IMG/VR virus record: IMGVR_UViG_3300047442_000001
Coordinates: 1-64,000 of that record
Length of the DNA stretch: 64,000 nt
Reading direction: 5' to 3' (one strand)
Source of the DNA: a virus
The notes beneath the pieces were generated by a model, which saw only the letters and a program-made list of their open reading frames with translations, had not been told where the DNA came from and searched no databases. Positions 1 through 64,000 of the stretch are shown here, one piece after another. Positions within the stretch are counted from its first letter, which is position 1. Every line of letters starts with the position of its first letter. The position numbers were made by a program, and so were the translations under genes.

Positions 1-16
1 CACGGCCGGCGCGATC

Positions 17-415
17 ATGTCCGTGGTCAATCCATTCGGAGTCGACGTGTGGGTCAACCGGCTGGAGATCGCGCGCACGACCAAGTCCACCGGAGCTGGA
101 ACGGGCGACTTCGGAGTCGCGACCGCTTCGGCGACAACGCTGTCCGACACTCTGCTCGACGGGCTCAATCTCAACGCGACCGAAGCGACGGAGACGAACA
201 ACGCCAACGGCGGAACCAACGGCAAAGTTCGTCAGCTCTGGCCCACCGGCAAGTGGATCACCGGGTCTACGGCCTCCGGTAACGTTGCGGGGCTCGTGGG
301 CACGTACGCAATCTACTGGTCCTTCGTCAACCAGAAGCGAGTGATTGGTGTCGCGCAGGCCGCGATCACCGGAGACGGCAACGTCAGCGTCAAACTCAGC
401 ATTCGGCCTGTTTGA
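17..415 (+). CDS. hypothetical virion-module protein (5' end may lie upstream of window)
   Basis: 132-aa ORF; frame stays open back to nt 2; followed by stem-loop plus T-tract at 448-482. Confidence 0.5.
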   Translation: MSVVNPFGVDVWVNRLEIARTTKSTGAGTGDFGVATASATTLSDTLLDGLNLNATEATETNNANGGTNGKVRQLWPTGKWITGSTASGNVAGLVGTYAIYWSFVNQKRVIGVAQAAITGDGNVSVKLSIRPV

Positions 416-447
416 GGTCAATCTGTCTCAGTTTGTTTAAACTGGAC

Positions 448-482
448 CGGGGCGGCTGGCAACGGTCGCCCCGTTCAATTTT
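448..482 (+). terminator. rho-independent-type terminator candidate
   Basis: CGGGGCG (448-454) pairs with CGCCCCG (467-473), 12-nt loop, then TTCAATTTT. Confidence 0.55.
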
Positions 483-494
483 AAAGGAGCTCCA

Positions 495-740
495 ATGTCT
501 GCTCTCACTGGAACCGGAACTCTTCATCGTCCCGAGATCGCCAATCTCAAGCGGGTGAGCGTCACGTTCACGACTCCGGTCGTCAGCGGAGACACGTTCG
601 TCACGCCGCTGGCCAAGATCACCGCCGCGTGGTTCGTTCCCACGACCGCGGCGACGGTGGGCGTGGACTGGTCCGGCAAAACGATCACCATCACTCTCGG
701 CGCTTCAAAAGCGGGAACGTTGTACATGGAAGGTTACTGA
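495..740 (+). CDS. hypothetical small virion-module protein
   Basis: 81-aa ORF; AAGGAG RBS 5 nt upstream of ATG 495. Confidence 0.55.
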   Translation: MSALTGTGTLHRPEIANLKRVSVTFTTPVVSGDTFVTPLAKITAAWFVPTTAATVGVDWSGKTITITLGASKAGTLYMEGY

Positions 741-752
741 GGACCGACGCCA

Positions 753-833
753 GTGCTTCGATTCATCTATGCGGCGGTGATCGCGGTCTGTGTTTTGGCG
801 CTCGTGATCGAGGTCGTGGACGATGGCATCTGA
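753..833 (+). CDS. possible 26-aa hydrophobic micro-protein (below ORF-track cutoff)
   Basis: GTG 753 lies 9 nt after GAGGA; translates VLRFIYAAVIAVCVLALVIEVVDDGI (one TM-like helix); overlaps next gene start by 11 nt. Confidence 0.25.
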   Translation: MLRFIYAAVIAVCVLALVIEVVDDGI

Positions 834-2070
834 CCAAGTCGAGCAGCTCATCGGCGAGGTCGAGTCCATCACCGGCTGCGATCCGAACTTCGCCCGGATG
901 TACGTCCGCGACGGTTGGCGCCGGACTATGGCCATGCGCACGTGGTCGTGTACGTGGCGCCGGAGCCACATCGTCATCCCGGCCGCCATCACATCGACCG
1001 CGACTTCGACCGCGTCCGTGGTTCAGGACTCCGACGAAGTCACCTTCTCCACGTTACCAGTCGATGGCTCCTTGGTGGGGCTCCAGTTTCGTTCGGGGAA
1101 CGGTCCGATCCACGACATCGTCGGCGTGATCTCTTCGACCAAGGTCCGCGTTCGTCCCGACTACTCTGGGGCCACCGACGCTGCGGCTGCGTTCACGATC
1201 ATGCGGCGTTACGTCACCCTTCCATCGGACTGCCAGGAGATCATCGCGGTCACCCATCCCACTTTGAACAGAAGGCTCACCCACAACTATCAGCGTGAAA
1301 TGCTGGACGCGAGAGACGCGAACCGGACGAAGTCGGGGACCGGCGATCCACGGCTGCTGTGCCCCTTGGACTGGTCGCTGAGCCAAGTCGGTTCGGTGGA
1401 CCCGGTAGTGAGGGTGGTGGGCTCGGGGCCGAAGCCCATCTCTTCGGGCGAGTTCTCCGGAGCTGATCGCGCCATGTTCACGGTCACGGTGACGACCGGA
1501 GGGCTCGGAGCTGCGGTCGTCTTCAGTTGGCGAAGGAACGAAGAGACGCTCGTCACCGGAGTCGTCGCGGACACGTCTTCCGGCAACGCGTTGTCGGACG
1601 AAGTGAGCGTGTTGTGGGACGTCGATGTCACCTACGTCCTTGGCGACACCTTCATCATCGTCGCCGACGCCGGAGTCCGGACCGGAGCCCCACGGCACGA
1701 GATCTATCCATGTCCCACTTCGCGTACGGTCCTTCCGCTACTTTACTCGGCGTCGCAGCCCGACATCACCGACGACGGTGCGGTGGTTCCTTCGTTTTTC
1801 GCAGACCGGCTCGACGTCATCAAAGAGAAAGCTCTGGAGTTCGCTGCGTCCGCTCCGAACTCCACGTACTCCCAAGTCCCCTTCTCCGGGATCAGCCGGC
1901 GGGAGTATCATGCAGCGAACTGGTTGATCCAGGTGCGGTTGCTGGAGAGGGTGGACGAGCAGCTTTGCGGAAGAAACGTGCAGCTCGTGCTGCCGACCGT
2001 GCCGCTTCCGTGGGGCTCGGGGTCCGACGCCAACTTCACCGACGACCCGTATCAACCGAGATGGCTATGA
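823..2070 (+). CDS. hypothetical virion structural protein
   Basis: 415-aa ORF in the co-oriented structural block; no motif recognised. Confidence 0.6.
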   Translation: MASDQVEQLIGEVESITGCDPNFARMYVRDGWRRTMAMRTWSCTWRRSHIVIPAAITSTATSTASVVQDSDEVTFSTLPVDGSLVGLQFRSGNGPIHDIVGVISSTKVRVRPDYSGATDAAAAFTIMRRYVTLPSDCQEIIAVTHPTLNRRLTHNYQREMLDARDANRTKSGTGDPRLLCPLDWSLSQVGSVDPVVRVVGSGPKPISSGEFSGADRAMFTVTVTTGGLGAAVVFSWRRNEETLVTGVVADTSSGNALSDEVSVLWDVDVTYVLGDTFIIVADAGVRTGAPRHEIYPCPTSRTVLPLLYSASQPDITDDGAVVPSFFADRLDVIKEKALEFAASAPNSTYSQVPFSGISRREYHAANWLIQVRLLERVDEQLCGRNVQLVLPTVPLPWGSGSDANFTDDPYQPRWL

Positions 2071-2092
2071 CGACCAAAGTAAGGAGGACGCG

Positions 2093-2251
2093 ATGCCAAG
2101 CAAGGTAGTGGGCAACATCATGACCGAGATGGACGTTCCGAAGCCGCCGAAGGTGGACAAGGACTCGATGGGCCGCGGTACCACCGAGAGTGGACCTCCG
2201 GGCAAAACGACGCGGCTCAGTCACACAATCGAAGAGATCAAGAAGCGGTAG
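2093..2251 (+). CDS. hypothetical 52-aa protein (below ORF-track cutoff)
   Basis: ATG 2093 lies 4-5 nt after AAGGAGGA; MPSKVVGNIMTEMDVPKPPKVDKDSMGRGTTESGPPGKTTRLSHTIEEIKKR; fills the gap between two genes. Confidence 0.4.
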   Translation: MPSKVVGNIMTEMDVPKPPKVDKDSMGRGTTESGPPGKTTRLSHTIEEIKKR

Positions 2252-2264
2252 TCGCGCTGAGCCT

Positions 2265-2284
2265 TCGGACTAAATTTAGTTCGA
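2265..2284. repeat. 20-bp near-perfect palindrome TCGGACTAAATTTAGTTCGA
   Basis: Read directly; one symmetric mismatch pair, G.U-compatible in RNA; lies between genes 2093..2251 and 2317..3696. Confidence 0.5.
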
Positions 2285-2316
2285 CGGCTAAGTTGATATG
2301 AAAGTGGAGGCTCCTG

Positions 2317-3696
2317 TTGCCTTACGCGACGGTCACCCGCGACGCCGCTGTTGCCGTGATCGCGGACAGGCTCAACGATCCTTCAAAGAAGTTCTGGACC
2401 GAGCCCGAGATCATCGCGTCGCTCACCGAGTCTCTGCGCATCCTCAACTGTCTCACCGGTAACGATCGCGCTCGCGGCGCCTTCGCTACTTCGGACGGCA
2501 TCAGCCTGTATCAGCTGTCCACGGTCCTTCGTGACCAGGACGACGTCCTCCTTCGGCCGCAGACAGTAACGTCGTCGGACCTAGTCACCGAAGTCCGCTA
2601 TCACTTGGTCGAGTCCACCGCGACGCCGCAATTCACTTCTGATCAAATCGAGTCCGCCCTTGAACGGCGACGTGACCAGTTTCTCGCGGACACGTCGTCT
2701 GTAGTCGTCGAACTCCCGATCGACGTGTCCCCCGGCGACGGCGTCGTCGATCTTCCGGACGGCACCATCTCGGTGCGACGTGCCATGTGGCGCACAGCGG
2801 ACGGTCGCTGTTCGACGCTCAGCTCGAGCGACGAGTTCACCTCCTTGGCTCTGGGTCGTGGCGCCATCACGCAGTCGCGGCCACGGACCTACTCCGTGTC
2901 TGCGGTCGCAGGGCTTCAACTTAGACTTCTGCCGCCGCCGTCGACCGCAGGAGTTCTTGAGCTCTTAGTTACGCGATCCGGTCCAACGTTCCCCGCGACC
3001 GTGTCCGTGGCCCAAGACTACGTCTTCGTGGTGAAGTGGGGCGCGATCGCCGATCTACTTTCCGACGCTGAGTCCGTGGACCCGGAACGTGCTGACGCGG
3101 CCAACAGGCTCTGCACCTTCGGCGCGATCTTGGCGAAGGCTCAGTCGACGATCTTAGCCGCTTCGATCGACGGCGTTCTCGCGCGTCCGGCCGCGGTCCA
3201 CTTAACCGACAGACTTCGGTCCGGGTGGCAAGGTCGACGACGGTCAAAGCCCGACACGCTTTCGGTCGCGGGACCGGACACGGTCATGCTGACTCCTGTT
3301 CCCGATTTCAACAGTCACACGGTCACCTTGGACGTGGTCCGGAACGCTCAGATCCCGATCGATGGTGACGCGTTCCTTCAGGTGGCTCCGGACCAAGTTG
3401 AAACGGTCTACCTTTTCGCGCTGTGGACACTCATGTTCAAACGTTACGACACAGAGACTTCAGTCCAAGTTCTCGCGTCGGCTCTGCGCTCCGCGACCGC
3501 GATCACCCGCCGCAATCGCGCCGCTTCGTCCGCGATCCACGTCATGTACGGAATCGGCAAGCAACAGGAAGGAGCACATCCCACCGAGTCCGCGGCCGAT
3601 CCTTCGCTGAGTTCCGGAGCCGACCCGTCCGAGTCTTCCGAAATACAACTGGAACGCAACGCCCGTCGCCGGACCGGTCAGCGGAGGGGCTTCTGA
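2317..3696 (+). CDS. hypothetical virion structural protein
   Basis: 459-aa ORF; TTG start 6 nt after GTGGAGG. Confidence 0.6.
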   Translation: MPYATVTRDAAVAVIADRLNDPSKKFWTEPEIIASLTESLRILNCLTGNDRARGAFATSDGISLYQLSTVLRDQDDVLLRPQTVTSSDLVTEVRYHLVESTATPQFTSDQIESALERRRDQFLADTSSVVVELPIDVSPGDGVVDLPDGTISVRRAMWRTADGRCSTLSSSDEFTSLALGRGAITQSRPRTYSVSAVAGLQLRLLPPPSTAGVLELLVTRSGPTFPATVSVAQDYVFVVKWGAIADLLSDAESVDPERADAANRLCTFGAILAKAQSTILAASIDGVLARPAAVHLTDRLRSGWQGRRRSKPDTLSVAGPDTVMLTPVPDFNSHTVTLDVVRNAQIPIDGDAFLQVAPDQVETVYLFALWTLMFKRYDTETSVQVLASALRSATAITRRNRAASSAIHVMYGIGKQQEGAHPTESAADPSLSSGADPSESSEIQLERNARRRTGQRRGF

Positions 3697-6600
3697 TGTC
3701 CGAGTCCAAGTACGAGCAGTTTGAGCAAAGGTTCGGCGCCTACGGCCAGGACCTGGCGTCACCACCTGACGCGCCACAGCGCGCCAACCGGCTCGCGATC
3801 GGGAAGAACGTTCGCCAAGTTCTTCGTGGCACGCTCCAGTGCCGCAACGGCACGAGCGTCCATCTTACTTCAGCGACCAACGAGACTCCGTGGCACTCCC
3901 TCCGTAGACTCAACGATCCAGCGGCTTCCGACTTCACGTACATCGCCGGCATCGGCGACAGTCTTCAATTCGGCAAAACCGGTACCCTCGCCATCCCTTC
4001 GGGCGAAGGCTCCGGATGGTCCGGCAACCCGCTGTCCTTGGTCCCCTTTGTTCCAGAGCAAGCCGTCGAGCCGTGGATGGCGGTGGCCGACAGTCTGAAG
4101 CTTCGCAAGATCAAGCGCGACGGTACCGTCAGAACTCTGGGCATTGAACAGCCGAAGATCGCGCCACTCGCAGAGCTTGACTATTCCAACGGTCCGTTGC
4201 GGATCAACGTGGACACCGGAGGAAACTTCGCTGGCTGGTCCGGTGGCGCTACGAACTCGAACCGAATCAACGTAGCCTTCACCCGTCAGGTGTGGGCGGG
4301 CGAGGACCCCACCTTGGGGCTCATTGGCGGGTGGTTCGCGATCCAACTTGCTTCGATCGCGAACATCGGTCCGGGGACCATTCTGACCGACAGCTTGGGC
4401 GCAATAGTTCACGTCGAAGAAGTTCACCCGGCGTCCCCAACCGGGGTCACTTGTACGATCAAACAGATCATCTTCGACGGCGGCACCGGCAACGGGTGGT
4501 GCACGATTGTGCCCACGGTCAACTTCAAGGAGTTCACCCAGCACGCGCTAGTTCAAGTCAACACTGGAACGCCGCAGTACGTCGCGCTCACGCACACGAT
4601 CGCCGGTCCCGACAACACGGTCGCGCTCCGGTGCTACATGCCCTTTAGCTCAGCGGTCGAAGGAGTCGGGCTCGCGGTCATGCCTTCGGTCTATGGCTAC
4701 TCTACTGCGGCTGCGCTCACTGGACCTTTGACCACCGACGCGACGCGATGGAACGCGTTGGCCGCTTCGACCAAGCACACGTTCACGCGGACGATCGCGC
4801 TCAACTTGAGCAACTACGCATCCGGCGGACGAAGCGTCGATCGCGTCAACGACGAGATGCACATTTCACTCTTCACTGATGAACCGGACCGTATCACCGA
4901 GATCCGGGTCGAAGCGGACGTTGACGACGCCACGTTCACCAAGAACTACTTCACCCGGACAATCCGGTCCAACGATCTCGTGCTGTTTCGACGTGGCGAT
5001 CAACCGTCCACTGACGCGCGTCCAGCGGCGGAACGGCTTGGCCGCTACGACCGCGGCCGGGTCCGCGACCGGATGGCCTTCGACCGCGATCCGAACGAAG
5101 TCGTAGGTCCGATCTTCGACCGCTCCGATCTCCCCGACGAGCCGGGGTCTACTCCCACCGCCGACGCGCCCGGTGGAGCGTCGTCGCAGACTTCGGCGGC
5201 AGCGTCGCAGTGGTCCGAGATCAGGTTCAAACTTTCCGACTGGACGCGCTTCGGCGAAGACAAGTCCAAAGACCTCCACGCGGTCAACACTCTTCGCGTA
5301 ACGATCACGACGAACGACCGCGGCGTTGTAGACGTCCGCTTCAACTCGTGGTGGATCGGCGGGGGCTTCGAGCCCGACGTTGCTCTCGGAGCTCCTTACG
5401 ACTACGAGTACCGTTACCGCGATTCGTCGACCGGGGCTCGGTCGAACTGGTCGCCGCCATCGCGGACTCCGGTGTGGCCGCACCGCCACCAGGTCTTCGT
5501 CTCAGTCGTCGGTACCACGAACGCGGGCTGCGACAAGATCGACATCCGGCGACGCGGCGGAACGATCAACACGTGGGTCACCATCGCCACGATCCAGAAT
5601 CCGGGCGCTGCGTCCGTGGTCACCTTCACCGACATCTACAGCGACGCGTACGCATTCAACGTTTCGGCGTCCGACGCCGCAGTCGAAGGCAACGTCAACG
5701 CGCAACCGTTCTCGACGATCGCGGCTCCCTTCGTTGCCACGGTCGCCGAGATCGCGGGGTCGATGATCCGGCACGGTACTTCCGGCTTCAACGTGTTGTG
5801 GGCTCAGGGGACTGGAGTCATCGCCAACGGGATCGCTACGTCGATCTATCGCGTTCATTCGACCGACGTCATGGAGATCTACGACAACGTCGGCAGCGGG
5901 ACCACACTCCGTCTTGAGATCCCCGAGCCCGTGAAGGTGTCGCAGCCGCTCCCGGTGGTCTTCGGTCCCGACAAAGACGGCTACAGCTACGGTCTCGGCG
6001 ATCCCGCCAACCCCGGAAGACTGTACGTTTTCAGCCGGTACACGATGGACTCGACGCGTTCGGACTGGTTCGCCGACATCACCGACGCCAACGATCAGCT
6101 CCAGAACGGCTGCGTGTACAACGACCGCGGCTACGTGTGGTCGACCGGGAAGATGTGGTCCATCGTTCCGACCTTGGACCAAGCCGAACGCGTGGCGAAG
6201 AGCGAAGTTCTCGGCGCTCCGGGGCTTCGCTACCGGTGGGCGATGGACGTGAGTGACCTTATGGTGTGGGTCGCCAACGACGGTATCTACGTCAGCGACG
6301 GCGGTACCACGCGCAACATTACACGTCAGGAGCTTCAGCCGTTGTTCCCTTCGGGCGAAGGTGCGAACGGTGTCGACGTGAACGGGATCTTGGCTCCCGA
6401 CTTCACCGCCGCGCAGTCGGCGCACCGGCTTACGTGTTCGCCTGGGAAGTTTGCTTACTACAACTACCAAGCGATCACCGGAGGCGTCCGAGCCGCTTTG
6501 GTCTTGGATCGTGCCAGCGGTCCCGAAGACGAATGGGGCTGGTGGCAGGACACGTACGGCTTCAGTGCCATCGCGCACTTCGTAGACGTTTCGACGACGT

Positions 6601-7931
6601 CAGGTCGAACTTTGATCGGAGGCGCGAACGCGACCACGGCGAAACTCTACGCCTTCGCTTCGACCGCCGGCTCGGACGACGGTACCGTGATCCCGTGCCG
6701 CGTCCGGTCCTTCGCTCACAACGGTGGCGATTCTGAGTCCGAAAAGAAGTACGGTCACGTAGCGGTCAAAGCGAACCCCGGCGGCGCGACGATGACCGTG
6801 ACTACTCTGCTCGACGACTTCGTTACTTCGTTCGCTCCGACCGCTTCGCTCACAGGCTCGACGATCGGCGATCCAAGAATTGTCGCGGAGCTGGACACGT
6901 ACGCGCGGAACGTGGCGGTGGACGTTCAGTGGTCCAACGACACAGGGCACACGCCGGTCCTTCATCTGTGGACCGTGTCTTGGCTCCCGCGTCCAGTGAA
7001 CACGGTCAAGCGCCCGACAGATTATTCAAACTTCGGCTACTGGGGACCGAAGGAGCTCCTTGGGCTCGCGATCGAAGTCGACACCGAAGGAGTGGCGAAG
7101 GACTTCGTACTCGAGTACACGACCGAGTCGGGTACCGTAGCAACGGTTGCGAAGACGGTGACGACCCCAACAAAGTCCATCGCGCCAGTTTCCTTCAACC
7201 CCCCCGTGATCGGATACGAGTTCCGCATTCGTGGAACTGACGCTGACACGTGGAAGTTTTTCGAGATCGTCGAGCCGCACTTCAACCAGCTACCGGACAT
7301 GGGCCAGATGGACACTGAACGAATCGTGTTCGACGGTCTCCGCTGGGTCCAAGGCGTCGAGATCCGCGGCGACACGAACAACGTCAACGTTCCACTCACT
7401 GTCCTTAAAGACTTCGACGTCGTAGCCGCGACGATCACACCGTTTCAACATAGTGGCATCGGAACGAAGTCGTACGCGTTCCGTCCACCTTTCCTGGCCT
7501 ACGAAGCGCGACTCCGGAAGTCGGCCAACGCCCGCATTCTGGCGGCTAAGTTCATCAGTAAGCCTGAAGCTCCATTGGGCTCGTGGTGGGAGAGCCAAGA
7601 GGTCGAGCTCGGAGCCCCTTACGGGTACCTGTCCGCGCTGACTGTGGAGTACGCGTCCACGGCCGACGTTACGGTCACTTGGACCGTGGATGGGGTCTTA
7701 GCTCACACGGAAACGTTGACTTCGACCGGCGGCTTAGAAACGTTCGTCCGCGTCAGCTTTCCTGTGACCGCGGCGAAGGGGAGCTTGGGCAAACTCGTCG
7801 TGAAGACTGAAGCGGCGAACGAGTGTCGCGTCCGGGAACGCGGGACTCAAGTGTATCTGTCTTCGTGGGGGACGCGGGCGCAGTGGATTCCGGTGATCGG
7901 GGCCGCTCACGGCTCCGGAGCGGACGTCTGA
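3696..7931 (+). CDS. large (1411-aa) virion protein, tail/baseplate-type by size and position
   Basis: ORF-track frame 3423..7931; start moved to ATG 3696 (TGATG overlap with upstream stop); the earlier part overlaps gene 2317..3696. Confidence 0.7.
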   Translation: MSESKYEQFEQRFGAYGQDLASPPDAPQRANRLAIGKNVRQVLRGTLQCRNGTSVHLTSATNETPWHSLRRLNDPAASDFTYIAGIGDSLQFGKTGTLAIPSGEGSGWSGNPLSLVPFVPEQAVEPWMAVADSLKLRKIKRDGTVRTLGIEQPKIAPLAELDYSNGPLRINVDTGGNFAGWSGGATNSNRINVAFTRQVWAGEDPTLGLIGGWFAIQLASIANIGPGTILTDSLGAIVHVEEVHPASPTGVTCTIKQIIFDGGTGNGWCTIVPTVNFKEFTQHALVQVNTGTPQYVALTHTIAGPDNTVALRCYMPFSSAVEGVGLAVMPSVYGYSTAAALTGPLTTDATRWNALAASTKHTFTRTIALNLSNYASGGRSVDRVNDEMHISLFTDEPDRITEIRVEADVDDATFTKNYFTRTIRSNDLVLFRRGDQPSTDARPAAERLGRYDRGRVRDRMAFDRDPNEVVGPIFDRSDLPDEPGSTPTADAPGGASSQTSAAASQWSEIRFKLSDWTRFGEDKSKDLHAVNTLRVTITTNDRGVVDVRFNSWWIGGGFEPDVALGAPYDYEYRYRDSSTGARSNWSPPSRTPVWPHRHQVFVSVVGTTNAGCDKIDIRRRGGTINTWVTIATIQNPGAASVVTFTDIYSDAYAFNVSASDAAVEGNVNAQPFSTIAAPFVATVAEIAGSMIRHGTSGFNVLWAQGTGVIANGIATSIYRVHSTDVMEIYDNVGSGTTLRLEIPEPVKVSQPLPVVFGPDKDGYSYGLGDPANPGRLYVFSRYTMDSTRSDWFADITDANDQLQNGCVYNDRGYVWSTGKMWSIVPTLDQAERVAKSEVLGAPGLRYRWAMDVSDLMVWVANDGIYVSDGGTTRNITRQELQPLFPSGEGANGVDVNGILAPDFTAAQSAHRLTCSPGKFAYYNYQAITGGVRAALVLDRASGPEDEWGWWQDTYGFSAIAHFVDVSTTSGRTLIGGANATTAKLYAFASTAGSDDGTVIPCRVRSFAHNGGDSESEKKYGHVAVKANPGGATMTVTTLLDDFVTSFAPTASLTGSTIGDPRIVAELDTYARNVAVDVQWSNDTGHTPVLHLWTVSWLPRPVNTVKRPTDYSNFGYWGPKELLGLAIEVDTEGVAKDFVLEYTTESGTVATVAKTVTTPTKSIAPVSFNPPVIGYEFRIRGTDADTWKFFEIVEPHFNQLPDMGQMDTERIVFDGLRWVQGVEIRGDTNNVNVPLTVLKDFDVVAATITPFQHSGIGTKSYAFRPPFLAYEARLRKSANARILAAKFISKPEAPLGSWWESQEVELGAPYGYLSALTVEYASTADVTVTWTVDGVLAHTETLTSTGGLETFVRVSFPVTAAKGSLGKLVVKTEAANECRVRERGTQVYLSSWGTRAQWIPVIGAAHGSGADV

Positions 7932-8821
7932 TGGCAAAGTCGCCGGTTCCCACGATCGATCTCGCCGCGGTCCGCAACCCGCAGTCGCTTCATCTGAGGT
8001 TGAACGAAGTGCTCCGGTGGATGACCGCGACTAGGTCCGAGATCGACCAGGTGATCGAGTCCTTGGCCACCTCGTCCCAGCTACAGCTTCCTGAGATCAA
8101 AGCGGCGTTGGAACTCGGTGGACGGTCACCGCTCAACTTGACCGGTCTCGTTGGCAAGACCGCCGATCCGCAGTTCGGTGGACTTCTGACGGGGACCGTG
8201 CTCCCGCCGCCTAACAACTACGCCGAGAACATCACCTTCGATCTTCAGTCGGGGTCCCCGGTCCGGTTTCAACGCTACTATCGCGGCACGGTCAACGGCG
8301 CCCCGGCTTGGGTCCAAGCCCCAGTCCCCGAGCCTACGAACATGGCGAAGCTCGACCTCGCCAACATCTTTCTCGGACTACAAACGTTCAAAGCGGGCGT
8401 AGACTTCGTCGACCCGGCCCACGGCGCCGCGTGGTCGATCCTATACCGCGAAGAAGAAGTTACCCTGTCCACGGTCGGCGTGACCACGGACTCAACGGGA
8501 CTGCTGATCGCCGGCAACTGCCTGCTGCTGGGGGTACCGCAGTACATTACGCAGGCGATCTCGGGTGGTGGTGTCACGGGACTTCAGACCGGGGACCAAG
8601 CGACTCCGTCGCTGACGCGATTCGCGACTACGGCGACACTGACCGTTGGTGCTGGGCTCGTGGGGCTCGACCAATGGAAAGGCAGCGCGGCGACCGACGC
8701 CGCCGGACCGCTTCTGATCAACGCCTCCAAGGTCCGGTTTACTGCGACCGGGGGAACACCGACCCAAGGAAAGGTGCGGGTGGGCGTGTGGCAGGCGGTG
8801 TTCAGTCCGCAAACGAGCTGA
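7931..8821 (+). CDS. hypothetical virion protein (fibre-like Gly/Thr-rich C-terminal half)
   Basis: Frame 7823..8821; ATG 7931 overlaps upstream stop (TGATG). Confidence 0.6.
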   Translation: MAKSPVPTIDLAAVRNPQSLHLRLNEVLRWMTATRSEIDQVIESLATSSQLQLPEIKAALELGGRSPLNLTGLVGKTADPQFGGLLTGTVLPPPNNYAENITFDLQSGSPVRFQRYYRGTVNGAPAWVQAPVPEPTNMAKLDLANIFLGLQTFKAGVDFVDPAHGAAWSILYREEEVTLSTVGVTTDSTGLLIAGNCLLLGVPQYITQAISGGGVTGLQTGDQATPSLTRFATTATLTVGAGLVGLDQWKGSAATDAAGPLLINASKVRFTATGGTPTQGKVRVGVWQAVFSPQTS

Positions 8822-8843
8822 AGAGCCCCACAAGGGGAGTAGA

Positions 8844-9395
8844 ATGTCAACAACTATGAGTAACCGTTCCGCAGCCGTAGGCAACTTTGCTTCCGACGCC
8901 GAAGTGGGCTTCGTGATCACCGACGATCCAGCGCTCAGCGATCGCATCGACATCGAGCGCGCGTTCGACCAGAACGAAGTGGGAGACGTGGTCGTGTCTG
9001 CGGGCGATCCGAACGCGCGCGTGGATGCGATCGAAGACCTCATGCGCTCGCGTTTGCCGCAGATCGACATCGAGCCCGTTCACTGGTTCGCGGACGGGAT
9101 CTATGCCCGCGAGATCACCATCCTCGCGGGAACACTGTTGACGGGGAAGATGCACAGAACACAGCATCTCAACATTATCTCGAAGGGCTCGATCACCGTT
9201 TGGTCTGCGGAACACGGAGCCAAGAGGATCGATGCGCCGTGCACCTTTGTTGCGTCGCCGGGAACTCGGCGCGTGGGCTTCGCTCACGAGGACACGGTCT
9301 GGACCACCGTCCATGCGACTACTGAAACTGATCTGGACAAACTCGAAGTGGAGCTGATCGAGCCGCGTGTTCGCCGGATCGGCGGTGACAAGTGA
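8844..9395 (+). CDS. hypothetical virion-module protein
   Basis: 183-aa ORF; GGGGAG RBS 4 nt upstream of ATG. Confidence 0.55.
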   Translation: MSTTMSNRSAAVGNFASDAEVGFVITDDPALSDRIDIERAFDQNEVGDVVVSAGDPNARVDAIEDLMRSRLPQIDIEPVHWFADGIYAREITILAGTLLTGKMHRTQHLNIISKGSITVWSAEHGAKRIDAPCTFVASPGTRRVGFAHEDTVWTTVHATTETDLDKLEVELIEPRVRRIGGDK

Positions 9396-10111
9396 GCTGG
9401 GTCGCTGTCGCGAGTATCGCGGTGGGCGCTGGTACTTCGATCTACAGCGCCAACAAAGCTTCGAAGGCCGGAAGGCCGTCCAAGTCCCAAAGTCAACTGG
9501 AAGGACTCCTTGCGGACCAGACGTCCAAAACGTCGCCGATGGGTCTTCAGCTCCTCGGCGACGCCACCAGTGGGCTCGATGATCTAGATCACTACTACCA
9601 AGCTCTCAGCGAAGGGGACAGGTCCAAGCTCCTTGAGCTCCTCGGTCCCGGCGTACTGGACGCCGACTCGGCGCGACGCGACGCGACTTCGGCCGATATG
9701 TCGCTGATGCCCCGCGGCGCCGGGTCCGCCGAGCGCAGACTTCAGCTCTTGGATACTGGCGTCACCAACCGCGAGAACGCGCTACTCGGGGCGCGGTCCG
9801 CGGCGCGGTCGGCACGTGGCGACATCGCCACCGCGAGGGGGTCGCTTGGTTCTTCGGTCCTGTCCGGGTCGTCGTCCACGGGCCTCGGTTTACTTGGTGA
9901 AATCCTCAACCGGAAGACCGTCGGCTTTGATCAGGAACGTGCCGCCGGCCAAGCTCTGTGGCAGATCATGCAACTCTTCGGTCCTTCAGGCGGAGCCAAG
10001 ACCACGGAACGCGGGACAATTCCACGTGGATCGAACATCAGCCAGTTCATGGGCTCAACGCCTGGAGTGAAGCCCACTTCCACTATGTCGCCGTACGGTC
10101 CTTACAACTAA
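9392..10111 (+). CDS. hypothetical protein, Ser/Gly/Ala-rich (internal-virion-protein-like)
   Basis: 239-aa ORF; GTG start overlaps upstream stop (GTGA); short N-terminal hydrophobic segment. Confidence 0.55.
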   Translation: MSWVAVASIAVGAGTSIYSANKASKAGRPSKSQSQLEGLLADQTSKTSPMGLQLLGDATSGLDDLDHYYQALSEGDRSKLLELLGPGVLDADSARRDATSADMSLMPRGAGSAERRLQLLDTGVTNRENALLGARSAARSARGDIATARGSLGSSVLSGSSSTGLGLLGEILNRKTVGFDQERAAGQALWQIMQLFGPSGGAKTTERGTIPRGSNISQFMGSTPGVKPTSTMSPYGPYN

Positions 10112-10136
10112 GTTCCCGAATGGAGGTCGCTAAGCC

Positions 10137-11861
10137 GTGTTGATGCCGCGTTCACCAGTCGCGAGCCGGACCGAAGCCGAAGACGGCGGCGGTCGTGGTG
10201 GAGTTCTGTCCGGAATCTTGGCGCAGCTCCCGATGCTTGCGAGTCTTGCCGGCGGTCTTCGTTCCCGGGGGGTGATGGCGGGACTCGGCGACGCGATGGC
10301 GGAGGACTCGAAGCGTAAGGCTCAGACCGAAGCTGCGGCTGCTGTCCAGCGCCACCAGGACAAGCTCGCTGCTGCGTCCGAGTTCGACAAGGTGGACGAC
10401 TCGTGGCCGGAAGCCGCTCGTGTTGCTGCGGCTGAAGCCCGACTTCAACTTCTATCTTCGGACAAGTTCAATCCGAAGGACGCCGACAAACTGTGGACTG
10501 GAGTCCTTGAGGCTTCGCGTCGTCCGGATTCCGAAGCCCAAGGTCGCAATAGTCAGCGGACGATGGCGCAGGGGCTTCAGGGCGCCGCGGACGCGGTCCG
10601 TGGCGGCGGAGCTACGGCCGAAGTTCCCGGTCAGCCGAACCCAATGGACGGTGGTCAGCCTTCGTCACCGTCCACGGTCAACCTTTCCATGCTGGCTCCG
10701 GGGCTCGGCGAAGCTCTGAACACCGTGTCGACGGGGATGATGGGTGAGCTTGGGTCGATTACCCCGGAGCCCACCGAGGTTACCGGTCCCTTCACGCGAA
10801 GTGAGCAGGGACGGTTCGCGTTGGACCAGTTGCTTCAGCAAGCGAAGATCAAGGGGATGTTCACCCCTGACAAGTTTGCTTCCTCGCCGCAGGGGATCTT
10901 CAACACGGGGACTGGTGAGGTCACCTCCCCGGCGCCGCCGAAGTCGGGGACTGAGAACTTAAGCGACTTTGAAGGCTACTTCGTCGACAAGCTCAACGTG
11001 TTCCGTGAAGTGAACAAACGTGAGCCCACGGCGAAGGAGAAGGTAGGACTGAAGCTCGAGGCCAAGAACGAGTTCCATCCCGAGTTTCGTCCGCAGTCGC
11101 AGTCGCTTGAAGACTACCGGTCCGCGATGCTGGACTTGGCGCGGCAGCGTGAAGGCCGACTGGAAACGAATCAGCCGATGGTGCAGATGTACAACTCCAA
11201 AACTGGAGTCAAGTTGCCGGTGCGTCGCGACCAAGTCCAAGACTACATCGACGCCGGCTGGGAGTCGCCGCCTTCGTCTGGACCGGCAACTGGAACGATC
11301 AACTATCTCCGCGACGCCGATACGACGCTTGAACAAATCGACCCCTTGGCTAAGTTGGCTAAGAAGACCGGCGCCAGCGGTCCGCTCATGGGTCGGTGGC
11401 GCAAGTTCAAGTACGAGACTCTGGGTGGCGTCGACATGACCGCGGACGAACGGTTGTTCTTCAACAATCTTGGTAAGCTGTTTTCGTCAGGGATCTTCAG
11501 CGAAGGCGGCAAAACGCTGACTGCGTCCGAAGCCGAATACGCTGGGTATTCGCTGCCAAAGCCGAGCGACACCGTCGATACGATCTTGGTCAAACTCGAC
11601 GCTCTGAAGAAGTACACGGAACAGCGGAAGGCGAACATGGTCAAGTATCTTCCGGCCGGTCAGCGTCGCCAGATCGGGGTTGACGCGATCGGCCGACCGA
11701 TGTCGCCAACGCCGCCGACCGAGTCGGCGAAGTCTCCCGGCTCCAGAGTGCCATCCGGCACCGGACCGGCGATCGGGTCCACGATCACTGTGCAGGGTAA
11801 ACAATACAGAGTAGTCGGATACGGTTCCAACGGAAAACCGCAGGTAGCACCGATTCCGTGA
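10137..11861 (+). CDS. hypothetical large virion/ejection-type protein
   Basis: 574-aa ORF; GGAGG 10 nt upstream of GTG 10137 (alternative ATG 10143). Confidence 0.6.
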   Translation: MLMPRSPVASRTEAEDGGGRGGVLSGILAQLPMLASLAGGLRSRGVMAGLGDAMAEDSKRKAQTEAAAAVQRHQDKLAAASEFDKVDDSWPEAARVAAAEARLQLLSSDKFNPKDADKLWTGVLEASRRPDSEAQGRNSQRTMAQGLQGAADAVRGGGATAEVPGQPNPMDGGQPSSPSTVNLSMLAPGLGEALNTVSTGMMGELGSITPEPTEVTGPFTRSEQGRFALDQLLQQAKIKGMFTPDKFASSPQGIFNTGTGEVTSPAPPKSGTENLSDFEGYFVDKLNVFREVNKREPTAKEKVGLKLEAKNEFHPEFRPQSQSLEDYRSAMLDLARQREGRLETNQPMVQMYNSKTGVKLPVRRDQVQDYIDAGWESPPSSGPATGTINYLRDADTTLEQIDPLAKLAKKTGASGPLMGRWRKFKYETLGGVDMTADERLFFNNLGKLFSSGIFSEGGKTLTASEAEYAGYSLPKPSDTVDTILVKLDALKKYTEQRKANMVKYLPAGQRRQIGVDAIGRPMSPTPPTESAKSPGSRVPSGTGPAIGSTITVQGKQYRVVGYGSNGKPQVAPIP

Positions 11862-11868
11862 GCCAGCT

Positions 11869-14016
11869 ATGTCCGCGCTCAAAGCCACGAAGCCAAAGAG
11901 AGAGCTGCCAACGAAGATTGATACGGAGTTCAATCCGGAGGACGTTGACATCGTTGAATTGAGTCCGGAAGATGTTGACGTCATCGACGTTCCCGAGGAC
12001 TCGGTCGACATCGTCGAAGACAAGCCCACGTTCACTCAGCCGCGCTCGCCGGGCGACGCGATCTCGGGAATTGCAGACCGCTTGGCTCGCGTGTCGCCGA
12101 CCGAGTTCGGTGACCCTGACGGCAACGTTCCGTATATCACTGCGCCCACGATGGTGGGTGGAGCATTGAAGGGTGGAGCACGGGGACTGAAGAACTTAGT
12201 CGCTTCCTTCCTTCCGCGTTCCCCGATCCAGGACGACGGCAGCTTGGACTTAGCCGGGATGGTCCAGAACGTTCCCTTCGTAGGTCCGCCAGCCGCTTCG
12301 ACAATCGATGCTGTTCAGCGGTTCCGGTCCGCGTCCACTTTGCCCAGAGGTCCACGTCGCGCCGTCCGTGGAGCTTCGGCCGTGGTCCCCTTCGGTCCGC
12401 AGCTCGAGGAGGTCGCGCAGCCGGGACTTCGGACCGCGGAAGGCGGGCCTGTGACCTTGGCCGACAACGAAGCAGCGGCCGAAGGAGCCGGGGACATCGG
12501 GACCCAAATCGCGGCAATGGCGTTGGCGCCGAAAGCTGTCCCAGCCGCCGCAAGAACGGTCAACAAGATCCGTGGACGTCTGGCGAGCGAAGTTGGTCCC
12601 GACTTCGTCAACCGGCTTCTGGCGAAGGGTGATCCGAAGGGCATCGCTACCGAACTCGAAGAAGGACGGAACCCCGCGAAGGCTCTGATGGAGGAGCCCA
12701 TCGACCTTCCGCGATTGCGCGAAGAACTCCCCGGTGGTGCCAACGCCGCGGCGGACGCAGCGCGTAAACGTTCGATCGAAGTCTCCATCGAACTCGAAGA
12801 TCTCCAAGCTTTACCCATCGGAAAGCGACCGAAGGGGTGGTCGAAGCAGATCACCACCTTGGCTAAGCGCCAAGCGGAGCTCGAAGCCGCAGCAACCGCC
12901 TTGGACAAACTGGCGGCCAAGAACCGTCTTGGGTCCGGTGGCGGTGGCGTGGCGGACATCCTTCCGAAGTCGGTGCGGCTCGCGATGAAGGCGGCGGATC
13001 TTCCATTGGCGTTGATGCAGCACGTGATCGACTCACCGAAGTTTCGGGTGGGTGCCGCGCGGAAGCTGGCGAAGTTGAAGCCGTCCGGGACCGGAACTAA
13101 ATACAACGATCCAAGCGGCGATGGTGACGACGAAGACCTCAGGACTCGTGACGAGTTCGAGTTCACGACCGAGAACGACAGCGGAGAGCCCACACACGAG
13201 AACAGCGACCTCGTCGACCGTGTACCGATGCACAAGCTTCTTCCGGAGCGTTTCCGAGCGGCTAGACATACGCTCGGTGCTTCGGCCGCGGACCGTAATT
13301 TCAAGCCCTCGCGCGCGCGCTGGGGACTCAGCTACGAAGAAGAAGACAAGTCCAAAGGTCTCCAGCGCTTCGACAACATGGACCAGCAGCCGAAGGTCAC
13401 GTACGAGAACGAACCGCGCGTTTCGATCCGCGATCCGAGCGGCGTAGTCAAAGGTGAATACGGACCACCCCGCGACGTCAGCAGCACGATTACTTCCTAC
13501 GGCGACAACTCCAACGAGCCCTTCACTACGGTCCACGAGTACGGGCACGCGATCATGCAGGCCGACATGACCGACCAGGAGCGCGCGGCGTGGGAGAAAC
13601 TGTACTGGGGATACCGGAACCGCTACGACGAGCTTGAACAGAAGCAGTACCTGAGTCGTCGAGCCAAGTTTGAAGAGCACATCAATAACGCTCCGACGCA
13701 GACGGTGAGAGTGCGGTTGATTGAAGCTGAAGAGGCTCAGCGGCGGCAAGACGACGCGGAGCTGGCCAAGATCTCCATCCCCCGGGCACTTAAGACGAGA
13801 ACTCCGCACGAAGCTCTCCCGTCGATCATCGCTCACTACATCCTGGACTCTTCGGCTCTGAAGAAGACGTACCCGGACATCTACGGGTTCGTGAAGCAAA
13901 TCTTCGGTGGACGGGAGTACATCAACCAAGTCAAAGGTGGCGGACCGCAGCCGCCGCCGGCCACGAAGATGAAGACGAAGATGGCACCGAAGCCGCGACC
14001 GCGAATGCGTGAGTGA
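11869..14016 (+). CDS. large virion/ejection-type protein with HExxH zinc-metallopeptidase-like motif
   Basis: 715-aa ORF; TVHEYGHAIM at aa 554-563 (nt 13534-13548 = HEYGH). Confidence 0.6.
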   Translation: MSALKATKPKRELPTKIDTEFNPEDVDIVELSPEDVDVIDVPEDSVDIVEDKPTFTQPRSPGDAISGIADRLARVSPTEFGDPDGNVPYITAPTMVGGALKGGARGLKNLVASFLPRSPIQDDGSLDLAGMVQNVPFVGPPAASTIDAVQRFRSASTLPRGPRRAVRGASAVVPFGPQLEEVAQPGLRTAEGGPVTLADNEAAAEGAGDIGTQIAAMALAPKAVPAAARTVNKIRGRLASEVGPDFVNRLLAKGDPKGIATELEEGRNPAKALMEEPIDLPRLREELPGGANAAADAARKRSIEVSIELEDLQALPIGKRPKGWSKQITTLAKRQAELEAAATALDKLAAKNRLGSGGGGVADILPKSVRLAMKAADLPLALMQHVIDSPKFRVGAARKLAKLKPSGTGTKYNDPSGDGDDEDLRTRDEFEFTTENDSGEPTHENSDLVDRVPMHKLLPERFRAARHTLGASAADRNFKPSRARWGLSYEEEDKSKGLQRFDNMDQQPKVTYENEPRVSIRDPSGVVKGEYGPPRDVSSTITSYGDNSNEPFTTVHEYGHAIMQADMTDQERAAWEKLYWGYRNRYDELEQKQYLSRRAKFEEHINNAPTQTVRVRLIEAEEAQRRQDDAELAKISIPRALKTRTPHEALPSIIAHYILDSSALKKTYPDIYGFVKQIFGGREYINQVKGGGPQPPPATKMKTKMAPKPRPRMRE

Positions 14017-14059
14017 CGCTCGGGACACGTATGAGGTAAACATGTTGACTACGTTGTTC

Positions 14060-14089
14060 GTGACGGATAGCAACACATGCCCCTACAAT
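14060..14089 (+). promoter_or_regulatory. promoter candidate GTGACG-N18-TACAAT (a TTGACT also sits at 14045-14050)
   Basis: Hexamers read directly in the gap after gene 11869..14016. Confidence 0.35.
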
Positions 14090-14124
14090 TGGTGACGACA
14101 GCGGACCCAGAGAGATCAGCGACG

Positions 14125-14484
14125 ATGCCGGAGATCGGTGAGAAGGAAGAACGACGTTCCGGTGAGGACCGGCGGAGCGAAACTCCTCACCCCAGTCCTT
14201 GGGCCAACCCCGGCCTTTGGGTCAGCATTACCGGTATCCTCCTCACCGTCTGCATCTTCATGGCCGGACTGCTCCTCAGTGAGTTGAAGTCCATCAACGC
14301 CACCATGACCGCGAGCCTCGTTGCTGCTGCGCATCAGCAGGAGAAGGCGGACGGTCTGCGTCGCGACATCGACGAGTTGAAGATCTGGCGTGCGTCGCAG
14401 GACGTTTGGAATGCCAACCTCCTCGGCGACATGAAAGTGGCAAAGCAGTTCATGGCGGACTCGAAGAAGAGCAACGTACCGTAA
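14125..14484 (+). CDS. membrane protein, one TM plus coiled-coil tail (holin/spanin-like topology)
   Basis: Frame 14077..14484; ATG 14125 preferred because the TACAAT box lies downstream of ATG 14077; TM GLWVSITGILLTVCIFMAGLLLS. Confidence 0.5.
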   Translation: MPEIGEKEERRSGEDRRSETPHPSPWANPGLWVSITGILLTVCIFMAGLLLSELKSINATMTASLVAAAHQQEKADGLRRDIDELKIWRASQDVWNANLLGDMKVAKQFMADSKKSNVP

Positions 14485-14497
14485 GGGGAAATTGAAC

Positions 14498-14830
14498 ATG
14501 GGCGGACCAGCTTGCACCAAAGGAATTCTCGACAACAACGGCAACATGGGATCAGCCGCACATCGGCTGTCCGGATCATCATTCGCGTTGCTGGCGACTA
14601 CGACGGCAGCGAGCGACGGCTTCCGCGAGATGTACGACGATCTCAAAGACGAGGACAAAGCCACGTTCCTGAAGCTCAGCGACGACATCTGCGAATGGGG
14701 CGACAAGATGCGCGACTGGCAAGCGATCATCGAAAGGTGGGACACGGCCACGCACGCGCAGATGGTCACGATGGCGAAGAAGTACATCAAGTACAAATCA
14801 GACGGCACCTACGACGACGAGAAGAAGTAG
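14498..14830 (+). CDS. hypothetical protein
   Basis: Frame 14492..14830; ATG 14498 lies 8 nt after AAGGGGA. Confidence 0.5.
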   Translation: MGGPACTKGILDNNGNMGSAAHRLSGSSFALLATTTAASDGFREMYDDLKDEDKATFLKLSDDICEWGDKMRDWQAIIERWDTATHAQMVTMAKKYIKYKSDGTYDDEKK

Positions 14831-14833
14831 CGC

Positions 14834-15352
14834 GTGACTTGGCCGAACCTCATTGCCTTCCTTGGTGTACTCGCCAGTCTGACTGTCGCCGGAGTCACCG
14901 TCTTCCGCGCACGCACCGAACGTCGAGTGGACCGCGCCACGATCGCAGGCGAGTGGGCGATCCAGATGATCGGCGAGTTGCCTGACGCGATTCTTCGCGT
15001 GGCCGCCGACGAGCGGATCGTGTACGCGAACGTCCAAGCCTCGCTCATGACGAAGTTCCACACACGCGAGCTTGTTGGCATGAACGTGAACGATCTCATT
15101 CCGGCGCGGTTCCGCAAGCAGCATCCGAGTCACATGCGCGGCTACCGCAACTCCCCAAGGACGCGCGCGATGGGCACGGCCGGGACCGAGTTGTACATGC
15201 TCGACAAACGCGGCGAGGAAACGCGCGTGCTCATCTACCTCAAGCAGATGGAGCCGATCGACAACGGGCCGGAGACGCTTGTCGTGATGCGCGACTACAA
15301 CGAGCAGGCGAAGCTACTCGCGGCCACCGAAGGGCACACCGTACACCAGTGA
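14834..15352 (+). CDS. membrane-anchored PAS-domain protein
   Basis: 172-aa ORF; N-terminal TM LIAFLGVLASLTVAGVTVF; PAS-like LPDAILRVAADERIVYANVQ...ELVGMNVNDLIP...YMLDKRGEETRVLIYL...VVMRDYNEQ. Confidence 0.7.
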   Translation: MTWPNLIAFLGVLASLTVAGVTVFRARTERRVDRATIAGEWAIQMIGELPDAILRVAADERIVYANVQASLMTKFHTRELVGMNVNDLIPARFRKQHPSHMRGYRNSPRTRAMGTAGTELYMLDKRGEETRVLIYLKQMEPIDNGPETLVVMRDYNEQAKLLAATEGHTVHQ

Positions 15353-15363
15353 TGTGGACTTGG

Positions 15364-15510
15364 GAACGGTGCAGCCCGGCGGGTGGGATCGCCGGGCTGG
15401 TCGTAGAGAGGTTCAACTTCGAGGTCGCTTCAAGGCTCTGTGAAAAGGTCCACGTTCGGAGGGAGCAGATCCACCACTTCGTCTTCACTTCGGGCCGGGC
15501 TGCACCGTTC
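15364..15510. repeat. 17-bp perfect inverted repeat flanking 113 nt at the point where the two arms converge
   Basis: GAACGGTGCAGCCCGGC (15364-15380) and its reverse complement (15494-15510); nested 7-bp hairpin GCCCGGC/GCCGGGC at 15374-15397. Confidence 0.6.
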
Positions 15511-15535
15511 AATTTGGAATCTAGAATTGTAGCTC

Positions 15536-16168
15536 TTAGGTGATGGTGCGGACGAACGAAGATCCCGGCTTCTCGATGCCGAAGAAGTCCGGCCGGCGCA
15601 CGTACCACATGCGCGCCTGCGCCACGATGCGGAGCTTGTCACCGGGCAGGAAACCCCACAAACTGCTCAGAAGCTCGTTGTTGGTTGGAAGCTGTGCTTC
15701 GTCGCTCGCGTCGATCGTATACGGATGAACTGAACCGTACTTACCGACTTCGGTCGCGGGCGGTGGCTGAGCCGGCGGCGGTGTCGGCGTTTCCGGCGTC
15801 GTTGGTTGCGGCGGCTGCGGTGGCTCGGGGACCACGGGCGGTGGCTGCGGCAACGCCGCCGGTCCCGGTGCTGGCGTCGGCGTTGGCGTCGATGGCGTGA
15901 CCGGAATCTGTCCGCCATTGGCGTCCTGCATGAGCGCGACGATTACGTCGATGATGGCTTGCGTTCCGCCTAGCAGCGCCGTAGCGGTCTTCTGGCTGAT
16001 GAGACCCAGCGACGCGGTCGTCGACACCAGAGACTTGAACAGAGTCGCGACGTAAGCCGACTTCGAGGCCCCGGAGCCGGGCTGACGGAACGAGCGTTCG
16101 GCGTCCTGGATGAACGCGATGAGTTGGGCCAGAAGGGGGATGTACTGGAGATATCGGAGAATGTTCAC
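15536..16168 (-). CDS. hypothetical protein with long Pro/Thr-rich linker
   Basis: 210-aa ORF; helical N-domain, PTPTPAPGP...PPQPPQPTTPETPTPPPAQPPP linker, C-terminal domain. Confidence 0.6.
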   Translation of the reverse strand: MNILRYLQYIPLLAQLIAFIQDAERSFRQPGSGASKSAYVATLFKSLVSTTASLGLISQKTATALLGGTQAIIDVIVALMQDANGGQIPVTPSTPTPTPAPGPAALPQPPPVVPEPPQPPQPTTPETPTPPPAQPPPATEVGKYGSVHPYTIDASDEAQLPTNNELLSSLWGFLPGDKLRIVAQARMWYVRRPDFFGIEKPGSSFVRTIT

Positions 16169-16209
16169 ATGGACTCCTTCAATTTGGACTTCGGTTCAGA
16201 CTTCGGACT

Positions 16210-16542
16210 TCAGACTTCGGTGATGGTCTCGTCGACCGCTTCGGGCTTCTCGTGGGTGATGAGGTGGAACTCGGGATCGAAGGCGGAGTCGTTGATGATC
16301 GTTTCACGTACAACTCGCCCCTTCGCCGGGTCTGTGGACACGATCGAGATCAGCTCCAGCTTGGCGGCGGCGAAGTGGGCCTTGACCGTGTTGTTGGCTT
16401 CGGGCGACGACTTGGCCCAACAGTCCACGTTCTTGATTACTACTGGCCGGACGCCGATCTGGTCGCGGCGCGGCGGACCGTAGAAGACGACTTCGACGCG
16501 AAACAGCATCGTACCGTTGGGGATGCCGGGGAGGACGTTCAT
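16210..16542 (-). CDS. hypothetical protein
   Basis: 110-aa ORF; 4-nt overlap with upstream gene. Confidence 0.55.
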   Translation of the reverse strand: MNVLPGIPNGTMLFRVEVVFYGPPRRDQIGVRPVVIKNVDCWAKSSPEANNTVKAHFAAAKLELISIVSTDPAKGRVVRETIINDSAFDPEFHLITHEKPEAVDETITEV

Positions 16543-16982
16543 CGTGATCCCTTCGTCTTCGACTTGGACTTAGCCGAAGTGGTCTCGGTCGTGGCGTCGG
16601 GGTCATCGGGGAACTTCATCTCGAGGTAGTGTTTACGTTTGTTGGGGACTTTGGACTTGTCGATCACCGATCGCGCGACACCGTTCTGAAGCAGAAGTTG
16701 CTCGTCGATCCGTTCGCCGGAGCCTTGGTCCGCGATCCGGATCTGGACGCCTTCGTAGTCGAAGACCACGTTGTCCTTGATCCCGCCGGCGATCAGCTCG
16801 GGCTCCAGTTTGTCTTCGAACAGAGCGTCGAGCTCCTCCTTGAGCTTAGCGATCTTGGACTCGTGCTCCTTCATTTCGCGTTTCAGGACGATTGCGCGAT
16901 CGGCGACTGAAGTGAAACGCGCGGAGCGCTTCAGCTTCGGGAACGTGTCCCACTTCGGCGGCGGAATGTAGACTGTGGGCAT
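16539..16982 (-). CDS. hypothetical protein (coiled coil; basic KSKSK tail)
   Basis: 147-aa ORF; C-terminus ...TSAKSKSKTKGSR. Confidence 0.6.
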   Translation of the reverse strand: MPTVYIPPPKWDTFPKLKRSARFTSVADRAIVLKREMKEHESKIAKLKEELDALFEDKLEPELIAGGIKDNVVFDYEGVQIRIADQGSGERIDEQLLLQNGVARSVIDKSKVPNKRKHYLEMKFPDDPDATTETTSAKSKSKTKGSR

Positions 16983-16984
16983 CT

Positions 16985-17206
16985 TCAGCCTTCTTTGTTC
17001 AATTGAATGACGAAGTTGCTGCCGTCGTGACCGATGCTCACTTCGCCGCCGCGGGGCTCGACGAGCAGTTGTCCACTGTTTTCGGATACGAAGATATCGA
17101 CGTATGCGGCTTTGCCGAAGTTGAATCTGACGCCAAGGGCACCTTTCGGTTGATCTTCGAGTTCATTGTCTGCACCGAGGATCAGGGGTCTACGTTTCGC
17201 TTTCAT
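16985..17206 (-). CDS. hypothetical protein
   Basis: 73-aa ORF; AAGGAGAAA RBS; first gene after the promoter at 17251-17279. Confidence 0.55.
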   Translation of the reverse strand: MKAKRRPLILGADNELEDQPKGALGVRFNFGKAAYVDIFVSENSGQLLVEPRGGEVSIGHDGSNFVIQLNKEG

Positions 17207-17250
17207 TCTGATTTCTCCTTTTCGTTCAAATGTGGATTGTGATGCACGGA

Positions 17251-17279
17251 AGAGTAGAAGTGTTGATGACTGAAGTCAA
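17251..17279 (-). promoter_or_regulatory. sigma70-type promoter TTGACT-N17-TACTCT overlapping palindrome ATGACTGAAGTCAA (17266-17279)
   Basis: Minus strand reads GTTGACTTCAGTCATCAACACTTCTACTCT; upstream CTTAAGTAACTTAGCTG is shared with the 27.8-kb promoter. Confidence 0.5.
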
Positions 17280-17287
17280 CAGCTAAG

Positions 17288-20200
17288 TTACTTAAGTCGC
17301 GCCCAGTTGACCGCGAACTTCATCGAAGTCGTGATCTTCACGCCGTTGGGAAGATCGACTGGGTTCATCATGAAGGTCTCGACCGTGGTCGCGGTCACCG
17401 ACCTAGAGACTTCGGTATCGCGGACCTGGAACAGGTTCTCATCGTGGATCGACATCAGGAGCGACGTGCCCACACGGTCCAGCGTCTTCTTTCCTTTGTT
17501 CCACAGATCCGCGAGACCCATCTTCAGCACTTCAGCCGCGGTACATTGAATACGGAAATTGACGGCCTCACGTTCTGCGGCTTCTCTGATGCCGTTGATC
17601 TGCGACCACACGCCCGGGCAGTAACGGATGTGCCCCATGAGCGAGCGCACGTAGCCGTGCTGCCGGGCGAAGGACACGGTCTCTTCGATGTAGTCACCGA
17701 TCCCCGGGAACACTTCGCGAATCCACATCCGAATGAGGTCCGCGCACTCTTCAAGGGTGTACTTCATTCCACGAAGTTCCATCTGCGCCTGAAGTCCGCG
17801 TGGCGTGATCCCGAAGACGATACCGAAGTTGAGGTTCTTCGACGATTCGCGGATATCTGCGTACTTCTTTACGCCAGCTTTGCGGCCTTCGTAGATTTCG
17901 TCGTAGCTCATCGACCACGCTCGGGCGGCTCCGATGATGTGCGGGTCGCGACCTTCGATGAAGGCACGGAGAAGTTCACCGTCGCCGGAGAGCGCGGCCA
18001 GAACGCGGAGCTCGACTTGTTCATAGTCGGCCGAACTCAAGACGAAGCCATCCGGCGCGATGAAGCACTCGCGAATCAAGCGGCCGAGGTCAGCGCCACC
18101 TTTGTTGCGGACCGGGATGTTCTGAAGATTGATCGGATCTCCGGATGCCCAACGAAATGTTGCCGCGGTCGTCGGGCGGATACGTGTGTGAACTCTTCCT
18201 TCTTTGTCGACTAAGCGCGGGATCTTCTCCGCGTACGTGGTCACGAGCTTGTGCCGCGTTCTGTAGTCCAAGATCAACTGAACCGTCGACACGATGTCTT
18301 CGCGGTCGGAATACTTCAGCTTCAACCCTTCCAAGACTTTGTCGTCGGTCGAAGCACGCCTGCCGGACTTCGTCAACTTTTCCGATTGAAGGTCGAAGCT
18401 GAACGTGGGCTCGAAGTCCACTTTGTCTTCGTCCGTGTACGTGAGCTTCCGTTCACCGAAGAGAAGTGCCGCGACTTGGTCCCCAGACGCTGGATTGATC
18501 GGTCGTCCGCAGGCGCGGCGAAGTTGATGAAGGATCTCGTCGTTTTCGCGGCGCAGACGTTTCGCCAAGCGAAGGAGCTTGTCGCAGTCGACCAGCATCC
18601 CGTTGCGTTGGATCTCGGCGGCGGCGGGGATCACCGAGAGATCGATCCGGTAGGCACGACGAAGATCCATTGAATCGATCATCGCGGAGACCTTCGGATA
18701 GATCCTCAGGGTAACGTCTGCGTCACGCGCCGAGTACTGGATAGCGTCGTCGGACGGTATGTCGTCCAAGGTGGGCTCTGGCATCGGCCCAAGTAGCTCC
18801 TCCACAGGACCGCGAACGTCGTCATCCCAGCTCTTCCACCGATCGCGGATCGTTCTCGGTTTCCGTTCGTTGCCTTCGGTCTCGACTGAATCTTCGTCAG
18901 CGTCCGAGTCAGGATCGTCGAACGTGCCCTTCTCGATGTCTTCTTGCAGCTTCCGCAGGTAGCGTCCGATCTCCCATCCGGTACTGATCGACCAGACTCC
19001 GGTGTCCCAGTGGTATTTCGGTTGGCCCGCGCGCGCGGGCCACAGTCCGCCGTCGATGCACGCGGTACAGGCGTCTGTGGACTTTGAACAGGAGCAGAAC
19101 TTGGTCGTATGCTTCTTAGCTCCACTGATTCGACCAAACCCGAGGCACAGATCGCAATTCGGATCGGTGACACGTCGCGTCTCCGCAACTTTGCCGGTTC
19201 CACCGCAGACAGCGCACCGTTTCGCGTCTATGGCTCGTTTGATGTAGCTGAGTGCTAGTCTCCGTTCAGCGGGACGGATGACGTCGTCGTAGGACTGCAT
19301 CGGAACGCCGGCTAGCCGACGACCGTTGGGCTTCAGTCCAAGAGGGAGCAGCCGAAGACAGAAGAGCATGAGCATCGTGTCTTCGACGCGGGACCAGTCC
19401 ACTTCGATCCCAAGTTCCGACAGAATGGGCACGTCGTAGAGGGCATTATGAAAAATTACTCTCCCGGTCCCGGAAACGAGTCTACTGCTCTCCTGCAACG
19501 CAGCACTCTGCACGCTTCGCACGACCCGGGCTCGGCCGGCTTCGGATGCATAGGACAGCCCCCAGACATTTCCAATAACGCCTTCAGTATCAACGGCGAG
19601 CGTTCGCGGACGTAGGCGCGTGTTGCTTCTTTCAATAGATCGGCTGATGTCGGCATCTATGACTTCCTTGTAATCTGGGTGCGGGAACTCGTCGACAACG
19701 GAGAAGGGTTCCAAGTCTCCGTGAACGTAGAGGGAAAGTTGTTGGATGTCCCACCACACCAAGGGCGCGAGCTCGGAGTTGTGGAGTCCGGAAGCTGGGT
19801 GGTAGAGCGGAACGACTAGAATATTCTCCAGCCATCCTTGATCGCTTGGCCAGCGGTCTTCGGCTCCTTCGCCGACGCCACCACTGTCATCTCCGCTCCG
19901 CAGCCGCAGCGGCCCGGACCCGTTCCGATCGAGTGAGTCTCTCCCATCCGAAGGGAGTTGAACGTCCCCAAGTTTGGACACGCGTGCGTGTACTTCGGAT
20001 TCGACGGAACGCAGGTATGGATGTGCGTGCCCGGCGGAAGCCAGAAGAGCGTTTCTGAATTTTCGCTCGACTCCGTCCGCCGTCGACTGCCCCACTCGGG
20101 ACCGCTGTGCTCGTGGTACCACCGCATCCCGTTGCGATCGCAGGAGGCGTCGCACACGTGCTCCGAGCGGGAACGCGAGTCCGTGTGCCGCTTCCATAGT

Positions 20201-20554
20201 AACTTCAGAACCCAGAAGCCAGCGAGCAGCGACCCGGCCCACAGCACCAATCCACTTCGGCCGGACAGTAAGGATTTCTTCGATGATCTCGGGCTCGTCA
20301 CGGGCGATGTCCTCCTTCGACGGTGGTCTTTGTTTACCATTGACTACGGGTGGTTGGATTTTGACTAGGTTGGTGACGCGAATCGTATGACGTGGGAGCC
20401 GGGCGCGGTCCAACATCCGGTTGAGCTCCTTGCCCGACTTCCCGCGTTCACAGAACGGTTGTCCGGTGACGGTTTCCCAGTAGCCTGGAGCTTCGCCGAT
20501 GAGCAAGACTTCGGCGTCGGTGGGACCGTCACTTGGGACACGTCGCGGTTCCAC
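17288..20554 (-). CDS. family A DNA polymerase with 3'-5' exonuclease and N-terminal family-4-type UDG-like domain
   Basis: 1088 aa. UDG motifs GEAPG..GQPF and YHPAS. Exo motifs LAVDTEG, FHNALYDVPIL, YSARDADV. Pol motifs DYEQVELRVLA, KNLNFGIVFG, SIHDENL. Confidence 0.9.
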   Translation of the reverse strand: MEPRRVPSDGPTDAEVLLIGEAPGYWETVTGQPFCERGKSGKELNRMLDRARLPRHTIRVTNLVKIQPPVVNGKQRPPSKEDIARDEPEIIEEILTVRPKWIGAVGRVAARWLLGSEVTMEAAHGLAFPLGARVRRLLRSQRDAVVPRAQRSRVGQSTADGVERKFRNALLASAGHAHPYLRSVESEVHARVSKLGDVQLPSDGRDSLDRNGSGPLRLRSGDDSGGVGEGAEDRWPSDQGWLENILVVPLYHPASGLHNSELAPLVWWDIQQLSLYVHGDLEPFSVVDEFPHPDYKEVIDADISRSIERSNTRLRPRTLAVDTEGVIGNVWGLSYASEAGRARVVRSVQSAALQESSRLVSGTGRVIFHNALYDVPILSELGIEVDWSRVEDTMLMLFCLRLLPLGLKPNGRRLAGVPMQSYDDVIRPAERRLALSYIKRAIDAKRCAVCGGTGKVAETRRVTDPNCDLCLGFGRISGAKKHTTKFCSCSKSTDACTACIDGGLWPARAGQPKYHWDTGVWSISTGWEIGRYLRKLQEDIEKGTFDDPDSDADEDSVETEGNERKPRTIRDRWKSWDDDVRGPVEELLGPMPEPTLDDIPSDDAIQYSARDADVTLRIYPKVSAMIDSMDLRRAYRIDLSVIPAAAEIQRNGMLVDCDKLLRLAKRLRRENDEILHQLRRACGRPINPASGDQVAALLFGERKLTYTDEDKVDFEPTFSFDLQSEKLTKSGRRASTDDKVLEGLKLKYSDREDIVSTVQLILDYRTRHKLVTTYAEKIPRLVDKEGRVHTRIRPTTAATFRWASGDPINLQNIPVRNKGGADLGRLIRECFIAPDGFVLSSADYEQVELRVLAALSGDGELLRAFIEGRDPHIIGAARAWSMSYDEIYEGRKAGVKKYADIRESSKNLNFGIVFGITPRGLQAQMELRGMKYTLEECADLIRMWIREVFPGIGDYIEETVSFARQHGYVRSLMGHIRYCPGVWSQINGIREAAEREAVNFRIQCTAAEVLKMGLADLWNKGKKTLDRVGTSLLMSIHDENLFQVRDTEVSRSVTATTVETFMMNPVDLPNGVKITTSMKFAVNWARLK

Positions 20555-20559
20555 TTCGT

Positions 20560-20910
20560 TCAGCCCAAGTTCCGAATTCCGCCGGGACCGCTGAACTGCT
20601 GGCTGCTGCCCTGCTTGGGTCGCCCAGCGCTACCGCTGATCGTTGACGCCTGCATCTTCGCTCCAGCGTAGAGAGATCCTGAGTCCGACTTCTGTTGCTC
20701 TTCTTCGTTGTAGTGGTACCGGGCGTGGTCGTACAGCGGAAGATTGGACGAATCGACGTGTATGTCCTGACCGCACGATCCGCACCTGAGGACGCGCACG
20801 GCGCGACCAGCTTCGAGCTGAATGTCATACGAACCGGGGCCTGTCACCAAAGCTGTAACAGGCGCGTCGGTGTGATGAACCGGGAAAAACAGAACACGTA
20901 CGGTGGACAT
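20560..20910 (-). CDS. hypothetical protein
   Basis: Frame 20560..20928; second ATG (20910) lies 8 nt after GAAGGAGG. Confidence 0.5.
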   Translation of the reverse strand: MSTVRVLFFPVHHTDAPVTALVTGPGSYDIQLEAGRAVRVLRCGSCGQDIHVDSSNLPLYDHARYHYNEEEQQKSDSGSLYAGAKMQASTISGSAGRPKQGSSQQFSGPGGIRNLG

Positions 20911-20924
20911 TGGACAAACCTCCT

Positions 20925-21548
20925 TCATGGTTGCTGTTGACTGTTGATGACGACGATCTTCCGGTCCACGAGGACCTTGGTGATCGCGGCTGCGCCAATT
21001 TGCTGTGACACAAGTTCAGGCTTGAACACAGACTTCCACTTTCCTTCGACCTTTTCTTCGACGAATTTCCCTTGACGGTAGTGGTTGAGCCCCGACCACA
21101 GGTACGGCGACGGGATCGGCGGCTTCAGACCGCGGTAGCCGAAGCCGTTGTACCGTTCAAAGACGTACAAGGAGCCCGCGATCGTCCACTCAGTCCACCG
21201 GTCGAGCCCCTCGAACTTGAGCGCGTCGGCCGCGGAGTCGGTCCAAGTGAACGGTGGCCCACCGAGCTTCGGGCGCCCCGGAGGAAAGTGGACCGTTCGT
21301 CCAGTGAGAGGGTCGCCATTGTGAAGGTGGGCTCTGAAGTCACCTGAAGACTCCATGTGGTGGATGACGCCGACGACCCACCACGGGACCGAGGTCAACT
21401 TTGAAACGATCTCGTACTGGTCGCGTGGAGCTCGAGCCGTGATCGCTTTGACCGCGGCGATGGCCGCGTCTTCGCTGATCCGGCTGAAGAACGCGGCTGA
21501 ACGAAACAGTCGAGCGTAGTCGCTGCGGAGTTCGTCGGTGAGCTTCAA
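20925..21548 (-). CDS. lysozyme-family protein (COG5526-like), endolysin candidate
   Basis: Frame 20925..21641. Motifs VIHHMESS, HLHNGDPLTGRT, PPFTW, ERYNGFGYR, SPYLWSG..Y..GKF recalled from that family. TTG 21548 overlaps upstream stop (TTGA). Confidence 0.6.
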   Translation of the reverse strand: MKLTDELRSDYARLFRSAAFFSRISEDAAIAAVKAITARAPRDQYEIVSKLTSVPWWVVGVIHHMESSGDFRAHLHNGDPLTGRTVHFPPGRPKLGGPPFTWTDSAADALKFEGLDRWTEWTIAGSLYVFERYNGFGYRGLKPPIPSPYLWSGLNHYRQGKFVEEKVEGKWKSVFKPELVSQQIGAAAITKVLVDRKIVVINSQQQP

Positions 21549-21955
21549 TTGGTCGCTACTCCCGAAGTGGTGAGGGCACGTGATAGATCGGAAAGGTGAC
21601 TGACCACGAGCGCGTAGATCGCGTCCATGGCGCGGTCCCATTCGGCTTCGACTTCAGCGACCGGCGCTTCGGTCTGAATCGAAGAGTCCTGGCCCACCGT
21701 GTTGACCAGAAGAATTTCAGTCACCGGGGTCAACTCTTTGAGACAACCGAACTGGTCGCGGCACAGCTCGTCCACGAAGACCGCGGCGGCGACGAAGCGG
21801 TCGTACCGATCCGAGTCCTTCGACATCTGCGCTGCGCACTGTGGCGTGTGGTCGACGTGGTGTCGCGTCAGGGACCGGATGAGGACCACGTTCATCGGAT
21901 TGATCGAAACCGGAGGACCGGCGAGCGGTCGAATGTGGAGAAGGTATTCAGTCAT
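21545..21955 (-). CDS. hypothetical protein
   Basis: 136-aa ORF; 4-nt overlap with upstream gene. Confidence 0.5.
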   Translation of the reverse strand: MTEYLLHIRPLAGPPVSINPMNVVLIRSLTRHHVDHTPQCAAQMSKDSDRYDRFVAAAVFVDELCRDQFGCLKELTPVTEILLVNTVGQDSSIQTEAPVAEVEAEWDRAMDAIYALVVSHLSDLSRALTTSGVATN

Positions 21956-22836
21956 CGTTGCTTCCTTCCTTGGTCGTCCGGCTTCCCGGACCGAGTTCTA
22001 TAGTGGTGTTCTTCCTTCGACGCTTTCACCGCGCGCGCGGCAAGAGTTCGACCAATACCGTCGACCTTCTGCCAGTCGGCTTCGGTCGCCAAGACCGCAC
22101 GTTCGACAGTGCCGAAGTGCTCCGCCGCAGCCATTGCTTTGTCCCAGCCGATCCCGTAGACGAGCTTGTGGATCACGTTCGCTGCGGTGGACGGCTTCAC
22201 CAACATCGAAGTCCCCGTCGAACGTTCGACGATCTCCACTTTGTCTTCGGTCAGTGACTCGTCGAAGCACTTCAGCAACTTGTGCGTGTCCCACGACCGC
22301 GAGAACATCCCGTGGAGCATCCCCACGAGCGACCCGGTTTCTTCGTTGGAGCCAGTGAAGAGAAAGTTGACTGAAGCTCCGACACTGAGTTCCGCGATCA
22401 TCGCCCAGAACGTTGAGTACAACATTCGCTGGGCTCGACCGAAGAACGCCTGAGCCCAGTAGCCTTCCTCGTAGAATTTGCGGTCATACTTGTGCTCGCG
22501 CCAGTAGCGGCCGAACTTCTTTTCTTGGTTCCGTGGCGTCCACACTTGAAGGTTGCCGGCGTAGTCGGAACGGACGCGGTCCTGGATGACGACGAAGATG
22601 ATGTCGTAGTCGTCGTGCATGTTGAGGAGCTGCTTCGCGTTGAAGCGGCCCGTTTCAATGGAGCCCAAGAAGTCGCCGAGGTGCTTGAGTTCGATACCGT
22701 ACCACGCCAAGCCGCGGGGCGAATGACCGACGAAACCGAAGTCGCCGCTGTCCAACATAGTGACGACGACCTTGTGCTGCGAAGGAATGTGGGCTCGGAT
22801 GGTGATCGAGCCGGCGCGTGGGTCGAGCAGGATCAT
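21952..22836 (-). CDS. ERCC4 (XPF/Mus81-like) nuclease with C-terminal helix-hairpin-helix
   Basis: Frame 21952..22926; ATG 22836 overlaps upstream stop (ATGA); DSGDFGF...IELKHLGDFLGSI..GR...Q; HhH WQKVDGIGRTLAARAV. Confidence 0.65.
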   Translation of the reverse strand: MILLDPRAGSITIRAHIPSQHKVVVTMLDSGDFGFVGHSPRGLAWYGIELKHLGDFLGSIETGRFNAKQLLNMHDDYDIIFVVIQDRVRSDYAGNLQVWTPRNQEKKFGRYWREHKYDRKFYEEGYWAQAFFGRAQRMLYSTFWAMIAELSVGASVNFLFTGSNEETGSLVGMLHGMFSRSWDTHKLLKCFDESLTEDKVEIVERSTGTSMLVKPSTAANVIHKLVYGIGWDKAMAAAEHFGTVERAVLATEADWQKVDGIGRTLAARAVKASKEEHHYRTRSGKPDDQGRKQR

Positions 22837-23216
22837 AGGTACCATGACTCCCATCGTCGATCCAACTGGTGCTTCCAAGGCAATAGTTCGACTCGTTGAA
22901 ACTGTCGTGCACGGCCGAATGGCCAATGCTTGATGAATAAACCGCGCTCTGCTAAAGATTTCAGTTGAATCAGCTGATCATAAATGACGGCCATCTGACA
23001 CGCGAGCACCGAGCGGAGTGCATCCTCCCTGAAACTCAGACTGTGAACTGCAAAGTCCGATACGACTCTGTAGCACCAATCCACGTATCTTCCTGTGCGA
23101 CTGTGCACGCGCACGATGAAATAGGCGGCCAAACGCGCTTCGTCAGATATGAAGGATGCAGGTCCCAACGTCAGCCTGAAGAATTCGCCGGTGCTCTCGG
23201 TACTGAGTAGGAGCAT
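22833..23216 (-). CDS. hypothetical protein (codon-usage outlier)
   Basis: 127-aa ORF coupled at both ends (TGATG, ATGA); uses TTA/CTA/AGA/ATA/TTT codons that are rare in neighbouring genes. Confidence 0.45.
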   Translation of the reverse strand: MLLLSTESTGEFFRLTLGPASFISDEARLAAYFIVRVHSRTGRYVDWCYRVVSDFAVHSLSFREDALRSVLACQMAVIYDQLIQLKSLAERGLFIKHWPFGRARQFQRVELLPWKHQLDRRWESWYL

Positions 23217-23653
23217 CAGTGCCCTCCCGATCTGATCTCACTGCGGACTTGCATCAGCAGCCGTCCGAGGTGGTTGTCGCCGATACCTCGGCACACGCCC
23301 CAGAAAGTGTCACCCCATTCGTTCCATTCGATCAGCTCCGCGTCTTCAGTCGACAGAAGAAGGTCACGAAGTCCGCGGTTGGCGAACTTCTTCCGGAGAA
23401 GCTCCAACATGACATCGAGCCGCACTTCGGTCAAGTCTGAACGAAGAGGCACAGCGCGTCCGTAGCGTTTCGCGGCTCCCGGAGTGATCCCGGACCGGAA
23501 GTGGGCTCGGTGGTCTTCGGACTCGGTCTTCGCGGCTTGGTACGCGTGCTCGACCGAAGCGTAGATGCCTCCGTCGAATTCGACCGTCACGGCTTGGAAG
23601 TTTGACAGAAACCGGTATCGGCCGTCGAAGCGTTCGATGGGTTTAGTCTTCAT
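23216..23653 (-). CDS. NADAR (YbiA/DUF1768-like) domain protein
   Basis: 145 aa; FLSNF, SVEHAYQAAK, KF..R.LRDLLLST, WGDTFWG, GDNHLGRLLMQVR match YbiA-family motifs. Confidence 0.8.
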   Translation of the reverse strand: MKTKPIERFDGRYRFLSNFQAVTVEFDGGIYASVEHAYQAAKTESEDHRAHFRSGITPGAAKRYGRAVPLRSDLTEVRLDVMLELLRKKFANRGLRDLLLSTEDAELIEWNEWGDTFWGVCRGIGDNHLGRLLMQVRSEIRSGGH

Positions 23654-24569
23654 CTTCGTCCTTCCCCTTCGACTTCGACTTCGGTTTCAGGTCGACCCAG
23701 TCTTCAGGCTCAGTCTTCACGAGTTGTTCGCTGCTGATCCAAGCGAACGGTCCCCACTTGCCCCAGTCGTCTTCTGTGTACACAGCTCTGTTGGTCTTCG
23801 CGTTGAGCCCGGAGCGGAGAACTTCCACTTGGAATTGGCCCTTCTTGTTGATCGAAGTTTCAAGGATCACCTGGACCGCGTAGTGGGTCTTCTGGTAGCC
23901 GTCCAGGATGCGACGCCCGGTTTTCTCGTTCTCGGTGACCGTGTTGCCGCGTTCGTCCACCTTTTTGACGGGGCCGTATTCGTCCTTGAGCTCGTGGACC
24001 CAGACCACTGACGCCGCGTACTTGTGACCTTCCCTCATCAGAGTTCCGATCTCCAGGTTCGCGTCGCCGCGCGCGTACTGGGGGATCTTCGACAGGCGCC
24101 CGAACTCGGAAATGAGACGAAGGTCGATGAGCGAAGAGGCGTCGTCTACCGAAATCAGACGGACGCCGCCCGGTCGAAGTGAAGACTCGAGCGCCATGTG
24201 ATAGTGCTCGATGAACTTGTTCCATTCGGCCATCCCTTCGCTCTTCGCCTTGGACATGGCCTCTTGGACTCCGGCGTCGGAGAGTTTCGCGTTCCATCCG
24301 ACAACTTTGGGGATGCGCAAAGGAAGCCGGACGATGGTCTTGGGCTCGTGGCTTCGGCTACCGCGCTCCCACGGGTTGGCGACGCCTTCGAGCCGGTCAT
24401 CTATGTCGAGGTGAACTTGCGGATGCGGCCCGGACAAAGGGAAGGTGGACTTGGCCGTCTTCGGTTCGCCTTGGACTGAATAGATGATCCTCGGGAGCTC
24501 GCGGCGGATTCGTTCAAACTTCCCCTTTTCGAGTCCGGGGATGGAAGGTACCGACTTCTCGTTCGCCAT
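23643..24569 (-). CDS. RecA-fold ATPase, AAA_24/Sak4-like (recombination/replication accessory)
   Basis: Frame 23643..24605; ATG 24569 after AGGAAGGAA; degenerate Walker A GEPKTAKST; Walker B-like VRLISVDD; basic/acidic tail KPKSKSKGKDEDED. Confidence 0.5.
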   Translation of the reverse strand: MANEKSVPSIPGLEKGKFERIRRELPRIIYSVQGEPKTAKSTFPLSGPHPQVHLDIDDRLEGVANPWERGSRSHEPKTIVRLPLRIPKVVGWNAKLSDAGVQEAMSKAKSEGMAEWNKFIEHYHMALESSLRPGGVRLISVDDASSLIDLRLISEFGRLSKIPQYARGDANLEIGTLMREGHKYAASVVWVHELKDEYGPVKKVDERGNTVTENEKTGRRILDGYQKTHYAVQVILETSINKKGQFQVEVLRSGLNAKTNRAVYTEDDWGKWGPFAWISSEQLVKTEPEDWVDLKPKSKSKGKDEDED

Positions 24570-24745
24570 TACCGTTCCTTCCTGTCGCGGCGGCCGAATT
24601 TCCATAGTGCGAGCGCTCCACCAATGAACGGGATACGTCCGATCCAGCCGCCCCGCTCTGGGTACTTAGCGAGGCTGTATAGCGTCACATCTATGACTAG
24701 AGTGGCAAAGATTCCGACTACTGCCGTCCATGCTCCTGCCGTCAT
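24569..24745 (-). CDS. small 2-TM membrane protein (holin-like topology)
   Basis: Frame 24569..24811; ATG 24745 lies 8 nt after GAGGAG; two hydrophobic helices plus basic tail KFGRRDRKER. Confidence 0.45.
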   Translation of the reverse strand: MTAGAWTAVVGIFATLVIDVTLYSLAKYPERGGWIGRIPFIGGALALWKFGRRDRKER

Positions 24746-24759
24746 TTGACTGTTCTCCT

Positions 24760-25038
24760 CTACGATTGAACTTTCCTGCCGCCGAGCGCGTTGACCGCTG
24801 AATCGATCCACATGCCCACGGCCAGATTGAAGTCTGAGTCTGATTGAATCGTTCCTTGGGCCGCTTCGGACCGAAGGAGCTTAAGTAATGAAGACCGCGC
24901 CAACTTGGCGACAGTTGACGAGTGAAACTGGACAGCGGTCGTCGACAGCACGTCGCCCGCGGACTGGAACATAAGAACGGGACCGCGGTGCTTGACCGCG
25001 GCGCCCGAAGACAGAAGACGACGCCATGGGCGCTTCAC
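24760..25038 (-). CDS. hypothetical protein
   Basis: Frame 24760..25197; GTG 25038 overlaps upstream stop (GTGA) and lies 8 nt after GGAG. Confidence 0.4.
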   Translation of the reverse strand: MKRPWRRLLSSGAAVKHRGPVLMFQSAGDVLSTTAVQFHSSTVAKLARSSLLKLLRSEAAQGTIQSDSDFNLAVGMWIDSAVNALGGRKVQS

Positions 25039-25403
25039 GAGGTCAGCTCCTTCAACGACTCTCTCAAATGTTCCCGGATATGGTCCATCGTGATCTTCGA
25101 CGCGAACTCCACCGCCATGAGATAGGCGACTGAAGGATCGTGGACCTCTTCCACGGTCCGCACGTCCGGGAACGTGGTCAGCATTTCCGCGGCCCACATG
25201 ATCCCGATGGCGATGAGGACGATGTCGGCATAGTCGATCGATTCCTTCGTTTCGAGCTCCGCGGCTGCGTTCGACATGACCGTCGACAGAAGGATGCTGA
25301 GCTGCTCAGCGGTAACTACGTCCTTGTGGCCCAAGGAACGTCCAACGAGACTGTCCAGAAGGCTCGGTAAGTCAGACGGCGGTGGCATCGAGCAGTCCTC
25401 CAT
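25035..25403 (-). CDS. hypothetical acidic helical protein
   Basis: 122-aa ORF (alternative ATG 25388). Confidence 0.5.
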   Translation of the reverse strand: MEDCSMPPPSDLPSLLDSLVGRSLGHKDVVTAEQLSILLSTVMSNAAAELETKESIDYADIVLIAIGIMWAAEMLTTFPDVRTVEEVHDPSVAYLMAVEFASKITMDHIREHLRESLKELTS

Positions 25404-26091
25404 CTATGGCGTTGGTGACGATCATCGACCAGTTCTCTTCGAGCTCGATCCGGGTGAACTCTATGTCGTAACGTACCGTCGTCGAGTCCCGCGTCGTGAG
25501 ACCGTAGTCCCCTTCGACGAAACAACCGTCTATGCGCCCCACCAAAGTATCCAAGAGAAAGCAGTACCCTTTGACTTGGTAAATCCACCCGGGGATGCCG
25601 GCGCTGATGTGCTCATACCCACTTAGCTCCTTCTGCGGGACTCCGCCGAAGGGAATGAACACGTCGCCGCCCGCAGACCGTAGAGACTTCTTTGTGAACT
25701 TCCACTCTAGATAGCACCAGTCGAAGACCATGACCGCGTCCGGAGTCGCGAAGATGCCGTGGTGACCGTGGCGCAGACAGTGGAGCTCGGACTTCTCGCG
25801 GCCCCACAGAACACGTGAACATTCGACGCACCACATCAACTGCCCCGGTCGCATGAGCCCTGAACGGTGGCCGGACAGGTCGACCTCGATCGCTTGACGC
25901 GCCATGACGCGCTCCCACACGAAGCCGGAGAGAAAGTTCGCCTGTGTGGTGACTGAAGACTGGTCCGCGTAGTCCTTGTTGACGATGTACTCGATGACCG
26001 AAGAAAGGTGGCAGCCGAGGGAACGTGGAACGTTGAAGTCGAACGAATAGCGGTCCGCGTCGACTTGGAAGATGGAACGGGTCACGAGCAC
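25372..26091 (-). CDS. PD-(D/E)XK nuclease (phage exonuclease / Cas4-like)
   Basis: 239 aa; GTG start after AAGGAA; ATPDAV...YLEWKFTKKS fits D..ExK; Cys/His cluster CVEC..C..HGH. Confidence 0.55.
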   Translation of the reverse strand: MLVTRSIFQVDADRYSFDFNVPRSLGCHLSSVIEYIVNKDYADQSSVTTQANFLSGFVWERVMARQAIEVDLSGHRSGLMRPGQLMWCVECSRVLWGREKSELHCLRHGHHGIFATPDAVMVFDWCYLEWKFTKKSLRSAGGDVFIPFGGVPQKELSGYEHISAGIPGWIYQVKGYCFLLDTLVGRIDGCFVEGDYGLTTRDSTTVRYDIEFTRIELEENWSMIVTNAIDGGLLDATAV

Positions 26092-26096
26092 GTTCC

Positions 26097-26372
26097 TTAG
26101 TCCTCCAGACGGTAGTCGCCGGGTAGATCCACGCTGACAGTGATCCTGATCGGCTGGAGAGGCTTGTTGAATGTCATCACATCGGTGTAGATGTCACCGG
26201 ACCATAGAACGCGAAGTCGCTCAATCCAGCTCAATCTCCACCGCGTCAACCGCCTACCATGCAACGGATCACCTACCGGCAGAGTAGATAACGGGAGGTA
26301 CTCCGGTTGGTCCTTGGCGTAGACAATCTGGCGTTCTTCGTATCCGACAATTACTGGCGATTCCGGAGTCAT
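26097..26372 (-). CDS. hypothetical protein
   Basis: 91-aa ORF; GGAGAGG RBS. Confidence 0.5.
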   Translation of the reverse strand: MTPESPVIVGYEERQIVYAKDQPEYLPLSTLPVGDPLHGRRLTRWRLSWIERLRVLWSGDIYTDVMTFNKPLQPIRITVSVDLPGDYRLED

Positions 26373-26508
26373 TTCTGGTACCTCTCCCCTTGATCGAAGT
26401 GCTCCGGTGCCCGTCCACGTTTGCTCTGAACGTTGATAGGCTCACAGTCGCCGGACCGGCTGACCACTCGACGGCGGTATGGGCCGCGCCGCCGAGTTCC
26501 TTGACTAC

Positions 26509-26814
26509 TTAGTCGTCGTCTTCGTCGTCGTCTTCGGTGAGGGTGGCCGCGTCGGCGTTGACCGCTTCGATCGCCTGGTACTCGTCCGCCAGACGCCGGA
26601 GCGTCGCCGGGACCGTGCGACCACGGACCGCGAGACCGTCGACTTCCTTCGCGGTGCCGAGCCACTTCGATCCCATGTTCCCTTGCTCGAGCTGCTGGTC
26701 CTTCGATAAGGGGACCACGATGAAGGTGAAGCGCTTCGCCTTCGCCTTGGGCTTCGACTTCGACTTCGGTGCTGGCGCCGACTTCTGTGTTTTCGTCTTC
26801 GCTTTCGTCGTCAT
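26509..26814 (-). CDS. hypothetical protein, basic N-terminus and poly-acidic C-terminal tail
   Basis: 101 aa; N-terminal ...APKSKSKPKAKAKR, C-terminal ...TEDDDEDDD. Confidence 0.5.
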   Translation of the reverse strand: MTTKAKTKTQKSAPAPKSKSKPKAKAKRFTFIVVPLSKDQQLEQGNMGSKWLGTAKEVDGLAVRGRTVPATLRRLADEYQAIEAVNADAATLTEDDDEDDD

Positions 26815-26819
26815 GACGT

Positions 26820-27650
26820 TCAGTCCTTCGCCTTCCGGATGGTGCCCTTCTTCTCGTTGTAGCTGAGCCCCTCGATCGAGCCAATCCAGTCGTCGTTGTC
26901 GAAAAGGCTCATGATCTCTTTGTTGTCATCGTCTTCCTTGAGAGCTTTCTTGTTCGCGGCGATCACTTCAGGAATGGTGACCGAGTCGTCGTCGGACTCG
27001 GCGAGCGTCGACTTGATCATCTTCGCGGCGCGGTTCTGGATGGACTTCGACGGGAGGTCATCCGACGACGTCGTCTTGGACTTCGACTTCGGTTCGTCTT
27101 CGTCCACCGCAGCGGTGGACTTCTTCTTCGACGCTGCCGCGGCTGAAGACTTTCCGCCGGGGAGCTTGAAGATCTCGGTGATCAACATGATCGGGAACTT
27201 GTCGCCTTCCTTCCGCGGCTTCCCGGCTACGTTCGCTTCGGTGCCCACCAGCGCTCTGACGTCACCGGAAGCAAGCTTCCGTGCGCTGAACCCCTGCGCG
27301 ACGGCTGACGCAAGGAGCTGTCCGAAGTCCGAGGTCATATCAATGGTGTACGGCTTCCCTTCTTCGCGGCCGGAGACCGCGTACCCGACTTCGGCTTCGT
27401 CGGCGTCTTCGTCTGCGGTCGCGCGGATGCACGCGTACTGCGCGTTGCCGATCGTGTAGCGTGGGACCACGGTACCGCCTTCGGACTTCTCCCACGTGAC
27501 GTGGGCTTCGATCAGGGTGAAGGGCTTGTTGTCCTTCTTGGCGACTCCGGAGTGGTACTTGAGAACGACGTCGGTGATGGTGGCGCGGCCACCGTCCCAT
27601 TTTCCGGAGCCGAAGTCTTCCGGGGAGAGTGATGTGATTGGACCTGGCAT
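26820..27650 (-). CDS. hypothetical abundant early protein (possible DNA-binding)
   Basis: 276-aa ORF; AAGGAAGGAAG RBS; first gene after the 27.8-kb promoter, with a long leader. Confidence 0.6.
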   Translation of the reverse strand: MPGPITSLSPEDFGSGKWDGGRATITDVVLKYHSGVAKKDNKPFTLIEAHVTWEKSEGGTVVPRYTIGNAQYACIRATADEDADEAEVGYAVSGREEGKPYTIDMTSDFGQLLASAVAQGFSARKLASGDVRALVGTEANVAGKPRKEGDKFPIMLITEIFKLPGGKSSAAAASKKKSTAAVDEDEPKSKSKTTSSDDLPSKSIQNRAAKMIKSTLAESDDDSVTIPEVIAANKKALKEDDDNKEIMSLFDNDDWIGSIEGLSYNEKKGTIRKAKD

Positions 27651-27814
27651 CTTGATTTCTTCCTTCCTTGGCTGCTTGGTTACTTGGTTGTGTGGTGGAT
27701 GAGAGCGTGGATGTGAACGTTGAATGAAGGGACTGGACTGAAGTGATCGTGGACTGGCGGTCTAAGGAGACCGGGACCGTTGATCAAAGTGGGGATTGAA
27801 CATATGAAGTGCGG

Positions 27815-27843
27815 AGAATGGCACAGGATGTGACTTCAGTCAA
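27815..27843 (-). promoter_or_regulatory. promoter TTGACT-N17-CATTCT overlapping palindrome GTGACTTCAGTCAAC (27830-27844)
   Basis: Minus strand reads CCTTAAGTTAGCTGTTGACTGAAGTCACATCCTGTGCCATTCT, inside the 314-nt gap 27651-27964. Confidence 0.45.
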
Positions 27844-27964
27844 CAGCTAACTTAAGGTACAATCCTCATTTAGGGGATCAGCCGTTGCGTCGTGAAGTGC
27901 ATTCCGAAGACGAAGGGTCGTCAGGATTCGCGACGGAGGCGGCGAGCCAACGGTGCCGACCTTT

Positions 27965-28180
27965 TCACCCTTTCGGTCGAACACGGGTCGCGATCCCTGC
28001 TTCTGCGCGTAGCTCCATCCGAATACCCGCAACGATGTCCGCTGCTTCGCCGTGAATCCAACCAGACCCACCGCAGGACGCGCATTGAAATGCGAAGCCG
28101 TCTGCGCACCGTTGAACGCCGCCTTTGCAGTTAGTGCAGCGCTCGCAACGCACAACGTCTCCGCACGTGCAGCCTCTCAT
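27965..28180 (-). CDS. small Cys-rich protein with DnaJ-type CxxCxGxG zinc-finger motif
   Basis: 71 aa; CERCTNCKGG...CASCGGSGW. Confidence 0.5.
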   Translation of the reverse strand: MRGCTCGDVVRCERCTNCKGGVQRCADGFAFQCASCGGSGWIHGEAADIVAGIRMELRAEAGIATRVRPKG

Positions 28181-28440
28181 TTCTGCTTCGCTTCATCGCT
28201 TAACGTTAGTGACGCATCGCCTTCGCTGAGTATCCTGAACGCGACGGCCATCACCTGAATCGCTTCCTTCCGCACCTGCTGCGGTCCGAGTTGCTGCATT
28301 TGTGCGCACGCCAGCTCACCGCACTCTTCCATGAGCGCGGCGGTCAGGTTGAAGTGATTCGGGAACTTTGCACGAGCGCGAAGGACTTCGGACGCGAGAT
28401 CTTCGATCACATCGACTGGAATAGTCAACGTAGCTAGCAT
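28177..28440 (-). CDS. MazG-like all-alpha NTP pyrophosphohydrolase (tentative)
   Basis: Frame 28177..28563; ATG 28440 after AAGGAG; LMEECGELA...RKEAIQVMAVAF. Confidence 0.45.
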   Translation of the reverse strand: MLATLTIPVDVIEDLASEVLRARAKFPNHFNLTAALMEECGELACAQMQQLGPQQVRKEAIQVMAVAFRILSEGDASLTLSDEAKQK

Positions 28441-28460
28441 TTTAGGCTTCTCCTTTTGAT

Positions 28461-30110
28461 CTACGTGGTTACCACCAGCGGCTCGGGAATCGACCGCACC
28501 CACACGAGTGCTTCGTTGAAACTCTTCGTTGCGTACTTGGTGGCGTATCGCGGCAGCGCCCACCGGGCGTGGTCGTCGATGACGATCACTTCGCCCCAGT
28601 CGTCAACCGAACGAACGTGCCGCCCGGCGGATTGAACTAAGGACTGCATCATCATCTTGTTTCCGACGTCCGGGTCGACTTCCTTCCTTCGTTTCATGAC
28701 CAGCGAAGTACCGTTGGGGAAGGGGAGCTTCGGAACTAATATCCAGCGGCACTGGTCGTCGGGGAAGTCTTCGCCTTGGGTGACTGAAGGCGACACCAAG
28801 ATCAGAGGCCCCTTCGGATCGCGGAACCGAAGCAGAGTTTCTTTGGTCTCGCGGCTGTCCGCATTTCCGATCATGTGTCCGCGGTACCGCGACAGCTCGA
28901 GGATACGCCGCGCGCGTTCGTAACTGACGCAGTGGATGATTCCCTTGCGGCCGAGTTCCAAGCGGCTTCGGATAGTAGCGTCGATGCGGCTGATCCACAT
29001 CCGTTCGCTGAACTCGTCCATGTGACGGTCGACGCGCACCTGAGGTTCAAGTAGAACGACGTAGACAGGTCGCCGTTGAACCGGGAACGAAGACGGGTAC
29101 TCGACGACTTCGCAACTCTGCACGGGAACGCCGAGACGGGGGAGTTCAAACTTGGACATTGTTGCGGAAAGGAATAGCACCGACTTGGCGCCGCGGTAAA
29201 GAAGCGACTCGCAACGGTCCGCCGGCCACACGGGCTCGAACTTCACCGCGTCGCGGCGGCGTACCCGGTCGAGCTCGGAGCTAACGACCCAGTCTTCATC
29301 TATGCCGCTGAGCTGAGTCAAGGACTCTTTGATCGAACGAAGGCTCGACGACAGTTTCGATACTTCCGAAGTGAGACCGGTCCGTGACACTTGACGCTTG
29401 AGCCGCTTCGAGAGGTCGACGACCAGGTCCAAAGACCGCCCCGCCCACTTCGTCCAGTCTTCGGTCGACGCCGCAACTGGGAGGACAGGAACGCCCACGG
29501 CACTTCGGAACTCGTCTGGATAAAGCGTCACGGTCAGGGCGTCGCACACCCGGTCCGCGGCGTCGTGGGATTCGTCGCACACGATGTGGTCAAAGTTCCC
29601 AAGGACCTCTTCGCTTCGCCCTGCGGCGACAGCTTTCCCGAGCGTCAGCCAAAAGGAATAGTTGGTCGACACGATCTTCGATTCCGCCGCCACCTTTACC
29701 GAGTCGAAGTAGTCGCAGCCGCCATTCAACATTGAACAGTAGATGCCACTGTGGCATGGCGCCCGGTCGACCGTCGTCCCGTGGGCTCGGTAGTGTTCTA
29801 GCCACCCTGCCGCTTTGACCGCGTTGCAGACGTAGTTCTGCTGACCGCGGACGTCGTAGAGCGAAGGGGCGAAGTCGTCGCGGTACACGTCTTCCAAGGA
29901 ACGATTGGAAGTAAGGATCAACGTGCGACCACCGTCCGAAGAGGCGAAATGAGAAGACCAAGCAAGTAGAGTTTTCCCCGAGCCCGTGGGAGCTAAGGTG
30001 AACTTGAAGCGGAAGTCAGACGCCTGAAGTCGGTACCAAGCGTCGAGCTGATCGCGGCGCCAGTCGATGAACTTGGCTGGGGCGCCCAGCGTTGAAGGAG
30101 AGAAGGTCAT
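28461..30110 (-). CDS. XPD/DinG-family (Rad3-like) DNA helicase with putative FeS-cluster Cys set
   Basis: 549 aa; Walker A APTGSGKT; DExH box IVCDESHD; four Cys between them (YVCN...APCHSGIYCSMLNGGCDYF); C-terminal GEDFPDD..ILVPKLPFP. Confidence 0.8.
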   Translation of the reverse strand: MTFSPSTLGAPAKFIDWRRDQLDAWYRLQASDFRFKFTLAPTGSGKTLLAWSSHFASSDGGRTLILTSNRSLEDVYRDDFAPSLYDVRGQQNYVCNAVKAAGWLEHYRAHGTTVDRAPCHSGIYCSMLNGGCDYFDSVKVAAESKIVSTNYSFWLTLGKAVAAGRSEEVLGNFDHIVCDESHDAADRVCDALTVTLYPDEFRSAVGVPVLPVAASTEDWTKWAGRSLDLVVDLSKRLKRQVSRTGLTSEVSKLSSSLRSIKESLTQLSGIDEDWVVSSELDRVRRRDAVKFEPVWPADRCESLLYRGAKSVLFLSATMSKFELPRLGVPVQSCEVVEYPSSFPVQRRPVYVVLLEPQVRVDRHMDEFSERMWISRIDATIRSRLELGRKGIIHCVSYERARRILELSRYRGHMIGNADSRETKETLLRFRDPKGPLILVSPSVTQGEDFPDDQCRWILVPKLPFPNGTSLVMKRRKEVDPDVGNKMMMQSLVQSAGRHVRSVDDWGEVIVIDDHARWALPRYATKYATKSFNEALVWVRSIPEPLVVTT

Positions 30111-30475
30111 ACTGCGGAATCGATCAACGTCAGCACGGCACGGAGTCTGTCGGCGACACCTTTAATCAGATCCCGCAACTCATCGTAGTGGTGCGCTTCT
30201 CGGACTTCGGAGATCTCCCTCTCGGTACGAGCACCGAAGAATTCGACTGTTGTCATTCCGTACACGTCAAGGATGCGAAGGAGCTGTGAGATCTTCAGCG
30301 ATCCGATGCGCTGACCAGTCTCGAAGGAGCTGATCGTCTTCTCACCAAGACTGGTCTGTGCCGCGAGCGCTTTCTGAGTTAAACCGCGGAGCTTGCGTAG
30401 CTCGCGTAGGCGCAAAACCACATCCACCGACAGTTGGAGCTCATGGGCTTCGTTGGATCGTTCAATCGTGGGCAT
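30107..30475 (-). CDS. XRE-family helix-turn-helix regulator
   Basis: 122 aa; LRGLTQKALAAQTSLGEKTISSFETGQR; stop overlaps helicase start (ATGA). Confidence 0.75.
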   Translation of the reverse strand: MPTIERSNEAHELQLSVDVVLRLRELRKLRGLTQKALAAQTSLGEKTISSFETGQRIGSLKISQLLRILDVYGMTTVEFFGARTEREISEVREAHHYDELRDLIKGVADRLRAVLTLIDSAV

Positions 30476-30493
30476 GGCGGGTTCTCCTCTGAG

Positions 30494-30524
30494 ACGGAAA
30501 ACGCAGCGGGGCGGCCGCTGCGTT
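30494..30524 (-). terminator. rho-independent terminator candidate
   Basis: 10-bp perfect stem AACGCAGCGG/CCGCTGCGTT (30500-30524), 5-nt loop, followed on the minus strand by TTTTCC. Confidence 0.6.
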
Positions 30525-30547
30525 CACGTCACCTTCAGCTTCGCTCC

Positions 30548-31042
30548 TTAGAACGGAACTTCTTCGTCGTCGTCTTCCGGCTTCGGTTCTTCGACCGGTC
30601 CCGTGGGCTCGGTGGGCTCGGTCGGTGCCGCCGGTCCCGGTCCTGTGGACTCCGGAACGGTGGGCTCCGGGATCGGGTTGCTGGCATCCTTCCCCATCCC
30701 GTCGAGAGTGGACGCTGCCGCGGTCAACTGCGACGTGTGCGTCCGAATGCGGCCGGCGATCACCTGAGCACGGGACTCCTGTTCTGGGGACACGGTCCCT
30801 TCGCCGGAGTCCTTGATCGACGCGATCAGCTCGGCGACCAAGTCGCCGGTCTGTGAGACTTCGGTCGCCAGGTTGTTGAGCGCCGCAGCCTGGGCGCTGG
30901 TGGCGACTTCGTACAGATCGTTGAGTTCCGAAACTTTCAATTTCAATCTCCAAATCAAATAAGTAAGGTAGATGAGGACAGATGTGTTGACGGACGTCAG
31001 AATGAGGAGTGCGACGAGAGCAGCGAAGATGTTGTTGTTCAA
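30548..31042 (-). CDS. membrane-anchored coiled-coil protein with SSB-like acidic C-terminal tip
   Basis: 164 aa; TTG start; N-terminal TM IFAALVALLILTSV..IYLTYLIW; C-terminus ...PEDDDEEVPF. Confidence 0.55.
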   Translation of the reverse strand: MNNNIFAALVALLILTSVNTSVLIYLTYLIWRLKLKVSELNDLYEVATSAQAAALNNLATEVSQTGDLVAELIASIKDSGEGTVSPEQESRAQVIAGRIRTHTSQLTAAASTLDGMGKDASNPIPEPTVPESTGPGPAAPTEPTEPTGPVEEPKPEDDDEEVPF

Positions 31043-31085
31043 AGTTTCATGGTGCGTACGGACCTCCTTGGTTCAGTCTTCAACC

Positions 31086-31124
31086 TTCAATCTTCGTCTT
31101 CAGTCATTCAATCTTCGTCTTCAG
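31086..31124. repeat. 18-bp perfect direct repeat, 21-bp period
   Basis: TTCAATCTTCGTCTTCAG at 31086-31103 and 31107-31124; the second copy encodes the C-terminal PEDED-stop of gene 31108..31752. Confidence 0.7.
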
Positions 31125-31752
31125 GCTCAGTGGACTTAGGTACGCGACCTTGGACCGTGAGCCCAGTGATCGATCCTTGCTTCAGAAGGTCGCCATGGAC
31201 CGCGCGGATCTCGCGTTCAAAGATGTTCCGGTATTCGTCGTCCTTCGGGAGCCTTCGGACGATGTCCAGAACTCGGCGCACGGTCTCAGCGGCTGTCTTC
31301 TTCGCGCCGTTCGCCAGGTGGGCGTAGATCGAGTTCCGCGTCGCTTGAATGTGTCGTATGAACCCAAGCCGCGTCTCGGTCGCTGCGTTCTCATGCCCTA
31401 TGGCGACCATGATGCCCACGTTCGACGGGTGGTCCTCCGGAGGGTCCAAGCGCTCGCGAAGGTCCATCATCAGCACGATCGCGGTCCGGATGAACTGGCC
31501 GCGGTCGTCGAAGTCGCGGGTTTCGTCCAAGTGCCGGTCGAGCTCGGCGACCAGGTAAGGTGGCGCGTCGAAGCTGATCCGCTGCGGGAACCCTTTGTCG
31601 TCGCGTGTCGGGTACCGAGTTTCCAAGATCGAAAGGTCGGGGCGTACTGAGGGGTTCGTGTATGACTTCGGATGTTCTTCGGTCGAATCGGTATGGGACG
31701 ACTCGGATCTGGACTTTGGTCGTCTCCGTCGCGAAGCTGGTCTGGTTGGCAC
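31108..31752 (-). CDS. hypothetical protein with ribbon-helix-helix-like segment
   Basis: 214 aa; RISFDAPPYLVAELDRHLDE..DRGQFIRTAIV. Confidence 0.45.
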   Translation of the reverse strand: MPTRPASRRRRPKSRSESSHTDSTEEHPKSYTNPSVRPDLSILETRYPTRDDKGFPQRISFDAPPYLVAELDRHLDETRDFDDRGQFIRTAIVLMMDLRERLDPPEDHPSNVGIMVAIGHENAATETRLGFIRHIQATRNSIYAHLANGAKKTAAETVRRVLDIVRRLPKDDEYRNIFEREIRAVHGDLLKQGSITGLTVQGRVPKSTEPEDED

Positions 31753-31796
31753 CCGACTACCTTCCTTCTCTTATCGACGCAGGAACGCTGGCCGAT

Positions 31797-31997
31797 CTAC
31801 TCATCGTCGTAGACCTCCATTACGATTTGTTCATCAGCTATTCCCGCGAGCTCACCGATCTCCTGAAACGCACAGGACTCGCAGTAGTCGAGTTTCTGCA
31901 CTGAACCGTCGATGATGTTTCCGTTCTTGTCTTTGCCCGCCACCTCGATCTCGAAATCGGCGGTTCTTCCGCAGTTGGCGCAAACTCGATCGCTCAT
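31797..31997 (-). CDS. small zinc-ribbon protein
   Basis: 66 aa; CANCG...CESC; GGAG RBS. Confidence 0.5.
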   Translation of the reverse strand: MSDRVCANCGRTADFEIEVAGKDKNGNIIDGSVQKLDYCESCAFQEIGELAGIADEQIVMEVYDDE

Positions 31998-32045
31998 TCA
32001 GATTACTCCGATGCTGCCAGACGTGACCTTGGACTGTTGGGGTGG

Positions 32046-32075
32046 ATCGTAACCGTTGAACGTGACTGGAGTCAA
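32046..32075 (-). promoter_or_regulatory. promoter TTGACT-N18-TACGAT overlapping palindrome GTGACTGGAGTCAAC (32062-32076)
   Basis: Minus strand reads GTTGACTCCAGTCACGTTCAACGGTTACGAT, upstream of gene 31797..31997. Confidence 0.45.
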
Positions 32076-32082
32076 CTGCGAA

Positions 32083-32109
32083 ATTGATCAATGTGTTGAC
32101 TACTTGACT
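32083..32109 (+). promoter_or_regulatory. operator/promoter cluster: palindrome ATTGATCAAT plus two TTGACT boxes
   Basis: ATTGATCAAT at 32083-32092; TTGACT at 32096-32101 and 32104-32109. Confidence 0.4.
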
Positions 32110-32157
32110 GCGTTGGATGACTCGTGTCACCATCACCGTCCGGAGAACCTAAGGTCG

Positions 32158-32604
32158 ATGCCCACTTCAGCTTCAGCCTCACTTCAGTCTTCAGCGGCCA
32201 ACTCCGGACCCAGCCACCGTGACCACGACCGCGACCGTCAACGTCAGCGTATCGTGCCACCGAAGCCGAAGCGTCCGCGCGTTCATTCTACGCGAATCGT
32301 GGAGCCGAAGTCCGGTCCCGAGCCCGCCGACGTCCGCGCCGACGCCGGAGTCGAAGAGGAACCGAAGTGCTGCTGGTGTCACGGCACTGGAGCCGAGCCC
32401 AAGATCCCCGACGTCACCGCCATCAGCCAGTCGGCGATGTCGAAGGGCACGGGCGTGTCGCCGAGCCTAGTGAGCTTGATTAACTCGGGAAAGCGAAAGA
32501 ACCCGACCTTGGACACGATGAGAAAGTTCCAGCGGTTCCTTCACGCCGAGACCGGTCAGAGGTTACCGCTGGACATTATCGCGGCGATCTTCGACGGCGC
32601 CTGA
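32158..32604 (+). CDS. HTH (XRE/Cro-like) regulator, divergent from the leftward genes
   Basis: Frame 32056..32604; the TTG 32056 start lies inside the operator, so ATG 32158 preferred; C-terminal ISQSAMSKGTGVSPSLVSLINSGKRKNPTLDTMRKF. Confidence 0.5.
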   Translation: MPTSASASLQSSAANSGPSHRDHDRDRQRQRIVPPKPKRPRVHSTRIVEPKSGPEPADVRADAGVEEEPKCCWCHGTGAEPKIPDVTAISQSAMSKGTGVSPSLVSLINSGKRKNPTLDTMRKFQRFLHAETGQRLPLDIIAAIFDGA

Positions 32605-32893
32605 GCCCCTTCGATCCTTCGCTCAAAGTAGAGGCTCTCGCCCTCCGTTCCCAGTGCGCCCACTCTCTGACGCCTTCGAGACGCGATTCGATCAGAAGCT
32701 CCAGAGCCACTTCGTCACGTCTACCGATGTCCAAGTCCGTGAAGTCCAGATCGAAGTGGGCTTTGTCGGTACCATCCCATACGCGAATTCGGACGGCAGC
32801 GGTATCGCGAAGCGGTGACACGGTAACTCGGCTGAAGCGGCCGACCTTCGTGACGATCCGACGCAGCACTTCGGTCATGGTCACGGTTTCCAT
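32576..32893 (-). CDS. hypothetical protein
   Basis: 105-aa ORF; 3' end overlaps the convergent gene 32158..32604 by 29 nt. Confidence 0.45.
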   Translation of the reverse strand: METVTMTEVLRRIVTKVGRFSRVTVSPLRDTAAVRIRVWDGTDKAHFDLDFTDLDIGRRDEVALELLIESRLEGVREWAHWERRARASTLSEGSKGLRRRRRSPR

Positions 32894-33174
32894 TTGAACC
32901 TTCTTTTGGCCGTAGCCGCTTCGATACTTTGTTCAAGTAGCTCTGTGAGCGTGGTATCCGACTTCATGTCGCCGACGCCAGAGTCGCGGCAACCTCGACA
33001 TTCGACTCCTTCCTTCGGTCCACAGCTCGAGTCCAAGGTCGATGTAATGGGGTAGATGACCACGGCTTCGTCATACGCAGTGAAGCACCCACAGTAGAAG
33101 CACTTCAGCCACGTGACCGTCCGGGGCGACTTCGACCGCGACCGTGACCGTGGTGGCTCAGTGGTAGTGGTCAC
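32881..33174 (-). CDS. hypothetical Cys-rich protein
   Basis: Frame 32881..33543; GTG 33174 overlaps upstream stop (GTGA); the upstream part of the frame overlaps better ORFs. Confidence 0.4.
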   Translation of the reverse strand: MTTTTEPPRSRSRSKSPRTVTWLKCFYCGCFTAYDEAVVIYPITSTLDSSCGPKEGVECRGCRDSGVGDMKSDTTLTELLEQSIEAATAKRRFKWKP

Positions 33175-33374
33175 CGTCGCCGGCCTCCACCGAAGCCGCG
33201 GACGCTGGACCGGTGATCGTGGAGCGCCGCGGTCACCTGGCGTACGGTCGCGTGGCCCGAAGCGAAGGCGGCACGCGTAGGCGCCGGCAGCCGCCACCAG
33301 CACCGGGAACAGAAGGAAGGGTGAAGGCGACGATCGTCTGCGTCCAAGGGAGCGGAGCACGCAGCGCACTTCAA
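33171..33374 (-). CDS. small zinc-ribbon-like protein
   Basis: 67 aa; CAAC...CSRC; ATGA overlap with upstream gene. Confidence 0.45.
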   Translation of the reverse strand: MKCAACSAPLDADDRRLHPSFCSRCWWRLPAPTRAAFASGHATVRQVTAALHDHRSSVRGFGGGRRR

Positions 33375-33565
33375 CGGTCACGCTCCTCAACGGTTGCCGC
33401 GGTCGCGATCGAGTTGATCGCGTCAGTGAGCTCGGCGACTTCGGACTCGGTTGGATAGTGGCGCCCGGCTGCGGCGAAGATGAGACGGGAAGCCAGACGA
33501 AGAGTCGAGTCGACTTGGGATTGGATCTGTGGACTGTGATCACGGACGTGGACGTTGGCCATCAC
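33371..33565 (-). CDS. hypothetical protein
   Basis: 64-aa ORF; 4-nt overlap with upstream gene. Confidence 0.5.
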   Translation of the reverse strand: MMANVHVRDHSPQIQSQVDSTLRLASRLIFAAAGRHYPTESEVAELTDAINSIATAATVEERDR

Positions 33566-33729
33566 CCCTCCGGCTCGTTTTGGTTTGCGCAGTTCCAGTT
33601 CTTCGCTAAGAAGTCCAGATAGTCGCGGACCATCTCAATCTCCGCTCGGTCGATTCGATCACTACTCGTAATCTCTATCCTCGCGCTGACAGTCGCCGAT
33701 CCGCACGAGAACTCTCTTTGCTGGCTCAC
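33562..33729 (-). CDS. hypothetical 55-aa protein
   Basis: C-terminal part of ORF 33562..33879; GTG 33729 overlaps the stop of 33726..33893 (GTGA). Confidence 0.35.
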   Translation of the reverse strand: MSQQREFSCGSATVSARIEITSSDRIDRAEIEMVRDYLDFLAKNWNCANQNEPEG

Positions 33730-33893
33730 CGTCCGCCTCCGATCACGCGCCAGTCGCGAAACAGGTCCTCGGACTGCCCAGTCCACACGCCGCCGCCGAT
33801 CAGCCAGAACTCGTACCATCCCGACTCTTTGCCGACAAACACCGCCAGCGTGATGCAAGCCAACGCGAGCGCGTAACACGTAATCCGCTTCAT
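33726..33893 (-). CDS. 55-aa membrane/secreted-type peptide (below ORF-track cutoff)
   Basis: ATG 33893 overlaps upstream stop (ATGA); MKRITCYALALACITLAVFVGKESGWYEFWLIGGGVWTGQSEDLFRDWRVIGGGR. Confidence 0.4.
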   Translation of the reverse strand: MKRITCYALALACITLAVFVGKESGWYEFWLIGGGVWTGQSEDLFRDWRVIGGGR

Positions 33894-34405
33894 TGTGCGC
33901 CGCCCACCGTAAACGGCTTCCCGAACACTACCTCTTTCACTCCGCTCGGCAGCGCGGTCACCGAAATGTACGTCGATCCGTCCGTCGTGCAGCGTGACCG
34001 CAGTACCGTTTGCGACTCAACGCCAACCGACGTAGCAATGGTCTGCGTTTCGAGATTCGTCTGGAGCCTCCACGCGGTCACTCCCGGAGGCGTCGGGTTG
34101 CTCGTCCACGGAACGAAGCATTCGGGCTCGGTAGCCTCCGTTGCGACAGGCCGGACTGCCCGCGCCGCCCCCGAGAAGGTCTTCGGCGCAGGGGGAGCCG
34201 CAGGAGCGCTCAGGCGGTCCACGAGCCCTTCGATGCGATCAGCGGTGGCGGGGAGGTCCTTCGCGTCAGGGGCGGCGGAGGTGGTCACGGACGGGGCGGA
34301 TTGGACCGGTGCGGATGGCTGCGATGGCGCGCGGTCACGTATGGCGAAGATAGCGACTCCGATCACGATGGCGGCTCCGACGACGGGGGCGACTGTGCGG
34401 TTCAT
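33890..34405 (-). CDS. membrane-anchored hypothetical protein
   Basis: 171 aa; N-terminal TM VAPVVGAAIVIGVAIFAI followed by a Pro/Ala/Ser-rich linker. Confidence 0.55.
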   Translation of the reverse strand: MNRTVAPVVGAAIVIGVAIFAIRDRAPSQPSAPVQSAPSVTTSAAPDAKDLPATADRIEGLVDRLSAPAAPPAPKTFSGAARAVRPVATEATEPECFVPWTSNPTPPGVTAWRLQTNLETQTIATSVGVESQTVLRSRCTTDGSTYISVTALPSGVKEVVFGKPFTVGGAQ

Positions 34406-34632
34406 GCGCCGACCCCGAGCTGATGTCGCTGTCCGCGCCCTGCTGCTTTCGTGAGCAGCGCTGCGAGTTCCATCGCTTCGTCAACCGAGAGGCAGATATC
34501 CATGCAGCCGAACACGACTTCAATCGGTTCGCGCGGGGCATCGACGATGCGAACCTGTCCCGCTTCGCAACCTTCGGGTGCCGTCGTATCGCCGATCACT
34601 TCGAGAACTTTGTGCGCCATCCCTTCCTCCAT
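34402..34632 (-). CDS. hypothetical protein
   Basis: 76-aa ORF. Confidence 0.5.
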   Translation of the reverse strand: MEEGMAHKVLEVIGDTTAPEGCEAGQVRIVDAPREPIEVVFGCMDICLSVDEAMELAALLTKAAGRGQRHQLGVGA

Positions 34633-34650
34633 TCGCCGAACTTGCGGCGG

Positions 34651-34926
34651 TTAGCGGCCCTTCGTTATTCCCGGCTGCTTCATCGCGTCGGGAGCAAGTT
34701 TCGCGAACGCTTCGAAATCAGCGATCACGGCGTCAATTCCCGTGAGATGGTAGTCAGTGCAACCGTCGTCCACGCTGAGTTGCCGGTAGTGGCGCAGCAT
34801 CGGGAGAGCAAGATAGTCGCGGGCGCGAAACAGGATGCGCGGCTCGCCATCGGGAAGCGGCTGCCCGTTCGAAGTTTTAATGATCTGTTCGCCATCGATG
34901 TGGAACTTCCTGTCGATCTGCCTCAT
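34651..34926 (-). CDS. hypothetical protein
   Basis: Frame 34651..35028; ATG 34926 overlaps upstream stop (ATGA). Confidence 0.5.
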   Translation of the reverse strand: MRQIDRKFHIDGEQIIKTSNGQPLPDGEPRILFRARDYLALPMLRHYRQLSVDDGCTDYHLTGIDAVIADFEAFAKLAPDAMKQPGITKGR

Positions 34927-36107
34927 GACGTTCGCTCCTTCGTTCCGGTCGTCGCCGGATCGCCTGATGGGCGGCGGATCTGAGCGACGTACGTCTCTGC
35001 GTAGAGTTGCTTGCAGCAGCGCCGACACACCCTACCGACGTAGTAATTGTGACCAGTGCGCAGCAGATGCCCCTCAATGGTCTCGAAGTTCGGTTCAGCC
35101 GTTGCCGAATGCTCCGCGCACGGCATCACGTTGCCGCACGGACCTGACGCGATCAGCGCGCCGAACTTATGCTCTTGAAATGTGGTCGCGTTGTCACGGC
35201 GGACGATCACGGGACAGGTTGGCACGTTCGCCACCGTGCACACGCCTGCATCGCGAGGATGGTCCTCGCACGGCAAGAGCTTGTCGCACGATGCCGTTTC
35301 GTATTCGTTGTGCGTCGCGACTGGCATTCCGCATCGTTCCGGTTGTGGATGCTCGGGGCGTCCGGGCCGGTGCGCCAAGCAACGACAGTCGATCGTCTCG
35401 CAAATCTTGTTCGTGCCGTATGGCTCAGCGTGAGGCGTCGAGTGGCCGCAGTCTAGACATGGCGCTACATGCTCGGTGGCATGGTCCGCGCACGGCATCA
35501 CGTTGCCGCAGGGACGGCTGCATACATCTGGACCGCATGGCTGTCCGTAATGCGCCTGACTAACACGTACGGTGCAGCACTCAGCAGATTGCGCGCTCGG
35601 CTCCGTTCGCCCACGGGCAGCGCGGATCATCTTCACGATTGACGCCACGGTCTCGCGGCCTGCCGGAATAAGCAGCGCCAGTTCTTCGATCGCGTAATCG
35701 GTCAACCGTTCAGAGTTGGCTTCATCGAGTTGCGCTTCGAGCGCGGCGTAGCCTTCGTGACAGAGTTGGATAACCTCTTCGGCTCGATTCAACTTCCTCT
35801 CCGCCGCCACTCGCGCGAACGTCATTTCGCCGAGCGCGCCTGTAAGGCGGTCGATCTCGGCTTGCGTCGCGCGGTCTAAGTCTTCGTACTGGTCATGCAT
35901 CAATTGACCACGCAGGCGTAATTCTCGGATCTCTCGCATCGCCTCCTCAATGATCGGCATGAGCCGGTCGTGGATCAGCGTCGATGCACCTCCGGACATT
36001 GCGGAGTTCGAAGCGTGTACACGCATTACGGGATCTTCGGCGATCTTGCGGGCGATGGTCCATGCGAGAGTGTCGGCGTTCATCGGCATACTCCGTGTCT
36101 TGAACAA
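34923..36107 (-). CDS. coiled-coil plus Cys/His-rich protein with duplicated PCGNVMPCA[DE]H motif
   Basis: 394 aa; about 25 Cys in the C-terminal half; 25-nt exact DNA repeat at 35114-35138 and 35486-35510. Confidence 0.6.
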   Translation of the reverse strand: MFKTRSMPMNADTLAWTIARKIAEDPVMRVHASNSAMSGGASTLIHDRLMPIIEEAMREIRELRLRGQLMHDQYEDLDRATQAEIDRLTGALGEMTFARVAAERKLNRAEEVIQLCHEGYAALEAQLDEANSERLTDYAIEELALLIPAGRETVASIVKMIRAARGRTEPSAQSAECCTVRVSQAHYGQPCGPDVCSRPCGNVMPCADHATEHVAPCLDCGHSTPHAEPYGTNKICETIDCRCLAHRPGRPEHPQPERCGMPVATHNEYETASCDKLLPCEDHPRDAGVCTVANVPTCPVIVRRDNATTFQEHKFGALIASGPCGNVMPCAEHSATAEPNFETIEGHLLRTGHNYYVGRVCRRCCKQLYAETYVAQIRRPSGDPATTGTKERTS

Positions 36108-36143
36108 TTAACTTCGAGAATGCTGCCGGAATCGGCGCACGTT

Positions 36144-36413
36144 TCACCATCGCGCCGACTCCAACTCCGTGATCCGCCCCTGCTGAGCCGCCGTCTCGAA
36201 ATCCAACGTCTCAATGCGCTTGAGTAACTCCTGAACATACCGGTCGGAGTGCATCGTGCGGAGTTGCTCGGATTGCTCTTCGATCCGCTTGTCGGCGGCT
36301 TCGAGACGGCCTATGGCTTGATGGCGCGCCAACAGTTCGTCTATTGGTGACGATTGCGAGAGAGCGCGGTACCAGACGATGAACTCCGCGTTTGTCATTC
36401 TGACGCTGTTCAT
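36144..36413 (-). CDS. hypothetical coiled-coil protein
   Basis: Frame 36144..36533; ATG 36413 overlaps upstream stop (ATGA). Confidence 0.5.
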   Translation of the reverse strand: MNSVRMTNAEFIVWYRALSQSSPIDELLARHQAIGRLEAADKRIEEQSEQLRTMHSDRYVQELLKRIETLDFETAAQQGRITELESARW

Positions 36414-36604
36414 CGCGGCCTCATTACGTGATGTGCACGCGCGTAGTCGTATGCGTTCTTGCAATCCTGATCGCAGAACCGCCCGTCGAATGGGACGATG
36501 CCACGTTCGGGCCAGTAGATGTGCGCGCCGCACGTGTTGCAGTGCAAGTTCTCTTTGGCACCTTCGCGCAACTCTGCTACAAACTCGGCGTTCGTCTGCG
36601 TCAT
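36410..36604 (-). CDS. small zinc-binding-type protein
   Basis: 64 aa; CNTC...CDQDC. Confidence 0.5.
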   Translation of the reverse strand: MTQTNAEFVAELREGAKENLHCNTCGAHIYWPERGIVPFDGRFCDQDCKNAYDYARAHHVMRPR

Positions 36605-36849
36605 TTGGTCACCTTATGCGTCTCGCATGCAATCAAGTCGAGATACCCGCCGCGCTTCATCGATTCGAGACAGCACGGCCGCGCTCGGAATATCTCCCCC
36701 ACTAACGCAGCGACGGCACTCTTCGGCAGGCAGAGATGGCTCTTCGTTCCGCAATTGTGGTGCATCCCGGTTCTCGCATCAGCAAATGCGGATGCAACGG
36801 CTTCGAGAGCGCGGACAAGAGCGGTCAGACGCGGACTCTTCGGCATCAT
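36601..36849 (-). CDS. hypothetical protein
   Basis: Frame 36601..36882; ATG 36849 overlaps upstream stop (ATGA). Confidence 0.45.
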   Translation of the reverse strand: MMPKSPRLTALVRALEAVASAFADARTGMHHNCGTKSHLCLPKSAVAALVGEIFRARPCCLESMKRGGYLDLIACETHKVTK

Positions 36850-37073
36850 CCCTCCAGCACTTTCCGCAACTCGGTAGCCCACACCGTTTGATTGTCAGCG
36901 GCCCATCGGTCCGCAAGAGCACGGACGCGGGTGAGGGTGGCTGCGCGGGTCTCGATCTCGCCGAGGAGAACTCGTACCGGCGCATGCACGCGATCCTTGC
37001 AATCATTCGGGCATTTCGCGGCCTCAATCCGAATTGCTTCAAGCGTCGGCCAGCGGAATTCGGAAGCGGTCAT
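36846..37073 (-). CDS. hypothetical protein
   Basis: 75-aa ORF; 4-nt overlaps at both ends. Confidence 0.5.
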   Translation of the reverse strand: MTASEFRWPTLEAIRIEAAKCPNDCKDRVHAPVRVLLGEIETRAATLTRVRALADRWAADNQTVWATELRKVLEG

Positions 37074-37279
37074 CGCCAGTCTCTCCAGTAGCCGCGACGA
37101 CTCGGCTTGACGCCATTCAGCGCGAGCATTACGTCGTCAAGCGCATCGCGATAGCCTCCGGCGTAACCCTCGGCTGCCATGCCCCGCGCATACATCCCAC
37201 CGACTGACGCGCTGTCCGAAATTTCCTTATCAACCCATTTCCTTGCGGCGTTAACCGCACGCACAATTCCTTTCGTCAT
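37070..37279 (-). CDS. hypothetical protein
   Basis: 69-aa ORF. Confidence 0.5.
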   Translation of the reverse strand: MTKGIVRAVNAARKWVDKEISDSASVGGMYARGMAAEGYAGGYRDALDDVMLALNGVKPSRRGYWRDWR

Positions 37280-37288
37280 CGCTACCTC

Positions 37289-37675
37289 CTACCTCTCGAA
37301 CATCGACTGGATGGTGCCACTGAGCATTTCGTGGAACGTGGCGATCAGGGCGCGTCCGTGATCGCTACGCGGATAGAACTTGTCGATCCAGCAAATCTGT
37401 TCACACCGATGCCGTTGCGCGGCGAAGGCTTCTTGGAACTGCCGCGCCATCCGTTCAGCCGACATGTCCAGCGCGCGATCTGGAATGGAGCGGGCGGGCT
37501 CAATCGGCACGAGCGGCGTCAATGCTTGATCGAACGTTTCGACAGTCAGCTCGCACTTTCGCGAACAATAATCGCTCGGCTCTTCCGCGTCGGACGTGGC
37601 GGGGTCGTACTCGATTCCGTGCACGTTGGTGGAGTCGCCTACGTAGCCTTGGCAGATGGCGGTCACTTTGGCCAT
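37289..37675 (-). CDS. hypothetical protein
   Basis: 128-aa ORF. Confidence 0.5.
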   Translation of the reverse strand: MAKVTAICQGYVGDSTNVHGIEYDPATSDAEEPSDYCSRKCELTVETFDQALTPLVPIEPARSIPDRALDMSAERMARQFQEAFAAQRHRCEQICWIDKFYPRSDHGRALIATFHEMLSGTIQSMFER

Positions 37676-37851
37676 TCGTACACCTCGTACCCGAACGCAG
37701 AGCCGAATAATGTGTCCTCCGCCGCATCCTTGGCTTCGGACTCCGAAGCGAACAGCGCCGGTACGTCATCGGAGTGAGCCGCGTGCTCGGCGGCGGCGAG
37801 CATGATCGGGTCACCGCTCTGTGTGTACAGCATCGCAAACCACCGGCTCAT
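37663..37851 (-). CDS. hypothetical acidic protein
   Basis: 62-aa ORF. Confidence 0.5.
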   Translation of the reverse strand: MSRWFAMLYTQSGDPIMLAAAEHAAHSDDVPALFASESEAKDAAEDTLFGSAFGYEVYEWPK

Positions 37852-38138
37852 CGTTCGCCCCTTCCAGCTCCGGCCGCGTTGCGGCGTCCCGCGGCGCCCT
37901 CTTCGATCTCTTCGACTTCGGCTTCGTCGGCCTCTTCAGTCACCCGCTTCTGCCGCCGCCGCTGTGCTTCCTTCAGCGCTTGGTTGATAGCCTGGTTCCT
38001 CGAGACCCCGTCGCGCTTCGCCGCCTTGGTCCAGAAGGCCAGCTTTCTGGTTTCGATCCGGAGCTCGATGGTGGAGATCCCGTCGAGCTGCCGGCGGCGG
38101 TAGCGCGGGACCGGGGCCGAAGTCGAAGTTACCGTCAT
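37848..38138 (-). CDS. ribbon-helix-helix-type DNA-binding protein (first gene of a leftward unit)
   Basis: Frame 37848..38147; ATG 38138 lies 10 nt after GAAGGAG; ISTIELRIETRKLAFWTKAAKRDGVSRNQAINQAL. Confidence 0.5.
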   Translation of the reverse strand: MTVTSTSAPVPRYRRRQLDGISTIELRIETRKLAFWTKAAKRDGVSRNQAINQALKEAQRRRQKRVTEEADEAEVEEIEEGAAGRRNAAGAGRGER

Positions 38139-38152
38139 ATGATCCATGCTCC

Positions 38153-38181
38153 TTCATTCGATGACTGAAGTCAACTACAAT
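38153..38181 (+). promoter_or_regulatory. divergent control site: palindrome ATGACTGAAGTCAAC (38161-38175) abutting TACAAT (38176-38181)
   Basis: TACAAT ends 7 nt before ATG 38189 and there is no SD, so the geometry is leaderless. Confidence 0.45.
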
Positions 38182-38188
38182 TTCGTTC

Positions 38189-39019
38189 ATGAACTCTGAT
38201 GAAGTGACCGCCGACACCTTCTTCGACTTGGCCGCCAGACTTCAGTTGCCGACTTCGGAAAGTGAAGTGACCGCGGCCGACGTCGGAGTGATCGTCGCGG
38301 CGCTCCGGTCCGCGGCGGACTGTCTGCTGAAGCATCCGCGGTCACATCCGCAGTACGCGGACGAAGACGCGGCCGAGACAGCGACCGAGATAGTGATCTC
38401 CGAAGAAGGCTTCCCGTTTCTGTTCCGGGCTCGAGTCACTGGCACGCTTCAGTGGACGTGTCCCAAGTGTGGACGGTGTCACCGGACCATGCTGCGCGAC
38501 ACCACGTTCGCGGTCCGCTGCACTTCGAGCTACTGTCAGCGGTCCTTCGTTCTTGGGTGGACGTTGTACGTGCCAGCGCAGGGGCTTCGGTCCATGCCGC
38601 CGGATATGACGTTCCCCGCCACTTTGATCGAAGTCGAAGACCCGGACGAAGGTGGACCGGTCGACCCGATGCCCCTTGGTGAGATTGGACGGTGGCGGTC
38701 CGGGGAACTTGTACATCGACTGAAGCTCGACCGCGACAACCGACGAAGGAGAGCTAAGCGAAGTCTTCGTCGCTATCACCGGGAACGCGGACGGGAGATC
38801 GGGGTCAAGTTCCCCGTGGACTCGAGGTGGATCGTCGAAGCCGCAGCGAAGCGGAAGAAGGAAGCCGCGGAACGAAGGGAAGCAAGAGCGAAGATGCCGC
38901 CGAAGGTCAAAGTGAAAGTGCAGCGCGACCGGAAGCCGAAGAGCGCCAAGACTGTGGCGAAGAGAGTGTTCAAGCTGCTTCGACCTTCACGCGGAAAGAA
39001 GAGGGCTAAGACGAAGTGA
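38189..39019 (+). CDS. zinc-ribbon protein with extremely basic C-terminal tail
   Basis: 276 aa; CPKCGRCH...C..YC; the last ~100 aa are Arg/Lys-rich; lone + strand gene in the leftward arm. Confidence 0.55.
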   Translation: MNSDEVTADTFFDLAARLQLPTSESEVTAADVGVIVAALRSAADCLLKHPRSHPQYADEDAAETATEIVISEEGFPFLFRARVTGTLQWTCPKCGRCHRTMLRDTTFAVRCTSSYCQRSFVLGWTLYVPAQGLRSMPPDMTFPATLIEVEDPDEGGPVDPMPLGEIGRWRSGELVHRLKLDRDNRRRRAKRSLRRYHRERGREIGVKFPVDSRWIVEAAAKRKKEAAERREARAKMPPKVKVKVQRDRKPKSAKTVAKRVFKLLRPSRGKKRAKTK

Positions 39020-39671
39020 CCGAAGATCGTGGACGAACGTACTTGGTCACCACTTCAGTCAGAGTTCTCGGCGATCCGATCAAATCGGCATAGTCCACGG
39101 TCCTGCGGCTCATTCGATCGACCAGCTCGCGCAACGTGATCGACGGGATCAACTCTTCACCGCTGTCTCCGGTCCTCCAGAAAGTCCACTCGGTCCAATC
39201 GTCAACGAACAAAGAGACGCCACCGAAGTGCCAGATGGCTTCGATGTCGCGGCGTGGATCTAACAGAAGTGTTCGCGCGCCCCAGCACTCGACGTGGTTG
39301 CGACGATACGGCCAACTGAACCCATACTCGGTCCACCGGTCGCCGCGAGCCGTGACGTGGAGCCCGAGACCGTAACGATACGCGGGGTAGTTGAGCAGTT
39401 CTTCATCGTGCCAGTCGTACAGAGTCCCAGCCGGCACGATCAAGTGTTCCGAGACTTCGGCCGGTGGATAGAAGACCGTGCGTCCGACACCGGGGTCGAA
39501 ATCTTCAGCGGAAGGACGCAACAGCGCTTCGCGCGTCAGGTGAGTGAGTGGAGCCGATATCGAAGCACGAGTCTGCGCTCCGTATGTGGAGTACTCGCGC
39601 CACGGTTCTTCGTTGTCGAGGAGCTTTCCAAGTAGAAGGCTCATTTCGACCGACATGTGCGGACACGTCAT
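39006..39671 (-). CDS. hypothetical protein
   Basis: 221-aa ORF, Trp-rich; 3' end overlaps the convergent gene by 14 nt. Confidence 0.55.
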   Translation of the reverse strand: MTCPHMSVEMSLLLGKLLDNEEPWREYSTYGAQTRASISAPLTHLTREALLRPSAEDFDPGVGRTVFYPPAEVSEHLIVPAGTLYDWHDEELLNYPAYRYGLGLHVTARGDRWTEYGFSWPYRRNHVECWGARTLLLDPRRDIEAIWHFGGVSLFVDDWTEWTFWRTGDSGEELIPSITLRELVDRMSRRTVDYADLIGSPRTLTEVVTKYVRPRSSVTSS

Positions 39672-39673
39672 AT

Positions 39674-39871
39674 TCAGACCTCCCTGAGTTCTGCTTCCTT
39701 CTTCATCCTGGTCGCGTCAACGCGGCGGACGATGTACCACTTCCGGTCGAGTCGCACCACCATTCTTCGGCGCCACCACAACCACCACGCGACAGCGAAG
39801 CCGAGGACGAAGAAAAGAAGACTGTTGACCGTGGACGCGAGCATCACGACGAAGGAGTCGAAGAAGCTCAT
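39674..39871 (-). CDS. small single-TM membrane protein
   Basis: Frame 39674..40159; ATG 39871 overlaps upstream stop (ATGA); FVVMLASTVNSLLFFVLGFAVAWWLWW. Confidence 0.45.
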   Translation of the reverse strand: MSFFDSFVVMLASTVNSLLFFVLGFAVAWWLWWRRRMVVRLDRKWYIVRRVDATRMKKEAELREV

Positions 39872-40251
39872 CTGAGACTCCGTACAGTTCCCATATCCGA
39901 CAGCGCCGCGTCGCAGCCATACCGATCGAAGATGTTTCCGCGCGGCGTCTTGGTGACCGGTCCGGCCCACGACTTCGGATACAGGACGTCGCCGGTCCTG
40001 CGATCGACGAAGCCGACGACGGACTTCGATTCGTCCTGAGGCCCGTAGGCGTCGATTTGGACGATGCGGATGTACTTCGGTGCCACGTCTGCTACGAATG
40101 AAGTAATCGAGTGCGGCCCTCCCTCCATCTTCGTACGGTAGCCCATCCTCGACATCCAAGCATCGTGACGCGACTGCATCAACTGGAGCAGCGATCCGAG
40201 TTCCGGTGTCGTGGAATCAACCTTAAGTAACGTGTCGTGCATCTCCCCCAT
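39868..40251 (-). CDS. hypothetical protein
   Basis: 127-aa ORF. Confidence 0.5.
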   Translation of the reverse strand: MGEMHDTLLKVDSTTPELGSLLQLMQSRHDAWMSRMGYRTKMEGGPHSITSFVADVAPKYIRIVQIDAYGPQDESKSVVGFVDRRTGDVLYPKSWAGPVTKTPRGNIFDRYGCDAALSDMGTVRSLR

Positions 40252-40295
40252 ACCCCCTCTTTGATAGAGTACCGATTCCTACGCTGAGAACAACA

Positions 40296-40589
40296 TCATA
40301 CGACGAGTTTCGTAGCTCCTGAGCCCACCGTTGGACCGGTCGAATAGATCGAATTCGGACACTCGATCGTGTGCCGGTCCGTGTCACAACCCGGGAGACA
40401 GTCGGCGACTTCGACTTCGGTCGTGGGCTCAGACGTGGACGTGGACGTCGCCGACACGAACTCGTGACTGCCGACGCGGCACGACGCGCAGATCGTGTGG
40501 CCGACCGCAGAGTCGACCATCGACAGCGGAAAAGCACAGACGCAGACAGGAGCGAAGCGGCAGCGGCAGAGCGAAGGAGTGAAGGTCAC
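40296..40589 (-). CDS. hypothetical Cys-rich protein
   Basis: Frame 40296..40613; GTG 40589 overlaps upstream stop (GTGA). Confidence 0.4.
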   Translation of the reverse strand: MTFTPSLCRCRFAPVCVCAFPLSMVDSAVGHTICASCRVGSHEFVSATSTSTSEPTTEVEVADCLPGCDTDRHTIECPNSIYSTGPTVGSGATKLVV

Positions 40590-40909
40590 ACCATCACCAA
40601 CCGACGTTTCCACTCACGCGCCCACGTTCGTAGCCTCTGCGCCCGCTGACGAATCGCGTCTATCTGGTGTGTCGACCAGCCGCCGCGTATACTCTCGTCA
40701 GCCCACGTTTCGAGTTGTTCTGCTTCGGTTAACAGTTCCTCAACCGAGTCCGCGGCGATCTGCCACACCAACCGAAACTTGTCCGCTCTTGTGGTGTGCT
40801 CACCGATCAGCCATCCACACTGACTGCACACGCGCCCGTCGTGGGTTTGAGGCTCGACACACGGCCCCAACTGCTCGATATGGATTGGTGCTTTGACGTC
40901 CGTGTTCAC
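40586..40909 (-). CDS. hypothetical protein
   Basis: Frame 40586..41026; GTG 40909 overlaps upstream stop (GTGA). Confidence 0.45.
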   Translation of the reverse strand: MNTDVKAPIHIEQLGPCVEPQTHDGRVCSQCGWLIGEHTTRADKFRLVWQIAADSVEELLTEAEQLETWADESIRGGWSTHQIDAIRQRAQRLRTWAREWKRRLVMV

Positions 40910-41184
40910 CTGACCCTCCGATAGCTGCCGTCCGTTTGCCGCTGTTCGATCCACCACACCACTTTGGTGCGTTCCGCGTTCTCCCGCTTCAGCTCCCGCG
41001 CCTCGTCGCGCTTGACGGCGTACCACGTGGTCGGCCAGTCGTCACTAACGATGCGGTACGGCGCCGACTTCACGTCGGCGAACGGGGGCAGCTCCGGTGA
41101 CGGTGATGGTAGTGTTGGTGGCCGGTGGCGGTCGCGGATCTTCGCGGCCAGTGCGGTACGCCGGGTGAGTTTACCTTTGTTCAT
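40906..41184 (-). CDS. hypothetical protein
   Basis: Frame 40906..41247; ATG 41184 after GAAGGAG. Confidence 0.45.
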   Translation of the reverse strand: MNKGKLTRRTALAAKIRDRHRPPTLPSPSPELPPFADVKSAPYRIVSDDWPTTWYAVKRDEARELKRENAERTKVVWWIEQRQTDGSYRRVR

Positions 41185-41366
41185 TTCGTGTCGTCTCCTT
41201 CGTTGGTCTGTAACTCGACTCCCAGCTGTCTCGCGTATCCGGCGCACGTTCGACAGTGGCGCTTGAACACCGATACCGCGTCTTCGATCGCAGCGCGGAC
41301 GACGACTCGGACGTCGTGACGCAAGAGTATGTGGTCGCGCATGTCGTCGAACTCGAGGTTCGTCAC
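41181..41366 (-). CDS. hypothetical protein
   Basis: Frame 41181..41471; GTG 41366 overlaps upstream stop (GTGA). Confidence 0.4.
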   Translation of the reverse strand: MTNLEFDDMRDHILLRHDVRVVVRAAIEDAVSVFKRHCRTCAGYARQLGVELQTNEGDDTK

Positions 41367-41575
41367 TTGTCGGTCTCGCGCGCGATCTGGCAGCTCAGAT
41401 GCTCGATCAGCCGTCCCTCGTCTACGGCAATCGGAGTGTTGAATCCTAGCGGCTCGTTGCACGTACAGCACTCGTAACCTGCGTAGTGGGCATCAGTAAC
41501 CCAGCCGCCGGAAGCACAGGTGCAATTACCGTGATGGAGTATCTGATGTTTGGGTATTGCCACTGCCATCGTCAC
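41363..41575 (-). CDS. small Cys-rich protein
   Basis: Frame 41363..41770; GTG 41575 overlaps upstream stop (alternative ATG 41569). Confidence 0.45.
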   Translation of the reverse strand: MTMAVAIPKHQILHHGNCTCASGGWVTDAHYAGYECCTCNEPLGFNTPIAVDEGRLIEHLSCQIARETDK

Positions 41576-41880
41576 TTGCCTGACTCCCGTTCGACGATGG
41601 CGCGAATGTCCTTCGCGCTCATCCAGTCGCCGAATTCGTCTTGATGCACTGTTATGAATTCGTCGCGCGTCGGATCGTATCCAACGTCGAAGCGTGGCAG
41701 CGCACCGATCTCCGCGATCACTCCGTGCAGGCGGTCGTTTTCCACGCGGCGCCGCTCGCCGATTCGCCAAAGACGCAGCGTGACGTCGTACGCGAACTCG
41801 GAATCGATCTGAAAGCGCGTCACCTCAATCTCCGTGACAACATCTACTTCTTCCGTGACAACGTCATCATCACTCGCCAT
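41572..41880 (-). CDS. hypothetical acidic protein
   Basis: 102-aa ORF. Confidence 0.5.
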   Translation of the reverse strand: MASDDDVVTEEVDVVTEIEVTRFQIDSEFAYDVTLRLWRIGERRRVENDRLHGVIAEIGALPRFDVGYDPTRDEFITVHQDEFGDWMSAKDIRAIVERESGK

Positions 41881-42064
41881 CGCCCACTCCTTTCTCGCGC
41901 CGCATGATTTCTTCCGTTACCCATTCCTCAGCGGCCGCTAGATCGTCTTCGCTTACGTCTGGTGCTGCCTGTAGAGTTGCTTCGACATCACCAGCTCGCA
42001 ATAAGCTCATTGCGAACTGAAGGGCGCGCAATCGCCGGACTGTTAACCGAGTTCTTCCGCTCAC
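41870..42064 (-). CDS. hypothetical protein
   Basis: Frame 41870..42115; GTG 42064 overlaps upstream stop (GTGA). Confidence 0.4.
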   Translation of the reverse strand: MSGRTRLTVRRLRALQFAMSLLRAGDVEATLQAAPDVSEDDLAAAEEWVTEEIMRREKGVGDGE

Positions 42065-42327
42065 GACTTCGCTCCTTTTTCGTACTGCGCGATCAGGTCG
42101 CGAAGATCGCACCAAACGTTACATCCGACGCGGCAGTCTTCGTGCTTTTTGACCAACTCCCGGATCCTCGCAATCAGTTCGTCGCGGGGATCGACGGCGT
42201 GGATGTAAGGGTGATGATATCCGGCACTGTCCGGGTCGTGTCGGGCTGTCCACCGGGCATCACCGCACGGCTGATAGTCAGGCAACATTGCCGCGCACGG
42301 TCGCGTGTCGGGCGGTTGGGGGGTCAT
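42061..42327 (-). CDS. hypothetical protein
   Basis: 88-aa ORF. Confidence 0.5.
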   Translation of the reverse strand: MTPQPPDTRPCAAMLPDYQPCGDARWTARHDPDSAGYHHPYIHAVDPRDELIARIRELVKKHEDCRVGCNVWCDLRDLIAQYEKGAKS

Positions 42328-42725
42328 GGCTTTGGCACAACACGCAGGTTACGAATGTCAACCTGCCCGGTAGTTGGTCCCGGTGTGCCGTCGCGCTTCG
42401 GCCACTGGATGCGCGCGTAGACTACTTGCCCATCTACGTAACACGGCGGAATATCAACACCGACGAAGAACCCACGGCGAACCTTCCCGCGCATGCTTTC
42501 TCGCTCGCCGACGACAACCGGCACGCCGGGACTTAGATGCAGCGCCGCAGCGATGGCGTTTATTCTGTCTTCGGCGGACGGGCCATGCGGCAGTTTCGCA
42601 AATGCTTGATCGTAGTCGGTGAGCGCGGCCGTCAACTCCTCTAAAACGTCCGGGAACATGCTCGTCGTTTGCAGCAGCATATACAGTCGTCTGGCGTCGG
42701 GCTCTGAAATCTCAATTGTCAGCAT
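42324..42725 (-). CDS. hypothetical protein
   Basis: Frame 42324..42758; ATG 42725 after GGAGGAA. Confidence 0.5.
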   Translation of the reverse strand: MLTIEISEPDARRLYMLLQTTSMFPDVLEELTAALTDYDQAFAKLPHGPSAEDRINAIAAALHLSPGVPVVVGERESMRGKVRRGFFVGVDIPPCYVDGQVVYARIQWPKRDGTPGPTTGQVDIRNLRVVPKP

Positions 42726-42808
42726 TCGTTCGTTCCTCCGCACCGTCGCACCTGTCACATGCGCCGGAACTGATTAACGACCCCACGCAGCCGAGACAGA
42801 CGGCACCG

Positions 42809-43378
42809 TTAGACGACCCGGGCGCACGGCGGCAGCCCGTCTGCGTCACGGTCTTCGTCAAACGGGTCACCGCCGCTCATGATTTCGTCGATCTCTTCAT
42901 CCAACCACGACAGCGCATCGTTGAGGCTTGCACCATTCTCGATTCGGGCGATGCACGCCGCAGCTGAGGTGTGCAGTTTGCCGATGCGCGGATCGTCGTC
43001 GTCCGGATCGCTCAGCATCACGTCGCTTTGCGCGTCCGCCAGTGCTTCGGCTTCAGTGTCGAATGGCCCCTCGGGATCACCGTCCGGCACGCAGCCGGTG
43101 TAACCGGCCTGCCAGTACCAACCCACTGACGGAGTGTCAGTCTCATTGACTTGCCGTTCGAGCAACCCATTGCGCTTCGCATAGTCTTCGACCCCCTCAT
43201 AGCGCTGCGAGTCGTCGCGACAATCGCAGGACGAGTAAACATTGTGATAACCGCCGCATGACCCACACTCAAAAATCGTATGCAGTGGGAAGCTATCCGG
43301 CGCGATGTACCAGATTTCCCCATCCGGCAGCGCTCGCGGATCACTCTCACGTCTCGGGTCGAAGTAGAACTGTGCCAT
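42809..43378 (-). CDS. hypothetical acidic protein
   Basis: Frame 42809..43585; ATG 43378 follows the upstream stop; the upstream part of the frame overlaps gene 43380..43595. Confidence 0.5.
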   Translation of the reverse strand: MAQFYFDPRRESDPRALPDGEIWYIAPDSFPLHTIFECGSCGGYHNVYSSCDCRDDSQRYEGVEDYAKRNGLLERQVNETDTPSVGWYWQAGYTGCVPDGDPEGPFDTEAEALADAQSDVMLSDPDDDDPRIGKLHTSAAACIARIENGASLNDALSWLDEEIDEIMSGGDPFDEDRDADGLPPCARVV

Positions 43379-43379
43379 T

Positions 43380-43595
43380 TCAGTAGATCTCCTCAAAGCA
43401 GTCATCACAAAGCTCTGGATCGCCGGTATCCCCGTTGGTGTAGTCCGCAGTGTTCCACAAGAACAACGGATGTACAGGATTCCCTCCGTTGTCCTTGGTA
43501 TCAGGATCGCGTAGTGCCGCTTGGCCGAATCTCTTCTCTGCACACCCCACACAGTGCAGCGCTGCTTCGTACGCGTAACCCACAATTATGCTCAT
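43380..43595 (-). CDS. small Cys-containing protein
   Basis: Frame 43380..43685; ATG 43595 overlaps upstream stop (ATGA). Confidence 0.45.
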   Translation of the reverse strand: MSIIVGYAYEAALHCVGCAEKRFGQAALRDPDTKDNGGNPVHPLFLWNTADYTNGDTGDPELCDDCFEEIY

Positions 43596-43771
43596 GACCC
43601 ACTCCTGCCTGCCTCTGCCCACTGCCGCGCTTTCATGATCGCCCACGCTTCGGCACTTCGATTGTCCAGACCGCACGCGGCGCACACGTACCCGTCGGCA
43701 CGTCTGAACGGGGTCTTACAGGCATAGCACGCGGCGGGATATGACGCGTCGAGTTGTTCGTTCGTGTTCAT
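43592..43771 (-). CDS. small zinc-ribbon-like protein (59 aa)
   Basis: Frame 43592..44026; ATG 43771 lies 6 nt after AGGAG and overlaps the upstream stop; CYAC...CAAC. Confidence 0.4.
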   Translation of the reverse strand: MNTNEQLDASYPAACYACKTPFRRADGYVCAACGLDNRSAEAWAIMKARQWAEAGRSGS

Positions 43772-43929
43772 GGTTCGCTCCTGCACGCCCCGCTGATCGC
43801 CGCTCGGATCTCTTCCACACTCTCCCGCCTGACTTCTCTTCGGATCATGGTCACTCGAGCGCGGCGGTACTCGCGGGCGGCATCGCGGCGGATGGCTGAG
43901 GACTCGGATTGCAATGCTTGGATAGTCAT
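43768..43929 (-). CDS. 53-aa Arg-rich protein (below ORF-track cutoff)
   Basis: ATGA overlaps at both ends bridge an otherwise empty gap; MTIQALQSESSAIRRDAAREYRRARVTMIRREVRRESVEEIRAAISGACRSEP. Confidence 0.35.
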   Translation of the reverse strand: MTIQALQSESSAIRRDAAREYRRARVTMIRREVRRESVEEIRAAISGACRSEP

Positions 43930-44183
43930 TTTGTGCCGTCCTTCGTGTACCCCTCGCAGTGCAGATTCGGGTGTCCGTGTTCAACGATGATTTGCACATC
44001 AGCGTCGAGTCGGTACAGGCAGACACTCAACGTTGCTCTGCCGTCGTTGCCATCGATACGCTGAAATGAGATCAACTCGCCAACCGCTGCAACTTCATCG
44101 GAGAATTCGATAATGCGCTCGCCCGGCAATGCGTACTGATTCGACGGACGTGCAGGATTCGTGACCTTCGGAGCCTTCTTCAT
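43926..44183 (-). CDS. hypothetical protein
   Basis: 85-aa ORF; GGGAGGAA RBS. Confidence 0.5.
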   Translation of the reverse strand: MKKAPKVTNPARPSNQYALPGERIIEFSDEVAAVGELISFQRIDGNDGRATLSVCLYRLDADVQIIVEHGHPNLHCEGYTKDGTK

Positions 44184-44246
44184 GGTGATTCCTCCCGTGA
44201 TGCCCGCCGCTCCATAGCGACGAGCACGGACGCGGGGAACGACCGG

Positions 44247-44501
44247 TTACTCCAGCACGTCAGCACATGGTCCGCAGATTGCCGTGCCAGTGCTGCCGTG
44301 CAACGGGCAAGGCAATGTTGCGAGTAGTGCCTCAATCTCTTCTGAACCGCCATCGGCGACGAGTCGAGACATATCCGTGCGATGTGGTGACTTACCGATG
44401 CCCTCTTCGTCCTTCCAATGGCCAAAGATGGATGGATTCGTGCCGACTGACTTCCCAGTGATAATGAACGGAATCGTGTCGCCGCGAGTGTAGATGCTCA
44501 T
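44247..44501 (-). CDS. hypothetical protein
   Basis: 84-aa ORF. Confidence 0.5.
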   Translation of the reverse strand: MSIYTRGDTIPFIITGKSVGTNPSIFGHWKDEEGIGKSPHRTDMSRLVADGGSEEIEALLATLPCPLHGSTGTAICGPCADVLE

Positions 44502-44764
44502 TTCGCACCGTCCTTCGCGCCCCGAACCTTCGCGGTTGCCGTCGTCGACCGACGCGCCCGCCGCTGCATCATGTCGTGGTAGTACCGCGCACGTGATCCA
44601 TTGGCGTTGGCAGGCTTGTGGTATCTATCGTGGTCAGCAGCGCTGAGCAGTGCGTCAACTTGCGTTCTGCTGAGCGTGTGGAAGTCCGTGCCGAGCGGAA
44701 TACGGCACGATTTGAGTACCGCCAGTGCGTTGGCGCGTTCGCCCTCTACATGTCGTGTTTTCAT
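44498..44764 (-). CDS. hypothetical basic protein
   Basis: 88-aa ORF. Confidence 0.5.
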   Translation of the reverse strand: MKTRHVEGERANALAVLKSCRIPLGTDFHTLSRTQVDALLSAADHDRYHKPANANGSRARYYHDMMQRRARRSTTATAKVRGAKDGAK

Positions 44765-45138
44765 TTCGTCCTCCGAATTTTACTCGTTGCCGTCGTCGCG
44801 CCGCTCAGCCGTCCGGCGATCTTCCGCAGCCTTCCCGCGGCACGCCACTGGTTGATCTCACCCGTCCACAGTTGCGCCGCTGTGGTCCGGAGCTCGTCGG
44901 CGACGCCCGCAAGCGCGTCCTCGAGCGGCTTCATTACTTCGTCCAAGTCCACCGCGTCGCCGTGTGGCATCTCTCCGCCGTAGTCAGAGTGCCGTGCACA
45001 GTTTCGGTCGGTACACGGCGGTTCGGTCGTCGTCGTTGACACCGTCTCCGCGGTCGCGGTCACGTTGCCCGGTGAAGGTTTCCGCGTACGTTTGCCTGCG
45101 CCCTTGGACTTCGTCACTTTCGCCTGTGTTGTGTTCAT
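44761..45138 (-). CDS. hypothetical protein
   Basis: Frame 44761..45219; ATG 45138 lies just after the upstream stop. Confidence 0.5.
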   Translation of the reverse strand: MNTTQAKVTKSKGAGKRTRKPSPGNVTATAETVSTTTTEPPCTDRNCARHSDYGGEMPHGDAVDLDEVMKPLEDALAGVADELRTTAAQLWTGEINQWRAAGRLRKIAGRLSGATTATSKIRRTK

Positions 45139-45143
45139 AGTTG

Positions 45144-45347
45144 TCACTCTTTCTCGCTGTCCGGATCGTGGACATTCCGCAACTCCACGGACCATTCCCA
45201 CCAATGTCCACGCCGACACATCACCGGCCCGCTAGATACGTGCGTTGTGCTCGTGGGATCATCGAACGTGGTGCGCATCGCTGCACCGCAGTGGCACTGC
45301 GCTGCCAGATCGGCACGGATGAATCCTGCCTGCTTCGGTTGTCGCAT
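45144..45347 (-). CDS. small Cys/His-containing protein
   Basis: Frame 45144..45650; ATG 45347 lies just after the upstream stop. Confidence 0.45.
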   Translation of the reverse strand: MRQPKQAGFIRADLAAQCHCGAAMRTTFDDPTSTTHVSSGPVMCRRGHWWEWSVELRNVHDPDSEKE

Positions 45348-45352
45348 GGTGA

Positions 45353-45550
45353 CTAGTGCTCCTGCTCCGTGTCCATGGTCGCGAGCGTCATGAAGGTCGT
45401 ATGAGCGACGTAGACGTTGATTTCCTTCATTGGCACAGACACGGTACAGTCGCGCCAGACGAACGTGGAACCGTGGACGAAGGTCAATGCGTCGTGAAGG
45501 ATGATGTCGCCGCCGCCGCGTGTGAGGACCGCTGAGAAGGTGGAAGTCAT
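45353..45550 (-). CDS. hypothetical protein
   Basis: 65-aa ORF; ATGA overlap with upstream gene. Confidence 0.45.
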   Translation of the reverse strand: MTSTFSAVLTRGGGDIILHDALTFVHGSTFVWRDCTVSVPMKEINVYVAHTTFMTLATMDTEQEH

Positions 45551-45768
45551 CGCACCTCCGCCGTGAACACGTGCGTTGATTCACCCGGCACGGGAGCGGC
45601 GGTGTCCCAAACGAAACCAAGCTCCGCGCCGAGTTCCCGCCACGTGTCATTCGCGTTCTCGGCAGGTGAGCGTGGTTCCATTCCGCCCGCCACGATGTAC
45701 AGGACCGGCTGGCACGCGGCCATCAGTCGCGCGTGCTGCTCCTCTGTGAGTTTAAATTGTTTGCGCAT
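45547..45768 (-). CDS. hypothetical protein (first gene of the leftward arm)
   Basis: 73-aa ORF; GGAGGGAGAA RBS. Confidence 0.5.
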   Translation of the reverse strand: MRKQFKLTEEQHARLMAACQPVLYIVAGGMEPRSPAENANDTWRELGAELGFVWDTAAPVPGESTHVFTAEVR

Positions 45769-46068
45769 TGCGTTCTCCCTCCACCGGTTCAGTCACCGAA
45801 GCCCTTGGACTTCGGGAACTCAACTCGGCCGGCGAGCCTGTCACGCGCTCGCCGCGAGTCAGTCCTTCATGGCATCTGCCGCCGTGCTCCGTCGCCGCGA
45901 ACCGGCCCGACCATTTAGCACTTCCAACCCTAGCTCGTAGTTGGTGTCTGGTCGCCGCCCGCTGTCGCGCTAGCTACCCGCGGACCGCATGGACTGCCGA
46001 GTTTTCAATGACCTTCGGGTTGCTTCGTTGTTCGTCTGAAGTCTGAAGTAACCTGATGTACTATGACA

Positions 46069-46096
46069 ATCATATGCCTTTCTTGACTGAAGTCAA
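46069..46096 (-). promoter_or_regulatory. leftward promoter TTGACT-N16-TATGAT overlapping palindrome TTGACTGAAGTCAA (46083-46096)
   Basis: Minus strand reads TTGACTTCAGTCAAGAAAGGCATATGAT; would give a ~290-nt leader before ATG 45768. Confidence 0.5.
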
Positions 46097-46395
46097 GTGG
46101 TCGTGATGACTTTAGTCAACAATCTTCACTTCGCAAGTTATCCAAGGTGAAACCTGCTTAAGTGGTCACGTGAACGTTGACTTCTGGCGCGACCTGTGAT
46201 CCGAGTTCACTTCGCCACTTAACACTTGACTTCTGAGCCCAACGTCCGACCGAAACAGTCAACGGGACTGATACATTTTGTACCACTTAGCTACTTACTT
46301 CCACAGCCACCTCAGCGAAGATCAACCGTCCGTGCGGACGTCAACTAGTTGACATTCAACCGGTAGCACTTCGGTTACCGGTAACAGTACGCAGC

Positions 46396-46431
46396 TTGAC
46401 TACTTCGTCAACGTCTTGACTACTTAGTCAA
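46396..46431. repeat. two 16-bp inverted-repeat sites TTGACTACTT(C/A)GTCAA, 20 bp centre to centre
   Basis: 46396-46411 and 46416-46431, read directly. Confidence 0.6.
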
Positions 46432-46750
46432 CTAGCGAACGTTCCTTAGCTACTTCGGTCCCAAGCGGCCGGTCGTCCGATTGAAGGACCGTGCCGGCGC
46501 CCGAAGCAACGGACCGACGAAGCCACTAGTCAACGTGTGGACTACTTCGCTTCGGCCGCGGTCTTAGTTACTTCGGTCCTTAGCCACTTAAGGACTGAAG
46601 TCCTCCGGCCGTCCGATCCTTCGGTCCTTCGTTCCGTCCTTAAGTACTTCGGTACTTCGGTTTATTCGTTGAAGGGGTAGGTGGGCTAAGGGGCGTGGTG
46701 GGGAAGTCGCCGCCTAGAGCGCGATTTTAAAAATTCAGACGAATTGACTG

Positions 46751-46780
46751 TTGACTAGAGTCACGGTCGTACAGTAAGCT
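46751..46780 (+). promoter_or_regulatory. rightward promoter TTGACT-N18-TAAGCT, leaderless geometry
   Basis: The -10 box ends 7 nt before ATG 46788; no SD; a second TTGACT at 46744. Confidence 0.5.
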
Positions 46781-46787
46781 GCTGATC

Positions 46788-47012
46788 ATGCTGCGCAAAC
46801 ACTTCGCATCAAGTCCGTCGCTCTGGAGCACTCCACGCCACAAGTTGGACCCAACGTTCGACGCGGGCGAAGTTCGCCGCTACCTCCGCTTCGCCAGGTT
46901 GGAAGAGGACCGAAGGAAGATCACGAGACTGTTGCGACGAGCGAAGGAACACGCCGCGGCCGCGTGGCGGATCGCGCGATTGATCGAGAAGCAAGAGGAG
47001 ATGCAACGATGA
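46788..47012 (+). CDS. hypothetical basic protein (first gene of the rightward arm)
   Basis: 74-aa ORF. Confidence 0.5.
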   Translation: MLRKHFASSPSLWSTPRHKLDPTFDAGEVRRYLRFARLEEDRRKITRLLRRAKEHAAAAWRIARLIEKQEEMQR

Positions 47013-47215
47013 AACGATACTTCTGTGATGTGTGCAACACCGAAGCAGCGACTGGAGGTGCGCTACAGCAGGTCAAACTCGATATCTACAGCGGTGCCAC
47101 CGCTGCACATACCGTATTTGATAAGGACGAAGTGTGCCTGAGCTGCCGCGTGATGATCGAAGCGGTATCGAAGACGTGGAGCCCGGAGCCCAGATCGATC
47201 AATCGGTCGCAGTAA
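47009..47215 (+). CDS. small zinc-ribbon protein
   Basis: Frame 46964..47215; ATG 47009 overlaps upstream stop (ATGA); CDVC...CLSC. Confidence 0.5.
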   Translation: MKRYFCDVCNTEAATGGALQQVKLDIYSGATAAHTVFDKDEVCLSCRVMIEAVSKTWSPEPRSINRSQ

Positions 47216-47221
47216 CGAACG

Positions 47222-47518
47222 ATGAGTTCCTTCGATACTTACTTGATCCTGTGCCCTAGCTGCGGAGCTCAGCTCGAGTTCCAGACCAAAGCCCGTTACG
47301 GCTATGGCGGCAAGTTTGAATACTTCACCACTGACCCCACGATCCAGCGACCGGTCCACTCTACCGCGGTCGTCACGTTCGGCGTTCCCGAGTGGGTACG
47401 TGCGGACTTGGTGAACGATGAGCGCACGTGCCGACCGTGCGGCCGAAGAGTGAAGCTCGACGCCGAGTTGAAGCCGCTACGGATGTTGAATCGTGGAAGG
47501 AAGACCGATGGCGTTTGA
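47222..47518 (+). CDS. small zinc-ribbon protein
   Basis: 98 aa; CPSC...CRPC. Confidence 0.5.
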   Translation: MSSFDTYLILCPSCGAQLEFQTKARYGYGGKFEYFTTDPTIQRPVHSTAVVTFGVPEWVRADLVNDERTCRPCGRRVKLDAELKPLRMLNRGRKTDGV

Positions 47519-47891
47519 TGCAGATGAAGTGCACGAATACGTGGAGAGCACCTTCGCTTCACTGGGTTCGCCGGTCGTCGATCCGTACCGTGAGACTGGT
47601 TTCGAGGTCTATTCGACCGAAGCGGGCGCACACGGCGGCGATGTGCTGATTGTTCAGCCACCACGGCGCAGATATGGTCGTGCTCACGGTCTGGTGCAGG
47701 CTGCAAAGACTGTTGGCTACAAAGCTCGTGCGGAAGCTGCGAGAGAAACCACTTGTCACCTGTGCAGTCGACCGAATCGAGTTCTAGATTCAGCCAACAG
47801 ATGCACGGGTCGAACGATGTGTGAACGTTCTCGAATTTCGCAGCTCAGCGCGCTTGAGCGTGCACACAGGGAGAGTTCCGGTGGCGAATGA
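47508..47891 (+). CDS. hypothetical protein
   Basis: Frame 47493..47891; ATG 47508 after GGAAGGAAG. Confidence 0.5.
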   Translation: MAFDADEVHEYVESTFASLGSPVVDPYRETGFEVYSTEAGAHGGDVLIVQPPRRRYGRAHGLVQAAKTVGYKARAEAARETTCHLCSRPNRVLDSANRCTGRTMCERSRISQLSALERAHRESSGGE

Positions 47892-48486
47892 GTCTGTCGA
47901 CCTCTCCACCGACGAGCTCGACGTCGTCACGTCGAACTTCGATCCGGATTCCGCGGTTGAGCTCCTTCAGTCCTGCGACTTCGGTCTCGAGCCCACCGAT
48001 CCGGTGTTCCAAGCCGCCGTCGTCATGTTGTGCCCCGGCGCGATTCCAGCGTCCTTCGGTTACCACCAGATCGACTTCTATCGCGAAGTGAAAGCTCGGC
48101 TGCTTCGCGACTGGATCTGGATTCCTTCGGCTCCGAACAAAGTGATCCGTGCCGCGTGGCGCCGCGACAACGGTCGCGGTCACGTCGCCTTGCTTCTCGA
48201 CGCGATGGTCGCCGCCGGCCGCTTCGGCGACGAAGAAACGCAGATCCGGAGAACTTGGTCCGGCAGCTACCACACCGAGTCCACCCGTCCTTCGTCCGAG
48301 TCGCAACGTTCCCGAGTTCTGAGCCACCTGAAGACTGTAGCCTCGGCCTCAGCCGCGGACGTCTCAGTCCATCTCACCGCGATCGGTCCACCGGTCACCC
48401 GCTCCGCGGTCCAGTCGATCCTTTCACGGCTCCACAAAGCTTCGGAAGTGGTCAACGTCCACGGTATCTGGAGAGCTTCGATCTGA
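47881..48486 (+). CDS. hypothetical protein with C-terminal winged-helix-like segment
   Basis: Frame 47821..48486; GTG 47881 lies 5 nt after GGGAGAG; RSRVLSHLKTVASASAADVSVHLTAIGPPVTRSAVQSILSRL. Confidence 0.45.
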   Translation: MANESVDLSTDELDVVTSNFDPDSAVELLQSCDFGLEPTDPVFQAAVVMLCPGAIPASFGYHQIDFYREVKARLLRDWIWIPSAPNKVIRAAWRRDNGRGHVALLLDAMVAAGRFGDEETQIRRTWSGSYHTESTRPSSESQRSRVLSHLKTVASASAADVSVHLTAIGPPVTRSAVQSILSRLHKASEVVNVHGIWRASI

Positions 48487-48603
48487 GCCCTTCAGTCGAC
48501 GTTCCGAACGTGCGCCAACTTGGTGCGCAATTGACGCGCGAAAACGCACGAAATGACCACTTTCACCGAGTTTTCAGCCCCGAGCTCAAATTTCAACGAA
48601 ACG

Positions 48604-48667
48604 CTTCGTACTTCAGCAACAGTCCGCGTTCTCAGTCACTTACGTCCGAATTCCACGAAGTACGAAG
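48604..48667. repeat. 11-bp inverted repeat CTTCGTACTTC / GAAGTACGAAG with 42-nt spacer
   Basis: Arms at 48604-48614 and 48657-48667, in the 260-nt gap before gene 48747. Confidence 0.4.
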
Positions 48668-48746
48668 TCCTTCGTGTGTACGTGCACACAGCGTAGGAAT
48701 CGGTACTCTAGTATTATAGGGGAGTGTGAGGGGGTCACGAGCTGCT

Positions 48747-49307
48747 ATGCCGAAGTCCAAAACGAAGCCGCCGCGTCGAGTTCCAGGCGACAACTCCAGC
48801 ACCGAGATCGAGTACCAGAGACTTCGGAAGCTTCAGGACGAACTCGAACACCGCCAACGCGGCTTCCGGCTACCGCGGCGTCACGTGTCCGTTCCACACG
48901 ACGCCAAGGTCACGGTCTACTTCACCCAAACCGAAGCTGAAGCGATCAAGTCGACCGCCGAACGTCTGGCAAAGTGGAAGCGCCGGCACGTGTCCAAGTT
49001 CACCGTCCCCGAGTTCATCCGGGCCGCGGTCAACGCCTTCGTCACTTTGGTTCCCGACGACGAGGAGATTGAACAGATTCTCTTCGTTCGACACTTCGGC
49101 TTGGACACTTCGTCCGAGTCCGAGTCCGAAGTCGAAGATCGTTCAAATTCAACTCTGAACGAAGTAACCCGGTCCGCGGTCCACTTCGCTACGTCCGAAG
49201 CCCAAGTCCCCGCGACCGTCGACCCCTTCAGTCCACCGAAGCTGGACCGAAGAACCAAGTCGAAACTGTCCACTGGTCGGGCTCGACGGTCGCCGAAGAA
49301 AAGTTGA
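48747..49307 (+). CDS. ribbon-helix-helix-type protein
   Basis: Frame 48726..49307; ATG 48747; KVTVYFTQTEAEAIKSTAERLAKWKRRHVSKFTVPEFIRAAV. Confidence 0.5.
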   Translation: MPKSKTKPPRRVPGDNSSTEIEYQRLRKLQDELEHRQRGFRLPRRHVSVPHDAKVTVYFTQTEAEAIKSTAERLAKWKRRHVSKFTVPEFIRAAVNAFVTLVPDDEEIEQILFVRHFGLDTSSESESEVEDRSNSTLNEVTRSAVHFATSEAQVPATVDPFSPPKLDRRTKSKLSTGRARRSPKKS

Positions 49308-49310
49308 CCG

Positions 49311-49341
49311 TTGACTTCCGCCGCACCGGCTGTGCTACACT
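49311..49341 (+). promoter_or_regulatory. weak promoter candidate TTGACT-N19-TACACT
   Basis: Tandem TTGACC/TTGACT at 49303-49316; the spacer is long. Confidence 0.3.
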
Positions 49342-49493
49342 CCGCCGCGTGCTGCGATCTTGGTTCAACTTTCTTCCGGTCTTCGTCGTCCGGTACTTCG
49401 CCAAACGTCGCTGCGAAGTCCTCAGTCTCGGCGACATGAACTTTGTTCAAGCTCTCCCCGGCGTCCTCTTCGCTCTTCCATCCGGAGCCGCCG

Positions 49494-49811
49494 ATGTCTG
49501 AGCCGGCATCCGAGCCCACTTCGGTCCCGACCACGGTCTTCGTGAAGTCCTCCGAACGCGGACTTTCCTTGGTCGACCTTGAGCTCCTGATCGTCCGTCG
49601 CACCTGCGCCGCGATCCTTGCGAGTACAGCGCGACTGGCTTCGGACTTGGACACCTTCCTCGCTACAGTCGCAGGGCTGGACCGCCGCGAGAGCGAATTC
49701 ACTCGTCAAGCTTTGAACAAAGCCATAGAAGACTTCACTTCGGCCGTGAACGAAGTCGAGTCCGCAGCATGGTCCAAGTCCGCGTCTACCGTCCCCACTT
49801 CGGTCTCTTAG
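49494..49811 (+). CDS. hypothetical protein
   Basis: Frame 49443..49811; ATG 49494 lies 7 nt after GGAG. Confidence 0.5.
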   Translation: MSEPASEPTSVPTTVFVKSSERGLSLVDLELLIVRRTCAAILASTARLASDLDTFLATVAGLDRRESEFTRQALNKAIEDFTSAVNEVESAAWSKSASTVPTSVS

Positions 49812-49815
49812 CTCC

Positions 49816-50058
49816 GTGGGCTACACGACCCAGCCCACCGACCACATCCTGGTCTTCGAGCTTGGCTCCTTCACCTTCGGGCTGATCTACGACCCTCGTA
49901 CACGTCTGGTGCGCCGCGCTCCACCGGTCGCGAAGAAGTGGCTCCACCGGCACATCGAAGACGCGATCGAACACTACCGCGGTCGCGGTGCGGTCATCCG
50001 TCACGAGTCCGATGAAACCATCGAGCCCTTAACCACTTCAATCAAAGTTGTTGACTGA
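49816..50058 (+). CDS. hypothetical protein
   Basis: 80-aa ORF; GTG start; its stop codon lies inside the palindrome at 50051. Confidence 0.45.
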   Translation: MGYTTQPTDHILVFELGSFTFGLIYDPRTRLVRRAPPVAKKWLHRHIEDAIEHYRGRGAVIRHESDETIEPLTTSIKVVD

Positions 50059-50080
50059 AGTCAATCGTCCGGTTTACCAT
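50051..50080 (+). promoter_or_regulatory. promoter TTGACT-N18-TACCAT overlapping palindrome TTGACTGAAGTCAA (50051-50064)
   Basis: Read directly, upstream of gene 50109. Confidence 0.45.
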
Positions 50081-50108
50081 CGCGTTCCGACATAATGTCG
50101 ACCGCGTC

Positions 50109-50930
50109 ATGACCACGAAACCGAAGTCTCGATCAAAGTCGAAGTCCAAGCCGCCCGTCCAGCGTCGGAAGCCGAAGTCCAAGCTCCTTCCTTCGACTTC
50201 GACCCCGGCCGCTGCCGCGCTCGAGCTCACCCGCCACGATCTCCAGTCCACGCTCACCCCGTCCGAACGTCAGATCGTCACTTCGCTCTTCGCCGAGATC
50301 CCCCGGTCCGAGATCGTTCAACTTCTCCTCCGTTCCGCGTCTCCGACCGACGTCCACCTCTTAGCCTTAGCCAACCTTCTCAGCGACCGTGACCACGGTA
50401 CCGACGACTGGTCTTCGTTGTGCCGCTTGGCCTCCATGTCTCCGAAGCAACTGTTCGACGTGGTGATCGAAGGCTACTTCAGCGAAGGCGGTCTTCGTGC
50501 CGCGCGACGTCTTCCTTCCTTAGTCGAACACTGGCTCGACCTCGGCATGGACCGGACCGCGGACTGTGCCGCGTGCGACGGCGCCGGCTTCACTTCAGTC
50601 ACCGATCAACGGACCGGCGTCGAGAAGAAGGTCATCTGCAAATTGTGCAAGAAGGGTAAGGTTCTCGTACCCGCGAACTTGGCCGCTGCCGAGTTGGCGC
50701 TGAACTCAGTCGGCTTCGGTCGGCGCGGTCCTTCGACCGCGATCCAGATCAACAACCAGGGCTCCGGTGGCAGCAACGGTCGGCTCCAACTTACACATGG
50801 TGATCTCGGCGTCCCGGACATGGCCGACTGGTCCCGAAAAACAGACGACGTTTTCGAGGAGCGCCGGCCGGTTACGTACACCGAGCCCGAGCCCAACAAA
50901 TTCACTGAAGCGGAGGTCGTCGACTCGTGA
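50109..50930 (+). CDS. hypothetical protein with basic KSKSK N-terminus and CxxCxGxG zinc-finger motif
   Basis: 273 aa; MTTKPKSRSKSKSKPP...; CAACDGAGF...CKLCKKGK. Confidence 0.55.
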   Translation: MTTKPKSRSKSKSKPPVQRRKPKSKLLPSTSTPAAAALELTRHDLQSTLTPSERQIVTSLFAEIPRSEIVQLLLRSASPTDVHLLALANLLSDRDHGTDDWSSLCRLASMSPKQLFDVVIEGYFSEGGLRAARRLPSLVEHWLDLGMDRTADCAACDGAGFTSVTDQRTGVEKKVICKLCKKGKVLVPANLAAAELALNSVGFGRRGPSTAIQINNQGSGGSNGRLQLTHGDLGVPDMADWSRKTDDVFEERRPVTYTEPEPNKFTEAEVVDS

Positions 50931-51277
50931 TCAAGCTTCCAGTGTTAGATTCCGATCACGTATGCGGTGGGGACAAACTACCGTGGGCGGATGTGTGCAA
51001 ATACGCATGGCATCCACGCCGTACGCAAAACGATCGGCACTGCCACTGTGGAGCTGCGCCCGGTTGGTGGTACAACAGCGACTGGATCAGAGACGATGAT
51101 GGTGCGGTAGCGTGTGTACTATTCATGGAGCACGCGATCGAGAGTCAAGTGTACCGTCCCGCTTCCGGTGGTGGATTCTGTTTTCGGTTCAGTGGCTATC
51201 ACTTTCAGTTTGAATACACGAATGGCAGCGTCGAGTGTGCAGTCCAGCGCATGAAAGCGGAGGTCGTACCGTCATGA
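50927..51277 (+). CDS. hypothetical Cys/Trp-rich protein (codon-usage outlier)
   Basis: 116 aa; GTG start overlaps upstream stop (GTGA). Confidence 0.5.
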   Translation: MIKLPVLDSDHVCGGDKLPWADVCKYAWHPRRTQNDRHCHCGAAPGWWYNSDWIRDDDGAVACVLFMEHAIESQVYRPASGGGFCFRFSGYHFQFEYTNGSVECAVQRMKAEVVPS

Positions 51278-51615
51278 GTTCATCGAGCCCCAGTCCAAGT
51301 TCTCCTCTCCCCGAGTTCCTCCACAATCCTTCGATCACCGGCACCCCGGTCACCGTCACCCAGCTCACGGTCGAATGCCCCTCGTGCCACCAAGGACAGT
51401 TGACGTTCACCGGCCGCTCTCGCCAGTTCGGTTCAAACAAAACCGAGACCACCCGCTACCAGCACCAGTGTTCCCATTGCGGCGTCGGCACGTTCATGTC
51501 CAAACAGTACCCGCACGTTACTTACACGCCGGGCCCTTCGGTCGCGGTCACGCCGGCTGAAGAGCCTCTTCCGTGGTCGACACCGGTCGACGACAGCAGC
51601 GGTACTTCGGTCTGA
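51274..51615 (+). CDS. zinc-ribbon protein
   Basis: Frame 51235..51615; ATG 51274 overlaps upstream stop (ATGA); CPSC...CSHC. Confidence 0.5.
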   Translation: MSSSSPSPSSPLPEFLHNPSITGTPVTVTQLTVECPSCHQGQLTFTGRSRQFGSNKTETTRYQHQCSHCGVGTFMSKQYPHVTYTPGPSVAVTPAEEPLPWSTPVDDSSGTSV

Positions 51616-51890
51616 TGACCACTTCACCCGTTCCACCGAAGTCGAAGCCGAAGACCGTAGTTGGCGCAATCATTCTTCTGGCACGGTCCTTCGCTTCGGT
51701 CGCTCACCAGCTTCGTCGCGTCGCCGACGTCGGTGAGCGCTTCGCTCTTCATCACGGTCTTCCGGAGCTAAGTACCGAAGTCGAAGTCCTCGGCTCCGCG
51801 ATCCCTTCAACCGGACCGCGGTCCGACCGCGAGATCGCTCAGGAAGAAGTCTGGTCAAACCACGAAAAGGTCGCCGATGTCCTTGGCTGA
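51615..51890 (+). CDS. hypothetical protein
   Basis: Frame 51573..51890; ATG 51615 overlaps upstream stop (TGATG). Confidence 0.45.
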   Translation: MTTSPVPPKSKPKTVVGAIILLARSFASVAHQLRRVADVGERFALHHGLPELSTEVEVLGSAIPSTGPRSDREIAQEEVWSNHEKVADVLG

Positions 51891-52092
51891 CACGTCCTCC
51901 GGCCAGTGCCCCTTGTGCCGCGGCGAACGTGTCGTCCGGCGCCGTGTCTTCAAGTCGTGCCGCCAGCGCCCGTGCCACGATCACGCGGTCCACTTCTTCA
52001 AAGTGAAGTGCTGGCTGTGCCGCGGCTCCGGTGTCGACGACTTCGTAACGCGCTCTCTTCGCTACTTCGTTCAAAGGTGGAGGTCGAAGTGA
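51877..52092 (+). CDS. small Cys-rich protein with CxxCxGxG motif
   Basis: 71 aa; CPLCRGE...CWLCRGSGV. Confidence 0.45.
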   Translation: MSLADTSSGQCPLCRGERVVRRRVFKSCRQRPCHDHAVHFFKVKCWLCRGSGVDDFVTRSLRYFVQRWRSK

Positions 52093-52403
52093 CCGACCGT
52101 GCCGCCGCTCTCGACGCTCTTCGGTCGTGGCTTCGTTCTTACTTCGGCTCTGAGCTCGATCGTCCGCGTCACCGCGTCACCTTAGCCGCCGAACGAGTCG
52201 TCGCGTGCCCAGCTCACGGTGAAGTGGTCACGTTACCTGGACAGCTCGACTGTCCTTACGAGACTTCCTTCGACTTAGCCACCGACGCTGCGACTTCGTT
52301 CAAAGTCGGCCGTCGCCACGATCCATTCGCCGACGTCCTGTCCCAGTTCCACCGTCTGCCGCATCGACCCGAGTTCGCGGTCCGCGCGATTTCCCTTGAT
52401 TAA
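52089..52403 (+). CDS. hypothetical protein
   Basis: Frame 51906..52403; GTG 52089 overlaps upstream stop (GTGA) and lies 5 nt after GGTGGAGG. Confidence 0.45.
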   Translation: MTDRAAALDALRSWLRSYFGSELDRPRHRVTLAAERVVACPAHGEVVTLPGQLDCPYETSFDLATDAATSFKVGRRHDPFADVLSQFHRLPHRPEFAVRAISLD

Positions 52404-52493
52404 CGCGCACATTCTGGTACCGTAGCTGCGGCGGTCTGAAGCCCATACCTTCGGAGCGCTGTCATGTCTGGTACCTCCTCTCCTCTGTGCGCC

Positions 52494-52523
52494 GGGGACC
52501 GGTGAAGGCGAGCACCGGTCCCC
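52494..52523 (+). promoter_or_regulatory. 11-bp perfect-stem hairpin in the gap upstream of the terminase gene
   Basis: GGGGACCGGTG-aaggcgag-CACCGGTCCCC; no U-tract follows. Confidence 0.5.
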
Positions 52524-52657
52524 ACCTCCCTTCAGCTTCGTCGCGCAACAGCACTCCGCCCCGTTCGTGCAGACACACTTTCGGGCTTCGGAAGTTTCCG
52601 CTGTGATCAAGTCCACACGTTGACTACTTCGCTCACTTCGGTGACGATGACGCGCAC

Positions 52658-54817
52658 GTGTACTCAGACTTAATCACCGGACGCCGGATCGCCAACTACG
52701 AACGCGTCTACCGAACGCGCCTTCGCGAAGTCCCCATCCAACGAGTCCGTCAACTCGTTGACTACCTCAACGGTCACCGGGACCACACTTCCAAGAAGGA
52801 AGTCTGGGTCCGTCCTCCAGTGACTCCGGAGTTCCGCGCCTTCATCGACAACGAGCTGGCGATGTGTAAAGCCAACTTCCTCTACTTCGCGCGCCGCTAC
52901 TGCTTCCTTCAACTCGATGGTGGCGACGGCGGTTACGGTCTCTTCGTTCCTTGGGAGTCGCAACTTCTGCTTCTCACGAAGATGGCTTCAGCGGAGGAAC
53001 ATATGTGGTTTCGCCGCGATTCCGGCGATCACGCGTTCGACGCCCTTTGCTACTTCATTCACAAAGCTCGTCAACTTGGTTTCACGGCTCTGGTCCAACT
53101 TCTCCTCCTTCACCGAGCACTCTTCTACTCGGGGTCTCGAACGATCACCGTGTCGCTCGACGACCAAAAGACCCAGGACGTCCACAAACGTCTCAGTGAC
53201 GCGTACGACAAACTCCCGTACTGGATGAAAGTGCCGATCCACCGTCAGGACGTAGAGCGTGGAAAGTGGCTCACAAACGGTTCCAAGCTCACCCTCCAGG
53301 ACTTCAGTCAGGAGTCGGGACTTGGTCAAGGTGAACAGTGGGACAACGCTCACTTGACCGAAGTCGCTGCGGTCCCCGACGAATACTGCCGCGTTGCGAT
53401 TCAGAATCACTTCATGCCCACGATCGCGCGTTCGCTCCGCGGCATGGCCTTCATGGAGTCCACGGCCCAGGGAATGGGCAACTGGTGGCACACCGTGTGG
53501 CAACTGGTCGTCGCTGAAGGTTTTGGACGCTGGCGTCCGATGTTCTGTCCGTGGTACGCGCAGCCGACGAAGTGGTCGCGGCCCGACGTCCCTTCGTTCT
53601 GGTCCCCGGACGCCGACACCCAAGCCCACGCGGCCAAGATCGCGCTCACCAGCGAACGGTGGATGGGTCGAGTTTACACGCCGACGCGTGAACAGTTGTA
53701 CTGGTGGGAGACTGAACGGGCGACGTACCGCGACACGCAAGGGCTGGGGATCTTCTACACCGACTACCCGGCGACGCCGGAGGAGTCGTTCCAGCATAGC
53801 GGCTCGGGCGCGTTCAACTCAGAGATCATTCAACTCCTCACCGACCGCGTCATCAGAAAGCCCACCGCGTACGTTCTCGGGAGCGTCAACTACGAGTCTT
53901 CAGCGCGGCGGCTGGACCGAAACGTCATCACCTTCGGCGACCAGTCCCTTATCCCCGTTCACATGACTGAACGCGACGAGGTCGACCCACGCGGCTTGGT
54001 CTTGGTCTTCGATCCACCGCGCAAAGACGTCTACTACTCGGTCGGCGGCGACCCGGCCGAAGGTATTCCGGGGTGGCATCCGAAGACGCGGATGTCGACG
54101 CCGGACGAACTCGGTCGCGACAACGCGGCGTTATCAGGCTGGTACGTTGACCCGATGTCGGGGCTCACGATGCAGGCGGTCGAATTCGCCGGCCCCGTGA
54201 CCCCGCGCGAGTTCGCCCTTTACGCCGCGGTCGTTGGCCGGTGGTTCGGTGGGCTCTACGGAAACGAGCGCGGAGCCCCTTTGGTCATCGAGATATATCC
54301 AGGTCCCGGCGGTCAAACGTACGCGCGGCTCGCGTATGAGCTCGGGTATAGCCACTTCTTCCAGTGGTCGACGTTCAACGGCTCCGAAATAAAGTTCACG
54401 AACTCGTTTGGGTTCTACTCGAGCCAGAAGTCCGTCCGGGAAGCTTGGATCAAAGCCAAGGACTTGATTGAACACAAAGACACGCTACCGGTTCGTCCTC
54501 AGTCACCGTACGTACTCTACGAGATGAGCTACGCGACTTGGGACCCGGTCCGGATGCGCGGTCAGGCGATGGGAGGCTTTCACGACGATCGTATTTCCGC
54601 GACTTTGTTCGCGCTGTGGCAGCTCCACAGTTGGCACCTTCCGCAGCAGGCACCCGCGCGCCAAGTAGGACCGCAGCCGGGGCAACCGGTTGAAGTTCCC
54701 GCCGACAAGGTGGACTTCCAGCTCCGCGACATCGCCACTACGGTGGAACTGAACAAAGCCTACGACGCGTGGTGGCGAAGGAGCGTGGCGTACGGAAACG
54801 GGAACGGTGGATGGTGA
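52658..54817 (+). CDS. terL: terminase large subunit
   Basis: 719 aa; GTG start; Walker A-like FIHKARQLGFT; Walker B-like DNAHLTEVAAV; size and position ahead of the portal-like gene. Confidence 0.8.
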   Translation: MYSDLITGRRIANYERVYRTRLREVPIQRVRQLVDYLNGHRDHTSKKEVWVRPPVTPEFRAFIDNELAMCKANFLYFARRYCFLQLDGGDGGYGLFVPWESQLLLLTKMASAEEHMWFRRDSGDHAFDALCYFIHKARQLGFTALVQLLLLHRALFYSGSRTITVSLDDQKTQDVHKRLSDAYDKLPYWMKVPIHRQDVERGKWLTNGSKLTLQDFSQESGLGQGEQWDNAHLTEVAAVPDEYCRVAIQNHFMPTIARSLRGMAFMESTAQGMGNWWHTVWQLVVAEGFGRWRPMFCPWYAQPTKWSRPDVPSFWSPDADTQAHAAKIALTSERWMGRVYTPTREQLYWWETERATYRDTQGLGIFYTDYPATPEESFQHSGSGAFNSEIIQLLTDRVIRKPTAYVLGSVNYESSARRLDRNVITFGDQSLIPVHMTERDEVDPRGLVLVFDPPRKDVYYSVGGDPAEGIPGWHPKTRMSTPDELGRDNAALSGWYVDPMSGLTMQAVEFAGPVTPREFALYAAVVGRWFGGLYGNERGAPLVIEIYPGPGGQTYARLAYELGYSHFFQWSTFNGSEIKFTNSFGFYSSQKSVREAWIKAKDLIEHKDTLPVRPQSPYVLYEMSYATWDPVRMRGQAMGGFHDDRISATLFALWQLHSWHLPQQAPARQVGPQPGQPVEVPADKVDFQLRDIATTVELNKAYDAWWRRSVAYGNGNGGW

Positions 54818-55093
54818 GTACCGCGACTTAGATCACCGGCTGAAGCGTCGAATTTCCCATCGCTTGCCGGTCCTTACTTCCTTCCATGCTCGCGATGGCG
54901 GACACCACGGGTTCCAAGGTGGAAGAAGGTCAATTAGTGAACTAAGTCGCTGCCACCACGTCAGCTCGACGATCACCACGGTAGCGCGGCCGAAGATGAC
55001 GTCGAGTACATCTCTCCTTAGCTCTTCGTCTTCGGCTTCGTTCACGCGGCGGAGTCTACACCCACCGGATGGATCGTGAATGTAGTAAACAAG

Positions 55094-55123
55094 TTGACTT
55101 TCATCTAGTCAATGCCCGATCAT
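55094..55123 (+). promoter_or_regulatory. promoter TTGACT-N18-GATCAT, leaderless geometry; TTGAC-N9-GTCAA inverted repeat at 55094-55112
   Basis: The -10 box ends 7 nt before ATG 55131; no SD. Confidence 0.45.
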
Positions 55124-55130
55124 CCGCAGC

Positions 55131-56000
55131 ATGGGACGTCCGAAACGCCACCGTGGCAAGTCCACTTCATCTTCGTCTTCGGTTGCTGCCGAGCCCACTT
55201 CACCTTCGTCTTCGGCGTCACCGGGTCCGAAGCCGAAGCCCGGTCTGAGTCTCCAGGCGAAGTTGAACAAAGCGGTCGCCGAGTCGCGTCACCTTCAGAT
55301 CCGCGGTCCCGAGCCCCCAACGACCGAGCCCGCGTCCACTCCCGAAGTGCCCACCTCGGCGACCGAAGAGATCCACATTCCCATCGACCCGTCCGATGCC
55401 GAAGAGTACGAGCTTCAGTCGTCCGAAGCCGAAGCCTTCGACGACGCGCCCGAAGAGTTCGATCACGCCAAGTTCTTCGACACCCCGGAGCCTGACAGTC
55501 GACAGAAACCGCAACGTTCACCGAGACCTCAGTCCCAGTCCCAGTCGCCGGCCTCGACCGAAGCGATCCAGACGATGGTCGACCGCGGCTACCGCGGCGG
55601 CGTCTTCGTTTCTTTGTCCGAAGACATAGTTCGTCGCTATCAGTCCCAAGCCGCCGCCGCCGGAGTCGACCTTCCTTCGTTCCTTGCGGCGCGCCTGTCG
55701 CGCTGCGTCGACCACGTTTCAGCGCGCGGTCTGTGGATCGACGACATGGCCATCCGCGACTTGGCACCCATCCTTAACTCTGCGCTTATGGACACCCGGT
55801 CCTTGGTCGGCGCGGTCAAAGGTCTGGTCCAAGTTCGCGTCAAAGGTCACAGCGGCGTTGATGAGATCGAGTCCCCTGTCGAGTTCTACATCGACCGCGA
55901 GCTCGCCAACCGCATCGCCATGGGCGCACGCTCCGGGGTCACCTTTGAACAAGTCCTCATTCAGTCTTCAATCTGGGGAATCAAGACGAGGGGCTGCTAG
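55131..56000 (+). CDS. hypothetical protein with long disordered Ser/Pro/Glu-rich N-terminal half
   Basis: 289-aa ORF. Confidence 0.55.
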   Translation: MGRPKRHRGKSTSSSSSVAAEPTSPSSSASPGPKPKPGLSLQAKLNKAVAESRHLQIRGPEPPTTEPASTPEVPTSATEEIHIPIDPSDAEEYELQSSEAEAFDDAPEEFDHAKFFDTPEPDSRQKPQRSPRPQSQSQSPASTEAIQTMVDRGYRGGVFVSLSEDIVRRYQSQAAAAGVDLPSFLAARLSRCVDHVSARGLWIDDMAIRDLAPILNSALMDTRSLVGAVKGLVQVRVKGHSGVDEIESPVEFYIDRELANRIAMGARSGVTFEQVLIQSSIWGIKTRGC

Positions 56001-56002
56001 CT

Positions 56003-56719
56003 ATGTCGAGACCCAACTGTGTAGTCATCGAAGGTGCTAACGGAATCGAATGGGGACCGCACGCTGCCGATTTCAATTCGGACGGCGTTCACGTGTGCCT
56101 CTACCACATTCCTTGCGTGCTCAAGGAGGGGACTACGTGGACTCTGGTCAATCTCCAAGTCCCACAGTTCGCTCTGTGCGACCGGTGTGGTGCTTCGGTC
56201 GAACGTCTGGTCGACGTCGACTTCAGCGGCGATCCCACGGTCCCCTTCTGCGCCTTCTGTCCTTCGATCGAGCGGTCCACGTTCCGGAGCGCCAACGCTC
56301 AAGTGTCCGACGCCGAAGCCACCGTCGTTGCCTTCAATCCCCGCACGGGCGACGTGGTGAACTTCGCGATGCGTAACGATCAGCCGATACCTTCAGACTT
56401 AGCCTCCAGCGGTTACGAACCCGTGCGACTGAAGCACTTCCGCCAAGTCGAACAGGTGGCTCGAGCGATGGGCGCACGGTCCGGTCGACAGGTGATTGCG
56501 GGGATCGAGACCGACAACCCGGAAGGAGTCGACGGCGACCGGTCCTTCGCTCGCGCGCGCCGCGAGCACGAAGCCCGAGTCGACGCGGCTAACCGTCAGG
56601 CCCTCGATGCTTCGCGTGAAGTTCGCCGCCGCGGAATCAAGCTTGATAAGCTCAGTTCCGAACAGCGATCAGAGATGGCCGTGGCCATCAATGAAGGCCG
56701 TGTAAGGCACAATCGCTGA
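56003..56719 (+). CDS. hypothetical protein
   Basis: 238-aa ORF. Confidence 0.55.
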   Translation: MSRPNCVVIEGANGIEWGPHAADFNSDGVHVCLYHIPCVLKEGTTWTLVNLQVPQFALCDRCGASVERLVDVDFSGDPTVPFCAFCPSIERSTFRSANAQVSDAEATVVAFNPRTGDVVNFAMRNDQPIPSDLASSGYEPVRLKHFRQVEQVARAMGARSGRQVIAGIETDNPEGVDGDRSFARARREHEARVDAANRQALDASREVRRRGIKLDKLSSEQRSEMAVAINEGRVRHNR

Positions 56720-58653
56720 TGGCGTTCGCCGAGTCGCCGCCGCAGCCTGAAGACTCCGGCTACGGTCCGCGCGGCCGGAACATGCTGGGCTTCTGCTCCG
56801 AGATGCTTCAGGAGGCGCAGAAAGTCGTTCGGTCGTGTCAAGGCTACTCGAACATCGTGCCGACGATGCAGGCCATCGCCGGAGCCAATACGTCTTCGGT
56901 CTTAGTCCCCACTGACCGTTCCCAGACGTTCGTCAACGAGATCGGCCGCAACCACGAAACGCTCCACGCCCACATGACCGACACCAAGCCTTCGGTCGAG
57001 TTCCGCACCAAGAACTCAGCCTACCAAGGTCACGCGAAGGACTTCGGCGGCATGTGGAACGTGTGGTACCTCAACCGGGCCATCGACCACAAATTCGGTT
57101 CGGTAGTCGACTACGCTTCGGTCGCCGGCTCCGGCTACGCTCATCAGCAGTGGAACAAAGCAATCAACGATTTGGACGTGGTGGCGTTCGACGGCCGGGA
57201 CTTCCTTCCTGTGAACCCCTTCGACGACACTGTTCAAAGTTGCTGGGGAGGCTTCCTTCGCCGCTTCGTTCCGCTGCCGTGGGCTCAGTCGATGTTCCCG
57301 CACATGGCGGCGCAGCTCGAGGCTGACGCTACCTACGAGCCGGCGACGGGGCTTCCTGAATTCGACCGCAACAAGGTGCTGTCGAAAGCTGACCGTGGTG
57401 CTCCCTTCTTCTCTTCTATGGCGAACACCGAAGCCGAAGAGCGAAGGAGCCAAGGAATCCGCGGAGTTCACCTGTACTGGTTCTACTTCAACGATCCCAC
57501 GGTCAACGATTCGTCCGACGTCATGTACGTCGGCGACTGGGAGAAGTCGGACAGTGGTTCCGGCTACGAAGCCCTGACCAACTATTCGTACCGTGTGAAG
57601 CCCAACCTTCCGGTGTACCCCAGAAAGCGGCTGGTGGTTCATTCAAAGACCGCCCTGTGCTACGACGGCCCGAATCACTACTGGCACGGGATGTTCCCCG
57701 TGTCCAAGTACACGATGATCCCGCTTCCGTGGTCATGGCTCGGGATGTCTCCGCTCTGGGACTGCCTTCCGCTTCAGGAGTCTCTTACCTTCGCTCTTCG
57801 CGTGCACGACGACCACGTTCGCAAGCTCACCCGTCCCCCGGTCCATGGCGGCCGCAATACGGCCGACGACGACCTTCGCAAACTTAGCGAGATGATCGCG
57901 CTGCCTGGTGCGTTCTGGAAGAACATGATGCCCGACGAGATCGGGATCGAAGTGATTCCTCCACTTGACGCTGCGGTCCCGTGGCAGATCGACTACTGCA
58001 CCCGCAAGATTGCCGAGCGCATGGGCGTGGATGCGGTCGGAGCGCTCATGGAAAAGCTCCAAGTTCCGGCCGCGGACACTTCGGACCAGTTGATGTTCGA
58101 AGGCGGCGCGTCGATGCGTCTGCGTTCGCGGCACTTGGAACGCTTCTACCGCGAACAGGGCCGCATGTTCGCGTTCAACTCGTCGCAGTTCTTCAGTGTG
58201 GGAAAGAAGTTTCGCATGATCGGTGGTGAGTCGCTCAAGCCGCAGGACTACATGGACGACACCACGTCCATCGTTCCACGTTCTGACGATGACGACCGCG
58301 ATCCGGTCGAAATCGGGACCGAGTGGGCGGATCAGTTTGATTTCTACGTTGCACAGTCTTCGCTGCTTCGCTCCGCTGCCTTAGCCGAAGTCGCAACCGC
58401 AATGGCGGCAATCCGTCTGGGCGCCATCGACCGGAGAACGTTCCTTGAGAAGCTTGACTACCAGAACGTGGAAGAGATCATGACTCGCGTCCGTGCCGAG
58501 ATGCAGGAGAAGGTAGAGATGGCCGCCGCTGTCAAAGGTGCCGGCGACCAAGTCGGTGGCATCAGACCGCTGGGCGGTGACCCGCGCGGACGCGACGCCA
58601 CGGGCACCGGAGCCCCGAGCCTCGGTGGCGACGGCTACGTTCGCAACCAGTGA
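56719..58653 (+). CDS. portal protein (putative)
   Basis: 644 aa; TGATG coupling; size and position in the terL block; no motif-level proof. Confidence 0.5.
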   Translation: MAFAESPPQPEDSGYGPRGRNMLGFCSEMLQEAQKVVRSCQGYSNIVPTMQAIAGANTSSVLVPTDRSQTFVNEIGRNHETLHAHMTDTKPSVEFRTKNSAYQGHAKDFGGMWNVWYLNRAIDHKFGSVVDYASVAGSGYAHQQWNKAINDLDVVAFDGRDFLPVNPFDDTVQSCWGGFLRRFVPLPWAQSMFPHMAAQLEADATYEPATGLPEFDRNKVLSKADRGAPFFSSMANTEAEERRSQGIRGVHLYWFYFNDPTVNDSSDVMYVGDWEKSDSGSGYEALTNYSYRVKPNLPVYPRKRLVVHSKTALCYDGPNHYWHGMFPVSKYTMIPLPWSWLGMSPLWDCLPLQESLTFALRVHDDHVRKLTRPPVHGGRNTADDDLRKLSEMIALPGAFWKNMMPDEIGIEVIPPLDAAVPWQIDYCTRKIAERMGVDAVGALMEKLQVPAADTSDQLMFEGGASMRLRSRHLERFYREQGRMFAFNSSQFFSVGKKFRMIGGESLKPQDYMDDTTSIVPRSDDDDRDPVEIGTEWADQFDFYVAQSSLLRSAALAEVATAMAAIRLGAIDRRTFLEKLDYQNVEEIMTRVRAEMQEKVEMAAAVKGAGDQVGGIRPLGGDPRGRDATGTGAPSLGGDGYVRNQ

Positions 58654-58703
58654 TCATCTGAGATCACCGCAGTCCGAGTTCAAGTTCAAAGGAGTCTCAA
58701 GTC

Positions 58704-59015
58704 ATGGCCTTCAAATCAACATCGGCAGCTTCAACCGCGGTCGACACGGCCAAGTCCCTCTACGAGCTCACCGGGGTCGACATGTTCTTCCATCTGGCTT
58801 TCTTCACAATCGACGACGCTGCCACAGGAACAGTAGCGGTGGGTGGGATCGACGTGAAGATCGCCACGAAGAAAGGTACGCCACTTCAGCCTGGACAGAC
58901 TCACCAGTGGCCCGGGACTACAGCTCCGGGTCCGTACCACACCAAACAGACGTACCTTGCGTTTGAAGTGAACGCCGCCACTGAAGCGGTGTGGATCAAC
59001 CTGCTACCGACGTGA
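58704..59015 (+). CDS. hypothetical small virion-module protein
   Basis: 103 aa; AAAGGAG RBS. Confidence 0.5.
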   Translation: MAFKSTSAASTAVDTAKSLYELTGVDMFFHLAFFTIDDAATGTVAVGGIDVKIATKKGTPLQPGQTHQWPGTTAPGPYHTKQTYLAFEVNAATEAVWINLLPT

Positions 59016-59026
59016 GGATCGAATCG

Positions 59027-60682
59027 ATGAAGAGACTACTTGTTACTTTGTCTGCTTTGTTCGTTGTCGTATCGGCGGTTGCGCAGAACTCACCCACGAC
59101 CGGACCATCGGGCTCGATCAGGTCGGGAACCACCGATCCTTCGACGTGTCGTCCTCGTGCGCTCAACGTGTTCCTCAATAGATCGGTTGTTCCTTCGGTT
59201 CTCAAGGTCTGTACAGATTCGAACACGTGGACAGCGGTCACGCTTGGCGGCATCACACAGGCTGCCGCCGATCTTCGCTATCTCAAGCTTGCTGCGGACA
59301 ATGATCCGTTGACAGGTGGGCTCAGAACGATCAACGGCACCGCGGCAACTCCGGCAATCGACTCTGCTGCCGGCGCCGGGGTCCACTTCACCTCTACCGC
59401 CTTCGGAATCGATGCCGCTGGAGTCACCACAACGATCTGTGGTGTCGGTTGCGCGGCAGGGTCCAGTGGCACCTATGCATGGACTGGTACGGCTGACGCC
59501 ACTGCCACTGCCGACTTGAAGCTGGCGCGCGGCGGCGCGAAGCTGCTCGACATTCTGGGATCATCGGCCGGTGGGCTTCGGATCGACGTCACCAACTTCA
59601 CGGCAACGCGCGCGTGGGGCTTCAACCTCGACGCGGCGGATACGTTCGTCGGGCTTGTCGGCGTGCAGACGTTGACGAACAAGACGTTGACCTCTCCGGT
59701 GCTCACCACGCCTTCGCTCGGCGTAGCAACCGCTACGACGATCAACAAAGTCACGATCACGCCGGTTGCCACATCGTCGACGCTATCGATCGCTGACGGC
59801 TTCGCGCTCGTCGTACCGGGCAATGCTACGATCAGCGGCACGAATACCGGCGACCAGTTGTCGATCTCCGGCAACGCCGGGACCGCGACCGCGCTTCAAA
59901 ACGCGCGCACGATCAACGGCGATTCGTTTGACGGCACCGCGAATATCCAGAACACGCTCGCGTCGGCGGACTTCGCGAATCAAGGCACGACGACGACCGT
60001 GTATCACGGTGCAGCGGCAGGTAATCCCTCCTTCGGTGCCGTGGTCAGCGCCGACATGAACATCACCACGACTTCATGTTCCAGCCAAGTGGTCACCGCG
60101 ATCTCGGCGGGCGGCGTGGGCACGTGTTCAGGTATCACTGGGTCGTGGGTGAGCGCCGGCACGATCGCGACGGCGCGCGGCGGCACGAACATCGACACGA
60201 GCGGTTCGACCGGCGTTCCGAAGATCGTAGCTGGCACGTGGTCAGTTACCGAAGACTGCTACGGCTCCCTCAACGCGAACTTCACGAGTTCCTCCGCTAC
60301 GCCGTCGTCGACGAACCTCACATGCAACGTGACAAGCGGCCGAACGTACGCGTTCCGAACCATTCTATTCGTGAGCGAATCGGTGGCGGCGGAAGGGATC
60401 AAGATTAACTTTAACAGTGGTCCGATCACCGCTACTGACTTCCGAGCACATTGCACCCTGTTCGATACTGCGCTTTTACTATCGGCTCAGATCTCGAGCA
60501 TCGGTTCGAGCGTCGCGCAAGCGACAATGACTGGATCAAGCATGGTCGAGTGCTACGGCTCGCTCGTTCCTTCGTCGACCGGCGCGTTCGGAATTCAGGC
60601 CGGACAGAACACCCATGCGACCGGCACCTTGACCGTGTTCCGTGGATCGCATTTCCAAGTGAAGGAGTCGAGCGCCCTATGA
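59027..60682 (+). CDS. tail-fibre-like protein with N-terminal signal-peptide-like sequence
   Basis: Frame 58991..60682; ATG 59027 after GAGGA; MKRLLVTLSALFVVVSAVA|QN; TLTNKTLTSP.. and ALQNARTINGDSFDGTANIQ resemble fibre repeat motifs. Confidence 0.65.
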   Translation: MKRLLVTLSALFVVVSAVAQNSPTTGPSGSIRSGTTDPSTCRPRALNVFLNRSVVPSVLKVCTDSNTWTAVTLGGITQAAADLRYLKLAADNDPLTGGLRTINGTAATPAIDSAAGAGVHFTSTAFGIDAAGVTTTICGVGCAAGSSGTYAWTGTADATATADLKLARGGAKLLDILGSSAGGLRIDVTNFTATRAWGFNLDAADTFVGLVGVQTLTNKTLTSPVLTTPSLGVATATTINKVTITPVATSSTLSIADGFALVVPGNATISGTNTGDQLSISGNAGTATALQNARTINGDSFDGTANIQNTLASADFANQGTTTTVYHGAAAGNPSFGAVVSADMNITTTSCSSQVVTAISAGGVGTCSGITGSWVSAGTIATARGGTNIDTSGSTGVPKIVAGTWSVTEDCYGSLNANFTSSSATPSSTNLTCNVTSGRTYAFRTILFVSESVAAEGIKINFNSGPITATDFRAHCTLFDTALLLSAQISSIGSSVAQATMTGSSMVECYGSLVPSSTGAFGIQAGQNTHATGTLTVFRGSHFQVKESSAL

Positions 60683-62787
60683 CCAGTCTACGAAACTTAG
60701 CCGTCGCGTCCTTAGCAACGTTGACGCTGCTTCTCTGCGCCCCTTCAGCGTCCGCCCTCGGTCGTCTCCAGAGCTACGTCGAACGTGGCGGCGCCGACGT
60801 CCTCGTCAACCTGTCGGGGTCCAGAATCGACGCTCAGCGCTCGTGCCCAGGTGCTTCAGTCCTAGTCCGCAAAACCGGGACGATCACGAACGCGGTGATC
60901 TATTCAAATTCGACTCTGACGCTCAAGTCGAATCCGTTCACGGCGGACCTTCTTGGTTCCTTCGACTTCTACACAAACGAGTCCTCGGTCGACATCCAGT
61001 TCACCGGTTGCGGTTCGACGTGGACTCGGTATTTCAACGTCACGTCCGGCGGAGGCTCGACCGGAGGCGCGATTGCGTGCGCGAATGCAGCGGCGGACCA
61101 GACGGCCATTGCAGCTGCGATTGCGGCAGTACCGGTCGCTGGAGGCTCCGTAGAAATCGGCTCGGGGCGCTGTGCTATTACTGCAAACTTAGCCTTTCCG
61201 GCCAACACCACTTTGAAAATCGACCAAGGTGCGGAGTTCTACATCGATCCTGCGGTCACCGTTACGATCAGCGGTCCGTTCGATGCTGGCCGGTACGGGG
61301 TCTTCACTCTGGTGGACTCGTCCACCTCCGTAGTGTCCCTCGGTGGTCTGACACCGCACGTCTATCCGGAGTGGTTCGGCACTGGAGCCTCGGCGATGCA
61401 GGCGGCTATCAACGCGACCTATACGCTGCATCAGCCTGTCGTGCTCGGAGCCGCCAAATACTCGATCGGTACCACGACCGCCAACATCACCAGTAGCTAC
61501 ACCAGGATCATTTCTGAATTCGCACAGGAGCGCGACGGCTACGCCTCTTCGCCTGTCACGAACACGTGGGGCACGATCGAATACACCGGCACCGGCACCG
61601 CGATCAAAGTGGGCAAATCCTTCGGCGTCACGGGTGATCGCATCCAAGGGTTTCAACTCGACCACGTCCGGATCATCTGTACGAACCTCAATGCGTCCGC
61701 GCTGGACCTGTGGACCGCGGTCAACTTCGAGCTCCGCAGCGTGTCCGTTCACAACGTCAACGTCGCCGCGCCCGCGGGCTCCGGGAACTTCGGCATTCGG
61801 GTCCGTGGCTACATCAACTCGGTCATCGACTCGACCGAAGTGAATGGATTCTTCGAGGGAATCGCGCTCGAGTCCTTCGCGGGAGCCGGCGGCGATCTAC
61901 CGTCAGGTACCGTGGCTACCACGATTACCTTCATCGGAGCCAATCTCATCGGCTACTGCAACACGGGCATACGCGTCACGGGAGCATTCTTCGAGATTGG
62001 TGACCACGTCGAGTTCAACGGGATCTCGTCGCGATGCCTGCGTCTCGATGCTTCGATCGGTCACGTTTCGCACGCTTGGTTCGAGAACGTGGGTACGGCC
62101 AAGTGTCTTTCGCTCACCAACTCTTCGCGGCTCCACGTTACCAATTCCACGCTCAACAACCACTCCACGGCTCAGTACATGGTGGAGATGCCCGTGGGCT
62201 CGGGAGCGTCGTTCCTGTGGCTCAACGACTGCACGTTCATTCACGCGCACGCGACTCCGCGGCTCATCGACCAGACCAACTTTTCAACCTCGTCGCGGGT
62301 GTTGATCTCCAATCCCCACATTCACCTCTCGCCCAACTTCAAGATCAGCACGACCACTTACCCTTCGTCGTTGACGCATGGCGAACGCGTCATCGTTACG
62401 TCGATGCGTGAACAGATCGTTGGGTATCACATCACCCTTCTTCCGGCGAACGCCACCACCGCGCTCTTCGACGTGCACTTCGCTGAATCGGTCGGAGTCA
62501 ACTTCTCCAGCGTCTCGCGTGCGGGTCACGTAGTCGGTCTGCGTCTGCTGTTCTCCACGAGCCCCGCGGCGACTCCGTACAATTACGCGGTAAAAAAGAA
62601 CGGGGCCACTATATTCAGCGAAAGCGGCTCCGGAGCGGTGGTCTTGACCCGTTGGGCTGAGTACTACGCCTTCACCTTCGCGGCCGGCGACCTTCTGTCG
62701 ATCGAGGTCACCACTCCGGTTGGCTTCACTCCATGTGAAGTGTACGCGGAGCTGATCACCGCCCAAGGGTACGACGGCATCCAGTAG
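60679..62787 (+). CDS. right-handed beta-helix (pectate-lyase-like) tailspike/depolymerase-like protein with signal-peptide-like N-terminus
   Basis: Frame 60451..62787; ATG 60679 overlaps upstream stop (ATGA); MTSLRNLAVASLATLTLLLCAPSASA|LG; AADQTAIAAAIAAVPVAGGSVEIGSGRCAI..TLKIDQGAEF. Confidence 0.6.
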   Translation: MTSLRNLAVASLATLTLLLCAPSASALGRLQSYVERGGADVLVNLSGSRIDAQRSCPGASVLVRKTGTITNAVIYSNSTLTLKSNPFTADLLGSFDFYTNESSVDIQFTGCGSTWTRYFNVTSGGGSTGGAIACANAAADQTAIAAAIAAVPVAGGSVEIGSGRCAITANLAFPANTTLKIDQGAEFYIDPAVTVTISGPFDAGRYGVFTLVDSSTSVVSLGGLTPHVYPEWFGTGASAMQAAINATYTLHQPVVLGAAKYSIGTTTANITSSYTRIISEFAQERDGYASSPVTNTWGTIEYTGTGTAIKVGKSFGVTGDRIQGFQLDHVRIICTNLNASALDLWTAVNFELRSVSVHNVNVAAPAGSGNFGIRVRGYINSVIDSTEVNGFFEGIALESFAGAGGDLPSGTVATTITFIGANLIGYCNTGIRVTGAFFEIGDHVEFNGISSRCLRLDASIGHVSHAWFENVGTAKCLSLTNSSRLHVTNSTLNNHSTAQYMVEMPVGSGASFLWLNDCTFIHAHATPRLIDQTNFSTSSRVLISNPHIHLSPNFKISTTTYPSSLTHGERVIVTSMREQIVGYHITLLPANATTALFDVHFAESVGVNFSSVSRAGHVVGLRLLFSTSPAATPYNYAVKKNGATIFSESGSGAVVLTRWAEYYAFTFAAGDLLSIEVTTPVGFTPCEVYAELITAQGYDGIQ

Positions 62788-62847
62788 CTTCACCCACTGC
62801 GTTCACTTCAGTCACCGTTTACCGTCTCCGTGAATATAGTCAAGGTG

Positions 62848-62876
62848 TTGACTTCTTTCTCTGTTGTGCCCACACT
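62848..62876 (+). promoter_or_regulatory. promoter candidate TTGACT-N17-CACACT with AGTCAA-N4-TTGACT inverted repeat (62838-62853)
   Basis: Read directly in the gap after the tailspike-like gene. Confidence 0.35.
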
Positions 62877-62914
62877 CCAGCTCGAAACAGCAACTTAAAC
62901 GAAGGAGTCAACCG

Positions 62915-63025
62915 ATGCGCGGCTACGGAAAGAAAATCAAGATGACCTCCAGCGCGAAACCGAAGAAAGTCGGCAACATCGTCACCAATGCCTCCAAGGC
63001 GCCGATCAAGGGCATCAAGGGCTGA
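62915..63025 (+). CDS. 36-aa Lys-rich peptide (below ORF-track cutoff)
   Basis: ATG 62915 lies 7 nt after GAAGGAG; MRGYGKKIKMTSSAKPKKVGNIVTNASKAPIKGIKG. Confidence 0.35.
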   Translation: MRGYGKKIKMTSSAKPKKVGNIVTNASKAPIKGIKG

Positions 63026-63046
63026 AGTCTAAGAACTGAGATCGAA

Positions 63047-63517
63047 GTGCCCAAGAGCTTGATCGCCAGACCCCCGGACTCCGACGCGAACGACAAATCG
63101 GATCGCGTCGGCGGCGGCTTCGATCCGATGTCCCCTCCGCAACGTTCCTACCACCGCGAACGCGAGTCCGAAGCGAAGCAGAACGCGACAGCGCTACTTG
63201 GCTTCGGCGACGGCAAGTCGGCTTCAATCGACCCAAGTGAAGGTGGTGTCGCGGGACTCCGTTCGGCTGCGGTCGCGGGGCTCCTCAAGAATCTCCAGAT
63301 GTTGTCGATGACCGCGGTAGACGTTCCTCCTGAAGTGTCGATGTGGCTCGACAACCTGATGCAGACCCTTCCTCAACTCAATTCACAGATGGCGTCGGCT
63401 GAGCCCTACCTCGGCGGCTTGATTCAACCGTCGCCCGTCCAGTCTCCGGTGCCGGCTCCGATGCCACCGATGCCACAACCGGCGCAGTTGCCTATGTCAC
63501 CGAACCCGATGATGTAG
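63047..63517 (+). CDS. hypothetical protein with Pro/Met-rich C-terminus
   Basis: 156-aa ORF; GTG start; weak RBS. Confidence 0.4.
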   Translation: MPKSLIARPPDSDANDKSDRVGGGFDPMSPPQRSYHRERESEAKQNATALLGFGDGKSASIDPSEGGVAGLRSAAVAGLLKNLQMLSMTAVDVPPEVSMWLDNLMQTLPQLNSQMASAEPYLGGLIQPSPVQSPVPAPMPPMPQPAQLPMSPNPMM

Positions 63518-63675
63518 TTTTGACCAAAGTCCAAGTTCGAAGCCCGAAGTCCAAAATGAACAGTTCCACCTACCGTTGTCCATCGTCTAGCTACCGGGAC
63601 CAGTCCCCGTCTTCGTCTTCACTTTGCTCCATGTCGACGCGGACCGGAAGGTAGACGGGAGAGAAGGAAAACATC

Positions 63676-64000
63676 ATGGCGAAAGCAAAACAGGTTGATC
63701 CCCGCGAGTGGCTCAAGAAGACACTCGAAGCCAACACCAAGCTCACTCCAGAGCAGCGGACCGCGGCCTTGGCCGCGTTCGACGACGACGACACGCTCTC
63801 GGCGTTCAATCAAGAGTACGTGCCGGTGCCCACTTTCAAGTCCGAGATGCAGAAGCGCGACGACAAGATCAAGGAAGTGGAAGGCTGGAACGTGGGTTGG
63901 ATCAACGAGCATATCGCCACCCTTCGCCGGCTTGGTGCCGTGGACGCACTCAAGGCGTTCGCCAAGCAGTATGATCTCGAGCTCGACCTGTCGGACTTGG
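63676..64000 (+). CDS. partial ORF running off the window end (scaffold-like: acidic, helical)
   Basis: ATG 63676 after GAGAAGGAAA; MAKAKQVDPREWLKKTLEANTKLTPEQRTAALAAFDDDD...; no stop before nt 64000, so absent from the ORF track. Confidence 0.45.
   Translation, partial: MAKAKQVDPREWLKKTLEANTKLTPEQRTAALAAFDDDDTLSAFNQEYVPVPTFKSEMQKRDDKIKEVEGWNVGWINEHIATLRRLGAVDALKAFAKQYDLELDLSDL

Follow-up and report, generated by a model that had tools for sequence, protein, structure and literature searches.

Within the window (the whole 64-kb stretch of viral DNA that was analyzed), we identified a gene for a membrane-anchored, stand-alone PAS protein (TM-PAS) that belongs to the FixL/DosP/FG214 clade of heme-PAS domains ('cluster 3' of Xing et al. 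2023), with which bacteria sense oxygen or redox state by way of bound heme, and is under purifying selection. Our best reading, to which we give a probability of roughly 0.4, is that TM-PAS acts as a cytoplasm-facing, membrane-anchored heme b sensor of redox state or gas and works within the phage lysis module.

The TM-PAS gene and its product

The gene and the features of its product are as follows.

14834..15352 (+), TM-PAS gene: 172 aa from a GTG start; single-pass N-out anchor, then a linker helix and a heme-type PAS domain
14840..14905 (+), transmembrane (TM) helix, residues ~3-24 (hydropathy, charge counts, conservation, AF2 helix 3-46)
14906..14971 (+), basic juxtamembrane stretch RARTERRVDR and linker/N-cap helix, residues 25-46 (AF2, charge counts)
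14981..15301 (+), PAS core, residues 50-156 (Pfam PAS_9, TIGR00229, Foldseek)
15101..15124 (+), F-alpha motif P90-x-R92-x-R94-K95-x-H97 (alignment to heme-PAS proteins, family conservation)
15122-15124 (+), codon of His97, predicted proximal heme ligand (aligned to the heme-PAS proximal His)
15155..15175 (+), FG-loop motif P108-R-x-R111-x-M113-G114 (spacing and motif as in FG214)
15170-15172 (+), codon of Met113, predicted distal ligand (16 residues past His97)

The ORF is genuine (GC3 = 0.82), and its start codon lies 3 nt past the stop of the upstream gene. The window also holds a large terminase, a portal, a tail fibre and a UDG-PolA, so the gene is phage-encoded, as an earlier sequence-only reading of this DNA had claimed; that reading had also placed it at the end of the late operon, and it is indeed the last gene of the structural/late-strand block. 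Hydropathy, AF2, Pfam and TIGR00229 likewise agree with the architecture proposed there, namely one N-terminal TM helix followed by a single PAS domain without an output domain; the protein ends 16 residues beyond the PAS core, and Pfam and NCBIfam scans found no domain besides PAS. A hairpin 3' of the gene (15372-15399) has a perfect 10-bp GC stem, and we rejected it as an intrinsic terminator since no T-run is present and the fold z-score of the region reaches only -1.2.

The TM helix is preceded by no K/R and followed by three to six K/R within the next 15 residues in all 19 distinct family members, which by the positive-inside rule indicates an N-out, C-in topology. The PAS domain would thus be cytoplasmic, as loading with heme b requires and in agreement with the cytoplasmic location of its cellular relatives. 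A cleavable signal peptide with a periplasmic PAS domain was rejected on the charge distribution. Within the helix, Trp3 is invariant and small residues recur in a small-xxx-small pattern (G11-x3-S15-x3-A19); in the AF2 model, residues 3-46 form one unbroken helix, which is followed by the PAS core.

Fold, clade and predicted heme ligands

The PAS assignment is above curated thresholds in three HMM families, which was the first check that the sequence-only reading had named: Pfam PAS_9 matches residues 50-156 with E=1.8e-7 (31.8 bits against a cut-off of 27), Pfam PAS scores 23.2 bits (cut-off 22.6) and TIGR00229 scores 26.8 bits (cut-off 22.9). PAS_4 matches as well, and NCBIfam gives local matches to DosP and FixL, below threshold. 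The AF2 model of the protein, which is of moderate quality (pLDDT 69, with the FG loop below 50 and a poorly defined heme pocket), contains the five-stranded PAS sheet (strands 52-56, 61-65, 119-123, 129-139 and 147-154) with flanking helices, those between the strands lying at 67-105.

Both structure and sequence comparisons place the domain among heme-PAS proteins. Foldseek against PDB returned 561 matches at E<=0.001, the best 33 of which are all heme-PAS. In the profile search of PDB, all 14 matches are FG214 (E=4.5e-12), DosP (~3e-9) or FixL (2.6e-7 to 4.5e-4), no non-heme PAS/LOV structure was found at E<=0.01, and a single-sequence PDB search likewise matched heme-PAS proteins only. The alignment to FixL proposed in the sequence-only reading was reproduced by HMMER: L88-I-P-x-R-F-R-x-x-H97 aligns without gaps to LMPEPYRHEH of RmFixL and LIPRDLRPAH of EcDOS/DosP. 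Two other cofactor classes were tried and rejected, i.e. a LOV or flavin PAS (non-heme PAS structures rank only after the 33 heme-PAS matches, and the protein contains no Cys) and a c-type heme (the CxxCH motif is absent).

His97 aligns to DosP His77 (full-length DosP numbering, in which TM-PAS residue 56 pairs with 36), FG214 His156 and the proximal His of RmFixL, and it is invariant in 19/19 family members, so a His does occupy the proximal-ligand position, as had been proposed. Met113 aligns to FG214 Met172, an iron ligand in the dithionite-reduced crystal, the compared segments being H97...P108-R-T-R111-A-M113-G114 in TM-PAS and H156...P167-R-R-R170-T-M172-G173 in FG214. The H-x10-P-R-x-R-x-M-G motif is found in 18/19 family members and is displaced by one residue in the remaining one (P0150). 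Across the family, whose members share 39-99% identity, H97, M113, P90, R94, R111 and G114 are invariant. The O2-stabilizing Arg of other heme-PAS proteins (BjFixL R220, DosP R97) is absent, the aligned position being T118 in TM-PAS and T, A, M, R or L across the family; the second distal ligand of FG214, His175, is absent too (A116), and so is its HTH domain. Homology to FG214 (a close subtype, recently described in a preprint) and to the more distant FixL and DosP makes it likely that TM-PAS binds heme. The combination of a non-conserved O2-binding Arg with an invariant distal Met points to a six-coordinate redox or ligand-exchange sensor similar to FG214 and EcDOS instead of a FixL-like O2 sensor; judged from its residues, TM-PAS is not a FixL orthologue or an O2 sensor proper, as both the distal Arg and the output domain are missing.

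Family, genomic neighborhood and alternative roles

Stand-alone TM-PAS proteins form a phage family of ~19 members. Identity of the PAS protein between phages is 48-73%, as compared to 32-35% for PolA and 26-35% for the adjoining TM/coiled-coil protein. Synonymous divergence is near or past saturation (dS from 0.8 to >3) with dN/dS of 0.08-0.48, and recent horizontal capture was rejected on the dS values. Using tblastn, no match to TM-PAS was found at E<=0.01 among 50,697 phage records, and a pattern search plus tblastn found no relatives in IMG/VR and GTDB species genomes and yielded neither a prophage nor a host. The nearest cellular relatives, scattered across phyla, are tandem PAS repeats of sensor kinases with 35-44% identity and the motif LxPxRFRxxH-x10-PxxRxMG. 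Megablast of 9.6 kb against GenBank found no near-identical or related phage. The best matches of the large terminase are Tunturiibacter (Acidobacteriota) phages, at only 24.7% identity and with a non-syntenic genome lacking PAS; the tail fibre resembles those of Ralstonia and Vibrio podophages, and the host is probably Gram-negative. The phage carrying the TM-PAS gene has been termed soil-type.

Three neighboring genes are relevant to its context.

14077..14484 (+), upstream partner 1: single-TM protein (N-in) whose coiled coil lies in the periplasm; Rz-like i-spanin or holin-like (alternative start 14125)
14498..14830 (+), upstream partner 2: soluble all-helical protein with invariant C6 and C65 (always between partner 1 and the PAS gene)
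15536..16168 (-), convergent 210-aa protein with a Pro-rich linker and a C-terminal domain (N-terminal 90 aa match a gene of locus L004)

The sequence-only reading had called the two upstream genes membrane or lysis-like. This holds for partner 1, a single-TM coiled-coil protein with an invariant D-R-R in its cytoplasmic tail, whose family has recurrent Rz-like spanin/holin matches in PHROGs (1e-6 in L002, 1e-4 in L001 and L014), weak matches that may be driven by coiled-coil composition. It does not hold for partner 2, a predicted soluble protein without a TM helix; searches of Pfam, PHROGs and NCBIfam gave no match for it, and its AF2 model (pLDDT 73) has no significant fold match in BFVD. 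In the related phages, the TM-PAS gene always follows the Rz-like TM/coiled-coil gene and the two-Cys helical gene.

Endolysin genes of several families are found at most two genes downstream of TM-PAS in 6/10 loci. The end of the TM-PAS gene directly adjoins, or runs into, the start of an endolysin gene in L004/L005 and L008 (Peptidase_M15_4) and in L007 (Peptidase_M15_3). In L009 it overlaps the gene of an HxH protein that lacks annotation and may be a LAS-type peptidase, and in L001 a GH108 endolysin is encoded one gene downstream. L008 and L009 also encode a Phage_holin_10-type protein downstream of TM-PAS, and the cassette of L008 is the most complete. More distant phages (L011 and L013) keep the TM/coiled-coil and two-Cys pair and lack TM-PAS; in L013 its slot is taken by another single-TM protein, likewise N-out, whose cytoplasmic domain is helical, and an Amidase_3 endolysin comes next. 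Not every locus has an endolysin beside TM-PAS: in the window, L002 and L014 the operon ends with TM-PAS and no endolysin adjoins it, and none adjoins it in L003 either. Pfam scans of ~40 ORFs found no endolysin or holin in the 64-kb window, nor did tblastn with the GH108, M15_3, M15_4, HxH and holin_10 proteins of the relatives; the complete contig measures 66.3 kb, so these scans covered all but 2.3 kb of it. The N-terminal 90 aa of the convergent protein (15536..16168) are 51% identical to the gene after the endolysin in L004, which suggests that it is probably a displaced member of the lysis module. TM-PAS itself has no holin family match in Pfam or PHROGs, and neither TM-PAS nor its neighbors match PADLOC defense models. 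The synteny with lysis genes in the relatives makes the link to lysis stronger than the sequence-only reading could tell, and we consider the chance that TM-PAS has a role in lysis to be about even.

Other roles have to be weighed against a heme sensor of the lysis module. TM-PAS could belong to the lysis apparatus as a structural or scaffolding subunit, with a PAS domain used for dimerization or partner binding only, either no heme or a different small ligand, and no sensing of the environment. Many PAS domains are cofactor-free. The L013 protein, which presents a non-PAS helical domain to the cytoplasm on a similar N-out anchor in the same slot, implies that the cytoplasmic head is swappable, and a scaffold would also be in keeping with the poorly defined heme pocket of the AF2 model and with the lack of the His in ~40% of the PAS domains in the FixL/DosP cluster (Xing et al. 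2023). However, the His, the Met and the Arg residues of the propionate region are invariant at heme-ligand positions in the face of 39-99% identity, every sequence and fold match is to a heme-binding PAS, and the constraint on the protein is much above that on PolA, which is unusual for a simple scaffold; we regard this explanation as rather unlikely. Quite unlikely, in our judgement, is a host-signaling decoy, in which the stand-alone PAS would heterodimerize with the host multi-PAS histidine kinases it came from, or bind another conserved membrane target, and thereby rewire host redox/oxygen signaling or respiration during infection, its position beside lysis genes being incidental. PAS domains commonly dimerize, and the closest cellular relatives are the sensor-kinase PAS repeats described above, which share the motif. 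The PAS protein also evolves far more slowly than its putative phage partners, as expected for a slowly evolving host partner, so that on this point a conserved host target fits at least as well. Against a decoy, the gene shows translational coupling and closes the structural/lysis strand instead of lying among early genes, the usual site of takeover functions, and the two proteins that constantly accompany it are phage proteins from the lysis region.

The sequence-only reading had also proposed superinfection control. Sie and Imm proteins are small membrane proteins, and TM-PAS, being a small single-pass inner-membrane protein, could in principle block DNA entry of competing phages or stabilize the membrane, possibly in a redox-conditioned manner. 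The bulk of the protein faces the cytoplasm instead of the periplasm, though, the gene is located on the late strand and tied to the lysis cassette, and neither an integrase/lysogeny module (in the scanned ORFs) nor similarity to PADLOC models was found, which makes such a role very improbable. The idea that the gene is a moron, a piece of host DNA acquired recently that plays no part in the phage life cycle, is largely refuted already and we give it hardly any weight: the domain is clearly of cellular origin and is missing from the two more distant phages that keep the gene pair, but synonymous sites are near or past saturation under the low dN/dS given above, the position and the N-terminal anchor are kept among phages whose polymerases are only ~33% identical, and the start and stop of the gene overlap the ends of neighboring genes.

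Proposed mechanism and comparison with known systems

If TM-PAS is a heme b sensor of the lysis module, His97 on helix F-alpha would be the proximal iron ligand and Met113 in the FG loop a distal ligand that can be displaced; the heme would be six-coordinate, like that of reduced FG214 and of Fe(II) EcDOS. A redox change of the iron, or displacement of the Met by O2, NO or CO, would then remodel the FG loop together with the dimer interface of the PAS domain, and this rearrangement could be relayed to the membrane or to a cytoplasmic partner; because one continuous helix joins the PAS domain to a TM helix with a small-xxx-small pattern, a change of ligand state would be expected to reach either. 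Lacking an enzymatic output, TM-PAS would act by protein-protein contact within the lysis module. Candidates for such contacts are the Rz-like TM/coiled-coil protein (through its cytoplasmic DRR tail) and the two-Cys helical protein, and, in the relatives, small 2-TM proteins (47-60 aa), the holin_10-type protein and the endolysin. The outcome would be lysis that is advanced or delayed by the respiratory or redox state of the host, and the arrangement suggests, though it does not prove, that the phage tunes lysis to the respiratory state of its host. We put forward redox- or gas-dependent control of lysis timing as a tentative proposal. Equally speculative is its generalization to a group of soil phages, in which a membrane-tethered His/Met heme state would switch the oligomeric state of the PAS domain and TM helix and so gate a holin or spanin, with lysis time following host oxygen or respiratory status.

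Phage lysis timing is understood to be set by an intrinsic holin 'clock', which in a few cases is modulated by antiholins that sense superinfection. A heme sensor in a lysis module, if true, would mean that phages read the oxygen, redox or respiratory state of the host directly and adjust the moment of lysis, with a bearing on burst size and on phage-host dynamics in soils and sediments with fluctuating oxygen. As a minimal (172 aa), output-less, membrane-anchored heme-PAS, TM-PAS could serve as a compact model for the relay of heme state from a PAS domain to a TM helix, and possibly as a component of lysis circuits that respond to redox changes or gases. Even without a link to lysis, a phage-borne heme-PAS decoy against host signaling would be new. 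Our literature search, directed at heme-PAS proteins of phages, holins that carry a PAS domain and lysis timing that depends on oxygen, returned nothing relevant and no described equivalent.

Among characterized proteins, the best sequence match is FG214, a one-component HTH-PAS regulator of Fimbriimonas ginsengisoli (PDB 10jx/10jy) that binds heme b and undergoes a monomer-dimer switch with redox/ligand state (bioRxiv 10.64898/2026.03.15.711900). The two proteins share the motif LIPxRFRxxH-x10-PRxRxMG at an identity of only ~25-27%; FG214 is a soluble protein whose PAS domain is joined to a LuxR-type HTH output, whereas the phage protein is anchored by an N-terminal TM helix and lacks an output, and the main ferric distal ligand of FG214 (His175, in a bis-His ferric heme) is replaced by Ala116. 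DosP (EcDOS) belongs to the same clade and shares the R-x-x-H-P context around the proximal His. The Fe(II) heme of EcDOS is six-coordinate, with His and Met as ligands, and the Met, located in the FG-loop/G-beta region, can be displaced, but DosP Met95 aligns two residues past Met113 of the phage protein and its O2-binding Arg97 has no counterpart (T118); DosP is also a cytosolic c-di-GMP phosphodiesterase of ~800 aa with GGDEF-EAL domains, in contrast to a membrane-anchored protein of 172 aa. FixL, of the same clade again (RmFixL E=2.6e-7), shares the P-x3-R-x2-H motif with the proximal His, and some FixL proteins are membrane-anchored, but FixL has a five-coordinate heme, uses Arg220 for O2 discrimination and has a histidine-kinase output, and the phage protein has neither this Arg nor a kinase.

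Phage PAS proteins are known in other settings. VqmA(Phage) of vibriophage VP882 is a phage PAS receptor that ties a small-molecule signal to a lysis decision (PMC8284805); it is a soluble transcription factor of the PAS-HTH type, has DPO as its ligand and works at the lysogeny-to-lysis switch, and unlike TM-PAS it is not a heme-type, membrane-anchored protein of a lysis cassette that lacks an output. BFVD contains small viral PAS proteins of 165-240 aa (among them A0A345MNJ9, S0A2B2 of Cellulophaga phage phi18:3 and 'PAS domain [uncultured Caudovirales phage]') with which the predicted fold aligns over nearly the whole length of the model at an identity of only 10-13%; none of them was matched in the tblastn search against 50,697 phage genomes. 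Stand-alone phage PAS proteins are thus already in databases, all of them uncharacterized.

With regard to lysis, the closest functional parallels would be the T4 antiholins RI and RIII, lambda S107 and P1 LydB, small proteins encoded alongside lysis genes that bind membrane lysis proteins and set the lysis time. They have no sequence or fold kinship to TM-PAS, for which a comparable function is suggested by synteny only, and we know of no antiholin or lysis regulator with a cofactor-binding sensor domain. RIII targets the tail that holin T extends into the cytoplasm, to which the DRR tail of the neighboring TM protein may be analogous, and heme-gated lysis in soil phages, as tentatively outlined above, would amount to a counterpart of T4 lysis inhibition that is cytoplasmic and based on heme.

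The PAS gene and its genome

The window is a phage genome, which encodes structural and tail-fibre proteins in addition to the genes listed below. It represents almost the whole genome, since an essentially identical PAS protein (the sole change being the GTG start written V, not M) is encoded by a 66,322-bp JGI contig, and its cluster mate at 90% identity comes from a 66,225-bp Logan contig.

Genes of the window discussed in the text
14077..14484, plus strand, TM/coiled-coil protein
14498..14830, plus strand, two-Cys protein
14834..15352, plus strand, PAS gene (GTG start, 172 aa)
15536..16168, minus strand, convergent 210-aa protein
17288..20554, minus strand, UDG-PolA fusion
52658..54817, large terminase
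56719..58653, portal

A gap of 3 nt separates the PAS ORF from the stop codon of its upstream neighbour, and one of 183 nt separates it from a convergent gene on the other side. GC at third positions is 0.82 in the ORF, as compared to about 0.61 for the region. The sequence-only reading had placed a stand-alone, membrane-anchored PAS protein at the end of the late operon, and both points hold: the gene comes last in the strand block with the packaging, virion and tail genes, and its product combines a hydrophobic stretch (residues about 3-24) with a PAS domain (Pfam PAS_9 over residues 50-156 exceeds its gathering score, with E=1.8e-7; Pfam PAS and PAS_4 match too, and TIGR00229 is above its cut-off). 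No further domain was found in the protein. All 19 distinct family members (19/19) lack Lys/Arg ahead of the hydrophobic segment and have 3-6 of them within the next 15 positions, which by the positive-inside rule puts the N-terminus outside and the PAS domain in the cytoplasm. An AlphaFold2 model (14-sequence alignment, pLDDT 69) predicts a single continuous helix (3-46), followed by a canonical PAS core and, at the C-terminus, a short helix, with the confidence minimum in the FG loop (residues 100-120).

Between the convergent operons there is a perfect 10-bp, GC-rich hairpin (15372..15399; CAGCCCGGCG / CGCCGGGCTG, 8-nt loop); no T-run follows it, and the folding energy of the region is not unusual (z=-1.2). 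A second copy of GCCGGGCTG is found at 15496-15504. The uracil-DNA-glycosylase-like (UDG-like) domain on the N-terminus of the family A DNA polymerase (PolA) is a fusion common to the window and its relatives (L001 13030-15957, L007 9012-11918 and L008 7411-9834; 32-35% identical), and the copy in the window has a Cys-rich insert. A 145-aa protein (23216..23653, minus strand) contains a NADAR domain (Pfam E=6e-21); NADAR enzymes remove ADP-ribose from DNA, and the gene may thus serve to counter defence systems of the DarT type.

Heme-PAS membership and predicted ligation

The phage PAS protein is SPECIFICALLY a heme-type PAS. Using phmmer against all PDB sequences, only heme-PAS proteins were matched at E<0.1, i.e., FG214 (10jx), an HTH-PAS regulator of Fimbriimonas ginsengisoli, EcDOS/DosP of E. 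coli, and FixL from two rhizobia. The phage-family profile matched FG214 (4.5e-12), DosP (about 3e-9), RmFixL (2.6e-7) and BjFixL (1e-5 to 4.5e-4) in PDB, and no non-heme PAS or LOV sequence at E<=0.01. In a Foldseek search of PDB, the first 33 chains are all heme-PAS, and LOV, NifL and PpsR domains come after them. The sequence-only reading had proposed HMM searches against PAS families and FixL/DOS structures, and these gave the PAS_9 match and, in PDB at the E values stated above, heme-PAS proteins only.

The alignments have no gaps in the helix F-alpha region, where L88-I-P-A-R-F-R-K-Q-H97 of the phage protein pairs with L-I-P-R-D-L-R-P-A-H of DosP, and His97 pairs with the last residue of L-M-P-E-P-Y-R-H-E-H (RmFixL) and of L-I-P-E-R-F-R-E-V-H (FG214). 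As query residue 56 corresponds to residue 36 in full-length DosP numbering, His97 is the equivalent of DosP His77, and the FixL alignment of the sequence-only reading is thus correct.

FG214 carries heme b in its PAS domain, with His156 as the proximal ligand and His175 and Met172 as alternative distal ligands; the dithionite-reduced crystal shows His156-Met172 ligation, and the ligand state drives a monomer-to-dimer switch (preprint, 10.64898/2026.03.15.711900). Aligning H156-Q-E-H159...P167-R-R-R170-T-M172-G-E-H175 of FG214 (the published numbering fits) with H97-P-S-H100...P108-R-T-R111-A-M113-G-T-A116 of the phage makes Met113 the counterpart of Met172, at the same +16 spacing, whereas His175 is replaced by Ala (A116). 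The O2-stabilising Arg of DosP (R97) and FixL (R220) has no phage counterpart, the position being T118 and variable in the family. Judged by these residues, the distal side resembles that of FG214, not that of FixL. A c-type heme is precluded because the protein has no Cys. We predict that the protein binds heme (probability about 0.7), most likely as a six-coordinate His/Met heme b that would report redox state or swap Met for a diatomic ligand. The earlier proposal of a redox or O2 sensor finds partial support: with the O2-stabilising Arg missing, the domain resembles an FG214-like His/Met redox or ligand sensor more than a FixL-like O2 sensor.

Gene neighbourhood in related phages

Gene context was taken from ten PAS loci (the window and nine related phage loci, L001-L005, L007-L009 and L014). 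In 10/10 loci the PAS gene is preceded by a TM/coiled-coil protein (110-163 aa; cytoplasmic tail, one TM helix, periplasmic coiled coil) and then a two-Cys protein (85-136 aa; soluble, all-helical, with two invariant Cys, C6 and C65 in the window copy). The former matches the Rz-like spanin family phrog_739 in PHROGs (1e-6 in L002, 1e-4 in L014 and L001) as well as a holin PHROG (1e-4). Its unusually long cytoplasmic N-tail contains an invariant D-R-R and has a Pro immediately ahead of the TM helix, and a cytoplasmic regulator could dock onto this tail. The two-Cys protein, for which no family or fold match was found, is always encoded between the Rz-like protein and PAS, and is present too in the PAS-less phages L011 and L013. 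The two genes had been described as membrane or lysis-like; this fits the first, and the second is a soluble helical protein instead. Just upstream of the module, a 715-aa virion-type protein (11869..14016, plus strand) has the motif HEYGH (HExxH), which resembles that of zinc peptidases; its large counterparts in L002 and L003 match Pfam LPD38.

A 47-60-aa 2-TM protein is inserted directly before the PAS gene in six loci, and the following examples, from two families absent from the window, overlap the PAS gene. Between phages, these small proteins share 75-86% identity, including cases in which the PAS proteins share only about 42%.

Small 2-TM proteins overlapping the PAS gene
L004 6651-6794, L007 5847-5996, L008 3136-3285: family of 47-49 aa
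L001 9785-9967, L009 2080-2262: family of 60 aa, Pfam THIVI_2564 match

On the downstream side, the stop of the PAS gene overlaps or directly adjoins the beginning of an endolysin gene in L004/L005 and L008 (Peptidase_M15_4) and in L007 (Peptidase_M15_3), and in L009 that of an unannotated 129-aa protein with HxH-type motifs, possibly a LAS-type peptidase. In L001 the endolysin belongs to GH108 and is separated from PAS by a 105-aa TM protein. Phage_holin_10-type proteins are found further downstream in L008 and L009, with a lipoprotein next in L008. Searching with the two-Cys family identified three more distant loci (L011, L012 and L013). In L013, the place after both upstream genes is taken by another N-out single-TM protein, whose cytoplasmic domain is helical but not a PAS. 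Next in L013 come an Amidase_3 endolysin, a holin_10-like protein and a lipoprotein, and then a protein homologous to the convergent 210-aa protein of the window; in L011/L012 the upstream pair is present and the third gene is missing. From these neighbours, L013 included, PAS occupies a defined slot of the lysis cassette, consisting of a TM anchor and an exchangeable cytoplasmic head. The linkage of the PAS gene to lysis-type genes is conserved, and in relatives of the window phage the PAS domain is embedded in a lysis module.

The triad closes the operon in the window, L002 and L014. No endolysin or holin was recognised in the window by Pfam (about 40 ORFs) or by tblastn with five endolysin/holin types of the relatives; such genes are either of an unrecognised type or located in the 2.3 kb that the window does not cover. 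The convergent 210-aa protein (N-terminal hydrophobic/amphipathic module, 50-residue Pro-rich linker, C-terminal domain) shares 51% identity over its N-terminal 90 aa with the gene after the endolysin in L004, and its C-terminal domain resembles that of L013 8848-9240; it appears to be a lysis-cassette gene on the opposite strand.

Conservation, possible function and known systems

A search of 5.8 billion proteins gave 13 homologues (172-192 aa), and an exhaustive profile search of 1.84 billion representatives added five stand-alone clusters. All homologues share a short N-tail, an invariant Trp, a TM helix (G-x3-[G/S]-x3-A across the family), a basic stretch and the PAS domain, in which P90, R94, H97, R111, M113 and G114 do not vary even at 39% identity. 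The closest cellular relatives (35-44% identity, scattered phyla) are tandem PAS repeats of multi-PAS histidine kinases bearing the identical motif LxPxRFRxxH-x10-PxxRxMG, and the domain was evidently captured from proteins of this type, as judged from sequence similarity. The capture is old, since dS between phage copies is 0.8 to more than 3; with dN/dS of 0.08-0.48, the gene is under strong purifying selection. PAS is the best-conserved protein seen in the PAS loci: the window copy shares 73%, 48% and 69% identity with the L001, L007 and L008 copies, as compared to only 32-35% between the DNA polymerases of these phages. Across loci, identity of the neighbouring TM/coiled-coil protein is 26-35%. 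The high dS, the dN/dS and the contrast with the polymerase essentially exclude a functionless moron.

A lysis-related role for the PAS protein has, on this evidence, roughly even odds. Heme b would be bound via His97 and Met113, and a redox change or ligand exchange would remodel the FG loop and dimer interface, by analogy with FG214. By way of the continuous helix, the change could reach the TM segment with its small-xxx-small pattern, or it could be passed instead to a cytoplasmic partner (e.g. the two-Cys protein, or the Rz-like protein at its DRR tail), altering when the lysis proteins act. The full chain from heme state to lysis timing is tentative, at somewhat below even odds. The protein may instead be a cofactor-independent scaffold of the lysis apparatus, in line with the head being swappable in L013, or, less probably, may act in superinfection exclusion. 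It may also be a decoy that dimerises with PAS kinases or another conserved target of the host, as the origin of the domain and its slow evolution relative to its phage neighbours would suggest, whereas the late-strand position and translational coupling of the gene speak against a decoy.

No literature report was found of a heme-type PAS in a phage, or of any sensor-domain protein in a lysis cassette; no PHROGs family matches the PAS part at E<=0.1, and no GenBank phage genome matches the protein. VqmA of VP882 is a characterised phage PAS receptor. BFVD contains PAS-bearing sensor kinases of giant viruses and jumbo phages, as well as several uncharacterised phage PAS proteins of 165-240 aa whose fold is alignable along the whole TM-helix-plus-PAS model at 10-13% identity (A0A345MNJ9, 182 aa; S0A2B2 of Cellulophaga phage phi18:3, 172 aa; R9ZZL0 of phi19:1, 240 aa; and 'PAS domain [uncultured Caudovirales phage]' entries of 169-205 aa). 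As far as these models indicate, PAS proteins of the stand-alone type may be a wider, unstudied theme among phages.

The phage protein has no relationship to known holins or antiholins. It belongs to the same clade as the heme-PAS domains of FixL, DosP and FG214 and, from its sequence, probably works like them, but it is an orthologue of none of the three, lacking a kinase, phosphodiesterase or HTH output and the distal Arg. Sensors of this kind are known, but none has been described from such a setting.

What the first reader, a model, noticed from the sequence alone, without database searches (positions are those of the whole stretch)
17266..17279. Recurrent 14-bp palindrome (A/T/G)TGACT-NN-AGTCA(A/C) at seven module boundaries
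Copies read directly:
- ATGACTGAAGTCAA, 17266-17279
- GTGACTTCAGTCAAC, 27830-27844
- GTGACTGGAGTCAAC, 32062-32076
- ATGACTGAAGTCAAC, 38161-38175
- TTGACTGAAGTCAA, 46083-46096
- GATGACTTTAGTCAAC, 46105-46120
- TTGACTGAAGTCAA, 50051-50064
All lie in intergenic regions or gene junctions. In each, one half-site doubles as a TTGACT -35 box. Looser relatives occur at 55094-55112, 62838-62853 and 46592-46603. The 17.27- and 27.83-kb copies also share the upstream block CTTAAGT..TAGCTG. This looks like the operator set of a single phage regulator controlling host-sigma70-type promoters.
Basis: seen in the sequence. Interest (0 to 1): 0.7.

Follow-up and report, generated by a model that had tools for sequence, protein, structure and literature searches.

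The report
Phage promoters with a built-in operator
The repeated palindrome is real: it marks a set of ordinary bacterial-type promoters in an uncultured soil phage, and each promoter carries a two-fold symmetric protein-binding site fused to its -35 box, so this is most likely one regulator's on/off switch for the phage's early and middle genes.

Summary
TGACTNNAGTCA occurs 8 times, against 0.09 expected. All eight lie between genes.

The motif is directional. TTGACT always reads towards the downstream genes. Five of the 8 sites have a strict TAnnnT -10 box 16-18 nt downstream, against a 1% background, and some feed leaderless genes. So these are sigma70-type promoters, and the extra "nnAGTCA" completes a dyad.

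Partly sequenced relatives (portal 46-50% identical, helicase 44-47%) carry the same device at orthologous promoters, with lineage-specific right halves. One phage has AGTCCA at every site and a perfect TGGACTATAGTCCA. That pattern points to a co-evolving dimeric DNA-binding protein rather than RNA polymerase alone.

A variant box sits 4 nt upstream of the -35 box at the structural-gene promoters.

The best candidate regulator is a conserved Xre-like helix-turn-helix protein (32158-32604). It is transcribed in reverse and sits next to one of the sites. Binding has not been shown.

Verdict: this is a new example of a well-known kind of system, a phage operator set embedded in host-type promoters. 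The lineage is novel. Interest is moderate to low.

The parts
17266..17279 (-). Class A promoter-operator. On the - strand it reads GTTGACTTCAGTCAT, with the -35 box TTGACT at 17279-17274 and the -10 box TACTCT at 17256-17251 (17-nt spacer). It drives 16985-17206 and the genes downstream, just after the stop codon of the DNA polymerase gene.
27830..27844 (-). Class A promoter-operator, GTTGACTGAAGTCAC on the - strand. The -10-like hexamer is CATTCT at a 17-nt spacer. It lies upstream of 26820-27650. Relatives L081, L082, L083, L084 and L086 all have the orthologous promoter.
32062..32076 (-). Class A promoter-operator, GTTGACTCCAGTCAC on the - strand, with the -10 box TACGAT at 32051-32046 (18-nt spacer). 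It drives 31797-31997, 31108-31626 and onward to the helicase. It lies in the divergent region shared with the Xre-like gene.
32118..32129 (+). Degenerate dyad TGACTCGTGTCA (1 mismatch). It overlaps the spacer and -10 region of the putative promoter of 32158-32604 (TTGACT at 32104-32109, 18-nt spacer, CACCAT). It could be an autoregulatory site.
   Evidence: promoter reading is inference from the sequence
38161..38175 (.). Dyad in the 41-nt divergent gap. On the - strand it reads GTTGACTTCAGTCAT. On the + strand it fills the spacer of TTCATT-17 nt-TACAAT (38176-38181), which is followed 7 nt later by the ATG at 38189, so that gene is leaderless.
   Evidence: orthologous sites L081 5178, L082 2619, L084 5875, L086 5113
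46083..46096 (-). Class A promoter-operator and a perfect 14-nt dyad, TTGACTGAAGTCAA. The -10 box TATGAT is at 46074-46069 (16-nt spacer). This is the leftward promoter of the long - strand gene block.
46105..46120 (-). A second dyad (GTTGACTAAAGTCAT on the - strand), centred 23 bp upstream of the 46084 dyad. It forms a tandem operator pair and has no -10 box of its own.
46751..46764 (+). The -10 box TAAGCT is at 46775-46780 (18-nt spacer), followed 7 nt later by the ATG at 46788 (leaderless). This is the rightward promoter of the + strand gene block.
50051..50064 (+). Class A promoter-operator, TTGACTGAAGTCAA, with the -10 box TACCAT at 50075-50080 (18-nt spacer). It lies upstream of the conserved gene 50109-50930. 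The orthologous promoter in relative L003, at 3696, reads TTGACTCCAGTCCA.
52610..52625 (+). Class B box AGTCCA-cacg-TTGACT in front of the 719-aa gene 52658-54817, which is terminase-like by its position next to the portal gene. The -10-like hexamer is GACGAT.
55077..55099 (+). Class B box: a degenerate dyad TGAATGTAGTAA, then 5 nt (acaag), then the -35 box TTGACT at 55094-55099. The -10 box is GATCAT (18-nt spacer), followed 7 nt later by the ATG at 55131 (leaderless). It lies upstream of the genes before the portal gene.
62831..62853 (+). Class B box: TGAATATAGTCA (1 mismatch from the dyad), then 5 nt (aggtg), then the -35 box TTGACT at 62848-62853. The -10-like hexamer is CACACT. It lies upstream of the capsid-side operon. 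The dyad-to-(-35) spacing is the same in relatives L003 and L005.
32158..32604 (+). Best candidate regulator: a 148-aa protein with a CxxC motif followed by an Xre-type helix-turn-helix (predicted helices 86-96 and 102-110). It is transcribed against the surrounding - strand block. Homologues occur in all six helicase-side relatives and are always reverse-oriented next to a TTGACT promoter region.
31108..31626 (-). Second candidate: a conserved 172-aa protein whose N-terminus looks like a ribbon-helix-helix. That reading is by eye only; there is no family hit. It lies downstream of the 32063 promoter, after the small gene 31797-31997.
30107..30475 (-). Third candidate: a clear Xre/Cro-type helix-turn-helix protein of 122 aa. 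A homologue was found in only one relative (L083).

Best explanation
The eight copies are the -35 regions of sigma70-type promoters that start the early and middle transcription units of an uncultured phage of about 66 kb. In each, the -35 hexamer TTGACT is also the left arm of a 12-bp dyad, TGACT-nn-AGTCA. That dyad is the binding site (operator) of a dimeric, phage-encoded DNA-binding protein. The dyad spans roughly -35 to -23 and is centred near -28.5, so a bound dimer would occlude sigma region 4 and switch the promoter off. One protein could therefore silence seven transcription units together, either as an early-to-late shut-off in lytic growth or as a silencing repressor. A related box lies 4 nt upstream of the -35 hexamer (dyad centre near -46.5) at three structural-gene promoters that have weaker -10 boxes. 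There the same or a related protein may help RNA polymerase instead. What is shown: non-random occurrence, intergenic location, orientation, -10 boxes, conservation, and lineage-specific change in relatives. What is inferred: that a protein binds, that binding represses, that the late boxes activate, and that the protein is the Xre-like product of 32158-32604.
For: Enrichment: 8 copies against 0.09 expected. All 8 are intergenic, in a genome that is 13.8% non-coding.

Promoter evidence: the left arm is GTTGACT in 7 of 8 copies and always points to the downstream genes. The right arm is only AGTCA followed by A, C or T, so the two arms are under different constraints. A strict TAnnnT follows at 16-18 nt in 5 of the 10 TTGACT reads of the palindromes, against 0 of 39 other TTGACT hexamers and a 1.1% background. 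The independent promoter scan picks out 46096(-), 50051(+) and 55094(+). Three leaderless arrangements (-10 box, 7 nt, ATG) occur at 46788, 55131 and 38189.

Relatives: the phage represented by L003 and L081 has TTGACTNNAGTCCA 6 times exactly, plus 2 one-mismatch copies that include a perfect TGGACTATAGTCCA, against about 0.05 expected per locus. It has none of the window's type, and the window has none of the AGTCCA type. L082, L083, L084, L086, L005, L080 and L079 carry their own variants at orthologous promoters.

Spacing at the late promoters: the dyad starts 18 nt before the start of the -35 hexamer in the window, L003 and L005. AGTMMA-N4-TTGACT occurs at 4 sites against 0.03 expected.

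Candidate regulator: the protein family of 32158-32604 is the only protein conserved in all helicase-side relatives that shows any sequence-specific DNA-binding signature. The evidence is Pfam HTH_3 at E=1.5e-3, profile hits in PDB to HigA and to a phage immunity repressor at E about 0.06, and the JGI name 'Xre family regulator'. It is always reverse-oriented beside a TTGACT promoter region. Its predicted recognition helix is S-x-S-L/M-V/I/L-S in the phages with AGTCA or AGGCA operators. In the one phage with AGTCCA operators it is DLSSVAK.
Against: No binding or transcription data exist, and the host is unknown. The helix-turn-helix assignment for 32158-32604 falls below Pfam's cut-off (19 against 23 bits), and the single-sequence AlphaFold model is low-confidence (pLDDT 59). 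Relative L087 has a homologue with a typical recognition helix but no TTGACT dyads in the 21.6 kb fetched, which weakens the link between this protein and the operator. The conserved half-sites are centred only 7 bp apart, which is short for a classical helix-turn-helix dimer. It is seen in MqsA and in ribbon-helix-helix heptad binders (my own knowledge), so a ribbon-helix-helix protein such as 31108-31626 is not excluded. In L082, L083, L084 and L086 the promoter upstream of the homologue of 26820-27650 has AGGCA or AGACA, which breaks the symmetry. Two of the eight sites (38162 on the - strand, and 46107) have no -10 box in the TTGACT orientation. The gene map is from my own simple caller, and only 10 kb either side of two anchor genes was available for each relative.
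Confidence: 0.7

Rival explanations
1. This is a pure promoter element. The whole 13-nt TTGACTnnAGTCA is read by RNA polymerase itself, either through a host sigma with extra contacts just downstream of the -35 box or through a phage-encoded sigma-like or sigma-appropriating factor. On this view it marks a phage-specific promoter class and is a positive signal, not an operator.
For: The motif is strictly co-oriented with transcription and sits at a fixed distance from the -10 boxes. In some relatives the right arm is not symmetric (AGGCAA, AGACAA). The right arm changes lineage by lineage, as would be expected if hosts or polymerase factors differ.
Against: Free-standing perfect dyads occur away from any -35 role, with the non-(-35) half-site on both arms (TGGACTATAGTCCA at L003 8552). 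Tandem dyads occur without their own -10 box (46107). The central 2 nt vary while both arms stay fixed, which is the signature of a two-fold symmetric binder. No sigma or RNA polymerase domain was found in the roughly 39 window proteins scanned against Pfam, 10 of them also against PHROGs; the scan was not exhaustive. Sequence-specific polymerase contacts at -29 to -24 are not known (my own knowledge).
Confidence: 0.12
2. The dyad is the box of a host global regulator that the phage has borrowed, for example a CRP/FNR-type dimer, whose boxes have the same 5-N4-5 layout (TTGAT-N4-ATCAA). Phage gene expression would then be tied to host physiology.
For: Read as TTGAC-N4-GTCAA, the site has the layout of CRP/FNR-family boxes (my own knowledge). 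With one mismatch allowed there are 14 matches against 2.1 expected. No phage protein has been shown to bind. The half-site variants could track different hosts.
Against: The outer T/A of that 14-mer is not conserved on the non-promoter arm. The dyad centres lie near -28.5 and -46.5, not at the -41.5 or -61.5 typical of that family (inference). A conserved, reverse-oriented phage helix-turn-helix gene sits beside the sites in every relative that has them.
Confidence: 0.1
3. The copies are recombination or linker sequences at module boundaries, or replication or packaging signals, and the resemblance to promoters is incidental.
For: The copies sit at junctions between gene blocks whose content differs among relatives. 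Three copies flank a 740-nt ORF-free region that is rich in repeats and could be an origin.
Against: The -10 boxes, the orientation and the leaderless starts are not explained. The sequences flanking the 12-13 nt core are not conserved between copies, except at 17.27 and 27.83 kb. A hairpin with a 5-bp stem and a 2-nt loop cannot form as an RNA or cruciform signal. Short shared promoters may promote exchange between phages, but only as a by-product.
Confidence: 0.03

Closest known systems
Lambdoid / 434-type operators bound by Xre-family (Cro/CI) helix-turn-helix dimers (own knowledge)
   Same: Short dyad-symmetric operators (14 bp in 434) overlap the -35 or -10 box of sigma70 promoters. The regulator gene is transcribed divergently from the genes it controls. 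Tandem operators occur, as at 46084 and 46107. Whether a site represses or activates depends on its position, as with CI at OR2 and PRM.
   Different: Here the operators are spread over at least 7 transcription units rather than two clusters. The conserved half-sites are only 7 bp apart. No integrase or other lysogeny gene was found among the proteins scanned. The proteins show no detectable sequence similarity to isolate phages.
Multi-copy dyad repeats of actinobacteriophages: the Cluster O 17-bp TGTTCGGNNNCCGAACA repeat (PMC4351075) and the phiC31 conserved inverted repeats bound by its repressor (own knowledge)
   Same: Many copies of one short palindrome are scattered through intergenic junctions of a phage genome. 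In Cluster O they occur together with SigA-like promoters and leaderless mRNAs.
   Different: The Cluster O repeat has more than 30 copies, is not fused to the -35 box, and has no known function. Here there are 8 copies, and each one is itself a -35 region.
Mycobacteriophage Cluster A 'stoperators' (own knowledge)
   Same: One repressor site is repeated across the genome, with an orientation tied to the direction of transcription.
   Different: Stoperators are asymmetric 13-14-mers that lie inside transcribed regions and block elongation. The motif here is symmetric and sits at the promoter.
phi29 p4 and other single-protein early-off/late-on switches (own knowledge)
   Same: One phage protein would occlude the early promoters and assist a late promoter from an upstream site. 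The two site positions seen here (-28.5 and -46.5) could work the same way.
   Different: The sequences and folds are unrelated, and the dual role here is only an inference from site geometry.
MqsA-type antitoxins (zinc-binding domain plus Xre helix-turn-helix, binding ACCT-N3-AGGT) (own knowledge)
   Same: A cysteine motif precedes an Xre-type helix-turn-helix, and the palindrome has half-sites centred about 7 bp apart.
   Different: Only one CxxC pair is conserved. There is no toxin partner and no significant sequence match.

Membership tests
Sigma70-type (housekeeping) bacterial promoter | A -35 hexamer close to TTGACA | tested here: met
   TTGACT (5 of 6 positions) is present in all 8 copies on the strand facing the downstream genes.
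Sigma70-type (housekeeping) bacterial promoter | A -10 hexamer TAnnnT, 16-18 nt downstream of the -35 hexamer | tested here: met
   Five of 8 sites have a strict match (TACTCT, TACGAT, TATGAT, TAAGCT, TACCAT), and one more has CATTCT. Other TTGACT hexamers score 0 of 39, and the background is 1.1%. The same holds in relatives.
Sigma70-type (housekeeping) bacterial promoter | Transcription starts 6-8 nt after the -10 box | not testable with these tools
   The only indirect support is three cases where an ATG lies exactly 7 nt after the -10 box, at 46788, 55131 and 38189.
Phage repressor/regulator operator set | Dyad symmetry with a variable centre | tested here: met
   TGACT-nn-AGTCA is exact in all 8 copies, with central dinucleotides GA, TC, GG, GA, GA, TT, AG and GA.
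Phage repressor/regulator operator set | Sites overlap core promoter elements of the regulated genes | tested here: met
   The left arm is the -35 box. At 38162 the dyad fills the spacer of the + strand promoter.
Phage repressor/regulator operator set | The site co-evolves with a trans-acting factor (concerted change of all sites in a lineage) | tested here: met
   The right half is AGTCCA at all 8 sites of the L003/L081 phage, with one further mismatch at L081 8276-8289, and AGTCA at all 8 sites of the window, with no cross-occurrence.
Phage repressor/regulator operator set | A cognate DNA-binding protein binds the sites | not testable with these tools
   There are only candidates: 32158-32604, 31108-31626 and 30107-30475.
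Xre-family helix-turn-helix regulator (for the product of 32158-32604) | A significant match to an Xre/Cro-type helix-turn-helix domain model | tested here: inconclusive
   Pfam HTH_3 scores E=1.5e-3 and 19 bits, below the 23-bit cut-off. A profile of three homologues hits HigA and a phage immunity repressor in PDB at E about 0.06. JGI names it 'Xre family'. The AlphaFold model has the expected helices but a pLDDT of 59.
CRP/FNR-type host regulator box | A 5-N4-5 palindrome centred near -41.5 (or -61.5 and so on) | tested here: not met
   The centres lie near -28.5 (class A) and -46.5 (class B). The outermost base is not conserved on the non-promoter arm.
Intrinsic terminator / RNA hairpin | A stable stem-loop followed by a run of T | tested here: not met
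   The stem would be 5 bp and the loop only 2 nt, with no T run. The terminator scan does not call any copy in 46000-64000 (the scan of 26000-46000 failed). There is no Rfam match.
Cluster A-type stoperator | An asymmetric site inside transcribed regions | tested here: not met
   The site is symmetric and lies at promoters.

The most novel reading that the evidence does not exclude
One small phage protein runs the whole temporal programme of a previously undescribed soil phage lineage through the position of its site alone. Where the dyad is fused to the -35 box (centre about -28.5), it shuts off seven early and middle operons. Where a weaker variant lies 4 nt upstream of the -35 box (centre about -46.5), at structural-gene promoters with poor -10 boxes, it turns those promoters on. 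The half-site of the protein has converged on the host -35 hexamer, so that operator and promoter are the same DNA, and it has drifted in sister phages (TGGACT), which gives each phage a private regulatory code.
Probability: 0.2. Interest if true: 0.5.

Novelty: new member of a known kind. Interest (0 to 1): 0.35.

Why it matters
The finding gives a ready-made promoter and operator map for a phage lineage with no cultured member, no known host and almost no annotated genes: seven early and middle promoters, three or four late ones, and several leaderless starts. The promoter consensus (TTGACT, 16-18 nt, TAnnnT, leaderless mRNAs) is a clue to the host's transcription machinery. The paired operator variants in sister phages (AGTCA against AGTCCA) are a natural specificity swap. 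They could be used to identify the regulator and to build orthogonal repressor/promoter pairs. It does not change any general concept, because operators embedded in sigma70 promoters are textbook phage biology.

Tried and rejected
- Nucleotide search of the polymerase region against 50,697 phage records found no match.
- Protein searches of the two candidate regulators against the same records found none.
- The closest isolates, Tunturiibacter phages, share only a portal at 23% identity. Tunturi_1 has no comparable dyads, and its paper does not discuss promoters.
- The polymerase gene as an anchor in IMG/VR found nothing. The portal profile in IMG/VR and in JGI metagenomes gave mostly relatives at 24-33% identity that lack the motif; only L005 was useful.
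- The GTDB genome scan gave one 7-kb contig from a Binatia metagenome-assembled genome, which says nothing reliable about the host.
- The Rfam scan of the whole window gave no hits.
- My first gene caller, a 5th-order Markov model, over-fitted and was replaced.
- One promoter scan failed because of the size limit.
- The word-index homologue search with the Xre-like protein returned only the protein itself. No alignment was therefore allowed for structure prediction, and both single-sequence models were too poor for fold search.
- PDB profile searches for the 31108-31626 and 38189-39019 families gave nothing meaningful.
- I considered and rejected a restriction or methylation target. Such sites are avoided rather than enriched, and they would not be oriented or placed at promoters.
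- I considered and rejected an RNA hairpin, because the loop would be only 2 nt.
- I considered and rejected recent duplication of one promoter, because the flanking sequences differ between copies.
Full report
**1. The observation**

- An exact search for TGACTNNAGTCA finds 8 copies: 17267, 27831, 32063, 38162, 46084, 46107, 46752 and 50052. 100 dinucleotide-preserving shuffles give a mean of 0.09 and never more than 1.
- With one mismatch allowed there are 14 matches against 1.9 expected.
The copy at 46752-46763 was missed.
- I built a gene map with a self-trained codon-periodic model. By that map 13.8% of the window is non-coding, and all eight copies lie in gaps between genes or on a gene's last codons.

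**2. What genome this is**

- The window has about 60% G+C.
- It carries virion genes at both ends, including a portal gene at 56719-58653.
- A long block of - strand genes holds the replication functions: a DNA polymerase A fused to a uracil-DNA-glycosylase domain (17288-20554), a Rad3/DinG-like helicase (28461-30110), an ERCC4 nuclease and a NADAR protein.
- A + strand block starts at 46788.
- The exact portal protein is found on a 66.2-kb contig of the public run SRR26077936 and on a 66.3-kb JGI contig.
- The end of the window continues into its start in relatives, so the window is a permuted, nearly complete phage genome.
- It has no nucleotide match among 50,697 phage records. Its nearest isolates, podoviruses of the acidobacterium Tunturiibacter, share only a portal at 23% identity.
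- No integrase was seen among the roughly 39 window proteins scanned against Pfam, 10 of them also against PHROGs.
- The host is unknown.

**3. The motif is directional and sits on promoters**

- Listing every TTGACT in context shows that each palindrome reads (G)TTGACTnnAGTCA on the strand that points to the downstream genes. Five of the six copies in the - strand block read this way on the - strand only, and 46084 is symmetric. 46752 reads it on the + strand only. 50052, in the + strand block, is also symmetric.
- The arm facing upstream is GTTGACT in 7 of 8 copies. The other arm is only AGTCA followed by A, C or T. The two arms are therefore under different constraints, as expected if one arm is also a -35 hexamer.
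- A strict TAnnnT lies 16-18 nt downstream in 5 of the 10 TTGACT reads of the palindromes: TACTCT, TACGAT, TATGAT, TAAGCT and TACCAT. It is found after 0 of 21 other intergenic TTGACT hexamers, after 0 of 18 coding ones, and at 1.1% of random positions.
- A sixth site has CATTCT.
- The tool's own stricter promoter scan picks out 46096(-), 50051(+) and 55094(+).
- At 46752 the -10 box TAAGCT is followed after 7 nt by the ATG of 46788-47012.
- At 38162 the dyad fills the 17-nt spacer of TTCATT/TACAAT on the + strand, and the ATG of 38189-39019 follows 7 nt after the -10 box.
- The same "-10 box, 7 nt, ATG" geometry occurs at 55131. These are leaderless arrangements.
- 46107 has no -10 box. Its centre lies 23 bp upstream of the 46084 dyad, so the two form a tandem pair.

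**4. Relatives**

The portal and helicase were used as anchors. For each relative I could fetch 10 kb either side of the anchor from public assemblies.

| Relative | Similarity to the window | Motif found |
|---|---|---|
| SRR28401767_62844 (loci L003 and L081) | portal 49%, helicase 46% | No TGACTNNAGTCA. TTGACTNNAGTCCA six times exactly, plus TTGACTCCAGGCCA and a perfect free-standing palindrome TGGACTATAGTCCA; about 0.05 expected per locus |
| The window itself | - | No AGTCCA form |
| L082 | - | TTGACTnnAGTCACGG twice, and TTGACTGGAGGCAAT |
| L083 | - | TTGACTnnAG(G/A)CAAT, and TTGACTGCGGGCAAC |
| L084, L086 | - | A 3-nt gap: TTGACTGGCAGTCAA, TTGACTGGGAGTCAA, TTGACTGGGAGGCAC |
| L005 | - | TTGACTATAGTCAA, and TTGACTAGCGTCAA twice |
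| L080 | - | TTGACTGCAGTCAC and two near variants |
| L079 | - | GGACTTTAGTCAA, 5 nt before a TTGACC -35 box |
| L087, L002, Tunturi_1 | more distant | No such dyads in the parts fetched |

- The sites are positionally orthologous. They lie upstream of the homologues of 26820-27650, upstream of the 31108-31626 family, in the divergent gap next to the 38189-39019 family, and upstream of the 50109-50930 family.
- Most of the sites in relatives also have TAnnnT at 17-18 nt.
- A change of the non-promoter arm at every site within one lineage, while the promoter arm stays TTGACT, is what is expected of a site that co-evolves with a dedicated two-fold symmetric binding protein.
- The free-standing TGGACTATAGTCCA shows that in that phage the preferred half-site is not the -35 hexamer itself.

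**5. A second arrangement at the structural-gene promoters**

- In front of the capsid-side operon the window has TGAATATAGTCA-aggtg-TTGACT. L003 has TGACTATAGTCC-actgc-TTGACT and L005 has TGACTATAGTCA-attgg-TTGACT. The distance from the start of the 14-nt dyad to the start of the -35 hexamer is 18 nt in all three.
- The same layout precedes the leaderless gene 55131 (TGAATGTAGTAA-acaag-TTGACT).
- As a half-box, it also precedes the terminase-like gene (AGTCCA-cacg-TTGACT).
- AGTMMA-N4-TTGACT occurs at 4 sites against 0.03 expected, and the longer TGAAT box is found at two sites.
- These promoters have weaker -10 hexamers (GATCAT, CACACT, GACGAT) than the class A promoters.
- With a 17-18 nt spacer the dyad centre is near -28.5 in class A and near -46.5 in class B. 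This is arithmetic on the sequences, not a measurement.

**6. Which protein binds**

- *32158-32604.* Two proteins are conserved in the helicase-side relatives that carry the motif, and only this family shows a sequence-specific DNA-binding signature.
  - Pfam HTH_3 scores E=1.5e-3, below the cut-off.
  - A three-sequence profile hits HigA, a phage immunity repressor and other Xre-type proteins in PDB at E about 0.06.
  - JGI calls it an Xre-family regulator.
  - A low-confidence model shows the expected helices.
  - It has an invariant CxxC before the helix-turn-helix.
  - In every relative it is transcribed against the flow of the surrounding genes, next to a TTGACT promoter region.
  - In the window its own putative promoter (TTGACT at 32104, 18-nt spacer, CACCAT) is overlapped by a one-mismatch dyad, TGACTCGTGTCA. 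This is my reading of the sequence.
  - Its predicted recognition helix is SPSLVSL in the window, SASLISR in L082, STSLISR in L083 and SASMLSR in L084/L086. In the AGTCCA phage alone it is DLSSVAK. That is suggestive, but it rests on a handful of genomes.
  - L087 has a typical helix yet no dyads were seen.
- *31108-31626.* This family looks to me like a ribbon-helix-helix protein. It has no database support.
- *30107-30475.* This clear Xre protein has a homologue in L083 only.
- *37848-38138 and 48747-49307.* These have no detectable homologues in the relatives.
- The conserved half-sites are centred 7 bp apart. That is short for a classical helix-turn-helix dimer, but it is seen with MqsA-type Xre proteins and with ribbon-helix-helix proteins that bind heptads (my own knowledge). 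The fold of the binder is therefore open.

**7. Mechanism and rivals**

| Explanation | Weight |
|---|---|
| Host-type promoters with an embedded operator | about 0.7 (that a dedicated dimeric protein binds) |
| The entire 13-mer is read by RNA polymerase or a phage sigma-like factor | 0.12 |
| The dyad is a borrowed host regulator box | 0.10 |
| Recombination or replication signals | 0.03 |

- *Embedded operator (best).* A dimer on the dyad would clash with sigma region 4 and repress. The upstream boxes at late promoters could recruit polymerase. Within this explanation I give about 0.6 that the protein is phage-encoded and about 0.35 that it is the product of 32158-32604.
- *RNA polymerase reads the whole 13-mer.* This fits the orientation and some asymmetric variants. 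It does not fit the free-standing perfect dyads, the tandem dyad without a -10 box, or the variable centre.
- *Host regulator box.* The layout resembles CRP/FNR boxes, but the positions are wrong, and a conserved phage helix-turn-helix gene sits beside the sites.
- *Recombination or replication signals.* These do not explain the -10 boxes or the orientation.
- A hairpin is excluded by the 2-nt loop, and Rfam finds nothing.

**8. Comparison with what is known**

- The system works like the operator sets of lambdoid and 434-type phages.
- It also resembles the multi-copy dyads of actinobacteriophages. Cluster O phages carry more than 30 copies of TGTTCGGNNNCCGAACA, separate from their SigA-like promoters, with unknown function (PMC4351075). 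The phiC31 inverted repeats and the Cluster A stoperators are further examples (my own knowledge).
- It differs in that the dyad is fused to the -35 hexamer of nearly every early and middle promoter. It also differs in having a second, fixed upstream position at late promoters.
- None of the proteins involved has a detectable relative in isolate phages.
- I file it as a new member of a known kind.

**9. Limits**

- The gene calls are my own.
- Only two windows of about 22 kb each could be read per relative.
- Structure predictions were single-sequence and poor.
- No experiment was possible.

Noticed in passing
whole window, e.g. 30603-30619, 18405, 57279: The octamer GTGGGCTC occurs 24 times against 2.4 expected. 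Every copy is inside coding sequence. Seventeen are on the + strand and 7 on the - strand, whichever way the gene runs. It might be a Chi-like or otherwise polar signal, or a codon/peptide effect (a TEPTEP repeat at 30.6 kb accounts for three copies).
   Followed up: partly
26501, 32096, 46396, 46416, 52620 (all + strand): TTGACTACTT occurs 5 times against 0.04 expected. All copies are intergenic and all are on the + strand, including two inside the - strand gene block. 46416 reads TTGACTACTTAGTCAA, which has the same half-sites with a 4-nt gap. This may be a second regulator's site or a third promoter class. One copy sits just upstream of the Xre-like gene.
   Followed up: partly
46120-46750: About 630 nt have no plausible ORF and are packed with short repeats: CTTAGCTACTTCGGTCC-like four times, GTCAACGTnTkGACTACTT three times, GTCAACTAGTTGAC, and GGACTGAAGTCC. 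The region lies between the divergent leftward and rightward promoters. It may be an origin or a regulatory hub. There is no Rfam hit.
   Followed up: partly
46788, 55131, 38189; L003 801 and 8570; L081 5155: Several genes start exactly 7 nt after a -10-like hexamer and have no Shine-Dalgarno sequence, so their mRNAs would be leaderless. Other genes have clear GGAG or AAGGAG sites. This is a possible clue to the host.
   Followed up: partly
17280-17297 and 27844-27856 (+ strand), also 46157, 46286, 46445, 46563, 46586, 46639: A second short motif family, CTTAAGT / CTTAGCTAC(TT), lies just upstream of the -35 box at the 17.27 and 27.83 kb promoters and is repeated in the large intergenic region. 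The related 7-8-mers GGCTAAG(T) and CTTAGCTC are 4-10-fold over-represented across the genome, including inside genes.
   Followed up: no
17288-20554; L083 14423-17278: The DNA polymerase A carries an N-terminal uracil-DNA-glycosylase-superfamily domain. In relative L083 the homologue is interrupted by an intein with a LAGLIDADG endonuclease.
   Followed up: no
L087 (SRR20363648_2906), intergenic regions: This more distant relative lacks the TTGACT dyads but has a recurring GTTAGAC / GTAGACT motif shortly upstream of several genes. It may use a different promoter or regulator code.
   Followed up: no
46005-46073 to 45769 (- strand): The leftward promoter at 46084 is followed by about 290 nt without a convincing ORF before the first - strand gene at 45768. 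This could be a long leader or a small RNA.
   Followed up: no
L084 1177-4147, L086 42-3081: Two relatives carry adjacent glutamine amidotransferase-like (GATase_6) and amidoligase (Amidoligase_2) genes in the early region. The window has neither.
   Followed up: no
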